A stretch of DNA of 64,000 nt from Chiloscyllium plagiosum (taxonomy: Eukaryota). The notes under the pieces are model-generated. The model worked only from the letters and a program-made list of their open reading frames with translations, made no database searches and was not told the origin of the DNA. Positions 1 through 64,000 of this stretch are shown in pieces. The position numbers were made by a program, and so were the translations under genes. Positions within the stretch are counted from its first letter, which is position 1. The number at the start of each line of letters is the position of its first letter. The stretch covers positions 28,932,556-28,996,555 of the forward strand of contig NC_057719.1 in NCBI RefSeq assembly GCF_004010195.1. Reading direction: 5' to 3'.

Positions 1-186
1 ACTTTGAGACAGGGTGGCACTGAGAATCTTTGCATTAAAGAAATTCTGCCTAACAACAGCCCTTTAATTGGTTGAACTAAATCTGTTACAAAGCTGTATG
101 TGAAAGGACATCTGCCTGTCAGCTTTGTAACATTTCTCTCTCCCTCTCTGTGAGTAAAATAACAGAGAACCAAGAAAACTTTTTTT

Positions 187-489
187 TTAGATTCCCTTCA
201 ATGTGGAAACAGGCCCTTTGGCCCAACCAGTCCACACCGACCCTCTGAAGAGTAACTCACCCAAACCCATTTCCCTTTGACTAATGCACCTAACTCTACG
301 GGCAATTTAGCATGACCAATTCACCTGGCCTGCACATCTTTGTGACTGTGGGAAGAAACCAGAGCACACCCACGCAGACACAGGGAGAATGTGCAAACTC
401 CACAGAGACAGTCACCCAAGGCTGGAATCAAACCTGGGACCCTGGTGCTGTAAGGCAGCAGTGCTAACCACTGAGCCACCATGCTACCC
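187..489 (-). mobile_element. tRNA-derived V-SINE (HE1-like)
   Basis: Minus strand shows an A box TGGCTCAGTGG, a B-box-like GGTTTGATTCC, the V-domain GGAGTTTGCACATTCTCCC and a CR1-type tail GGGCCTGTTTCCACA. Confidence 0.85.
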
Positions 490-569
490 TATGTGAAGGA
501 TGTAAAGAATGTAAAGGAATTCAAATAAAAAAAGACCTATGTCCATTGGATTAATGATCAAAATGAAGA

Positions 570-1220
570 ATGTCCATTGCTTAATGCAAGAGGCCTGACA
601 GGTAAGGCAGATGACCTCAGGGCATAGTTGGGAACAGGGGACTAGGATATCATAGCTATTATAGAAATGTGGCTCAGGGAAGGGCAGGGCTTACATTTTA
701 CTGTTCCAGGGTATAGATGCGACAGGAAGGATAGAAAGGAGGAGTAGTAGCATTTTTGATTAGGAATAACATTACTGCTGTCCTTAGGGAGGATATTCCT
801 CAGAGTACGTCCAGTGAAGTTATTTGGGTGGAAATGAGAAACAAGAAAGGGATGATCACCTCATTGGGATTGTATTGTAGGCCCCCTCAGTAGTCAGCAG
901 GAAATTGAGAGGCAAATTTGTAAAGGGATCTCAGAAAACTGTAAGAATGATAGGAAATTTTTACTTGCCAAACATAGACTGGGACTGCCCCAATATTGAG
1001 TGCTTGGGTGGAGAGGAATTTGTTAAGTGTTATAGTTCTATTCAGAAGGTGGATGTACCTACTAGAGAAGGAGCAAAGCTTGATCTTCTCTTGGGAAATA
1101 AGGCACAGTAAGTGACTAAGGTGATCATAATTCTATTAGTTTTAAAATAGTTATGGAAAAAGATAAAGGTAAATTTCTAAATTGCTGTATTAGGCACAAA
1201 CTTTCAAAAGTTGATTGGGA
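570..1220 (+). mobile_element. CR1 LINE fragment (endonuclease region), decayed
   Basis: NARGLTGKAD, GNFYLPNIDW and PTREGAKLDLLLGN motifs; similar to 43430-44140. Confidence 0.8.
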
Positions 1221-1224
1221 GTGG

Positions 1225-1360
1225 CTTCATCAGGAATGATTAAGTGTTTTTGCCCAAAATGTCAATTTTCCTGCTCCTTGCTGCTGCCTGACCTGCTGTG
1301 CTTTTCCAGTACCACACTTTCAACTCTAATCTCCAGCATCTGCAGTCCTCACTTTTGCCA
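1225..1360 (+). mobile_element. Penelope-derived terminal fragment
   Basis: ctgcctgacctgctgtgcttttccag...ctccagcatctgcagtcctcac, shared with 44560-44665 and with the 3' end of the Penelope element at 47445-48190. Confidence 0.65.
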
Positions 1361-2486
1361 CTTAGAGTGAAGAGTCATTTGAGTTTGCAGAGATCTGATT
1401 ACAGTCAAAGAAGCTTGAACATGAATAAAATTAAAGTAGCTTGAACATAAGAAAAAGATAAAGCTGCTTGAAATAGAAATGGAAGCAGTTTTCGAATCAA
1501 TGAGAATTGAAAGGGAAATTAAAAAGCAGGAGATGGAGATGAAAAATCTTGATTTTTAGAAAGAAGAAAAAGAATGAGCAATTTAGGATAGAGAAAAGGA
1601 GAAAGAATTGGGAAAAGACCAGAGATGGAGTGATGCAGTCAAAAAAGGAACTTCAAAAGGACATAGTGATGAGGAAAATCCTGGTCATAATCTATAGTCC
1701 AGTAAGGAAATTTTTAAATTTATACAGGCCTAACCAAATTTTATGGAAAATAATTTGCAGGACATCCTTTATTATTTGACCAACTAGCAAAACAAATGAA
1801 GTGGCCAAAGGTAAACTGGACATTGCCATGCAAAGCAAATTCACAAGTAGAGCAAGTGAAATTTATACATCACTGTCAGAGCTGGTATCTAAGGATTATG
1901 GTGCTATCAAAAAGGCTATTCTGGGTATGTATGAGCTTTGTTTTGAAACATACAGGCAACAGTTTAGAAATTTGAGTAAGTAACCTGGGCAAACATATAT
2001 GGAATTTGACAGAATAAAGCAAACTATTTTTGACAAATGGATATGGACATTTGGAGTAAGTGCCACATAAGAAACTCAGAAAAAACATTTTCTAGAAATA
2101 TTTAAATGTTTATAACTTTTTAAAATTAGAATCCATGTTGAAGACCAGAGGGTTGCAATTGTTGGACAGGCAGCAGAAATGACTGACAATTATAAGCTGA
2201 TCCATAAAAGCAAACGTTTTTTCAGTCACCCCCACGAATTTGAAAAGGATAGTGGGTGTGTCAGTGAAGGGAGGCAAAGAGCCAGTGTAAAGAAAGGACA
2301 GCTGGGAATGCCCAAAAGGTCCACTCCTTAGATGAGGAAAAGGTGCTGACGGTTGAGGTGAAAATTGAATGCCAAAGTGTTTTCATTGTGATAAGATGGG
2401 AAACCTTCATTCAGAATACTGGAAGTTGTAAGGGAAACCCATGGGATTTATTGGAATTTGTAAGAGTGGAAAATAGTATGGATTAA

Positions 2487-2799
2487 GATTAGATTAGATT
2501 ACTTACAGTGTGGAAACAGGCCCTTCGGCCCAACAAGTCCACACCGACCCGCCGAAGCGCACCCACCCAGACCCATTCCCCTACGTTTACCCCTGCACCT
2601 AACACTACAGGCAATTTAGCGTAGCCAATTCACCTAACCTGCACATTTTTTGGATTGTGGGAGGAAACCGGAGCACCCGGAGGAAACCCACGCAGACATG
2701 GGGAGAATGTGCAAACGCCACACAGTCAGTCGCCTGAGGCTGGAATTGAACCCGGGTCTCTGGCGCTGTGAGGCAGCAGTGCTAACCACTGTGCCACCC
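2487..2799 (-). mobile_element. tRNA-derived V-SINE (HE1-like), relatively young copy
   Basis: GGTGGCACAGTGGTTAGCAC head, GGTTCAATTCC B box, V-domain GGGTTTCCTCCGGGTGCTCCGGTTTCCTCCCACA, (AATCT)n tail; CpGs retained. Confidence 0.9.
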
Positions 2800-2851
2800 G
2801 AAGACACCGCAAACCCTCACACAACCCTGCTAACCACACAAGCGCTTCACA

Positions 2852-2925
2852 TGGTCAGTGTGGGGATTGAACCCACGACCTTGTCGTTATTAGCACCACG
2901 CTCTAACCAGCTAAGCTAACTGACC
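2852..2925 (-). tRNA. tRNA-Ile(AAT) gene or retroposed tRNA copy (possible pseudogene)
   Basis: Minus strand GGTCAGT TA GCTT AGCTGGTTA GAGC G TGGTG CTAATAA CGACA AGGTC GTGGG TTCAATC CCCAC ACTGACC A (74 nt). Perfect acceptor and T stems, anticodon AAT, one G-A mismatch in the anticodon stem, no oligo-T terminator directly downstream. Confidence 0.85.
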
Positions 2926-3945
2926 AACGATTAAATTGTAGCTTTAACTGCAACTATAAAACTAAAGGTAAACACTACTGTAAGTGCAGGGAAGGTGAAT
3001 AAGGTAGATGACAGATATAAAGAGTTTTCATTGCCACCTTTTTCTTCAAGTTCTTCAGCTAAGCTCCTAACTATATTAAGAGACATAAGGTTACTCAAGC
3101 TCTTTTGCTGAAGAATGACATTGTTTTCTCTACAGAGGATGCAATGCAAGTCAAATGTTAGTAAATGGGATAAGTGGAGAGTGTACTTTGTTCTGTTTTA
3201 CAAAGTGCAATTTAAGTGTGACTTCATCTGAAACTGTAGTGGTAGGAATTGTTAAGAAATTACCTGTGAATGGAGTTGACTTACTCTTGGATAATAATTT
3301 GACAGGAATGAAATGTATAGGTTTGCTTATACTTACGGGAAGTTTGAATGAGTTTAAAGAGAGGGAACAGTTCCAAGAACAGGTTCCAAGTATTTTTCCA
3401 TTGTGAGTGGTGACCAGAGCATCAGCTATCAAAGTCTGTCACCAGAGATCAAAATGATAACATAAGCAGATATTAGTTTAGCTGAAACTTGCTTTGAGGA
3501 TGTGGATGATTCAAAAGAATTGTTTAATGTGTCTTTGCTAATTGTGACTCAGAAAGCAAAACTGGAAATAAGCATGTTCTTACAGGAACTCACACCAAAG
3601 CTGAGGTGGAAGGTGTTCCAGAGTGTTATTGCACTAAAAATGAAGTTCTGATGAGGAAGTGGAGACACTGTCAATGACGTGTGGATAAGGAATCAATGTT
3701 TGTTAATCAGATGGTGGTAACATCCAAATATCACAAGGACATATCACAAGCAGCATTTGAAATTCCTATGGCAGGACATGTGAAGATACAAAAAACCTTG
3801 AGCATTTTATCTGGCCAAGACCTTATAAGGATGTAATGCAGCTCTGTAAAACATACCATATAGTGTCAGGTAATGGGAAAACCTCAACATGTAATTAAAC
3901 TGTCGCCAGTTCTTGAAGAACCATTCAGTTGAGCATCAGTGGATT

Positions 3946-5346
3946 ATAGAACATAGAACATAGAAAATAGTACAGGCCCTTCAGCCCACGACGTTGTGCC
4001 GAGGATTAATCCTAACTAAAATAAAATAACCTAACCTACACTCCCCTCAATTCACTGCTGTCCATGTGCATGTCCAGCAGTCGCTAAAGTATGCCTAATG
4101 ACTCTGCTTCCTCCACTACTGCTGGCAACACATTCCATGCATTCACAACTCTCTGCGTAAAGAACCTATCTCTGACATCTCCTCTGTACCTTCCTCCTAA
4201 CACCTTAAAACTATGACCCCTCATGGCAGTCAATCCTGCCCTGAGGAAAACTCTCTGGCTATCGACTCTCTCCATCCCTCTCATTACATTGTATACCTCG
4301 ATCAGGTCACCTCTCTTCCTCCTCTCCAGAGAGAAAGGTTCGAGCTCAGTCAATCTCTCCTTGTAAGATAAGCCCTCCAGTCTAGGCAGCATCCTGGCAA
4401 ACCTTCTTTTTTTACCTCTTCAAAGCCTCTGTATCTTTCCTATAAGAGGGCTCCAGAACGGGACACAATATTCCAAATGTGGTCTCATCAGGATTTTGTA
4501 GAGCTGCAGCAAAACCTCACAGCTCTTAAACTCAATCCCCTATTAATGAAAGCCAAAACACCATATGCTTTCTTAACAACCCTATCCACTTAAGTAGCAA
4601 CTTTGAGGGAGCTATGCACTTGAACACTAAGATCCTGCTGTTCCTCCACACTGCCAAGAATCCTGTCTTTAATCCTATATTCAGCATTCAAGTTCGACCT
4701 TCCAAAATGCATCACTTCGCATTTATCCAGGTTGAACTCCATCTGCCATTTCTCCCAGTTCTTCATACTGTCAATGTCATGCTGTAGCCTGCAGTAGCCC
4801 TCGGTACTATCAACGGCACCTTCAACCTTTGTGTCATCGGCAAATTTACTAACCCACCCCTCAACCTCCTCATCTAAGTCATTTATTAAAACTACAAAGA
4901 GCAGAGGCCCAAGAACAGAGCCGTATGGGATGCCACTCACCACTAACCCCAGGCAGAATACTTTCCATCTACAACCACTCTCTGCTTTCTGTCAGCCAAC
5001 CAGTTCTGAATCCAGACAGCCAAATCTCTCTATGTCCCATAGCTCCTGACTTTATGAATGAGCCTCCAGTGGGGAATCTTATCAAATGCCTTGCTGAAGT
5101 CCATGTACACCACATCCACTGCTTGACCTTCATCAACCTGTCTCATTACCTCCTCAAAGAACTCAATAAGATTTGTGAGGCATGACCTGCCCCTCACAAA
5201 GCCATGCTGATTGCCTTTTATCACGCTGTGCTTTTCCAAATAGTCAGAAATCCTATCGCTCAGAATTCTTTCCAAAACCTTGCCGACCACAGACGTAAGA
5301 CTGACTGGTCTGTAATTGCCAGGGATTTCCCCATTCCCCTTCTTGA
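3946..5346 (-). mobile_element. 5'-truncated CR1 LINE (RT and 3' tail)
   Basis: [41 protein letters not shown] and FFTQRVVNAWN motifs; (TTCTATG)n tail at ~3946-3965. Confidence 0.92.
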
Positions 5347-6131
5347 GTTTTGAAATTTAGGGGATAGACATTGGGAAGATTTAATAACATTATTTAGAAA
5401 ATTCATGGATGTCTGCAGAGAAACAACAGGATGTACTATGTTAGCCAGATATCATGTAGATGTAGGGAATCAGTACTAATATAACACAGTCTTATCAGTT
5501 GAGCCCAGAAAAACAAATCCAGGTGGCAACAGAGAAACACATGTTAGAAAAATCACTTGATTGACTCTAACTAAAGCAGTTGCTGTTTATCAATGATGTT
5601 AGTTCCTACACTGAATGAGTCAACTAGATTCTGCATACATTACAGAAAAGAAAACTCAGGAACAGAAATAGATTCATATCAAATTCCTCAGTTAGAAGAT
5701 TGAATTGATTAGGTTGGCATTGCCAATGGACAATATCATTTATTTCTAAAATTGACTTATTAAATGGGTATTGTTGAGTACCATTAACATCAAAGGCTAA
5801 AGAGATAACAGCTTTGTTTCACTAATTGGGTCATGTCATTTGTCTTAAAAATGCAGTAACATTCCAAAGACTTATGAATCAAGTCATAGCTGAAGTGTCT
5901 ATCTCTGTAGTTTATTTAGATAATGTTGTAAGATACAGTAACGCTTGGGCAGAATATGTAAGAATGAGAAGACCTGTTTAAGCAATTACAATTAGCTGAC
6001 TTAGTAATAAACTTTACCAACAGTGAATTTGCAAAAGCAAAGATAAGATCATAGGGCAAGGGGAAGAGTTGTCAAGAACAGCAAAAGTGAAGGCTCAAAT
6101 AGAATTCCCTGTCCATAAAACTAAATGGGAA

Positions 6132-6480
6132 ATTTATTTATTTATGGGATGAAGGCATCACTGTCTAGGCCAACATTTATTGCCCATTACAGAGGACAGT
6201 TAAGAGTCGACCACATTGCTATGGGGATGGAGTCACATGAAGTCCAGACCAAGTAAGGAAGGCATTTCCTTCCCTAAAGGACATTAGTGAACAAGATGGG
6301 GGTTTTTTCTGACAATCGACAATGAATTCATGATCATCATTAGACTCTTAATTCCAGATTTTTATTGAACTCAAATTCCACCATCTGCCATGGTGGGATT
6401 GCTAACCCGGCTGTCAGAACATTACCTTGTACTCTGGATTAGCAGTCCAGCAATAATACCACTAGCTCATCACCTCTCCT
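6132..6480 (-). mobile_element. tRNA-derived SINE whose 3' tail matches the LINE at 62370-63062
   Basis: Minus-strand tail GGGCAATAAATGTTGGCCTAGACAGTGATGCC..CATCCCAT resembles the LINE tail GGCAATAAATGCTGGCCCAGCCAGCAACGCCCACATCCCA; tRNA-like head at 6380-6480. Confidence 0.7.
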
Positions 6481-7196
6481 AAAATCACAAGATTTTTGCA
6501 AGTATGTAAGTTTATTAGATATTTCTGCCAAACTTCAACAAAATAACTGTAACCATGACAGAATTTTTTGCAAAACAAAGATGGTATGGTCAGCAAAGTG
6601 TCAAGCAGCCTTTGAGAAACTAAAGGCCAACCCAATAAATGAATAAATCAGTGTTGGCCACCCCTGCCTTTGCAAAACATTTTAAAATGGCAATCAATAC
6701 TAGTGCTCTGGGGATAGGAGTAATCTTATTGCAAAGTGATGAACTGGGAACAGAGAAGCCAGTGTAGCGCATTCAAAGGGATTAAACATATATCAGAACA
6801 TGTGGAAAACAGACTTGAGGATTATTATTGGCTTTTCAAAATGTTTAAGTCTGTGTCCATCATGGCGCACTCTTCCCAATTAAGTTGAGGCACATGGAAG
6901 TAATTGTGTTGACACCTAATTTTTAGGTACATCTGCTGCTGTTTTTGGCATGCCTTGCTACATTCTTCATTGAATCTGGGTTGATCCTCTGTCATGTTGA
7001 TACATGTAAAGTGGAAGAAACACCAGGTCATGAGGTTACAGGTTGTGGTTGAATACAATTTCTTTGTTGTTTTTGGCCCACAGTGCCTCCTGGATTTCTA
7101 GTCTTTGCGAGATTTATTGAAATCAATTCCACACAGCACAGTGATGGGGCCAGACAATGTGGTCCTCAAGTGAAGACAGGACTTCATTTTCACAAG

Positions 7197-8820
7197 GGGG
7201 TCCTGGGGAGTGTTACTGAACAAATAGAAATTGGAGTGCAGGTTCATAATTCCTTGAAAGTGGAGTTGCAGGTAGATAGGATAGTGAAGAAGGCATTTGG
7301 TATTCTTGCTGTTATTGGTCAGTACATTGAATACTGGATTTGGGAAGTCATGTTGCAGCTGTACAGGGCATTGGTTAGGCCACTATTGGAATATTGTGTG
7401 CAATTCTGGTCTCCCTGCTATAGGAAGAATGCTGTGAAACTTGAAAGGGTTCAGAAAAGATATACAAATATTGGCCAGGATTGGTGGGTTTGAGCTGTAT
7501 GGAGAGGCTGAATAGACTGGGGCTATTTTCTCTGGAGCATCAAATGCTGAATGGTGACCTTATAGAGGTTTATAAAATCATAGAGTCATAGAGATGTACA
7601 GCATGGAGACAGACCCTTCGGTCCAACCCGTCCATGCCGACCAGATATCCCAACCCAATCTAGTCCCACATGCCAGCACCCAGCCCATATCCCTCCAAAC
7701 CCTTCCTATTCAAATACCCATCCAAATGCCTCTTAAATGTTGCAATTGTACTAGCCTCCACCACATCCTCTGGCAGCTCATTCCATACACATACCACCCT
7801 CTGGGTGAAAAAGTTGCCCCTTAGGACTCTTTTATATCTTTCCCCTCTCACCCTAAACCTATGCCCTCTAGTTCTGGACTCCCCGACCCCAGGGAAAAGA
7901 CTTTGTCTATTTATCCTATCTATGCCCCTCATAATTTTGTAAACCTCTATAAGGTCACCCCTCAGCCTCCGACGCTCCAGGGAAAACAGCCCCAGCCTGT
8001 TCAGCCTCTCCCTGTAGCTCAGATCCTCCAACCCTGGCAACATCCTTGTAAATCGTTTCTGAACCCTTTCAAGTTTCAGAACATCTTTCCGATAGGAAGG
8101 AGACCAGAATTGCACGCAATATTCCAACAGTGGCTAACCAATGTCCTGTACAGCCGCAACATGACCTCCCAACTCCTATACTCAATACACTGACCAATAA
8201 AGGAAAGCATACCAAATATCTTCTTCACTATCCTATCTCCCTGCGACTCCACTTTCAAGGAGCTTTGAACCTGCACTCCAAGGTCTCTTTGTTCAGCAAC
8301 ACTCCCTAGGATCTTACCATTAAGTGTATAAGTCCTGCTAAGATTTGCATTCCCAAAATGCAGTACCTCGCATTTATCTGAATTAAACTCCATCTGCCAC
8401 TTCTCAGCCCATTGGCCCATCTGGTTCAGATCCTGTTGTAATCTGAGGTAACCCTCTTCGCTGTCCATGAGGGACATGGATACGGTAAATAGACAAAGTC
8501 TTTTCCCCGGGGTGAGGAAGTCCAAAACTAGAGGGCATAAGTTTAAGGTGAGAGGGTAAGATTTAAAAGGGACCAAAGGGGCAATTTGCTCATGCAGAGG
8601 GTGATGTATTTATGAAATGATCTGCCAGAGGAAGTGATGGAGGCTGGTACAATTACAATATTTAAAAGACATTTGGATGGTGATATGAATTGGAAGGGTT
8701 TAGAGTGATATGGGCCAAATGCTGGCAAATGGGACTAAATTTATTGAGGATATTTGGTCTGCATGGACAAGTTGGACCAAAGTGTTATTTCCATGCTGTA
8801 TATCCCTCTGACTCTTAGAC
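7197..8820 (+). mobile_element. CR1 LINE 3' portion, split by an opposite-strand CR1
   Basis: LYRALVRPLLEYCVQFWSP up to 7577; resumes at 8467 (ATGAGGG...RTRGH) and runs to the tail near 8815. Confidence 0.88.
7578..8466 (-). mobile_element. 5'-truncated CR1 LINE nested in the CR1 above
   Basis: WAEKWQMEFNSDKCEVLHFG, EYCVQFWSPSYRKD and FFTQRVVCVWNELP motifs; (CTCTATGA)n tail at 7578-7593. Confidence 0.92.
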
Positions 8821-9479
8821 TCTCTGATTGTTCAATACTATTATGACCAGATTCATCTCTGACAGGTAGATTTATGAGGAAAAAGTAAGTAGGTTTTTCC
8901 TTCTTATTGCTTCCCTCACCATCTGCTACAGATCTAGTCAAGCAGTCATGCCCTTTAGGACTTGGCCTGCGTAGTCAATGGTAATGCTAATGAGCCATTC
9001 TTGGTTACGTAGAATAATGTCCCCCATAACTGGTACTTTCTATACGACTCTCACTGCTTCTTAGAAGTGATATTGAATACGAAGGAGAACTGATTAATCA
9101 GCTAAGAGGCAGGTGATAGGGGTAAAGAAATTTCCTTGCCCATACTTGACCAGTGATTTCATGCAATGAATTGTCATAGTCCTATTTACATGTTATCTGT
9201 GAACTTGCAGATCAAATTTCCAATATTCATGTCTAGACCATTGAAGTAGCCATAGTTCCAGAGGACAACAGGACTGCTGTCATATTAGAGAAAGAATATT
9301 TTGGACACCCAGGCCCACTTCCCTCCCACCTGCATTCTGCTATGTCACCATCTCCAGTGGATCTATTCTGTAAGTGGGACAGGGCATATGCAGGGATGGC
9401 GATGTAATGATGTGAATTACTGCAGTCCCGTGTGGTGTGGGTATCCAAATGCTGTTAAGAAAGTTGTATATTCAATTTC

Positions 9480-9830
9480 CACTCCACATCTTAAACCAAA
9501 AGCAAGGTTTACATAACAGAGGAGATGCTGTCTTCTAAATTAAAGATTGAGCCACCTTCCCTCTCAGGTAGATATAAAATTACCTCTAGTTTTATTTTGA
9601 AGAGTTGTGAGTTAAGCACAGTGCCCTTGCTAATTCTCAATCAACATAACAAAACCAGCTTATCTAGTCACTATCATCTTTCTGTTGTAGAAGCTTGCTG
9701 TATGCAAATATGCTATATTTCCTATATTACAACACTTGCTTGGACATGTAAAACATTATACATTTCTAAAAGTACTTTATTTGTTGTAAAAGAAGGTGTG
9801 GTGATTATGAAAAGTGTAAATCAAAGTCTT
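9480..9830 (+). mobile_element. DeuSINE (SacSINE1/AmnSINE-like) remnant
   Basis: Deu-domain-like ctctcaggtagatataaaa...ttatctagtcactatcatctttctgttgtagaagcttgctgtatgcaaat...tttcctatattacaaca...aaaagtactttatttgttgtaaa, recognised from memory of the consensus. Confidence 0.6.
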
Positions 9831-9969
9831 ATGTTGTTAAATTAACTCCAAACTTTTTTTCAAATGTTCTAATACAGCAGTAATTGTTGCAGTGTTTCAT
9901 GAATTGTCACAGTTTCATGTCATGTGTGAATTTACTTATCAAATCTCCTACATTCATGTCTAGACCAGT

Positions 9970-10170
9970 AAAGTAGCCAAAGTCCCAGAGGACCATAGGG
10001 CTACTCTCACATTACACAGAGAGACACGCAATTGGTGATGGTTTAAGCTAAGAATCAGCACACCTCAGGCAAAGGCACAAGGTTGAGAAGGCACCTTCAC
10101 GATAACCTCAGCCAGTGTGGTAACTGAACCTGTGCTGCTGGCATCAACTCTATACCACACACCAGCCACA
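9970..10170 (-). mobile_element. SINE-like repeat with tRNA-like head
   Basis: B-box-like GGTTCAGTTAC near 10120-10130 on the minus strand; the 3' part is duplicated at 9240-9290. Confidence 0.45.
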
Positions 10171-10179
10171 CCACCAAAA

Positions 10180-10385
10180 AACAAGGGACCCAAGCACTGA
10201 ATCCTGCAGAATACCATTGGACACAGGTTTTGAGTCATGAATACAACTTATGATTATCACCCTCTGCCTCTTGACACTCAGGCAATTTTGGATTCAATTT
10301 GCAAAACTGCCTGGAGCCGACAATCTCTTACCATCTTGACCAATTTCCACTGTGACACTGTCAGAAGCCTTACTGAAGTCCATTG
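10180..10385 (-). mobile_element. Old CR1 RT fragment
   Basis: Minus-strand MDFSKA-like and QDSVLGSL-like remnants. Confidence 0.6.
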
Positions 10386-13300
10386 TATTTAAAATTTAAA
10401 TCTAAATTCATACTTTGTTGAATGATTTATTGTCACTTGCATTTTACAGTAAAATACTTGCAGATATTTAATGTTCCTTATGTAGTCCAATCATGAAAGC
10501 AGGCATTAAAACACAAAAATATTCCTATATCCCTTATAGTTCTTTTTACTATAGTAGAGTTAATATAAAGAATAAAACGTCTGGTTTCTAAACTATAAGG
10601 CATAACATTACCCTGAGATGTATTATATTAGCAAAGAAAGGTATCAATCGCATTAAAAAATTATGGTGACTTAGGGGGAAGAAGTTGATTTACAGCTTCT
10701 CAAATTGCACACTAACTTCCTGATGATAGGCTGTTCTCCCAGACGAATGAAGAAATAGGTAAACGTTTCAGTGAAAAGGAAAACTGTGTCCAGCGATTCC
10801 ATTTAATAGAGAAAATTGATGCCAGCGAGAGATATGTGAGTTGCTGATGGAATGTTTTACTGCTTTTTGCCAGCTGATCATTCCATTTAGCAGCGGTAGC
10901 AAATGCAAGGCAATATTAGCCCACAGGCTTTCCCAACATCTTGAAACAAGCAGCAGCTTTAAATGAGGTCGTCCCTCCAGCTTCTCGGGTTAAAAGAGGC
11001 GGGCCTGTAAAATGTGGTAGAGCCATTACAAGAAACCTGAGATCCATTCATCATGCACTCAAATCGCCCCATTGCATTTGGATTGATTAGAGACAAACGA
11101 TACCGTACAGTCCAGAGCACAGGAGCCGTGCCTACTGACTCCAAAACCTTTATCTCGCTTCTACATTTATGACTGTAACGAATGACTAAAAACGTATTCA
11201 TTTCTGTCGTAACTATTTTCTTTTGGCAGTTAGGAACTTGAATACATTCATTCCGAGAATGTTTGACAATGCTCCTGCGCCTTCGAACAGTTCACAGCCT
11301 TAAAAGGGTTTTATTAACGAAGCTGGTGTTTCCGAGTGTCACAATTGAAATGTTATAACGATTACCTCCATTTCAGTGCCGAGACATCATTTTAAGTGAT
11401 TTCTCAAGAATCGTTACAAAACCTTAAGTACTTAACAGGTTAGAAGACTTCGGTAACCTTCTTACAATTGATGTGCCGTACAGATTTCACTCTGAAAGAG
11501 AATGGTAAATGCTCATTGGTGAAGTTTACATCTCCTAAATCCATTAATTGATAAGCGCACGCAATAATTGTAGGTCATTAGGTTTTTTTTAGCCTTATCA
11601 CATTTCCACAGAGGCAGAATAAATCCAATCGTTGCTGCACGCGATTTTAATGGAGCTGTATGCTGTACAATAGTAACCAGTTCCTATTGTCTATCTAATA
11701 TACTTCTCTTCAATTTCCAATCAGTTAGAGATGGAAAGGAATGTGCAATTTTGCGCGGAATCTCTCTACTCACGTTTCTAAAAGGAAACCAATGGCGTGT
11801 GCTCGGTGAGACCTCCCTCTACTTCCCATTAAACTGCGCCACAACAAATCAACCTTCCTCAACCCTCATTTAAACGGAAAGCAGCAGCTAATTAACTCCA
11901 TCTTTCCAGACAAGCCGCACTATTTATTTAATGTCACACAACATTAGTATCATTCACACTTTGATCTTACTGAGCAGAATTCTCTCGCCGTTACAAAGAA
12001 TGTTTTATGAAACTCACCATCATAGTTGAGGCAGGGAACATGTGACCATTTTTTTGTCGAAAGCTGCGAATACCTGAATTCTTTATTTAATTGGGAAATA
12101 ATTTTGATAAAAGAGAACTGCAACTGAAATCATTGGACAATTGTTTATTATTTAACTGTTTCGCAATGTTCGTGGTCTCACCCATTGCAAAACAGCCCGA
12201 AAGTTTATGTTAATTGTTTTTCCAGGTGGAAAGTTTGAATTAAACATGTATGTTTATTGATTGCAACAGATATAAGATAGCATCGCTAGAGTAGGTTGCT
12301 TTAAGGTCAAGGTGGTTTCACACTTAAATTTGATATATCTTAACGCTTATAGGATTGCCCGTTACAGACTGGCCGACGAGCATTCTCATTGTACTCGAGG
12401 TTTATAGACTCTCGAGGCTGGTATATCTGCATTTTTAAATATCTGGTTTATTAATGTTTCTGGGAAGATGTTTACCATTGTATGTGACCTTTGCTGAAAG
12501 AACAAATCCAAATCATGTCCATTTTCCTGATGGAAGTCTGCTTGTATTCCTTGAGCTGCAGTTTTTGGATTCAATTCTAATATGCATGTATAAGCTGAGA
12601 CTGTTAAACGGTCATTGCAGACAGTTTGTCCACTGTAACTAAATCGTGAGGCGCTACTAAGTAGTTTGCGCCCAGTAACTACCTGCGATTGTTTTCGTTG
12701 CTGATTGCACTATTAGTCGGAGACAAAAAAAAGTAGGTTATACTGTATTTTTCTTCAAGACAGACAAACTAGCACTGGCTTAGAAGGATGATCCCTGTCC
12801 AAGATCTCCCAGGGCGCTCACAAACATTGTTTTTACAGGTGTTCAGAGGAATCACTAAAAGTGATTAAAGGTTTATTCTATTCCATGCTAATGGATTTGG
12901 TGAGGATTTAGATAACTTCAACAAACGGAATGAACTGCGTTTGTTAAACGTTTAAACTCGGAGCTGTATTTTTAAAGAAATCGTTTTTGAAAAAAAAATA
13001 AATCTGGGGCTTCTGTAAGAAATCCGAGTCTTTTAAAGAGAGAGGTGGCATTAGACCTCACTGAATTGAAGGAAACGTGACATGATTGTTCAAACTACAA
13101 AGGAATCAGAGCGTTTGAAAGGAGTTTCACCAACGAATTTTAGAAATCAATCTACACAGGTGGGTTCCGCAAAACCAAACTCTGACGGAGTGGAATTAGG
13201 CACTGATCCTTTGCTCAAGGGGGTAAATGCCAAATATTTAAGTCATTCATTTCCTGTTGTGTTTTTATAGCACAACTGCCCTGTTTTGGCGAGTGCAGAG

Positions 13301-16139
13301 TCTACTTGCCATTAACTTGACAGCTTGCTAACTTGAGAAACAAGAAAGCTTTTTAAAAAAAAAACTCGGGTATTTCATTGGAACAAATACCTGGAACTAT
13401 CACTTGGAATTTGCATTTTGATTGTGGGCATTGATTGCCGGTGGAGGACAAGCTGGAAGATAGACAATGACTTTACTCAATGACCACGCATGATTAAATG
13501 TGTCTGGAGGGCACCGGTTCGGGCGGGAGGAGGTGTGCGTTTTATTAAGTATAACTTATGCGAGGCTTTAACATTTCGTTTGCTATTGACCAAATTAAAG
13601 TGACCACTTCACACCGTGCCCTTTTTAAGAAATAAATTATTCGGCATTAATGACTAAAGACGTGATGCCTATCTATTGAATTCTATATAAGAAATAATCG
13701 AACTCCTTTAAGTATCTCTAAGATATTTTTCTATTCTTACCGAGCGTATGTAAAACAATGCACGAGGTTTCTCTTTTGACCCTGAAAAGACAATAAATAG
13801 ATTACCCTGGATGTTGTTTGCGGTATTATTTATTTATTAATAAAAACGTAAAGTGGACACCATGAACCCGGATCCATACTGGGACACTTGTCAATGTTGA
13901 ACAATCCAAACAAAATTTGGAGTAAATCCTCTGGATTTAGAAGCAGATGGAATAGACCAGTTTAACATAATCTTCCCCACTCCGCTAATGCCAATTATTT
14001 CAATGTAATTATATTTGGTTTTGTTTTTAGCTTCTAGGAGAATAATACATTTAAATCGTAGTTGGAGTTTCCTCGTGCTGTTCTGAACTGGGACGCTAGT
14101 CCGCGGTTTAGAAATACAAAGAACTTGCATTGAGAGAGCGTCTTTCACGACCTCAAGTTGTTTCGTGGAATTTAATAGTTAACAGGATACCTTGGCGTGT
14201 AGGCACTTCTAGTGTTCAGGGAATGTAGGTGGGCAGACACACCTAATCATATCACAACATCTCAGACACTCATCCAAGTTTGGAAACTAACTGTACCGCA
14301 GTTTATATGCGCGAGCGATTTCAGTGATTTACGGTAGATCCTGACTTGGAGAGAGGGTTAAGGATCGGTTCCGGTCCCCAAACAGCTGCCTTGTCAATAA
14401 GGATCTGCCACAAGTGGAGACATCCCTGCTGTCAGGAGCCAGCCCTGCTCCCTAACCCTATCTCGCACCTCCTAGGCTCTAAAATAAGGAAAGAAAAGCA
14501 GCCACTGAGCCACATAGCAGGGCAATGCCTTTTCCCTTCTAATTTTGTATCTGATGGAATCAACAATTCTAAATAAAGACACGTATCTGACAGATCACCG
14601 CTTAATCCCTTTATCAGTCAAGCTCTCCTCTCCCATTCGGAGCGCCCGAGCAGTCTTGATTATCATCGCAGATAAAGAAGTGTAACCGCTTCAGTGTTCT
14701 TCCAATTAATTGTTAAAGACTAGCGTTTAAAGATAGTTTTAGGTAATTAACGCCGCCAACTGTTTGCATTGTCATTTCATGAAAACTAACAGGTTAATCC
14801 GATAACAAATGTACAGTATCAATTGTGACTAAAAATTGGATGGCTTTCCCTCTGAGTTATAGGCACAATTTTCCCCCAGCCCTCCTTAAGTTAGGCCTGA
14901 AAGAAGTTTCTGCTATAATATTTTTGCTTGGGACATTTTTAATTCTGTAAATAATCAGCGTAAATTGAATGTCATAACACAATTCATAACACAAGAACAA
15001 ATTTAATACGAATCACATTTCTGAGAGAAAATAAAAGATTAAAAACCTTGTTTTTGTCTGATGCACATGTTCATGTTCACTACTATGGCAATGATTAAAC
15101 CAAGCGCTCATCACATCATGAACTTTAACTGTAGCTAAGAATGAGACTGAAACATGGAAAATTGCATCAAATCCCCCCAGTAACTGCGATGCTGCCCATT
15201 ATAATTCCTCACTCATCCAGTAAATGCCTACCTGAGGTCTGGGACAGGTTTACTCTGATTTCCTGGCCCGTGTCGAATCCATACTCAAGCAGCGACGGCA
15301 TTCACTCCACATCATGATGGTAGATGAAGAGTGTACAGACCCATCAGAATTAGTCCATATATTAATGTATCCTTTGCCCTCTACATCAGACACAGGTTAC
15401 AGGGGTTCTTAGGTATTTCTCTATCATATAATTTCAAAATGTGATAAAAGTACCCGAATGACAAGATTAATTGGTTTGGGATGCTTTTGAGCAATGTAGA
15501 AACCAAAGCGCTGAGGGTGTAAACCTCTGCAGAAGGGACACTCAAAGGGGTCATGTTTCCGAAAATGTCCTGTTTCTTCTCGTTGCCGAACGGCAAATCA
15601 GATTGCAAGGCATCCCTTTTGAAGAATTCATCCGAGGTTTGAAATGAAAATGTTCGGTACTTAAAAAAGCGCACTTCCAACATTAAAAGGAGCATTTTAA
15701 TTATGTTATGAAAAGCAATTTAAATTAGTATTTTTGCCCCTGTCCAGAAGAACTGTTAGGAATAGGCTACCATTTGTAAACAGAGTATACAAGGTTGTAT
15801 AAATTAATTTCAGAGCTAGTATTCCCCGTGTTGTTGTATGTTAAAGTTTCAGTCAAAGGTTGTGTTTATACACTTTTCAAGCTCAACTCACTGCTATTCA
15901 CTACCTAAAGCAAAACACTCAAAAGAGAAAGCAGATGTGCTGCCATAGATCAGCTGCCGTTTACCTTTGCACACGATTTTCCTAAAAAGAAATAATAGAT
16001 ATTTTGGAAAATAATAATACAAGTGGAACGCTTCAGTCACCTCTCAGTGACAATAAGCTGCTGTAAAATAATGAGCTTTGTTTTAAGAAGGACGGTCAAT
16101 TAGAAATAATAATGAACTGTGGCCTAAGTTGGAGCGATA

Positions 16140-16410
16140 AAATTTGCATATTGAGTGACCCCTCCAAAAAATGCAAATAGGAAGTTGATTCCTGAGAGGA
16201 ATACATTGAGCTCTTCAAACCGAGTCGAAAGGTAATTGATTTGTAATGTAAAGGCGACCAATCCCGCAGGTGACATTTGAGAAGCTCTCGGGTTTCAGAC
16301 CTGACGTGTTTTCCAGAGTCCTTCATTTAGGAAGACTTTGCTCTTGTCTCTTGCAGTGGTAGGAGGGAAGTGCAGCCAATCAGCGGCCGGTCATCACTAT
16401 TAATGCGCAC
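16140..16410 (+). promoter_or_regulatory. Putative SIX1 proximal promoter
   Basis: NF-Y-type GCAGCCAATCAG (CCAAT 16376-16380), TATA-like TATTAAT 16398-16404, a second CCAAT 16259-16263, inverted octamers ATTTGCAT 16142-16149 and ATGCAAAT 16171-16178, all 190-450 nt upstream of the ATG. Confidence 0.6.
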
Positions 16411-16591
16411 TTACTAGGATGGGAACAGTATACTGCAGCCAGCCCCTAACAGGAGCGCTTTAGAGTATCAGCCGCTGGGTATCGGCGACTTCTGTCTGGA
16501 TCTGTTAACCCTTCCTGGCCTCAGCGATCTTTGTTGTTTTCTTTGTTTTTGGCGATCAGATTGTGGATACTACACCCTGACTCGCGAGTGA

Positions 16592-18407
<1,816 letters not shown>

Positions 18408-18711
18408 GGAAAACACTGAAAACACAAACACCTCTGGCAATAAACAAAACCAGTTGTCCCCTATCAACCGCAGTAAAAACCTGATGTCGAGTTCCGACGA
18501 GGAATTATCACCGCCCCAGAGCCCAGATCACTGCTCCGCGAGTCCTGTCTTACTGCTGCCAGGGAGCGTGAATCAATCTGTGGATTCCACCTTCTCTCTT
18601 CACGGCCTGAGCTCGTCACCAGGCGGCCACGCTGGCCCGGTCCATCCGCATGGACTCCAGGACTCACTGCTCGGCACTCTCACATCCAGCCTGGTCGACC
18701 TGGGATCGTAA
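18408..18711 (+). CDS. SIX1: SIX homeobox 1, coding exon 2 (C-terminal region)
   Basis: Pyrimidine-rich acceptor ...tgttccaatAG|G at 18406-18407. The frame continues (R)[18 protein letters not shown]...[15 protein letters not shown]...[18 protein letters not shown], with TAA ending at 18711. [20 protein letters not shown] and TSSLVDLGS are SIX1-type rather than SIX2-type. Spliced CDS is 864 nt = 287 aa + stop. Confidence 0.96.
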
Positions 18712-19261
18712 AAGAACAAATCCTCAGTGGACAGCCGAACGGTGAACTGATCAGCTACTCCGGTACTGTGCTGTGTAAATAATTGAACAGTCCTGTCCAT
18801 GTTATGGAATTTCAACTGATGGTACTTAATCTGTGAAAAAATAAGCGAGACCGCTGTCGTTCATTAGAGGAAAACAAACCGTCTTCATGAACTGCTGAGA
18901 GGCTTCATTTCTCACTTAATGCTCTTCAAATCTTTACGCTCTCCCCACTGCACAAAAAGCGTTCCAAATGCAACATTTGGCGGGCTGATCCTGTTTCTGC
19001 CAGGTTAATGCATCTGTCAGAATCAACCTGGATTTATCTCTCGTTTTCCATCTGTTTGCGTTCCTTGCAATTAACTGATTGCGAATCTGAAGTAAGGCAT
19101 CGAGTAGGACGAACGGGCTATAACTGAGGTAACAGCCGAGAGAGACAGAGAGAAAGAATAACTCCACTGAATATCAGGCAGAGTTCAGGCACAGAAACGA
19201 CTCCAAGTTTACAGTACGTTGTCACCAGTGGTGTATGGAGAGTAACATGGAAGTAGTTTAT

Positions 19262-19267
19262 AATAAA
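19262..19267 (+). terminator. Candidate SIX1 polyadenylation signal AATAAA
   Basis: AATAAA about 550 nt after the stop codon, followed by GT/T-rich sequence (ttatgttgtctccttttc). Confidence 0.45.
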
Positions 19268-22200
19268 ATCCAAACATGTGAAAAGCACGTGCTTATGTTG
19301 TCTCCTTTTCAGATTTTGGAAAAAAATATATTTAGAAGTTGGTTTATTTAAGAAAATGGTGTTGGAAATTGTTATTGGATGAGGCTCTCCGAAGCTCGCA
19401 GTTCAGGCGAAACTCGGCAATATTAATGTGCTGTTATATTGTCAATATCTAGCACGAGGACAACTAAGCAACGCCCAGATGTTGATTCCCTATTGTCTCG
19501 CCTGACATCTACAAATTCCCCTCTGCTATATCCCGGTGAGTAACCGTTACCTTATGGGAGCAAAGTAATATGATGCTGAATTTCCCTCTTCAATTCCAGA
19601 TAGCAAGTGTTGAGTTTACATCAAATCGGGAATCCATTTCGATGGGGCATTAGGAACAATAATTCGGCATTTTCCGAGTGCGCTTTCTGAGAGAGAAAAA
19701 AATTGTTTTGAACTTAGTCGCCGGAAAATGCAAGTCGCTACCCCTTTCCAAAAATGATCTGGAGGTGTCGGTGCTGGACTGGGGTGCACAAAGTTTTTTT
19801 TAAAAATCACAACATCAGGTCCAACAGATTTATTTGGAAGCATTGGCTTTCGGAGCCCTCTCCAAATAGATTGTGTTCTGTCTTCTGAATATTTTCAGAC
19901 AGTCTGCTTTACAAACATAATCAAATCCCTGAAATCTTGTTCAATTCTTGCCTCTGCCCCGAACGGGATATTTGTCCCAAAACGTTAAAGTTGGGTCCCA
20001 GCTTGTCAGATCCGCCTGCCATGGGTTTCAAAGAGGTGTAGCGATTGTATAACCCATCACGTTCGTAACTGAGGAGGAATCATTCACAGCTCTCCAACAG
20101 CTTAAAGATAAAGCAATCTCCAAGTCAACTGGCAGGTCATTTTAAAATTTCTATTTCGGATCCCCAACTTCCTTGCATTTTCTTTACATATGTTGTGGAG
20201 TAAAATGCCACAACAACAAATAATTCACCAACTGCAGGGAAAAAGATGCAGGGAAAAAATCGATAAACTGAAATAAAATGATCTATATATTTAGAACAAT
20301 GACAAGCACTCGTTAGAAGGTTCCCCGTTGCTTTATTCGAGTGTCGTGTTGCTAATATCCTTTGATAGTATATGGTTCTGGTTTACTGAAGATTGCAGAA
20401 TGTTTATTCTGTATGTTTCGGGCCATGGAAATCTCACCCCCTCTGGAGGACAGACTCTCACTCGGGATTAACTCAGTTTATGCAAAATTCCTGTGTAAAA
20501 TATACGTCCGTTTCGCAAGGATGACTTTAGTGAAGTCGTCCTAATTGTTACTTAGGATCGAAAGAGAAAGTTAGCTTATACGCGTAAGAGACGAGCATAT
20601 TTACAACGCGTCATTTCTCTTCGGCCCTCTCCGATTCTTGGTGATGCAATTAATAGAGACGGCAGCATAAAGAGCTACTGTGACCAACACCATCACTTCC
20701 CAGTAGATGTTGGCGGAATGGCAACTTTATGACAACTTTAGTAGGTGGGGGGAGGGGAGTAAGATGACTGAAGCGATGATGGGATGGATCTTTACAAAGA
20801 TTTTAAACAGTTTATCAATTTTGCAAGCTTATTTTACTTAACAAGCTTCGAAGAAACCTTCAACAATATAGCCACTACTCCCACCTCGTGTCAACACATT
20901 TCTATTTGTCCCTAGCTTCCATGTTGGGGTTTTCTCTTTTTAAGAATACGTGAAAATATGTTTTTGAACAGATTTGTTTTCATTGCTTTTTCTTTCATTG
21001 GGCCACTTGAAAGATTTGCATTGGGTTTTAACACGGATTTCTGGTCAAATGAGTTAAAGCAACCCAGGAGGATGGCGAAGCCAATTCAGGAGTTCATTGC
21101 AGACGCTCTACATCAAACGGATATTTCAATGTTGGGACTAACCGCTGGAGACCTTTACCTTTACTTTTCCTATAGGTTGTGCTTTAATATCTTTCACTGC
21201 AAGTGTTAAGAAATCGTAGCATCACGATGGCCCGCTCCTGGGTGACTTTGATCTTGTTACACTCGGGGCATTTTATTGTCAGTAATCCTGAAATCGCAGC
21301 TCCAACAGTAAAGCGCCCCATGCCCCAACGGCCACGAAAAGACATTCGGTTTTGGTCGAGTTTTCTTCTACATATAAAATAAACACACGACTGGCCTCCA
21401 GACACTCTTCGCTGGAAACTAAAAAGGCCTTCTATGAGATGAGGGTAATTGTTTTGAACAGCTCGAGTTTGGAGAGAACTGAGGATTTCCTGGCGTTAAT
21501 GTGAACCAGCCGCTGCCCTGCACTGCGCCTGTTGAATGTGGAGCAGATTTTGGCAAATATTACAGGGATTCAATTCAGGCTTTTGTGTTTTTAGAAGCAC
21601 CTCAGCGCTGATTTCAAATTTGTTTTCTTTACATTTTAAGCGTGCTCACAAAAATTAGATTCTTTATTTAAATTCGCCAACAGTGCTTATGTTTTTCTAT
21701 AGCCCCCAAGTCGCGGCCTTTGGCAGGAGTAATTAGCATGCTGTAGCTAATTGAATTTTGTTTCTAAATAAAAGGGCAATGTCTATTTCTATGGTCCATC
21801 CCAGAATGTAACGGGGGCAAGTTTAATTCTTTGGTCGGAATCACTCTCATTTGGCAAATTTTATAAATTATTTCCTTCAGCTCGAAGATTGGCTTGCATC
21901 TATGGTTTGAATTATCAGAAATACAAAAATGGCTGTTTGAAATGCAAAACAGTGCCAAAACCGAATGATAAAGTATGCCTGTAGAAAACATGTTTGAAGG
22001 AAACGTGTTTGATTAATGCAGATGCGTCTTGTAAAGCCCATTTCAAAATATGGCTGTCATCGAACTGCAATTTTTAAGATCCGGTTGAAAATTGCGAGGA
22101 AAGTCCGCTGGGAAATAGACAACAGTGTCTGATAGACGTCAAACAAACCTCCGGCCCAGTATATAATGCAGCTTTGGCCCTATTGCACGAAATGGTGACA

Positions 22201-24223
22201 AAACTACAGTCAGTAAAAAGGACATAGAACAGCGAGGGAGTATGTTCAAATAGCAATCGCAATAAAGGTGACATTGGAGAGAATATCTGTTGACTTCCGA
22301 CATACTTGAGAAGGTTAACACGTTTTTTGAGTTGAATGCTATTTGCAAGTCATAACTGTTTTGAAACATTTGTATAAATGCTTTCCAAAACTTCAGGACC
22401 AAAGTGAAGATTGCTCCTTCAAGAATCCTCATCTTTATCGATACATGAAACGTGGATTATTGTCAGGCCATTGCAGTCTGTACTCCATGCACATAAATAT
22501 GCAAGTCACTGCTGTATCACAAAGAGCAGATTGCTGGTTGGTCTAGCATGGAAAACAGGAGCTACCATCGGTTTCAGAACAATCATCACCTTGTTTGCCT
22601 TATTCTTCTGTTTACCAATTGATCTCCTGCAGTAGCGACTGTCAGTGATTTGGGGCCTGGATCTCCCGTGTGTATTACCTGCACCGAATTTCCAACACTG
22701 TCTCCCACCAAGATTTTAAACTTGACTCGCCAAGGCTTCGTTTTTCCAGAGGACAGTCGGATCAGGCTTCGGGCCTGATCGCTAATATCAGACAGGACGA
22801 GTTGATGCTTTTTATGTGAAGTTGTTTGTGGTAGTTTGGAAGCTGTGTCTGAGAGCTTTTCTCGAGGTCCTGTCATCTCGTCAGCTCTTACAGCCATTTT
22901 CAGTGTGTCCTTTGGCGATGTCAATCCTCCGTTCCGCAACTATGTTTCTCTCCTGTCTGTGATTTCTCTCTCTGTACATATCCACCTTTGTGTTTCTGGC
23001 TAGTTGTGTGTGTTTTTTTTAGCGTTTGAACCGTGCCTCAGTCTGCCTAGACAGCTTCTTGCATTGCAGCTTGATAATGGGGTAACGGGGAACCGCTTTA
23101 TTTCAGATATTTTTGCCACGTGGTTGGCCAGTATTTTGCTGCAATGTGTTTGAACAAAATCTGCAGCAAGTAAACGTTGTGTGCAATGAGAATGCAGAAA
23201 TGAAATCGTTTAGGTAAAACGAAAGGAGGCAATTAACCAGTGAGGAATAAACTTGGCGAACACTTTGAGAGAATTAACTGATGAGTGGGACTGACAATAA
23301 GACAACGGTATTTTATTCAACAATTAATACCATTAAATTCACCTTGGTATTGCTAATGCAAAAAATATGCAGCGGTATCATTAAACCAGACGTTTAATTA
23401 GAGGTTTTAATGAATGCGATCTGGCGGGACACGTATTGCGATCACGTGATTGAGCAAGTGTCCATATACCGAGGAGTAATGCCACAAGTTCTCATAAGCC
23501 AGGAGATAGGGTATTTCTTACAAAATCAACGTTTGCCTTTCATTGCATAATTAAATATTGGACGGTCCTTTAACGAGTGGAGGTAGCCGTGCTACAGCCG
23601 ACACAATGCTCAGTAACTGAATGATTAACTTATTTGAAATGTAAGGCCAGACAGGAGCGGCTTGTACCCCATGCGGACAGGAGAGGCAGCGTCCTCAGCT
23701 GATGGGAAAATAACAGCAAAACATTCTCAAAAAGAATTTTTAAGAAGTTGTTTGTAATGAATGAAATGATTTGTTGTTGCTGCTCGTAAAAAAAGTTTTT
23801 CAATGCAGGAAAAGGGGCAATCAAAACGAAGGTGTTGAAGGGTGATTTATGATTTATGTTTCATAAGTAGATGCACTAAATCACAGCAACAAAACCACCA
23901 AGGTCAACCAGCCTGTTGGGATACCTGAATTACTGCTTAATGCCTGGTTCTACACCAACAGTCTCGGCTGCTTTTAGCAGCGTCTTATTTGAACAAATGT
24001 TCAGTTAAAGGGGCAGCTAATCGCTGCGGATCAGCAATGAACTTCCCTCAATGCCGTCGCTGCAGTTAGAATCCAATAATAAAATAACGGATCCCCAGCT
24101 GCTCCGAAAGTAACGATGTTCCTTCCTGTATCAGTAACGGATGAGTGCCATGCCCACAACAGTTATTTCTATCTACCCTTGGCACCCGTCGGTTGCAGAT
24201 ATTGTGTCATCACATGTTGGAAA

Positions 24224-24308
24224 TGTGTTGCTGGAAAAGCGCAGCAGGTCAGGCAGCATCCAGGGAACAGGAGAATCGACGTTTCGGGCATAAGCCCTTC
24301 TTCAGGAA
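24224..24308 (-). mobile_element. Penelope-derived short insertion with hammerhead motif
   Basis: Minus strand CTGAAGA A GGGC TTAT GCCC GAAA CG TC, followed by the Penelope terminal sequence also seen at 48130-48190. Confidence 0.75.
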
Positions 24309-27300
24309 GGCCCTCATCACATGTTGCCCAAAGCAACCGAGCGATTAAAGCGGGAATGACTGCAGAGCGCTGGCAAGCCGAGCGGTCGCTTGAATGTGAG
24401 GGCAGAAGACTCAGCCCCAGCCCCTGCAGCCATGCGGCAGGTCAGGGTGCGTGTTGGGGCTGCGGGGTTATTGTGTGACCATGGCGAACCTATGATCTCG
24501 CCATTTAGACACAGACGCGCACTCTTCCCGCATAAATAGTGGTCCCTGTAACTAGATCCTGGCCTTATGTACAGCAAGGGTTGAGCGGCTTATTTCTTCC
24601 GGAAATTGGTCTTCAAGGTATTATCACGGTGTAGCGGCGGTGAATGTGGAGGCGTTTTACACAATGTGATTTCGAATTGTAAGATCAGAAAGCGGTGATA
24701 ACTGCTCGGTTCCAACGCGGTACCAGTGTGGTGCGGTTGAACATACACCTTGCAGCTCCCCGGAGTCACACAAAGTGTGACCTGGCTCCCAGGTGGTCGG
24801 TCCTGATCAACGTACCACTGAAGTAAAGGCAAGCTTGAAAATGTACCCCGGTCAGAGCTGTCTTCATGAATAAGTTCAGATCAGATATCCGTCACTTGCT
24901 CTGGTGACCTTGCTCTCGCTTTAATCGGGCTGTGCCGGGGCTGTACAAAAATATCTGCAAAACAGCACAAGTGCCTCTTCATTCATGGGATAAAATGGAG
25001 GGGTCGGGAGGGAGAAGGTAGCGTTTCCCTTTCGCCCTTCTTCTTGGTTTTCCGGGAAATCAAAGAGTATGCAATTTCCCGATCTTTTACTTTCCGTACT
25101 TGAAATATCGATTTTTTTGTGTGTGTGAAAAAATACATGAGCCGTGAGCAAGCTGTAATTTGAGGCGAGATGGTACCGCAGAGAGACACAGGAGTGCAGT
25201 GGAGCTTCAAATGTCATAGAGCAACAAAGACATTTAACTCTTCTCAGAGACAAAGTAGCTGCAATGTGTGTAAAACTGGGCTTTCGTTAATCCTCATTTG
25301 TGGCGGTAACACCGGGGAAAGAGTTTAAAAAGGCGTTACCGCAAATGTGTCCGCTTTTACTCACAACTGACCAGTGGAAATCTCCAATCTGCGGGAGACT
25401 TAATTAACTACATTGGGCAGTAAATAACAAACATTCGGCTAATGGTTTGGGACAGGGCTCTTTCGGAAAACAGGTAGATTAGATGTTTTAAAGGGCTGCA
25501 CATGAACATCGTCTTAGCCCCATGATAGAATGCTTCAGGGAACACTTGACAGAAACATACAGCCTGTCTGCTCGCTCTCAATTTGAAAATCCAAAAGGTG
25601 AAGCGGAAGGTTTAATTGGCGAAGTGCCAGTTACATTAAAATTAGAATTTACTTTGACGTGCCAGCCTCTGGGTGAGTGCATTCGGTATTGATTTAAAGG
25701 GTGTTAATGGGAATATACTTGATCAAAATCCTTAGTGAGAAAAGGAGCATTGTTATGAGGGTGAGGTGCACTCGTTACATAGAGAACCTAAACATTTCTG
25801 CAACTCAAAATGATCTGTCTCTATGCAGAAGGAATTACTGTACCTCTGTCCACATATTCTGCCAGACATCCTGACATTCTCCAGCACTTTCTGTTTTAAT
25901 TTCTATTTATAGTGACATACTAAGGACAACACCCTTAACATCAGAAACGCATTGCAAGCTGCATATCCAGTTTAGTGCAATGCCTGTTACTATGTTATTC
26001 ATTCGTGAAAGTAGTTGAGTGTGGGATTTACATCTGTATCTATTGTGGTTCACTGTTTTACTGTGATTCAGTTCAAAATTGCCCACAGTTCAGTCAATGT
26101 TACAGAGTAGACTTCCTCAGACATGCTGAATGTCGCAGAACAAAATTCTGAACTTCGACTCACTTCAAATGCGAGAATAAACTTTGTTTGCTGAGGTACT
26201 CAATCAATCAGCAATTGTTGCTAACGTTTCCGAGACGACCAATTAATAATCAGAGCGAATCCGAACCCCAGCATGCATGGTAAACAGCATACTTAGAAGA
26301 GTGGTCTGTTTTGGACCCATTTTTACTTAGCAGCCCCTTTGCCTAGTTGGATTTGGCCAGCGAGTTAAATTTTCATTTTCTATCTGGCGGGGTTTTAAAG
26401 CCAAGAAGCAACCTTGTACTGGGGAAAAAAAAAATCTGAATTAGGCTGCATTTTCATAAGTATGTATTATTCCGAAGGAAGGGCCTCAAAAAAGGACAAC
26501 ATTGCGTCAAAACTATGTAGGAAGTTAAAAAATGAAGCGGCCACTGATTTGATGCAAAGATTGTACTAAGGTCTCCACTGCATAAAGAAGTGAAATTATA
26601 TCCTTGTCTGATCAACTAAATGCGACAAAAAGTGTGCACTTTCAAAACCAATATTCTTACGATGTTATTTTCACAAAGGATTTATTGAAAATCGGTGCTA
26701 TTTGTAATCGCTGTTTTTTTTATGAATGGCCAACTTTTTAAAAACACGACAGATATTGACTTACATTTGATGTATGCATCTGTCTTAAAGAACTCAAAAA
26801 AAGGGGAAGAGAAGGGATAGTGTTCACTTACCAGCATTTTAAAAAGAGGAAACAAGGGACAAGCTAAATCATTATTACTACCTGTTCTTACCGTGAGCGA
26901 TCACCTGTTAAAAGGTCATGAATAACAGATAGATCTCCATCTCCTTTTCTTAAAAAAAGGGCCATTTGTTCAGTGACAGCTGATTGACAGGCTCTGAAAC
27001 ACGAGCTCGTGGGTCTGGCTGATTTGAGGATAAAACTCTGGATGTCCCCTCAAACATTTCAGGAAATGAAAGTTGTAACTCGATCCGTTCAGCCAACATC
27101 TCCCGGAGCAAACACAAAGACTGACAGGAACCTACCCGGATTATTCTGCAGCTAGATGGCGGAGACAAAACAGCCGTCACATTGAGCAGAGAGCTGGCAG
27201 CCTGCTCCCACATTTATTAGAAATGTCTGTCTAAGCAGCCCTTTAAATGGGTCAACATTTTCGTAAGTGTACAATAAGCACTTTTCATCCCAAAAATAAC

Positions 27301-30300
27301 ATCCCTTTTCAAATATGCGCATTGCTCACAGAATTCTGTTTGCCGTATTTCATAGCCAACAACGCCTACCACGTGATCTTCGAGGAGTTCAAAATGAACT
27401 CCATCTAACCATATTTTTTTCCACAGCATAACAGCTTTGTAAGCTAATGAAAGTTGCTTGGCTCCTCAGTTGCAGAATGTCCCTCACTTTATCTCATTAT
27501 CATGATCATGTTCTATTGCTACACATTTATATCTGCAACGTGCTGCCACAATGATAATGAATCATCACTTACTTCACCAGCAATGTCAGAATGAGCTTCC
27601 ACAAAACCATTGTCATATCTACTTGCCGATATAAGCTACAGAGCCGATCTAATCTCTGTTACAATAGGTAAAGTCAAGTTTCCATGTCTACATATGCATT
27701 TGTATGTGGAGCAATGAGTCACACAGCACAATGCATAAACTATTCTCGAATTAAATAATCATTAATAATTCAACAGTGAATGGCACCTGTAAAAGATGGC
27801 CTATATCAGCTTTCTGTCTCTGTTTTAAGTTAAAATAGGGAAGCAGTTTACAAGATGTTGACAATAGGAACCATTCCTATACCCAGATGTGCTGATATAT
27901 ATTTGCAGCATCCAGAACATCGTTAATATAGCTGGGTTTGAATATTAATCGGTCATTTAAGTAACATCAATTTCAAAATACATATTGAAGCCACTACATT
28001 GCAATGAACTAGGTTCAAAGTCGTTAAGTACATCAGGCAAAATTATTCAATTACAAACCCACATACGTGTGGGAAGATTTATCAAAGTTGGGAAGGATAT
28101 GCATTTAATTCTAACTCAAGCATTGAGTATATTCGTCAAACTTTAAACTGTACATGGTTAAATGGGCCAAAGACATTTTTTCGGAATTGAACAGCAGTGA
28201 AATCTGACCTGACTAGTACCTAATTGTGACATCTTGATATTCAATGAAAGGCACACTAATAACTCTATTGGGTGTTCTGTTTCAGGGAAGTGGTAACAGG
28301 GTGCTTAGAATGACTCAGGGACAACGGAAAAAAATAGGAACCATCACATTGCGTCGGGAATATTAATTAACCCCCCTTACAGACAGAGTTCATAAGATTT
28401 TTTGCTATAAAGTGAAACAGCAGAAGCAAATCTGTTGCAAATTACACGCCTCAGCGATTTCTGAAGCAAATTGAGTTCTAACCAAGGTGAGAGTTTTATG
28501 ACGACACTAGCAGTCGTTTCAAATTTGTTTGTAACACCGACATTCCCATGATTAGACTTTTACAGGCGATGCGGGAGTCATTAAACAGGAGTCCAATCAT
28601 CGGGATCTTGCAGTCCATACTTCTTTTTCCAAAGGAGTCGGCCTCAGCGTAGAAAGTCTATTTGAGAAGAAACAGAATCCTGCGTTCATTTTGCAGAGGA
28701 ATATCATATGTTTGCGGAGTTAAAACATCGTTGTTAAATCCAGTTTTGCACAGTCCTGCACATCCACATTTAATCTCTTATTGTACCTTTTCAGGTAAGA
28801 CCTAACATTAGATTCTTTCAGAAACTCGAATTCATGCATTTGTGCATACGCCACTCCAAAAAAATTAAGTGCAAAAATGCTGTTTTTTTTAAAAAAAAAT
28901 ATTTTGAATTACACAAATACATTTTAAAACTGAAGTCCAGCTATTTCAATTTTCGTCTTCTCCTTTTCAGATATCTTTGTTTCGAAGCATCTTTACAACC
29001 TTAGAGTCGAAGGGAAACGAATATATTTCTCTCGGCTCCACATCATTTATCGTTAAATGTTGGTGGTATTTCAATAGAAAGAATCCCAATTGGTCGGCTT
29101 GAAGTTTTGGACTCAGGTTGAACCATGATGTTCACTGCACGATAACACAAATATTAACCCGTTCCCTCCTAAACGACGACATGCACGAACCATACTTTAA
29201 TCTCAATGTTAAGGAGATGTAATTTTACATTGGAAACAAGTTTAATGAAAAATATTAAGTCCTCCAAATACACGCGTAAACTCAAACAGACGACGCAAGG
29301 CTCATCAAAAGTATTCTGAGATGTAAGGAAATACTTGTGTTTTAAAAAATCGTCACATTAACGATGTTCAATGCAATTATGGTGTGGGGCATTCGTTTCA
29401 CATCGGCTGCTTTCCGCTTCTCCCAAAACACAAGTGAAAACAGTCCTTTCCAATGTTATTTCTAACTCAGTAATTGAATTATTTCCGCCGCACAAATCGC
29501 AGAATAATACCTAGATTTTTAAAAAAGGGAAAAGGTGTGGAAAATTAATGATGTTCCCAACTCTCCCCCCACCCGTCTGAGTTAATTTTATACTCCATGT
29601 CAATTCATGCTGGGATTTGTAATAATTTAATAATCGACTTCTCTTACACAACCTACAGAGCACTTGGGCTCAAACGGGCGCCAATCCTCGAGACTGGGTT
29701 TGATAGCTCGGAACTGCAAGCCCCGGGAAGCACTGGCAGCTCAATTCTGAGGATCGAATGGATCACTCCCAGTCTGAAGGCCCCTCATTCATTAATGTGG
29801 GGGATTGTATTCCCTTCTGGGCCTTGTGGAGAAAAATGCACCCACAAGGCGGGAGCAGGCCTCAGCTCAAAGCCTGACCTCCCTGTGTCGGTGGTGCAGG
29901 GTGAAGAAGTTTTAATCACATTTGTACAGTGGTGTATTTATTTTGACACGGTCTTCCAGTGCTTTTACCATCTTCACGTCCCAGACAATTAAATTGTTTC
30001 AGGAACAACTTCGAGATGTGACGTGGCAGCCCCACTTTTAAAATGATTTTCAATGGAAGAATTTTACCAGGTACATTTTTAAGCCAAGTTCAGTTTGTGT
30101 GTGAACGGGGCAAATAGGGCCCTCATCCTCCACGCCAGACTGAGCTAACCTTAATCATGTTTAGTATTGCCCGGGGGAGTAAGTGAGCCCAATATGTCTG
30201 CAAACTAAAACTCACAAGCAAGAGGTCGCTGGTTGATTAATGAAGATATTGCACTGAAATTGTCTGGAAATTGGCACTTAATTTGCAGATCTTTTCCGTG

Positions 30301-30671
30301 AAGAGGGAGACAGCATTAAGGGACTCATTCTCGAGCTCTCTCAACAAGCTTGCACAGGCGAGTTACCGAATGGCCTCCCTCTCTGATCTAAGACCCTAGG
30401 ATTGTTTTTAATGGGTTTCTTTTAGTCGGGTAGCTAGAATGTTGTCGCTTAGGGTTCTGGACTGCACTTTCAGAATCTTGATTTGCTTTGCCCGTGTTAT
30501 TTTCTCTTTCCCACTTACAACGGTATCGAAGACTCCAGAATATTCAACATCGTCAACAGGGACTTTTACTCTGGATTAACCTTGCACGTCATCTTTAAAA
30601 CATGCCTTACAGCAACAGAGACTCCGCTATCCAGAGGGATTGTTGTCGGTTAGTCTTTTAACAGACAGATG

Positions 30672-30685
30672 GTGCCATCTCGTGG
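30672..30685 (-). promoter_or_regulatory. CTCF-like binding motif
   Basis: Minus strand reads CCACGAGATGGCAC against consensus CCASYAGRKGGCRS (1 mismatch). Lies at the 3' edge of the transposon-poor domain. Confidence 0.55.
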
Positions 30686-30719
30686 TTTGCTCGGTAATCA
30701 CAGACAGGGCGCACTCTTA

Positions 30720-30850
30720 AAAAATCACACAACACCAGGCTTAGTCCAGCAGGTTTATTCGGAAGCACTGGTCTTCGGAGCGCTGCTCCTTCATCAGGCG
30801 TATCCGTAACCAACTTTATACATCCCAGTTCAACACCGCCATTTCCAAAT
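30720..30850 (-). mobile_element. Short repeat (probably Penelope-derived, second family) with hammerhead-like motif; partial copy at 19801-19860
   Basis: aaaatcacacaacaccagg...gtcc..cag.tttatt.ggaagca is shared by both copies. Minus strand reads CTGATGA A GGAGC AGC GCTCC GAAG. Confidence 0.6.
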
Positions 30851-31779
30851 CACACTCAACGTGTAATCAAGCTTGAACCCTGCAAGTTAACGAAAATTTA
30901 TGCGTGTAACGAGCATCCCGTTTGACTCATGTCTTCTTTCGTACCCCCATGAGTGTCCTTACATCAACACATACGAAATAAAATGTCTTAAATTGTGTTC
31001 AATATATGCAAAAATATATCCAATCAACTTAAAAAAATGAATCCTCCATAGGTTTCTGATGGAAAGTTTTGGATTTTAACACTGGATTTTTAACAGCATT
31101 TTATTTACAAAAGCATTGAGTATTGTTAATCAACCGGTTGAAGTACATTTGCTGGCCAAGCGAGACTTGAACCCAGACTTCACAAGCAGGGACCACTACC
31201 ACTGCACTACACAGCATTGTATACTTAATAATTACTTCGTGAACTTTGTATACTTAATAATCAGTGCACTTAAAGAAGTCGGAATTAATTATCTTTGACC
31301 TTAGGTGGTATGTCATTAAGAGAGTATTATTGTTATAGTTTTGTCACAATCAATGTACCTAACACAGTTAATGTGTGATTTATTAATTGTGTTAAGCATA
31401 ATGTAGAACACTTAGGCTAAATGCATGGGGTGAATTAAGTATTGTGAATCCAGGAATTGATGGAAAACGATTGGGATTTGCTAGGAACAGGCTATTCAGC
31501 TCCTCAAGTCTACTTTCTATTTAAGCAGATGTTCATACTTCAGTTTCATTAACCCACATTTGATCCCTGTCTCTCTACAATTTTGACTTATTTCAGTTTT
31601 GAACACTTGAGATGTGTCCTTTCCAAGATGAGAACTTTATTCCTTCACTGCTCTTAGTGTGAAAAACTGGTTCCTGATTTTTTAGATTGTCTTCTAAATT
31701 GTCAAGCTGTAATTTTCAGATTCTGGCCTCTTGTTCTTAATTTTCCACAGCCAAGTCTGGACAATCCCACTCAGATAAA

Positions 31780-33060
31780 GGATGGAGAAGGGCCATCGGA
31801 GGAGGATGGTGTGTCAAATATGTTTAAAGCTTTTGGAAAGGAAGGGGAAGTTTGCAAGGAAAGATAAATCATGTTTTTTTTTCTGAAGGGGGAATGATGA
31901 TGATTTCAAAGTGAGACGCTAGCAGGTGAAGTAAAGAAACCATTTAGAAGATCAGTCAGTATTAGAGGCGGGTTGAGACGTTGGATGATACAGACTTCAG
32001 CAGGAATGGGACAAAAGGAAGGGATCACAAAGAGAAAGAATGCTGAGTGAATTCTATAGAAAGAAGTGGACACAGGGCTACAGAGATGCTTTGATGGGAA
32101 ATGGGAGATGGAGTCAGCACTAGTAAGGAAAATGGATAATACAAATCTGAAATCATTGTTTGATGTTGGAGGTAAGGGTGGAAATGGCAAAGGAAAGAGC
32201 TTAAGGAGATGGTTGGTGACAAAGAAAATAAGTTGGGGATTACTTTTCATTTTCATTGTGATCCTGGAGTAATAGATCAGTATTGGCTGAGAAGAGTGAG
32301 GTGAAATATAATATCTAATGAGGTTCAATGATACCTTGTTGTGTGGCAGACATGCTCAAATTTGAGTCTGTTGACCTCAAGGAAGTGCAGGTGTAGATCA
32401 AAGTAATGGAAACAACTGGGATGGGCAAGTGGAAAAGTTTTACTGGAGACAAGAGTCTTAAAGGTAAGAGTAAGACGGCATTTAAGTAGATTGACATTGG
32501 CAGAAGATTTGTGGTGAAAAAGAGTGCTGGCAAAAGACATTTAGGAGTTTGAAAGAATAATTGTAAGTAACTTGGTAGAGAGTTTATTCCAGGATTAAAT
32601 GTAGGAGGAAGTGGGATTTGGAAGTAAGTAGGGCATTAGGAGTAATGTAGGATAGAGATGGCTTTGTCTGTGATCCATATCACACGAGTAGCGAATCCAC
32701 TTGAGATGCAAGGATCACCTTATTGGATATGAATAAGAATTGGAGATTTTAGATGGAGGGAAGGTTTAGGAAGGACGGAAGGTTACTGAATTCAGAGGAT
32801 AGAGGACAATATGACTTGACATGGTGATTGAAGTCATAAGGATGAGGAGTTGCACATTGCAGAGGCTGAGACAGGGAAGAATGAAGGATATGTGTGAGCT
32901 GGGTTGAAATTTGAATATGCCATAATAGACAGTGGGGATCCTAAATGAGAGCTAAGAGTGCTGGAACAAAGTGAGAATTCAAGACAGGAGGATAGACTAT
33001 GCCAGGCAGGTACAGGAAGAGACCAAATGGTGGTTTTTATGGAGTAAATGCTTGAGGGGA
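31780..33060 (-). mobile_element. Highly decayed L2-like LINE
   Basis: Strong purine bias on + (C/T-rich sense strand typical of L2) and degenerate ORF2-like remnants; no intact frame. Confidence 0.5.
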
Positions 33061-34228
33061 GGCTTCGGTCAGAGTCAAATTACTGTTTTACATAATATCT
33101 GTATGGTTAGCTACTGTAAGGTCCTTACTCATGGATGTGTTGATACATATCTGATATTTTCTATTTAGTCCTCTGTTCAACAACCCAGATAACTGCACCT
33201 TGGGAATTGCCATACAGTGCTACTATTATACAAAGTTCTGGATTCTCAAACTGATATCAATAATGCTGCATTAATCCTACAATTGTCTGACAGATAAGCC
33301 CACCAGGTTATTCTTCAGCAAATATGGATCGCAAGAAATGGAAACACCTCCTTGTTGTATACCTTCTTTGTCTCATACATTCTGCATTCCATCACTTTTC
33401 TTATTTTGGGCAATGCATTATATATCTGGAGACCCATATGCTATTGTAAAACACAGAATATCCACTGACAATCTTAGAATAAATAAACTTTATATTGGTG
33501 CTTTTGAGATAGTAATATTACTGCTGGAAGATCTCCCGTTTGCATGTTAAATTGTTCTACTTGGAAGAGAGTGAGTTTCCTTTACAACCTTCACAAAAGA
33601 TGTATAATAAAACTAATCTCATGAAGATTTCAGACCTTCCCATAATGGAGTAGTTCAGTGATTTAAATTGAATTTGTTTTGGTTCACTGAAAGCAAGAAC
33701 TAAATCAAAAACATTTATTTTAGACTGTCCACCATTTTATTTTTTAATGCAAACTCTTGAAGTAATGCCAGTGATAGCACGCAGATCCCTGGTGTTAGTC
33801 TCAGTTGATGAATACGTGAGAGAAATTTCACTACTCATTATTAAGCCCCTGACAGATTAGTTTCGATATGCAAATGTACTTGTCTGAGAAAGATGTAGGA
33901 ACAAAACTTTCAAAACCATATCAAGTCAGAGAACAAAGACCAGCAAAATTGTCAGAAATTAAGTTAAGTACACCCAATAAACACTTTAAAACTCTCATGC
34001 TACCATGACTGGCATATTGTTTGCAATAAACACGACTCTTGGATCAGCAACCAACGCACAAATTATAAGTGAGATGATTGTGAAATTCAAAAACATTTTT
34101 TAAGTTGACATCATGGGTCAGCTGCTGAGGATGTAACTAAAAATAAACAAGAGAATGAAGCTGCACCATTGTGAGTGCTCATTTCATGCTGGGTTATTGA
34201 TCCCTTTCAATTTGATATTTACCAGTTA

Positions 34229-34790
34229 TAGAGTCAAAGAGTCACCCAATCGTATAGCACAGAAACAGACTCTTCAGTCCAACAAGTCCACGCCGACTAT
34301 GTTCCCAAACTAAACTAGAACTACTTTCCTGCGTTTGGCCCATGTCCCTCCAAACCTTTCCTGTTCATGTACTTATCCAAATGTTTTTTAAATGTCGTAA
34401 CTGTACTTGCATCTACCACTTCCTCTGGCAGTTCATTCCACACACTAACCATCTCCGTGTAAAAAAGTAGCCCCTCCTGTCCTTTTAAATCTTTCTCTCT
34501 CACCTTAAAAGTATGCCCCCTAATTTTGAACACCCCCATTCTAGTACCTTTGCTACTCACCTTATCTAAGCCCCCTCATGATTTTATAAATTTCTATTTG
34601 GTCAACACTCAACCTCCTACACTCATGTAAAAAAAAGTCCCAGCCTATTCAGGGTATTTTAATAACTCAAACCCTTCATTGCTGGTAACTACTTGGTAAA
34701 ACCTTTCTGAACCCTCTCCATTTAATAATATCTTTCCTATGACAGGGCGACCAGAAGTGCACAGAGTACTCCAGAAGAGGCTTCCTGAAG
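34229..34790 (-). mobile_element. CR1 LINE 3' fragment
   Basis: RGHTFKV and VWNELPEEVVDA..TFKKHLDKYM motifs; CR1 tail at the left end. Confidence 0.85.
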
Positions 34791-35824
34791 AAGCCTGAAA
34801 TCTCATAAATTAAAGTGTGACTGTGTTGTTGAAAATGTAAATAGGTTTCCTTTATTCAAATGCAATGAAGAAGAAAACTCACAGGTGCAAAGTGATTTAA
34901 TCCTTTAGTATTAAGAGTGAAATTAAAGAAGCATGTGCTTAAAGATGTTTTAGAGCGTTGAAAGGAGGGTTTTTATTCACTAATACAGGCACAGAAAAAC
35001 GTTCATGTGCAAACAAGTGCCAGCTTGTGTTTCCAGTTATTGGCAAGTCCACAATACATAGGCTGCCGTAACATGATAGTTGGGTGTTCTGAAACATACA
35101 AGGAATTAAATGAAAGAAACCAGAGATTCAGAATCCACAAGAAACTATTTAATAATTACAACAGTAGTGAATCTGTTTAAAATTAACAAAGAAAACCAGG
35201 TGACCTAACAAGGAATGAAGTAACAGAGAGACAATAAACAAGGGCTGGTATCTGTTTTTAAAATTTTTTTCTGATGAATATAATTTATGTTTAGTCCTTG
35301 CTCGGGGTCCTTTTTAGCTGTTAGTTTGTTACCTACAAAACACACACTACAGTTCTTAAATCTCCTGCTATTTCTCAGGGGCTTTTCTGGTTATAAAAGA
35401 AAATGAATACTTATTGCTACCATGCTTTGACTACATTAAGATTTATCCGGGCTGACCATTTACTTCTGACAAAAAGCTGGAAGTCAACAGAAGTGACATG
35501 CTGCCCACCTAAAAATGTATTTGGGAAGCTCAAATTATTTTCAGTAAGATTCCCAAGAAAAAATAACCTTCAATTCAGTGGCATGAGTGTGTTTTTCTGG
35601 CGCAAATGGAGATATAGTAATCCAATCAGGGCATGTGGGCTCATCATCAATAACATATTATCAAACTGGCAAAGCATATTACCACATTGATAAAGACAGA
35701 AAAAGAGGCTCCTGGGTCTTGTCTTTAAACAGCTTGGATAGTTTCAGGAAAATTTGGCCCATATGTAATTTAAACAGCCATTTTCAAACTATGATTCTCT
35801 ATAAACATTTATGGTTGCTTTGAA

Positions 35825-36450
35825 CACAGGAATATACGAATTAGGAGCAAGCCTGGCCACTCCAGCCTGTTTCATCATTCGGTAAGATCATGACTGATCT
35901 GTTTGTAACCTTAACTCCACTGTTATGCTTACTCTTGATACATTTTTACTTCCTCTCTGGACAAGAATCTATCTACCTGTCCCTTAAAAATATTCAAAGA
36001 TCTGTCTCGACTACTCTGTCGGGAAGAGAATTTAACCATCTCAAAGAAAAAAATAATCCTCATCATCTCTGTTTTAAATGGGAGATTCCTTATTTTTAAA
36101 CTAAGTCCTCTAGTGCTAGTCTCTGTCTCACAAGAGAACATGTTCTTTCAGCATTTCCCTTCAGTATCTTATATGTTGCAGTAAGATCACTTTTTACCAA
36201 ATTCTAAAGATACAGATCCAATCTTTCCTCTTGGGTTATATCCTCATCCCCATAAACAGCCAAGTGAACCTTCTCTGAACTGTATCTAATGTAATTATGT
36301 CCTTTCTTAAATAGGGAGATCTAAATGGCACAGTTATCTAAATATCTACCAAATGTTACAAAACATTCCTACTTATATGTACCATTGCCTTTGCAATAAG
36401 TGACAACATTTAATTTGTCTTCCCAATCATTTGTTGCACCTGCATGCTCA
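35825..36450 (-). mobile_element. Older CR1 3' fragment
   Basis: STRGLSLKIR..FKTEM and SLNIFKGQVDRFL remnants. Confidence 0.7.
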
Positions 36451-36512
36451 CTTTTTATGATGCAGAGTATGATTATTTTGAGCACAGTTAAATTGCACAA
36501 GGTTGAAACTTT

Positions 36513-36596
36513 ATTGCTGGAACAGCACAGCAGGTCAGGCAGCATCCAGGGAACAGGAGATTCGACGTTTCGGGCACAGGCCCTTCTTCAGGAATT
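36513..36596 (-). mobile_element. Penelope-derived short insertion with best-preserved hammerhead motif
   Basis: Minus strand ATTC CTGAAGA A GGGC CTGT GCCC GAAA CG TC GAAT. Confidence 0.75.
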
Positions 36597-37839
36597 GCAC
36601 AAGCCATAGGATAGATATTGGCTCTCTTCTCTGCCTTCATATTTAAATTATGATAATCTGTAATATCAGGGAGAACAGAAACTCCCATGGAGTGAAGAAC
36701 AAAATCTCACTTGATCTTGATTTTCAGTATGAATATATTTGTGAAGGGAGGACCTCACAAGCCTTCTTTGGGCTTTTAGCCAGGAGGTATCTGTCAGGCT
36801 ACCACTCAGATAACTGGCAGCCAAGCATTCATAGCAGTGTTGTTTTTTTGATCCTCTGATGTTGATTCCTCCTATGGCATGTTTTAAACACAAACTAAGC
36901 TAATAAAAATTTCTGCACTTTCATTCAATATTAGAAAAGACATGTATTTAATTGGTACCCCAAGCTACTTCAGTCCAGGTTATTCCTCAATTGTTAATTG
37001 TGAAAGCAAATAAGCTCTTCAAGGTTCCTGTTGCAATTAATTGCTGCTCCTTCTTCAAAGTGAAATACTTTACATTCAATGTATCTGTTGGATTGTAAAG
37101 AACACATGGCTGAGATTGTTCTAATTTTCTGACTTTCTCATTACTGGGTATTTTCATTAGAAATGCAGGAAATAAGGAATAAGCTATTAGCAGAATGCCC
37201 GTCATGATAGACAGTGAAATTCATGGTGTATGTTCTTGATCTTGTCATGACAGAAGAATCCAGGTCAATGCCAACTGCACCACAAGGCATGCATGCTTTT
37301 GCATTCCATTCCATCAAATGTTGCCTTTTGCGCAATCCCATAAAACAGGGATTTTGCACAATTTATATATATATTTGGATAATGAACTTAATGATTGATC
37401 ATCTAATGAAGAATACAAATCTACCATTTTGTCAAATTTTTCATGACAAGATAGCACATTAACATCAAACAGAACAGTCAACCTCAGTTATTGCAGAACT
37501 GTCCTGGCTGGAACACACTTCCTGTTCTTCTGGAATTTAAAGTTGGGAATCAACAGCAGCTGTTGCTTCCAATCACTGCTACAGATCTGAATATAGTACG
37601 CTGACAAACAACGAGCACACATTTTATTGCAGATGTCATCCACATTGCATGATTTTGTTTTAATGGGAAATAAATTCAGTTGGAATATACGCCTGTTCCA
37701 GAATCTTTAAAGGTACCAATTAACTGTGCTTCAAAATCTGGTAACCCTTGTATTTCAGTATAGACTGCTTCAGTACCTAATCACAAAGAACATGTAGAAA
37801 GACTAACTAATTCAACTGTAAAATATAATTTTCAAAAAT

Positions 37840-39030
37840 CACAGAAGCATTACTGTGCATTCAGCTCATTGTGTCTATACTGTCTCTATAAATGAACATC
37901 ACGACTTAGAACCATTTTCCTTCCATTTCCCCATACCCTTGCACATTGATTCTGTTTAAATAATCATTTAATGCTGTCTTGAATGAATCAATTGAACTTG
38001 CATCTACCACACATTCAGGTCATGAATTCCTGACCCAAATCATGCATTGTGTGAAAAAGTCTTTTCTCACGTCACATTTGCCTTGTTTGTAAATTACCTT
38101 AAATCTGCACCCTCTCATTCTTGATCCTTTTATGAGTGGGAACAGTTTCTTCTTATTCACTCTATCCAGCCCCCTGACAATTTTGAAAACTTCTATCAGA
38201 TTTCCTTTTAGCCTACTTCAGTCTAAGGTGAACAGTTCCAATCCCTCCAATGAAAAGAGGAGAACATGCCCCCACCTACATCAATGGAGCAGAGCTTGAG
38301 AGGGTTGAGAGCATCAAGTTCCTACAAGTGACGATCACTGATAACCTCTTCTGGACTTCCCGTGTAGATATGATAGTCAAGAAGGCACAACAATGCTTCT
38401 TCATCCTCAGGCAGATCATGAAATTTGGCATTACCAACCTTTATAGATGCACTATTGAAAGCATACAGTCTGGGGGTATAATGGCGTGGTATGGCTCTGT
38501 CCAGGACTGTAAGAAGATTGTGTGCACAGCCCAGACGATCATGGAAGCCAACCTCCCAACTCCATTTACACCTCACGTTGCTACAGAAAGGCTGCCAACA
38601 TCATCAAAGACCCTTCCCACTCTGGCAATGCTCTCCTACAACTTCTTCCATCAGGCAGAAGATACAGAAGCTTGAACACATGCACCAACATGTTCAAGAA
38701 CAGCTTCTTCCCTGCTGTTATTAGACTGACAAATGGACTCTGTAATTTCAAATAATGTTGATGTTGGAAATGCTGATCTTGCTTCATGCACGTTCTGTGC
38801 AGTGTAACCTGTATGCATCATTCTATCCAAGTGTTGTCATCCTATGATCTGTATCACCTTGGTAACTATGATCTACCTGTACTGTTTGTAAACAAAGCTT
38901 TTCACTGTACTTAGGTATACATGGCAATAAATCAAATCAAGTTTCTTATCCCTGGATTCGTTCTTGAAAATCTCATCTGCATTGTCTCCAATACATTCAC
39001 ATCCTTTCTATAAAGTGGCACCAGAACTAT
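37840..39030 (-). mobile_element. Older CR1 3' fragment interrupted by a Rex/Babar element
   Basis: CR1-like gtgtgaaaaag...ccttaaatctgcacctctcattcttga segment before 38248; resumes after 38941. Confidence 0.6.
38249..38941 (+). mobile_element. Rex1/Babar-clade LINE, 3' end
   Basis: ERVESIKFL.VTITDNL.W, KKAQQ, YRCTIES, IIKDPSH and LLPSGRRYRS...FKNSFFPAVIRL motifs; tail AATAAATCAAATCAA. Confidence 0.8.
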
Positions 39031-40749
39031 GCATTGTTCAGAGTTTCCAGAGCTTCTTCACCACTGATATCAAATAGAAACAAACATAGATATTGCTGGA
39101 GAAACTCAGTTGATGTGGCAATATCTGTGGAGACATAAACAGCGTTAATGTTTCAAGTCTGATATGACTTCTTCAGTTGTGTCATGGTAAGTGCCACAGT
39201 CTTTTCTCTGCCACCCGTACTCTGCTTCTCTCACTATTGTAGAGAAATTACCTGCACTGCCAGAAGCCACCTTCTAAACTTTTGAGAAAGACTCTATTGA
39301 GGCTTCAGAAGAAGCATCAGCAAGTCTGCCTCCGGTACACCATCCTGCTCAGGCACTGACACCTCAGTGGGAACGTAAGGCTCAGAAAGTTTAGGGGCAC
39401 AGTCTGTGATCACCTCACAGCAACAGCTCTCGAGTTGTCTAAGGAAGGAACATAGACCAGGCACCTGCACAGCCCCAAGCAGGGATTTTGTTCACATGGA
39501 AGAACAGCAGCAGCAGACAGGTAATGGGTGGCAATGAAGGAGTATATGTGTAGTAGAATGCTATAGGGACCCTGCTGTCCCAAGCATGTGACCACCTGGC
39601 TCCCTCCAAGGACAGGTTGGTGGCTGTAATGGAGAGCCAAGTCCAGCACTTCAGGGTCTAATGGAAAGGAACATACACCTACACTCCATTTCCCCAGGCA
39701 CTGGCCCTTAGGACTGAAGGCATGACAACAGGGTGAAAGGTGCATCTCCCAGGTCCCCACCTGATCCACCCACCCATGAAGTCTGTACCTCTCCATGTTT
39801 CTGACAGTCCCTGGCATACAAGGTGACCATGCCAAGAGTGGTTGTACCCTGTACCTTGTCCTCCCCCAACCCGCTTGAAGCCAGAGTGTTCCTGACCTTA
39901 AGATGATGACCTCCACCCTCCCGCCACTCCCAACATGTGATCCATATCCAACTATGCTTTGGAATAATCTCATCTTACAAAACGGTTGCCTCCCGTTACA
40001 ATCATCATTGCCCTTTCCTCCAGCCTGCAGACCTAATCTCTGTGAATAGGTTCCTGAGTCCCACAGCAGCAGCACCCCTTGTCCTGCCCACACCTTTTCC
40101 CCTTTGTTTGTGTGGACAAAAGGACAGGCTGTCCATGCCTCATGCCTTTGAATGACCTAAATCAGACAACCCTAGACAAGAACCAACGAGACCCCTAACT
40201 GTACATCCCCCCTCTAGCCTCCGGACTGGCCACTATGGAGTCACAGGACTGACTGCAGACTGAAAACATCCCAAACAGATACCTGATATGTTCAATACCC
40301 TGGACTGGTATCAAGGGCTTCTTATTTGACTTACTGTGCAAGACAGTCATACTGATGGGTGGACTTCAGGGAGGGCTACTTCCCTGAGACTTTGAGACAT
40401 GGCTGTTTGCTTGCTGCACACACTATTCCATGCTCGGCAGTATGGAGGCTCTTTACAGCCAGCAGCGAGCTGGATCCATCCACTCTTTTGAGAATTCTCA
40501 ATGACTAGACTGTGCAGCCCATTGGAAACATAGCCGACTGCACATTAATGACGCGATGTGCCATTGAAAGGTGGTTAAGCAAAGAATCCCTTCAAAGGGC
40601 ACTGCCACCTGCCACTTGACACATTGCCCAGTAGATGCATAAAAGATGCAGTGAGTTGCATCTAATTTGAAATGGACCCTGCTTGAATTCTCACACAATT
40701 CTGTTACAAGTTGTGCCATTGCCAATGTCGTTCAGGTATCTGTAAGATT

Positions 40750-41250
40750 CTGCCACAGTCTATGTGTAATTAAAGTCCCCCATTACTACTGCTGTATAAT
40801 GTTGACACCTGTCTGTAATTTCCCTGCAGATTTGTTTCTCTACATTCTTCCTGCTTGTTGATGGTCCACAGATATCACCAATGTAACTACACCCTTTCCA
40901 TTGCTTAGCTCTGGCCAATTGATTCTGCCATTGAATCCATAGGAAATCCAATTTTACAGTATAGAATTGCTCTGCTTAAATAATACTGCCACCATTCACC
41001 CTTTCTTCCTTTTTTTATCTTTTCTGAACACCTTATATTCAGGAATATTTAGCACCCAGTCTTATCCTTACTTAAGCCAGGCTCTGTTATCACCACAATA
41101 CCCCATTTCCACATTGCAATCTGTACCTGTAGCTCCCCAGTCTTAATTACTGTACTCTCTGCATTCAGATACATGTGATGCCACCCTGGCTTACACGTCA
41201 TTACATTTTCTCTCACTCTGACTTCACCTGTTGTGCTATCTGTCTCTCCA
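40750..41250 (-). mobile_element. CR1 endonuclease fragment
   Basis: MYLNAES..KTGELQVQI, VITE and VVMGDFNY motifs on the minus strand. Confidence 0.75.
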
Positions 41251-41979
41251 AATATTTTGTGAACCATACAACCGTAGGATATGGGAGCAGATGTAGGCCA
41301 TTGAGCCTGTTCAATCAATCAGTAAGATCGGAGCTAATCTGATAATCCTTAAGACCACTTTCCTATCTTTTTCTGTCACCTTTTATTCCATTATAGATGA
41401 AAAAAAAATCTGTTTATTTCAGCCTTGAATATACATAATGAATCAGCCTCAACAGTTGTCCATGTTAAAGAATTCCACAGAATCACTACCCTCTGAGACA
41501 AGAAATTCCTCCTCAGTTCTATCTTAAATGAATGACCGTTTACTTTGAGAGTATGCCCTCTGGTCCGAGACTCTTCCACAAGATGCAATAACCTGTCTAC
41601 ATCTACTCCTGTTAAGTCTCCTACGCATCTTGCATTTTCTAATAAGGTTGAGTTCCATTCTTCTTGACTCCAATGCAAACAAACACAAAGTACTCAACCA
41701 CTCCTCATAAGACTATCACTTCATATCTGGAATTAAACTAGTGAATCGTCTCTGGACTGCATCCAATGACTGTGTATCTTTTCTTAGAAAAAGAGACCAA
41801 ACTGTTCACAGTATACCATGTGTAGTCTAACTAGTGCCTTGTATAGGTTTAGCAAGACTTCCCTACTTATATACTCTATTGCCTCGAAATAAAGGCCAAC
41901 ACTTTTTTTAAAACCTTCATTATTACCTGCTGAAGTTAGATGTTAGCTTTTTGCAATTTATGTGCAAGGGTAATCCAAA

Positions 41980-44900
41980 ATGGAGGATGGAAGAAAAATG
42001 TGGCTATAAGAGCTGCTCCTTTTTTGAGGTATTTTAGATGTTGAAAGTGATTTCCTTGAATTCCAGGAGCAGTAATTACTGTTTTATAAGCTGTTTCATT
42101 GTTTTGGAAAGTTGGGGAAAAAAAAATCAAAATAATGGAGGAAGGAGGAAGAGAACAAAGGCTACATGGTCTGAGAGAGAGAGAGACAGAGAGAGAGAGA
42201 TAAACTTATATGGCCGTCTGGCACAGCAGTGAATCTGAACAGCTAACGCCTCTGCTGTTTGAGTTTGAGTATTTCTGGACATTAGTGTGTGTCTAAGAAC
42301 AATTAACAAACAACGAAATTCACAGATGACCTTAGAGGAACCTATGTGGAAGAGCTCATAGCACAGGAACAGATAACTACACGGATTTTAAGTGTAATCT
42401 TGCTGCCTTTTTTAAATAGTGAGTAGAGTGAGTTCTTTTTGGTTATATGTTTTATTGAGATCAGCGTCTGATTAAAATTTAAAAATATAAAACATAGGTA
42501 CTAAGTTAGCCTGGAGCAGTTTTTTTTAGAGCAGTAAGACTGTGCGAAAGAAGGCCTTTAGTAGAGTGATGTGCTCTTCCTTTCGGATGTGGGAGATTAG
42601 GAAGAATTTGCATATTATTAATGATTATGTCTGCAGTAAGTGTGTTTAGTTGCAAAACCTATCAGATCACATGGATTGGTTGGAGTGGCAGTTAGAGACA
42701 AAAATAACTTACAGGAGCTAGAGGATGTGATGGGTGGCAGTAATAGGAAGGGAGAAAAACTGCAGATACAGTCAGATAAATGGGTTACTGCCAGGAAAGA
42801 TAGGAGAGGCAGACAGGGAGTTCAGGGGTTTCCTGTGGCTATCCCCCTTTCAGACGAGTGCTGTTTTGGGAAATGTAGGGGGTGATGGACTCTCAGGGGA
42901 ATGTAGGACAAACAGCCACATTTCTGGTACTGAGACTGGCTCTAATGTAATGAGGGACATGTCAGGTTCCAAGCGATTAATTGTGAGAGGGGACTCTCTA
43001 GTCAGAGGCACAGACAGACATTTCTGCGGCCAACAGCGAGAAGTCAGAGCGCTGTATTGCCTCCCTGGTGCCAGGGTCAAGGATTTCTTGGAGAGAGTGC
43101 AGAACTTTCTTAAAGGGGAGTGGGACCAGCAGGAGGCCGTTGTACACATTGGAGCTAATGACATGGGAAGGGAAAAGGATGAGATTCTGAAGGGAGAGTA
43201 TAGGATGTGAGGCAGGAATTTAAAAAGGAGGTCCTTGAGGGTAATAATATCCAGATTACTCCCAGTGCTCCTGAGGGTAGGAATAAGAGAATAGAGCAGA
43301 TGAATGCATGGCTGAGGAGATGGTGTGCAGGAGAGAAAGGTTCGTATTTTTGGATCATTGGAATCTCTTAAAGGAGTAAATCAAACAGTCAGGGCAGGCA
43401 GAAACAAAGCAGAGAATAAGGTAAATTAAACTGCATTTATTTCAATGCAAGGGGCCTAAGAGGGAAGGCAGATTATCTCAGGGCATGGTTAGGAACATGG
43501 GACTGGGATATCATAGCAATTCTAGAGACATGGCTCAGGGATAGATAGGACTGGCAGCTTAATGTTCCAGGATACAAATGCTACAGGAAGGATAGAAAGG
43601 GGGACAAGAGAGGAGGGATAAGGGATAACATTATGGCTGTACATAGCGAGGATATTCCTGGGAATATGTCCAGGGGAGGTATTTGGGTGGAATTCAGAAA
43701 TAAGAAAGATATGGTCACCTTATTGGGATTGTGCTGTAACCCCCCAATAGTCAGCAGGGAATGGAGAAACACATTTGTAAGGAGATCTCAGTTATTTGTA
43801 AGAATAATAGGGTGGTTATGGTCGGGGATTTTAACTTTCTAAACATACACTGGGACTGCCATAGTGTTAAGGGTTTAGATGGAGAAGAATTTCTTAAGTG
43901 TATACAGGAAACCTTTCTGATTCAGTACATAGAGAGAAGGTGCAAAACTTGACCTGCTCTTGGGAAATAAGGCAGGGCAAGTGACAGGTGTCAGTGGGTG
44001 AGCACTCTGGGGCCAGTGACCATAATTCTATTAATTTTTAAGTAGTGATGGAAAAGGATAGACAGAATCTAAAAGTTAAAGATCGAAATTGGAGGAAGGC
44101 TGATTTTGATGGTATTAGGCAAGAACTTTCAAAAGTTGATTGGGTGCAGATATTCACAGGTAAAGAGATGGCTGGAAAATGGGAAGCCTTCAATAATGAG
44201 ATAATGGAAGTCCAGAGACAGTATGTTCCTGTTAGGGTGAAAGGCAAGGCTGGTAGGTGCAGGAAATGCTGGATGACTAAAGAAATTGAGGATTTGGTTA
44301 AGAAAATGAAGGAAGCAAATGTCAAATATAAAGAGCAGAGATTGAGTGAATCCTTAGAAGAGTATAAAGGCAGTAGGAGTATACTCAAGAGGGAAATCAG
44401 GAGGGCAAAAAGGGGAAATGAGATAGTTTTGGCAAATAGGATTAAGGAGAATCCAAAGTGATTTTATATATATATGAAGGACAAAGGTGTAACTAGGGAG
44501 AAAAAAGACCCGTCAAAGGAGCAGGAGAATCGACGTTTCGGACATAAGCCCTTCTTCAGGAAACGTCGATTCTCTTGCTCTTTTGATGCTGCCTGACCTG
44601 CTGCGCTTTTCCAGCAACACATGTTTAAGCTCTGATCTCCAGTATCTGCAGTCCTCACTTTCTCCTAGAGAATAGGACCCTTCAACAATGCAGCCTATGT
44701 CTGGAACCGCAGGAGATGGGGATGGGGGAGATACTAAATGAGTATTTTGAATCAGTGTTTACTAAGGAGAAGGACATGGAAGATATAGAAATGTGTGTAA
44801 ATAGATGGTAATATCTTGAAAAATGTCCACATTACAGAGGAAGAGGTGCTGGATGTCTCAAAACACACAAAGGTGGATGAATCTCCAGGACCTGATCAGG

Positions 44901-46402
44901 TGTACTGATGAACTCTGCGGGAAACTAGGAAAGTGATTGCTGACCCCGTTGCTGAGGTATTTGTATCGATAATCACAGGTGAGGTGCTGGAAGGCTGGAG
45001 GTTGGCTAACATGGTGCCACTATTTAAGAAAGATTGTAAGGAAAAGCCAGGGAACTATAGACCAGTGAGCCTGATGTCGGTGGTGGGCAAGTTGTTGGAG
45101 GTAATCCTGAGGGACAGGATGTACATGTATTTGGACAGAAAACATGTCTTTGTGCATGGGAAATCATGTTTTGCTAATTTGATTGAGTTTTTTGAAGAAG
45201 TAACAAAGAGGATTGATGAGGGCAGAGTGGTGGATGTGATCTATATGGACTTCAGTAAAGTGTTCAACAAGGTCCCTCATGGTAGTCTGCTTAGCCAGGT
45301 TAGATCACATGGAATACAGGGTGAAGTAGCCATTTGGATACAGAACTGGCTCAAAGGCAGAAGACAGAGGATGGTGGTGGAGGGTTGCTTTTCAGACTAG
45401 AGGCCTGTGACTAGTGGTGTGCCACAAGGATAGGTGCTAGGTCCACTGCTTTTCATCATTTATATAAATGATTTGGATATGAACATAGGAGATCTAGTTA
45501 GTAAGTTTGCAGATGGCACTATAATTGGTGGTGTACTGGACAGCGAAAAAGTACAATAGGATCTTGATCAGGTGGGCCAATGGACCAAGGATTGGCAGAG
45601 GGAGTTTAATTTCGATAAATGTGAAGTGCTGCATTTTGGAAAGGCAAATCAGGGCAGGACTTATACACTTAATGGTAAGGACCTGGGGAGTGTTGCTGAA
45701 CAAAGAGACCTTGGAATGCAGGTTCATAATTCCTTGAAAGTAGAGTCTCAGATAGATAGGATAGTGAAGAAGGCATTTAGTATGCTTTCCTTTATTGGTC
45801 AAAGCATTGAGTATAGGAGTTGGGAGGTCATGTTGCGGCTGTACAGGACATTGTTTAGGCCACCTGAGGAATATTGTGCGAATTCTGATCTCCCTGATAT
45901 AGGAAGCAAGTTGTGAAATTCAAAAAAGATTTACAAAGATATTGCAGGGTTGGAGAGTTTGAGATATAGGGAGAGACTGAATAGGCTGGAGTTGTTTTCC
46001 CTGGAGCATTGGAGGCTGAAGGGTGACCTTATCGAGGTTTATAAACTCATGAAGAGCATGGATAGGGTAAATGGACAAGATTTTTTCCCTGGGTTGGGGG
46101 AGTCCAGAACTAGAGGGCATAGGTTTAGGGTGAGAGGGAAAGATTTAAAAGGAATCTAAGGAGCAACATTTTCATGCAAAGGCTGATCTGTGTTTGGAAT
46201 GAGCTGCCAGAGGAAGTGGTGGAGGCTGGTACAATTAGAACATTTAAAAGGCATCTGGAGGGATATATGAATAGAAAGAGTTTAGAGGAATACGGTCCTA
46301 GTCCTGGCAAATAGGACTCAATTAATTTAGGATATCTGATCGGATTGGATGCGTTGGAGTGAAGGGTCTGTTTCTCTGCTGTACATCTCTAAGACTATGA
46401 CT
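41980..46402 (+). mobile_element. Near-full-length CR1 LINE (ORF1 zinc finger + SGNH esterase; ORF2 endonuclease + RT), inactivated
   Basis: C..MWE...YVC.KC (42570-42645), GDSLVRG...CLPGARVKD...VVHIGANDMG, VMVGDFNF.NIHW, PGNYRPVSL, YMDFSK and QRDLG motifs; CR1 tail ctctaagactatgact. Has stops and frameshifts. Confidence 0.93.
44513..44665. mobile_element. Penelope-derived insertion with inverted (fold-back) termini inside CR1
   Basis: Arms 44513-44539 and 44560-44586 are 27-nt inverted repeats with 2 mismatches, around a hammerhead-like core. Confidence 0.75.
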
Positions 46403-46574
46403 CCCAAATGCCTCCATTCTGTAGCTTTTTGCAGTCTTTCCCCATTTACATAATATTGAGCTAGTCCTTAATTCAAGTCATTAATATATATTGTAAATAA
46501 TTTTGGTCCCAGCACTGATCCCTGTGACACTCCACAAGTTGCCATCCTCAATCGCAATTCTCTGACTTCTATTA

Positions 46575-47187
46575 GTCTCACAGCGCCAGGGACACAGGTT
46601 CGATTCCAGCCTCGGGTGACTGTCTCTGTGAAGTTTGCACATTCTTCCTGTGCCTGCATGGATTTCTTCTTGGTGCTCCAGTTTCCTTCCACAATCCAAA
46701 CATGTGCAGGTTTGGTGAATTGGCCAGGCTAAATTGTCCATAGGTTAGGTGTAGGTTAGATGCATTAGTCAGGGGTAAATGTAGGGGAATGAGTCTGGGT
46801 GTGTTCAGAGGGTCCATGTGGACTTGTTGGGCCAAAGGGCCTGTTTTGACACTGTAGGGACTCTATAAGGTGGCAAAGTGGCTCAGTGGTTAGCACTGCT
46901 GCCTCACAGCACCAGGGACCCATGTTCAATTCCAGCCTCAGGCGACTGTCTGCGTGGAGTTTGTACATTCTCCCCATGTCTGCATGGGTTTCTTCTGGGT
47001 GTTACGGTTTCCTCCCACAATCCAAAGATGTGCAGATCAGGTGAATTGGCCATACTAAATTGCCCTTAGTGTTAGGTGCTTTAGTCAGAGGGATATGGGT
47101 CTGGGTGGGTTACTCTCCAGAGGATTGGTGTGGACTTGTTGGGCCAATGGGCCTGTTTCCACACTGTAGGGAATCTAATCTAATCTA
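46575..47187 (+). mobile_element. Two tandem V-SINEs (HE1-like): ~46575-46865 (5'-truncated) and ~46868-47187
   Basis: Each has a B box (GTTCGATTCC / GTTCAATTCC), a V-domain and the tail GGGCCTGTTT..ACACTGTAGGGA; the second ends in (TCTAA)n. Confidence 0.88.
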
Positions 47188-47444
47188 GCCAAATTTCTAT
47201 CCATACTAATATATTACCTCTAACATGGGCTGTTATCTTACTAAAAAGCCTACTGGGCAGTAATTTATCAACACTTTCTGAAAATCCAAAGCTATTACAT
47301 TCACGAGTTCCTCTCTATCTATCTTACATTTTGCCTTCTCAAAACATTATAATGAATTTCTCAGGCATAATTATCTCTTCATGGAGCCATGTTGACTTTG
47401 CTTCACTATGTTATTTCTAAATGCTCTGCTATTATGTCCTTCAA

Positions 47445-48190
47445 AACCCACACCCCACTCCCAGCACCTTCCCCTGCATCCGCAAGAAGTGCAGAACCTG
47501 TCCCCTAACCTCCCCCCTCACCTCCGCCCAAGGCCTTAAAGTATCCTTCCACGTCCGACAGAAATTTACCTGTAATTCCGCACATGTCATCTACTGTATC
47601 CGTTGATCTCAATGTGGTCTCCTCTACACCGGGGAAACAGGACACCAACTTACGGAACATTTCAGAAAACATTTCTGGGACACATACACTAACAACCCCA
47701 TCGCCCTATGGCCAAACACGTTAACTCGACCTCCTACTCCGCTAAGGACATGCAAGTCCTAGGCCTTCTCCACTGCCAAACTCTAGCCACCTGACACGTG
47801 GAGGAAGAATACCTCATCTTCCGCCTTGGGACCCTCCAAACACACGGGATTAATGTGGGTTTCACTAGTTTCCTCATTTCTTCTCCCCCCACCTTATCCC
47901 AGATCCAACCTTCTAATTCGGCACCGCCCTCTTGAACTGTCCTACTGTCCATCTTCCTTCCCACCTATCCTCTCTATCCTCCTCTCTGACCTATCACCTT
48001 CACCTCTACCTTCATCTACCTATTGCATTCCCAGCTACCTTCCCCAGCCCTATCCCCTCCCATTTATCGCTCAGCCCCCTTGGGCCACTCCCCAATTCCT
48101 GATGAAGAGCTTATGCTCAAAATGTTGACTCTCCTGCTCCTTGGCTACTGGCTGACTGGCTGTGCTTTTCCAGCCCCACACTCTTCGACC
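47445..48190 (+). mobile_element. Penelope-like element 3' part (GIY-YIG endonuclease + terminal repeat)
   Basis: C.RKKCRTCP...FHVRQKFTCNSAHVIYCIR*SQCGLLYTGETG...EHF (VIY/YxG GIY-YIG motif with flanking cysteines); degenerate hammerhead CTGATGA at 48099-48105. Confidence 0.85.
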
Positions 48191-48360
48191 TATTCTGTAA
48201 GGGGCCTATGTTCACTTTTGTCTCTTTTCCTTTTTATATACTTAAAGAAACTATTTCTATACATCTTGATAGTACTTGAAGAATACCATCAAATTTTACT
48301 TTTCTCCTTCTTATATTTTTTGGTCATCTTTTGCTGGTTTTAAAAATTTTCCCATTCCCT

Positions 48361-48582
48361 CGTGCATGTATGGAATGAGCTGCCAGAGGAAATGGTGGAG
48401 GTTAGTATAATTACAACATTTAAAAGGCATTTGGATGGGTATATGAATAGGAAGGGTTTGGAGGGATATGGGCCAGGTGATGGCAGGTGGGAGTAGATTG
48501 GGTTGGGATATCTGGTCGGCATGGACACGTTGGACTGAAGGGTCTGTTTCCATACTGTACATCTCTATGACTCTATGACTCT
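48361..48582 (+). mobile_element. Short CR1 3' end
   Basis: WNELPEE..TFKRHLDGYM motif and (CTCTATGA)n tail. Confidence 0.88.
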
Positions 48583-49394
48583 GGCTTACCACCCATTTTT
48601 GCCAGATTGCATGTTTTTTTTCTTTCAGTTCGATGCTATCCTTAACTTCTCAGGTTAACTGTGGTTGGCTTACCCGCTTCCTAGAATCCTTCTTTCTCAC
48701 TGGGATATATCTTTTCTTAAAAATCTGCTATTATTTCTCAACTTTCTTTGCTGCTGAACCTTTCCAGTCCACTCCAGGTAGCTGTGCCCTTACTTTATTG
48801 TAATTACCCTTATTTAAATTTAGCACAGTTGTTTCTGACACAAGTTTTTCCCTCTCAGAGTAAACATTAAATTCCACCATGTTATGGTCACTGATTTCTG
48901 GGGGATCTTTTGCTCTGAGATCATTTGTTAAACATAAGTCATTACAAATCACTCAATCCAAAATAGCCTGTTTTCTGGTTGGATCCACAACATATTGAGC
49001 TAGGAAACTGTCCCAAATATGCTCTATGAATTTTTATTGTGGCTACCTCTGCTTATTTGATTTTCCCAATCATCTGAAGAATAAAGTCACGAAAAGTTGA
49101 TGTTCTGATTTTTTAATATGATCTCATTATCGGCTGATTTATTCTCTGTCTTACTCTATAGTTATTGTTCAGGGGCCTATGGACTATTTCTACTGGTGTT
49201 TTCTTCTCCTTGTTCTTTCTCACCTCTACACATTTTGATTTGACACCTTCTGCTCCAAGTTCACTTCTTGTGATTGTACCATTCTGTACTAACAAAGCTC
49301 CCCAGCACATTTTCTTCCCTGCCTGCCCTTTTGAAAATTTAGTTCCCAGTTTGACCATGGATATAGTATCAGATCCATTAACCACAACTTTTTC

Positions 49395-52300
49395 GGGGGA
49401 TCCAAGATGGCGGCATTATGAGTGGTCTGCTGTGCTAGGCTCTCTGCCATACCCATGGGCAAAGTGGACCTTTACCCCACTTTTCAACCGTCCCAAGGAG
49501 AAAAAAGTATTAATTTAAACTTATTGATTATTTTGACCTGAGACACCTTCAGGCTCGGAAGAAGACTGGTAAAGGAAAGGGGCCTAAAGGAAGACAGCAG
49601 ACAGGGCACTCCCCTACTGCATCAGGGGTGCCTGCAGCCAGTACTCAGTCTCCCAAGACGGCCCCTCTGGATCCAGCAGGACAGCAATACCTACTAAACT
49701 CCGAGAGCGGATTCAAGCAACAGTAGAGCCACTTTCTGCCATGTTAAAAAAAACATGAGCAGGAAATGTAGCTCCTGGAACGAAGACTGGAGGCAGTGGA
49801 GGAATGGACTGTGACATCGGAGACCATGGTGGACGTCTAGGGACAAAGGACTCAAACACTGGAAGACCAGGTTTGGGTCCTTCAGGATCGAGTTGATAAT
49901 CTAGAAAATAAAAATAGATGAAAAAACTTATGGATCGTGGGCCTCCCGGAAAGTGAAGAAGGCGAAGACCTTGTTGGCTTCCTGCAAGGATAGCTCCTGA
50001 AGTTCCCGCAGTTAGAGTTGGAGTTTGGCCTGGTAAGTGTGGAGCAGGCCCACTGGATCAGAACATGCAAGTCCAGGCTGGAACAGCGCCCCCGTGTGGT
50101 CCTAGTGCAGCTCCTGTATTATAAAGAAAAATAGTTGATATTGGAAACAGCAAGAAGATTTGGAAAGAACTCACAAGTCTTAATATATAAAGCTTCAAAG
50201 ATAATATTTTTTCAAGATTTTTCAGGAGCCCTGGTCAAGAGGAGAAGAACATTTGATGATGTTAAAAAAGAATTAAGGAACTTAAACACCCAGTACTCCA
50301 TGAGGTACCCGAGCATGTTGCGTGTCGCCCATGGGGGAATAGTATATAACTTTGACTCCACTGAAAAGGCGAAAGACTTTGTGAAATCTCTGAAATGAAG
50401 GACCTGAGTTAGGACGGGGGGGGGTGGAGAGGGCATTATTGTGAACATTGATTGGGGTCTTTTTTCAAATTACCCCCCTTTCTATTTCCTTTTCCCACTT
50501 GCTCTCTTCCCCTTTTTTGTGATTATTGGTTGTACATGTATGGCTTTGTTGTAAATTTGTTAAATTGGAACTATTTTATATATCGGTCGGCTGGGTAATA
50601 TCTAGGATCCTTTTGTTTAATGCTGTGGCTTTGATTTTGCATTTGGGGTGACTATATTTGTGGCTAAGATGTGTGGACGGGTAATGGGTATCCACTGTTT
50701 CAGAATGTAAGTAACAAGTCTTTATTATTTGTGAATTGGCTGGAGCTAGGGCACAGCCTCAGTTAGACGGAGTTAAGAGATGGTAATAGTGATTGGGACA
50801 GGTGCCCCCTTCGGGCAGGGGGGACGATCCTGAGTGAATGGGAGATTATTTGCGTATTTGTTTCAGTTGAATGTCGTGTTTTTTTTGTGTAGTTGTTTCT
50901 ATAGGAATAGTTCTTAGATTTCATAGAGTTAGTCCCTTCGTAACTCTTCACGCCTCAGATAAGCTCCCTCCTCTTGGGAAACCACGGGCTGTTCTAGGTG
51001 ACCATGGCTAGTGATTTGTTCAGGTGGTGCACCTGGAATATAAAAGGGAGTCATTCTCCTGTTAAAAGCAAGAAGGTCTTGTCAAGCCTCAGGAAGGAAA
51101 GGATAGATATTGCCCTGCTGCAAGAGACTCACCTAACTGACAAGGAACATATGAAACTACAGCAGGGGGGTTATGACAAGGCTTTTTTCATCCTTCAGTT
51201 CTAAGAGTAGAGGGGTAGCTATACTGATAAGAAGGAACCTCCTCTTCCAAGTAATGGAGCAGATTAAGAATGATCATGGAAGGTTTACTATTTTGAAAGC
51301 CCTAATACATGGAGAAGAATATGGCACACCCTCTTAAATCCCTAATTGATGCAGTGGCTAAATTAATGAATGTTTGAGCTCATCATATGATTATTGGAGG
51401 AGATTTTAATCGCTTAATAGATCCAGAGATTGACAGGGTACCAAAGGGCCTGGCAGGTACGCCATGCAGTCTAAACAGTTGGTGGACATTTGAGATGAGT
51501 TGGGACTAGTGGATGTGTGGAGATATCTCCACCCTAACGGAAGAGATTTCACATTCTATTCCAACCCACACAAATGTCATATGCAAATTGATATGTTTTT
51601 TGTGTCATTTGATGGACCTGGACAGAATATTTGCACATAAAATAGGGAATATAGCTGTTTCAAATCATGCACCGGTATACTTAGATATTAAAGCCAAGGG
51701 CAGTGGAGCAAATGCATGTCACTGGCACATGGATTCATTTTTGTTAGGGGATAGTAAATTTATTGAATATATTACAAGGGAATTCAGGACCTTTTGGGAT
51801 ATTAATTCAGGTACGGCTAGTAGTCTGGCAATAATTTGGGAGACCACTAAGGCACATTTATGAGGTCTGATTATTTCATATTCGGCGACTAGAAAGAGGC
51901 AGAGGGAGGAGTAGCAGGAGTTGCTGGAGGCCCGATTGAAAGTAGCTGAGAAAATATATTATAACAAACCGTCATTGGTTAAATTTCAGCGGATCACAGC
52001 TCTCCGGGCTGCCCTTGACTCAATATACACAGAAGTGGCTAAAAAAGAGGTCTCCTTTGCCAAACAAAGACTTTTCGAATTTGGAGATAAGCCTGGTAAA
52101 TATCTGGCTTATTTAGCTAGGAGGAAATAAGCCTCCCAATCTATTACCTCTGTTAGGGAGAAGACTGGTAAGATTACCTGTGATTCAAAAAAGATCAATG
52201 TTAGGTTTAGGGAATACTTTGAAGAGCTATATCGGTCGGAGGGGGGCGAACACAGTGCAATGGGAATGCAGTCCTTCTTTGAAAGTCTGGACCTCCCCAA

Positions 52301-54537
52301 TGTGAGTAAGGAGCAGGCTTCCCTTTTGAATGTGCATCTAACACTACAGGAAGTGTAGGAAGCAATAAGACATCTCCAAGGTGGCAAAACGCCAGGGCCA
52401 GATGGATTCCCAACTGAATTTTATAAGGAATTCAAAAACATATTAGTGGAATCACTTCTGGGGATGTACAAATACTCTTATACACAGGATTGTCTGCCGT
52501 CTACTCTTAGGGAAGCTAATATCTCCCTTATTTTAAAGAAAGGGAAGGACCCTGAAGAATATACTTCCTATAGACCCATCTCGCTACTGAACATAGATTT
52601 CAAAATTTTATCGAAGATGTTGGCTCTGAGGTTGGAGAAAGTTTTGCCCCATATTATAAAAGAAGACTAAACAGGTTTTGTTAAGGGCCGCAGTTCCTCT
52701 AACAATATTAGGAGAGTACTGAATATAGGTGTGTCGGCCAAGATTGATTCCAGGGTTGATGGTCTCCTTAGATGCTGCAAAACCCTTTTATCAGACAGAA
52801 TGGCCGTATCTATTTGAGGTTCTAGAGCGTTTTGGTTTGGGGGGATCCTTTGCCAGATGGGCAGCAGTACTGTCTAAGGATCCTAAGACGGAAGTTATTA
52901 CAAATGGTATTAAGTCAAATAATTTTAATATTAGAAGAGGTAGTCAATAGGGGTGTCCTTTATTACCGCTGCTATGTACCTTAGTGATTGAACCATTAGC
53001 CGAAGCTATCAAGAGGGATCCTGAAATAGTAGCGCCAAAGGTGGGAATGGGGGCACCTATGCTGATGATATCTTTTATTCTTGGCCGATCTGGAGAAGTC
53101 TATTCCTCGGCTGACCCAAACAATTAATTCATATGGTAGGTTTTCGGGTTATAGGATCAATTTCACAAAATCGGAAGCTATGCCGGTAGGGGGATTAGTG
53201 GAGATGCCTAACTTGAAGGATAAAATGCAATTCCCATTTAGGTGGTCACCAAAAGGTTTTCTGTATTTGGGAATTTTTATTACCCCTTCCTTCCACCTGC
53301 TGTATAAAGCTAACTTTGTGCAATTACTAGAGAGGATAAAACAGGATTTGCAGCAGTGGGAGGGGTTACCGTTATCATGGTTGGGCCGAATAGCCCTGAT
53401 TAAGATGAATGCCCTTCCCCGACTGCTGTACCCCATGAGAATGCTCCCATTACTGTTATCTAGACAAGTATTACGGAGGATTAATGGTTGACTAGGGTCC
53501 TTTATTTGGTGCCAAAGGTGTCCTCTAATTAAATTCACTAAATTACAACTTTCGCAAGCTGAGGGAGAGATGGATCTTCCAGATTTGAAGAAATATCAAA
53601 TAAGTGCTTTGTTAACATATGTTGGTGACTGGGTACAGGGGAATTCAGAATCAATATGGCTTGATATTGAAGTCTCACAATCGAAATGTCCTCTAATTAA
53701 TTTATTATTTATGGACAAGATGAATTCCATGACCCAGCAATACAATAGTCCAATTATTTTGAATACATAAAGGTGAGGATGATAATGAGGCAAGATCAGA
53801 GCCATTTACTCCGTTGGTAGGAGCCCAAGGATTTAAACCTGTGGCAATGGACTTCGGCTTTAAGACATGGGAGAACAAACAAATTCTATGTTTGGGAGAT
53901 TTGTTCGAGGGAGAGGTCCTGATGTCATTCAGTCAGTTAAGTTAGAAATATGGATTGTCCAATAAGGACTTTTTCCGATACTTCCAGCTCAGGGACTATA
54001 CACAGAGGAAGACCACATTCCTGGCCCAATGTTATAAATCAGATGTGGAGAAAAGGGTACTCTGGTGTACGGGTACTCTTTCACTCAGTACGTTGTGTCA
54101 TTTACAGTGCTCTGGGGGATATGGAAGGACTCTGTAAGACGTGGAACCAAGAGTTAGGAGAGGACATTTCACCGGAGATATGGGAAGATATCTGGGAGAA
54201 TGTAAGGAAAATTTCAGTATGTAACAGAGCACAGGCCTTGCAATTGAAGATCTTATACAGGGCTCATGTGGCACCAGAAAGGCTAGCTAAGTTTAAGAGA
54301 GGAGTGTCACCAGAATGTCCCATATATAAAATTAATACAGGTACTCTCACACATTGTTATTGGTCATGTTGCAAGATCCAAAGATATTGGAGTACTATAG
54401 TAAGGGAGTTAAAGGACATTCTGGGGATTGAAATTAACATGGATTCAGTAATTCTGCTTTTGGGGCTGCCAAATTTGCCCTCTCTGGGGTAACATGGGAA
54501 TTGACTGTGTAATATCCTTGCACATGAGGAAGAACAT
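49395..54537 (+). mobile_element. L1 (LINE-1) element, 5' UTR + ORF1 + most of ORF2, inactivated
   Basis: 5' GGGGGATCCAAGATGGCGGC. ORF1 with KNL.IVGLPESEEG and IFFQDFS..KRR..F...YSMRYP motifs (ends 50398). ORF2 from ATG 51004: TWNIKG, LLQETHL, PGPDG, YRPISLLNID.KI, YADD at 53058-53069, C-terminal CPIYK..THCYWSC. Confidence 0.92.
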
Positions 54538-54552
54538 GGGACAGAATATTTG

Positions 54553-55019
54553 CACATCCTCCTCTGTAATATGGACATTTTGCAAGATGTCACCATCTAT
54601 TTCCCTACAGTCTATATCTTCCATATCCTTTTCCACAGTAAATACTGATGCAAAATACTCATTTAGTATCTGCCCCATTTTTTTGCGGCTCCACACAAAG
54701 GCCGCCTTGCTGATCTTTGAGGGGCCCTATTCTCTCCCTAGTTACCCTTTTGTCCTTAATGTATTTGTAAAGACTCTTTGGATTCTCCTTAATTCTATTT
54801 GCCAAAGCTATCTCATGTCCCCTTTTTGCCCTCCTGATTTCCCTCTTAAGTACTCCTAATTCCTTTATACTCTAAGGATTCACTGGTTCTATCCTGTCAA
54901 TACCTTACATATGCTTCCTTCTTTTTCTTAACAAAACCCTCCATTTCTGTAGTCATCTAGCACTCTCTATACCTACCAGCTTTCCCTTTCACCCTGACAG
55001 GAATATACTTTCTCTGGAT
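54553..55019 (-). mobile_element. CR1 ORF2 internal fragment (runs into the gap)
   Basis: ILNEYFASVFTVEKD and IPVRVKGKAG motifs; same family as 55333-57310. Confidence 0.88.
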
Positions 55020-55332
55020 NNNNNNNNNNNNNNNNNNNNNNNNNNNNNNNNNNNNNNNNNNNNNNNNNNNNNNNNNNNNNNNNNNNNNNNNNNNNNNNNN
55101 NNNNNNNNNNNNNNNNNNNNNNNNNNNNNNNNNNNNNNNNNNNNNNNNNNNNNNNNNNNNNNNNNNNNNNNNNNNNNNNNNNNNNNNNNNNNNNNNNNNN
55201 NNNNNNNNNNNNNNNNNNNNNNNNNNNNNNNNNNNNNNNNNNNNNNNNNNNNNNNNNNNNNNNNNNNNNNNNNNNNNNNNNNNNNNNNNNNNNNNNNNNN
55301 NNNNNNNNNNNNNNNNNNNNNNNNNNNNNNNN
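55020..55332. other. Assembly gap (313 N)
   Basis: Run of N bases. Confidence 0.99.
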
Positions 55333-57310
55333 CCCATATCCCTCCAAACCCTTCCTATTCATATACCCATCCAGATGCCTTTTAAATGTTGTAATTGTAC
55401 CAGCCTCCACCACTCCTTCTGGCAGCTCACTCCATACACGTACCACCCTCTGAATGAAAAAGTTGCCCCTTAGGTCTCTTTTATATCTTTCCACTCTCAC
55501 CCTAAACCTATGCCCTCTAGTTCTGGACTTCCCCACCCGAGGGAAAAGACTTTGCCTATTTACCCTATTCATGCCCCTCATAATTTTGTAAACCTCTATA
55601 AGGTCACCCGTCAGCCTCCAACGCATAGGGAAAACAGCCCCAGCCTATTCAGCTTCTCCCAGTAGCTCAAATCCTCCAACCCTGGCAACATCCTTGTAAA
55701 TCTTTTCTGAACCCTTTCAAGTTTCACAACATCTTTCCGATAAGAAGGAAACCAGAACTGCATGAAATATTCCAACAGTGGCCTAACCAATGTCCTGTAC
55801 AGCTGCAATGTGACCTTCCAACACCTGTACTCAATACTCTGACCAATAAAGGAAAGCATACCAAATGCCTTCTTTACTATCCTATCTACCTGCGACTCCA
55901 CTTTCAAGGAGCTTTGAACCCGCACTCCAAGGTCTCCTTGTTCAGCAACACTCCCGAGGACCTTACCATTAAGTGTATAAGTCCTGCTAAGATTTGCTTT
56001 CCCAAAATTCAGCACCTCACATTTATCTGAATTAAGCTTCATCTGCCTCTTCTCAGCCCATTGGCCCATTTGATCAAGATCCTAAGGTAACCTTTTCGCT
56101 GTCCACTACACCTCCAATTTTGGTGTCATCTGCAAACTTACTAACTATACCTCTTATGCTCGCATCCAAATCATTTATGTAAATGACAAAAAGTAGAGGA
56201 CCCAGCACCGATCCTTGTGGCACTCGACTGGTCACAGGCCTCCAGTCTGAAAAACAACCCTCCACCACCACCCTCTGTCTTCTACCTTTGAGCCAGTTCT
56301 GTATCCACATGGCTAGTTCTCCATGTATTCCATGAGATCTAACCTTGCTAACCAGTCTCCCACGGGGAACCTTGTTCAATGCCTTACTGAAGTCCATATA
56401 GATCATATCTACCACTCTGCCCTCATCAATCCTCTTTGTCACTTCTTCAAAAAACTCAATCAAGTTTGTGAGAGATGATTTCCCACAAAACCATGTTGAC
56501 TATCCTTAATCAGTCCTTGCCTTTCCAAATACATGTACATCCTGTCCCTCAGGATTCCCTTCAACAACTTGCCCACCACCGACGTCAGCCTCACTGGTGT
56601 ATAGTTCCCTGGCTTGTCCTTACCACCCTTCTTAAACAGTGGCACAACGTTCGCCAACCTCCAGTCTTCCAGCACCTCACCTGTGACTATCGATGATACA
56701 AATATCTCAGCAAGAAGCCCAACAATCACTTCTCTAGCTTTCCACAGAGTTCTCGGGTATACCTGATCAGGTCCTGGGGATTTATCCACTTTTAACCGTT
56801 TCCAGACAACCCAGCATACCCTCCTCTGTAATATGGACATTTTGCAAGATGTCACCATCTATTTCCCTACAGTCTATATCTTCCATATCCTCTTCCACAG
56901 TAAATACTGATCCAAAATATTTGTTTAGTATCTGCCCCATCTCCTGTGGCTCCACACAAAGGCTGCCTTGCTGATCTTTGAGGGGCCCTATTCTCTCCCT
57001 AGTTACCCTTTTGTTCTTAATGTATTTGTAAAAACCCTTTGGATGCTTCTTAATTCTATTTGCCAAAGCTATCTCATGTCCCCTTTCTGGCCTCCTGATT
57101 TCCCTCTTAAGTCTACTCCTACTACCTTTATACTCTTCTAAGGATTCACTCGATTTATCCTGTCTATTCCTGACATATGCTTCCTTCTTTTTCTTTACCA
57201 AACCCTCAATTTCTTCAGTCATCGAGCATTCCCTATTTCTACCAGCCTTCCCTTTCACCCTGACAGGAATATATTTTCTCTAGATACTTGTTATCTCATT
57301 TCTGAAGGCG
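55333..57310 (-). mobile_element. 5'-truncated CR1 LINE (RT to near 3' end)
   Basis: [47 protein letters not shown] and FFIQRVVRVW motifs. Confidence 0.93.
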
Positions 57311-57459
57311 TCCATATAAGACAGACCCGCTGTACCTGGTTGTGGCGACGATGCGGGGAATAAAAAGCTGAAGCATATTCTAGCAGACTCGCCTCTTGGT
57401 CGTTTGTTCTGTGTCAGACTACTCTCCTACGAACCTGACCTTGAGAATTTTTTAAAACA
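57311..57459 (+). mobile_element. Possible LTR 3' fragment (TATA, polyA signal, terminal CA)
   Basis: TATAA 57315-57319, AATAAA 57359-57364, ends ...TTTTTAAAACA; sits between two CR1 pieces. Confidence 0.35.
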
Positions 57460-58445
57460 GTGCCAAAACAGATTCCTGTGGCACACCACTAGTAACCGGA
57501 CTCCAGGCTGAATATTTTCCATCAACCACCACTCGCTGCCTTCTTTCAGAAAGCCAGTTTCTAATCCAAACTGCTAAATCATCCTCAATCCCGTGCCTCA
57601 GCATTTTCTCCAACAACCTACCATGTGGAACCTTATCAAAGGCTTTACTGAAGCCCATGTATACCACATCAACTGCCCTACCCTCATCTAAATGCTTGGT
57701 CACCTTCTCAAAAAATTCAATGAGGTTTGTGAGACATGATCTGCCTTTGACGAAATTATGTTGACTATCTGAAATCAAATTGTTGCTTGCTAGGTGATTA
57801 TAAATCTTATCTTTTATAATCCTTTCCAAAACCTTTCCTACAACAGAAGTAAGGCTCACCGGTCTATAATTACCTGGGTCATCTCTACTGTCCTTCTTGA
57901 ACAAGGGCACAACAATTGCAATCCTCCAGTCCACTGGTACTAAACCTGTAGACAATGACGACTCAAATATCAAAGCCGAGGGCTCTGCTATCTTCTCCCT
58001 AGCTTCCCAGAGAATCCTCGGATAAATCTCACCCAGCCCAGGGGACTTGTCCACTTTCACTCCTTCTAGAATTGATAACACCTGTTCGTAACTAACCTTG
58101 ATCCTTTCTAATCGAATATCTCATCCCACATTCTTCTCCTCAACAATATTCTCCTTTTCCTGAGTGAAAACTGATGAGAAATGTTCGTTAAGCACCTCTC
58201 TGATCTCCATAGGGTCCACACTCAACTTCCCACTTTTGTCTTTGACTGGCTCTAATCATCCTTTTATTCCTCACATACCTATAGAAAGCTTTAGGGCTCT
58301 CCTTTATTCTATTTTCTAAAGACTGCTCGTGTCCTCTCTTTGCTCTTCTTAACTCTCTCTTTAAATCCTTCCTGTAACTCGCCATCGCCTCATCTGAACC
58401 ATCATACCTCATCCATACATAAGCCTCCTTCTGCTTTATAACAAG
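57460..58445 (-). mobile_element. CR1 ORF2 fragment (different subfamily)
   Basis: [40 protein letters not shown] and SGVPQ motifs. Confidence 0.9.
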
Positions 58446-59925
58446 AGAAAAGAAATAAGAAATTAGGATGACTTAACTCTGTTGACTTAATGCAGGCAGT
58501 GAGCCCCGGAGCTGTGCGAGTGGAGTGAGTCCTGGGCAGGAGAGGCAGTCCTGGAAGTTACCTGAGAGCAGCTGAGTGCTGATATGGAGGAAACTGAACA
58601 CTTGGAGTGCAACAGGGATGGCTGTTGGGCTGGGGGTCTGGTGTGGGCGGTTAGACAACATGCAGAGGCCTTGTGCTGAGCTGCTACAATATAATGTTTA
58701 TTTGAATTTTTTTTACCTGACTCTAATGTCAATCCTGTAACAATGTCTTATTTCTAACTTAAACTCTGTGAAGTAATGCAACTACTTCTTATTCCTCTTT
58801 TGTATCCAAGATTTGTACCTAGTTACTTGTACCTAAGATGGCGCCATCAAAGGCAGACGTTGTAAAAGCTTTTCACTGTACTTCTACAATGGAGTACTCA
58901 TGACAGTAAAAGGGTATTCTATTGGACAACTTAACAGAATGATCCATTGTTTAACTACTAAACCGTAACTGTTCGAATATAGTAATATTGCATAAACACC
59001 CCCTAAGCACACCCAAATACAGTAAGATAGATGGGCTCACATAGAATTCTTCAATCCAGCAGGAACAACATCAAGAGAAAACAGAGAGTGAGTAAAAGGA
59101 AGAGATATGCTGCAGCTTTCAAGGCCCTAGCAACAACTGCTACTGAAAAACTAAAATTCCTAGTTCTGTGGAAGCATAACCCCACGTATTCATGCTGCTT
59201 CTATTATTCTGAATTTAGGGGGGAAAACCCATAGTGTCTCACAAGCTGTGTTTACTTTATTAGCTTTGAATAGACAAATTAGTGCATCTGTATCAACCTT
59301 TCTTCATTTAAAAACAAAGGACAAATTACTATCTCTAAAGAAGGAATTTGCAGGGGACAAGGGCGGGAGATGGAGCTGGGTGAGTTCTTACAGAAAGCTT
59401 GCATGGACGTAACGGTGGAATGCCGTCCTTCAGCACTGTTACGATTCTGTGAACATACATTTCTATGAGTAAAGTTCTGTAAGGTGAGTCCGAGGTAATG
59501 TTAACTTACCCTGGTACCTTTATCTCTATAATAACACTTCACTATACATAGAATTATTGAACTACAGTTGAAGAGCTGAATTCATTCAAGCCTTGGTAAT
59601 TTTAGCTATAAATCCCAGGCAACTCAGCCTATTTGTGCTGATTTATTCATACTAAATATTATTTAAATATTTATCATTTGTTATTTGATAGTTTTATCCC
59701 GTTAGAAATGTTTGGCCTCCAGCTTTGGATAGAGCTGATCTTTGTGGTGTTGACTTACTGCATAAAATATGAAATAGAATATTATACCAAAATCTCTTGT
59801 GCTTTGCTGTTTGAGGTATTTACTGATTTCATCCTTACATGTGGTTCATGATAAGTAGCGACTCAGTGACAAAGACAGTGACCTTTAAATGTGAGATGCT
59901 GCATTTTGGAAAGGCAAATCAGGGC

Positions 59926-60531
59926 AGAACATTTTACTAAATTGGACGTCAGAAAAACCACCAGGTCTTATGAGGTGGAGTAAGCTGGTGATGGAGCATC
60001 TCCCCCAAGATTACCTCACAAGTATGGTGCACCACAAAACGGAACAGTTTTATAGGACATGGCAGCCCTTTTTAAATTATATTGAAACTGACTTGTCAGC
60101 AATATTAGTCAGGGCCGTGGTATAGCCATGGGGATCTTTATGTGCATCCGTGGGGCCCCGGGAGGAGGAGATTGGAGCAAAAGAATATGGAAGGAAAAGA
60201 ATATGGGTACTGCAGAGAGTACTCCCAGGGATGGGAGCCTCAGTGGAGGTGTGATGACTAAGACAGAATAAAGTAATAAGACATTATTTAATTTAAGTAA
60301 CTTGAATGTAATTTAAGCTAGTATTTATTCAATATGTTTGTAGTTTAGTTTTAGTTAAGTAGATAGATTTGTTTTGGTAGAATAGTAGGTTGTTTAGTAA
60401 CAATGGTACGATGTTATGGCCTTGTTCTTTGCACTTTTTTTCTGTTTTGATGGGTTTTGTTTCTCTCTTTATATATAAATGTTTTGTAAAAGATTTAAAA
60501 ATGCTTTTCAATAAAAATATTTACAAAAAAA
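59926..60531 (+). mobile_element. L1 3' portion (ORF2 C-terminus, 3' UTR, polyA)
   Basis: NILLNW...FYRTWQPFLNY, typical of fish-type L1 C-termini; T-rich UTR; AATAAAAATATTTACAAAAAAA at 60510-60531. Confidence 0.8.
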
Positions 60532-61514
60532 CCCTCAATTTTTTCCATTAATTCATTCACCTTGTTCCATATACGATGTGCATTCAAGTAAAGAGCCATT
60601 TATTTTACCTTTTACCAGTTTGACCTATTTACTGCTAACTTTCTATGTTTGCACACTGTGTGTTCCTGTCTAACTCTGAGTGTATCATTATTTAAGTAGC
60701 TGCCCTGGAACATTACCACATTCTTTTGTTTTGTAAGCGACCATTTCACTCTCCGAAATCTCCACCACCCCCAATTTACTTAAAGCCTTGTATACAGACC
60801 TAGTTATTCAGTTTGACAAGACACTGGTCCCAACACTGCTCAAGAGAAGCCTGTCCCCCCAGAACAGCTCCCTTGTACCCCATGAACTGAAACCTATCCA
60901 GCTACGTCAATCTTTAAGTCACAAATGTAACTCCTTGAACCTATATCAATTTGCCCAGGTAATAATCTAGAGATTATTCTCTTGGAGATTCTGTTTCCTA
61001 TTTTAGCTCCTAAATGTTCAAATTCTTTCAGCAGAACTTCCTTTCTAGTCCTTTCGATGTTGTTGGTACCAACGTGGACAACAACAACTAGATCCCTCCC
61101 TTTTCACTCCAATTTATTTTCCAAACCTGAGGAGATGTCCCTAACCTGGGAACTGGGAGGCAACACAGCTTCTGGGGTTCCTGCTCATGGCTGTGAATTT
61201 CATATCTATCCCCCAATTACACTGATCTCTATCACAACTACATCCCTATTGTCTCTCTCTAGTTCAATAGCTCCCTGTATCATGGCATTGTAATCAGTTT
61301 GCTCATTCTCTCTAGAAACCTCACTCATATTTTCTCAGCTTGCAAGAACTTTGTAACTATTAGACAATGCAGGGGCCAAAGTTCCTCCAATGTAGCTGCT
61401 TGGGTCCCCATGTCTACCTCACCCGCAGTCACACCCTTCTATGCTGATTATAGAGCAAGGAACTCTGAGCTCCTGATGTCAATAAAGCCTTGGTTCAAAA
61501 ATTGACAAAAAAAT

Positions 61515-63062
61515 CTGAACTCCAGAGAGGGAGGTGAGAGAGACTGCCCTTAACATCAAGAAGTCTTAGTAAGGCTAGTATCCTTTCTTGATAATCAGGG
61601 GAAGAATTCTCCACTGGTTGGAGTCATATCTGGCACAAAGAAAGCTGGTTATGGCTGTTGTATGTCAATTAGCTCAGTCCCATGACATTGCTGCAGGCAT
61701 TCCTCAGGGCCATGTCCTTGGCTTGGCCATCATCAACTACTTCATCAATAATTTGCCTTTCATTATAAAGTCAGAGTGGGGATGTTCACTGATGATTGCA
61801 AATGTTTGGCACAGTTCATGATGTCTCAGATATGGAAGCAGTCTGTGTCCAAACACAGTAAGACTTGTACATCATGAAAGCCTGTGCTGATAAATGTCAT
61901 GTAACATTTGTGCGACACAATTTACAAATGATGGCCATCTCTAACAAGAAAGAATCTAACCAGGTCCAATTGGCAATCAATGGCATTATTATTGCTGAGT
62001 AGCCACTAACAACATTCTGGAGGTTACCATTGACCAGAAACTTAACTGGACCAGCAATATGAATACTGTGGATACAAAAGTGTTCAGAGACTGGAATTCT
62101 GCAGTGACCAACTCATCCCTAACTTCGCAAAACCTATCCTTCATCTATAAAACATGATCCAGGAATTCTCGCCACTGCAAGTTTGTCATGCAGCCTTCTG
62201 CATACCTCTCCCTGCTTTCCTGATATCTTGCCCACTCCAGTGAAATACACTAAATCCAGACCACATCTCAAAGTATTGGGTTACCAACTAGTGAGTACTT
62301 GCACCAAAATGGAGTGGCCACTAGCTCTGAGATAGTATTCCTTCTTCTCAGTTCAGAGGATTAGATTCAGACTGCACTGGATCAGAATGCCCCACTATCA
62401 ACATCCTGGGAGTTATCATTGCTCAGAAACTTAACTGGACTTACCATATAAATCCAGTGACTACAAAAGCCAGAGGCTAGGAATACTGCAGTGAGCAACT
62501 AACCTCCTGAAAGCCTGTCCACTATCTACAAGGCATAAGTCAAGAGTGTGATGGAATACTCCCCACTTGTCTGGATGGGTGCAGCCCCAACAACACTCAA
62601 GCTTGACACCATCCAGGACAAAGTAGCCCACTTGATTGATACTGCATCCACAAACATCAACTCCTCTCACGACAAATGCTCAGTAGCAGCAGTGTGTACT
62701 ATCTACAAGATGCACTGAAGAAATTCACCAAAGATCTTCAAACAGCACCTTCCATATGCACAAACACTTCCATCTAGAAGGACAAGGGTAGCAGATCTAT
62801 GGGACCACCAACATCTTCAAGTTCCCCTCCAAGCTACTCACTATCCTGTCTTGGAAATAGATCGCCGTCCCTTCACTGTCACTGGATCAAAATCCTGGAA
62901 TTCCCTCCCTAATGGCATTGTGGGTCAACCCACAGCAGGTAGACTCCAGCAGTTCAAGAAGGCAGCTCACCACCATCTTCTCAAAGGCAACTAGGGATTG
63001 GCAATAAATGCTGGCCCAGCCAGCAACGCCCACATCCCACTAAAAAAATGAATAAATAAAAA
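61515..63062 (+). mobile_element. Two overlapping fragments (~61515-62165 and ~62370-63062) of a CR1/L2-group LINE
   Basis: WLESYLAQRK and AGIPQG.VLG motifs; the segment ILGV.I.QKLNWT occurs twice; tail GGCAATAAATGCTGGCC...GAATAAATAAAAAA. Confidence 0.75.
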
Positions 63063-63329
63063 AATTCAAGATTGTTCTAAGTGTTGGCTTTGAATATTGG
63101 GTGACTGTTCAATGGGGGCATATTGCTTGATGACCATGCAGCTACCCCCAACCAACTCCAGTGTAAAATATGGGTGGAGCTCTCTAGACTCAGTTGTACC
63201 TCAAATAATAAGTGCTCAGAAGACACGAGATATGAAAAAAAGGTAAAATGCCTCAACCACTCATTCCTAGTAGTGCTTCAGATCTAATGTTTGAGACTTC
63301 CATAGTTATATGGTGTCTTTTTTACATTA

Positions 63330-64000
63330 CAGAGGAATCTCAATTATCCAAACAAGATGGCAGGCACTATTTTGTTCGGATAATTGAGTAGTTGGTTAAT
63401 TGATTTCCTCTGGGGCTCGGAGTTTTCTGTGAAGATGCTCCCCATTCAGGAGACTAGGCAGCAGCAAGCCCTCTGCCTGTCCCCAACCCTGTCCACTCCC
63501 CACCCCCAACCAATGCCTGCTCCCGATTCTGTCTGCCCTCACACCTTGTCCACCTCCAACCCGAGCCCCTGCTCCCCCAACCCCATCCACTCCCCCACAA
63601 CCCCATCTGCTCCCACCCCACCCCCAACCCTGACCAACATCCCATCCCCCCATCCCCCTCCTGGGGCAGCCAGTCTGTACATCAACAGTAAGATGGCTGC
63701 TGCCTTTGTGGGGTACGTCTCCAAATAGCAACTGCAACCTTTTGACAAGTTCCATCTCTGCCCTGCACAGGATAATGTTGGAGAGATTATCTGAGGAAGT
63801 GGGGTTGAGGGTTCACCCCTATGTAGAACTCCAGGGAAAGTGTGGAGGGGAGAGAGAGAGAGAGAGGACGAGAGGTCAGTCATTTGGAGACAGTGCCTGG
63901 GCTGTCCAGGACTGTTCTTGGCAGCATTTCAGTGAGCCGAGTTTGTTTTTAATATTGTACCTGTAAACAAAAGGGTTGAAACAGCTCTTTGACATAATGT
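63330..64000. mobile_element. Probable Tc1/pogo(Tigger)-type non-autonomous DNA element, left end, with internal C-rich low-complexity tract (63475-63662)
   Basis: TA followed by CAGAGGAATCTCAATTATCC resembles Tigger-type termini; sub-terminal inverted repeat 63339-63353 / 63374-63388 (14/15). The other end is not seen in the window. Confidence 0.45.

Follow-up and report, generated by a model that had tools for sequence, protein, structure and literature searches.

How did a copy of a tRNA-Ile(AAT) gene come to stand immediately ahead of a SINE, in the middle of a decayed Gypsy element, on the minus strand of a 64-kb stretch of shark DNA (here called the window)? CR1-type LINE enzymes should ignore tRNAs, and stringent LINEs copy only RNAs that carry their own tail. 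Because this tail is required, tRNAs can be retroposed by such LINEs only through hitch-hiking. The preliminary description of the locus had listed a short leader, a 74-nt tRNA, a 52-nt linker, a SINE ending in (AATCT)n and GATTAA flanks, and reading of both strands finds all of them in place. On the plus strand GATTAA occupies both sides of the block (2481-2486 and 2929-2934), and 448 nt lie between the two copies. On the minus strand, from 5′ to 3′, the order is TTAATC (2934-2929), GTT, tRNA, linker, SINE and TTAATC (2486-2481), with the following parts:

2929-2934, minus strand: target-site duplication, 5′ copy, 6 bp, TTAATC on the element strand (duplication search)
2926-2928, minus strand: leader of 3 nt, GTT, presumably the 5′ leader of a pre-tRNA or untemplated bases (sequence reading)
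2852-2925, minus strand: tRNA-Ile(AAT) copy of 74 nt without a CCA tail, probably a pseudogene (ARAGORN, Rfam, stem pairing)
2800-2851, minus strand: linker of 52 nt, G/T-rich, terminator-free and ending in TCTTC, the putative 3′ trailer of the source tRNA gene
2487-2799, minus strand: young SINE of 313 nt with 14 CpG kept and a head that lacks one 8-nt near-repeat
2504-2549, minus strand: SINE tail segment resembling a LINE 3′ end (80-86% identity to LINE copies in the window)
2487-2501, minus strand: (AATCT)3 tail of the SINE
2481-2486, minus strand: target-site duplication, 3′ copy, running on from the tail repeat

About 14 kb downstream of the chimera, an open frame at 16592-17158 (plus strand) with the Pfam domains SIX1_SD and homeodomain represents the first exon of a SIX-family gene, which we take to be SIX1; it lies inside a CpG-rich stretch of roughly 12000-32000.

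The junctions of the block are unlikely to be an assembly slip. A word search of sequencing runs (24 runs listed, 20 with part of the query and 6 with half or more, shares below 0.2 being disregarded) identified four runs, which come from two samples of a single study and contain 0.82-0.86 of the 22 words sampled from 2740-2960; these figures are word shares and not alignments, and the window itself may derive from one of the two. Since only 74 of the 191 possible 31-mers sit wholly inside the SINE head or the tRNA, words from the junctions, the linker or the flanks are very probably among those present in the reads. Shares of 0.23-0.27 in organisms B, C and D and of 0.27-0.55 in four further samples of organism A are uninformative on copy number or polymorphism, because a divergence of 4% alone leaves 28% of 31-mers.

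The surroundings of the block proved to be a Gypsy element, as had been proposed, and more precisely a decayed Gmr1-like Ty3/Gypsy element that is interrupted between its zinc knuckle and its protease:

1400-6850, ends approximate, plus strand: decayed Gmr1-like Ty3/Gypsy coding region (HMMER, Pfam, frames)
near 2372-2428, plus strand: zinc knuckle of the host
from about 3070, plus strand: protease-like part of the host
near 3700, plus strand: integrase zinc finger of the host

This copy has accumulated many stops and frameshifts, and its recognisable parts are a SCAN-type gag, the zinc knuckle, the protease-like part, the integrase zinc finger, reverse transcriptase (RT) and RNase H. A HMMER search with the gag-like piece 1780-1980 returned 88 proteins; a SCAN domain was found in nine of the ten homologues scanned, and several homologues carry the integrase ahead of RT. 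Mapped back to the plus strand, homologues cover about 1400-2450, 3100-3950, 5400-6100 and 6500-6700, and inside the chimeric block no host homologue matched at E <0.01. Pfam recognised Integrase_H2C2 weakly at 3678-3833 and RT_RNaseH_2 at 6639-6764, while 10 of 17 short pieces gave nothing and three more gave matches at chance level. Gmr1-like elements are described with the order SCAN-protease-integrase-RT/RNase H (bioRxiv 10.1101/2025.03.03.638093), and the host combines a SCAN-type gag with the order protease, integrase, RT and RNase H. Two word-index protein searches returned no host homologue; one of the six homologues looked up is a sea cucumber protein. The integrase region of the same host also contains a 5′-truncated LINE (about 3946-5345, minus strand) that ends in (ATAGAAC)n as read on the plus strand and has Pfam RVT_1 matches in two of its upstream pieces.

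If the linker were a piece of this host, the tRNA and the SINE would be two independent insertions 52 bp apart. Such a reading is very improbable. The composition of the linker lies beyond the host range: it has 22 C on the plus strand, where overlapping 52-nt windows of the host, 3,091 in all, contain no more than 16, and its GC content is reached by only four of these windows. Comparison with the host flanks gave no match, 897-988 of 1,000 shuffles scoring equally well. Without the block, 82 codons separate the zinc knuckle from the protease motif, a distance that would rise to about 100 with the linker added, exceeding 18 of the 19 measurable homologues (62-98 codons); this is a weak test, with a variable spacer that could be measured in 19 of 88 homologues (34 have the knuckle and 19 of those the motif), and composition is the stronger evidence against a host-derived linker. 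What speaks for the host is this same variability of the spacer, together with the fact that no close homologue could be aligned across the junction, where the best score of 39 was similar to scores inside the insert and none was convincing, and no empty site came to light. The lack of a duplication around the tRNA alone counts further against it.

The longest duplication found by searching the flanks is the 6-nt repeat that encloses the whole block; the SINE alone is flanked by 4 nt (TCTT), and the tRNA alone by no repeat of at least 4 nt. A 6-nt match between flanks is expected by chance in 2.7-5.0% of cases (20,000 random flanks), whereas TCTT, which lies one base before the SINE head and again at the tail end, has a chance of 4-12%. 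The 3′ copy of GATTAA is continuous with the (AATCT)n tail, so part of the match is priming microhomology. LINEs that start from a simple repeat are reported to leave duplications of 1-9 bp, and a duplication that resembles the tail repeat is what would be expected of them (PMC4476161). The linker is unlike the Gypsy host, no separate duplication flanks the tRNA, and the best one surrounds the whole block; together these points make co-insertion the best reading: the whole block is likely one insertion, a single event being the simpler account. Joint retroposition had been proposed from the start in the form of a Pol III read-through transcript; the co-insertion part of that proposal is supported by the enclosing 6-nt duplication, but the transcript part is not established, since a template switch leads to the same anatomy.

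The tRNA copy was recognised by ARAGORN as tRNA-Ile(aat), the sole tRNA in the window, and by Rfam (RF00005) with 57.6 bits (gathering score 29), the only Rfam match there. Its acceptor and T stems are intact, as first described, with 7/7 and 5/5 Watson-Crick pairs. For comparison, a motif scan of metagenome contigs yielded at least 120 tRNA-Ile(AAT) loci of unidentified eukaryotes, not sharks, 116 of them with the full 74 nt and 47 distinct in sequence, of which 36 were kept as in-register references. The anticodon stem contains a G.A mismatch at 30:42, a pair that is G-C in all 36 in-register references among the matches listed, and the pair 13:23 is U.G where the same 36 have C-G; the letters at positions 5, 13 and 42 occur in none of the 47 distinct references listed. 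Among 40 references listed, the closest is identical at 67 of 74 positions, and with this identity and its 448 nt the block falls within the SINEBase limits of <1 kb and at least 60% tRNA identity over 60 nt. Three of five CpG sites are kept. A functional tRNA gene would have all its cloverleaf stems paired and an oligo-T terminator close behind it; here the pair 30:42 is broken and the 52-nt linker holds no such terminator. Because an otherwise invariant pair of the anticodon stem is broken, the tRNA copy is probably now a pseudogene, and the suggestion that such events disperse near-intact tRNA genes was overstated. The presence of leader and trailer and the absence of CCA point to an unprocessed template. 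None of the at least 120 metagenome loci carries the linker or the SINE at E <0.38.

The claim that the linker is terminator-free was borne out: it contains no T4 and none of the five non-canonical terminator patterns tested (T3VT2, T2VT3, T3VT, TVT3 and T2VT2). Random sequences of 52 nt often lack T4 as well (56-72%), but among the reference tRNA-Ile(AAT) loci listed (metagenome eukaryotes, not sharks) T4 follows within 52 nt in 91 of 99 and is absent from 8. Many human tRNA genes likewise have no T4 within 50 bp and produce long trailers, and read-through by Pol III is common there (PMC3141230). The linker ends in TCTT followed by C, one T short of TCT3, a sequence with a termination of about 50% when assayed with human Pol III (PMC3141230). 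This ending only leans towards the end of a released transcript, being a weak, post hoc observation that 12-22% of shuffles match. Elsewhere in the window the linker does not recur, its best score of 23 falling inside the null range of 21-31, and it shows no secondary structure (z = 0.32). A 10-nt identity links its positions 2828-2837 to the A-box region of the SINE (2780-2789), but 146 of 1,000 shuffles do as well; an alignment with cheap gaps places colinear SINE-like patches in the linker, equalled by 15, 19, 34 and 372 of 1,000 shuffles for the four SINE copies under a post hoc scoring. If these patches were real, the linker could be a SINE remnant instead of a trailer, for which they are only suggestive.

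The SINE that follows belongs to a family with four copies in the window. One older copy (187-490, minus strand) retains its head in full, has lost an internal stretch and is A-rich at its end, and two older ones stand head to tail at 46577-47186 (plus strand), the first 5′-truncated and the second starting at the tail of the first. The SINE of the chimera is 81-86% identical to these three, and it is the youngest of the four, because 14 of the 19 inferred CpG sites survive in it and only 3 of 19 in each other copy; with the sites inferred from the other three copies alone, it keeps 5 of 10. The CpG ages of the SINE (14/19 or 5/10) and of the tRNA (3/5) are compatible. Before the A box the head has one 8-nt near-repeat where two are present in both of the other copies whose head is intact, and it is either clipped or minus one repeat. 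A and B box-like motifs can be seen by eye in the head, which stays below the Rfam tRNA threshold. Neither tRNA nor linker stands upstream of any of the three other copies in the window, and no duplication of at least 5 nt was found around them.

The last 46 nt before the tail of the SINE match LINE-like 3′ ends at 7597-7642, 48514-48559 and 34262-34297 with 80-86% identity over 36-46 nt, and the SINE thus has its 3′ tail in common with a LINE of the same genome. LINE 3′ ends with this segment were seen at 7578-7642, 48514-48582, 34262-34297 and 3946-3988, with repeat units of 8 or 7 nt where the SINE has 5; the exact partner LINE was not found among the LINE 3′ ends in the window. For two C-terminal pieces Pfam returned no family, and one LINE-like frame encloses an assembly gap (313 N, 55020-55332). 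The SINE is putatively HE1, a V-SINE, and the LINEs with matching 3′ ends presumably belong to the CR1 clade. The shared tail is in line with the pairing of the V-SINE HE1 with the LINE HER1 in sharks and rays (PMC3747384; PMC4824008), and the central domain of V-SINEs is given as about 80 bp (PMC4824008).

The best explanation, tentative and a little short of an even chance, is a one-off chimeric retrocopy produced when reverse transcription switched template, leaving SINE RNA for a pre-tRNA with a long trailer. The CR1-type LINE enzyme that serves the SINE would bind the SINE RNA through its LINE-like tail and prime at a TTAATC site resembling the (AATCT)n tail, by target-primed reverse transcription. 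After copying the SINE to about its 5′ end, it would jump to an unprocessed tRNA-Ile transcript, entering at the 3′ end of its 52-nt trailer, and copy this pre-tRNA up to its leader, and the insertion would be closed with a 6-bp duplication. The switch is favoured by the precedent of the U6-SINE chimeras of platypus and lizard (PMC4476161) and of the passerine PittSINE (PMC5729268), and supported by the absence of the extension from all three other SINE copies in the window. Against it, a long-trailer template is atypical to judge from the reference genes listed, although such human genes exist, and almost all of the platypus chimeras described carry a 5′-truncated small RNA, where here the tRNA is complete (PMC4476161). 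The three private tRNA letters could mean that the template was already decayed or that it was a SINE-like master, the 4-nt repeat that flanks just the SINE is not very likely to be accidental, and the SINE-like patches, if real, would replace the trailer by a SINE remnant. The TCTT end of the linker adds little in its favour. Nor does the anatomy tell a jump from read-through, which would leave the same product.

In the latter case a SINE would have inserted 52 nt behind a tRNA-Ile gene and ahead of its terminator, and the joint Pol III RNA would have been retroposed once or a few times by means of the SINE tail. This is unlikely, yet it fits the anatomy equally well and needs no jump: a complete tRNA with its leader is what a Pol III start would give, the transcribed strand of the whole block has no run of at least four T, the linker lacks the non-canonical patterns too, and Pol III read-through with long trailers is common in human (PMC3141230). 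For the 5′ extensions of SINEU-2, an origin from a SINE copy inside another gene was likewise considered (PMC4494074). It requires, however, that a SINE had earlier landed no more than about 50 nt from a tRNA gene, and the linker stops where a terminator could begin, a weak point against it. The same joint structure could also belong to an amplified composite subfamily of tRNA-Ile and V-SINE, whatever the origin of its master, which is improbable. Complex SINEs make up 13% of the 175 SINEBase families (PMC3531059), the private but stem-keeping tRNA changes and the shortened SINE head could be subfamily marks, and the SINE part is both younger than the three other copies and diverged from them; but those three copies carry neither tRNA nor linker, and no such family was found in the open-access literature. 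Two stacked insertions are more doubtful still. A tailless pre-tRNA retrocopy (leader, tRNA and a trailer ending in TT) would have arrived first with the TTAATC duplication, and a SINE, attracted by the tail-like TAATC, would later have entered at its 3′ junction with the TCTT duplication. The position of TCTT fits this order, stacked copies of the SINE do exist at 46577-47186 in the window, and human pre-tRNA retropseudogenes have been reported (PMC4476161). On the other hand, the second hit must have fallen within a few bases at a density of only four SINE copies per 64 kb, one extra C breaks the register of TCTT, the CpG ages of tRNA and SINE are compatible, and processed pseudogenes are described as rare in genomes with stringent LINEs (PMC4476161).

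Comparison with known systems places the block among familiar elements and sets it apart from each of them. The chimeric retrocopies U6-Mon-1 of platypus and U6-AnolisSINE2 of anole were formed with SINEs of stringent LINEs, and 1-9 bp duplications were seen in 72.5% of 40 platypus chimeras (PMC4476161). Like the block, they have a Pol III small RNA 5′ of such a SINE, a simple-repeat tail and a short duplication around the whole; here the cellular small RNA also stands 5′ of the SINE on the same strand, with the 52-nt linker in between. Unlike them, as far as they are described, the block contains a complete, unprocessed tRNA with leader and trailer and presumably had a CR1-type partner. For PittSINE/TguSINE1 of passerines, CR1-driven reverse transcription has been proposed to have moved from SINE RNA to a tRNA (PMC5729268), so that the proposed switch under CR1 and the tRNA at the 5′ end are common to both; in PittSINE the old head gave way to the new tRNA and a family arose, whereas in the block the old head stays, a trailer intervenes and one copy is known. 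SINEU-2 of crocodilians also has extra 5′ sequence and the same ambiguity between a template switch and a master inside another sequence, but its heads are described as snRNA-derived and its extensions are common to several copies (PMC4494074). HE1 shares with the SINE of the chimera a body and a tail common to LINE 3′ ends of the same genome, and probably a tRNA-type head; its descriptions in PMC3747384 and PMC4824008 mention no tRNA-Ile 5′ extension in the parts available. Complex (dimeric) SINEs as defined in SINEBase join tRNA-like units, and a family comprises at least 100 interspersed copies (PMC3531059). The block, known from one copy, likewise lines up a tRNA and a putatively tRNA-like Pol III head, with a spacer between them.

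Twin SINE and the t-SINE of colugo are complex tRNA SINEs of this dimeric type. Chimeras of small RNAs with SINEs and complex SINEs are already established kinds of elements. What is particular to the block is a complete pre-tRNA with its trailer before a SINE that is almost entire, and this opens the mechanism to testing. The open-access literature contained no report of a shark SINE extended by tRNA-Ile; subscription papers, Repbase, Dfam and the SINEBase supplement may hold one. There is a small chance that sharks have a composite SINE, so far undescribed and still amplifying, to which the block belongs and in which a complete tRNA-Ile gene with a terminator-free trailer would serve as an additional Pol III head ahead of a V-SINE. 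If the block is a single dead copy, it matters little beyond this locus. If it were one of a family, sharks would have a further SINE that gives rise to false tRNA-Ile annotations, CR1-type enzymes would scatter whole tRNA cassettes with A and B boxes through the genome, in this instance about 14 kb upstream of a SIX-family homeobox exon, and SINE dimerisation would have been caught at birth. An important aspect of the locus is that 52 nt of the presumed 3′ flank were kept, so that switch and read-through become decidable, which is untestable in head swaps such as PittSINE. The insertion is a clean record of the hitch-hiking step that has been proposed for the origin of new SINE heads and of dimeric SINEs.
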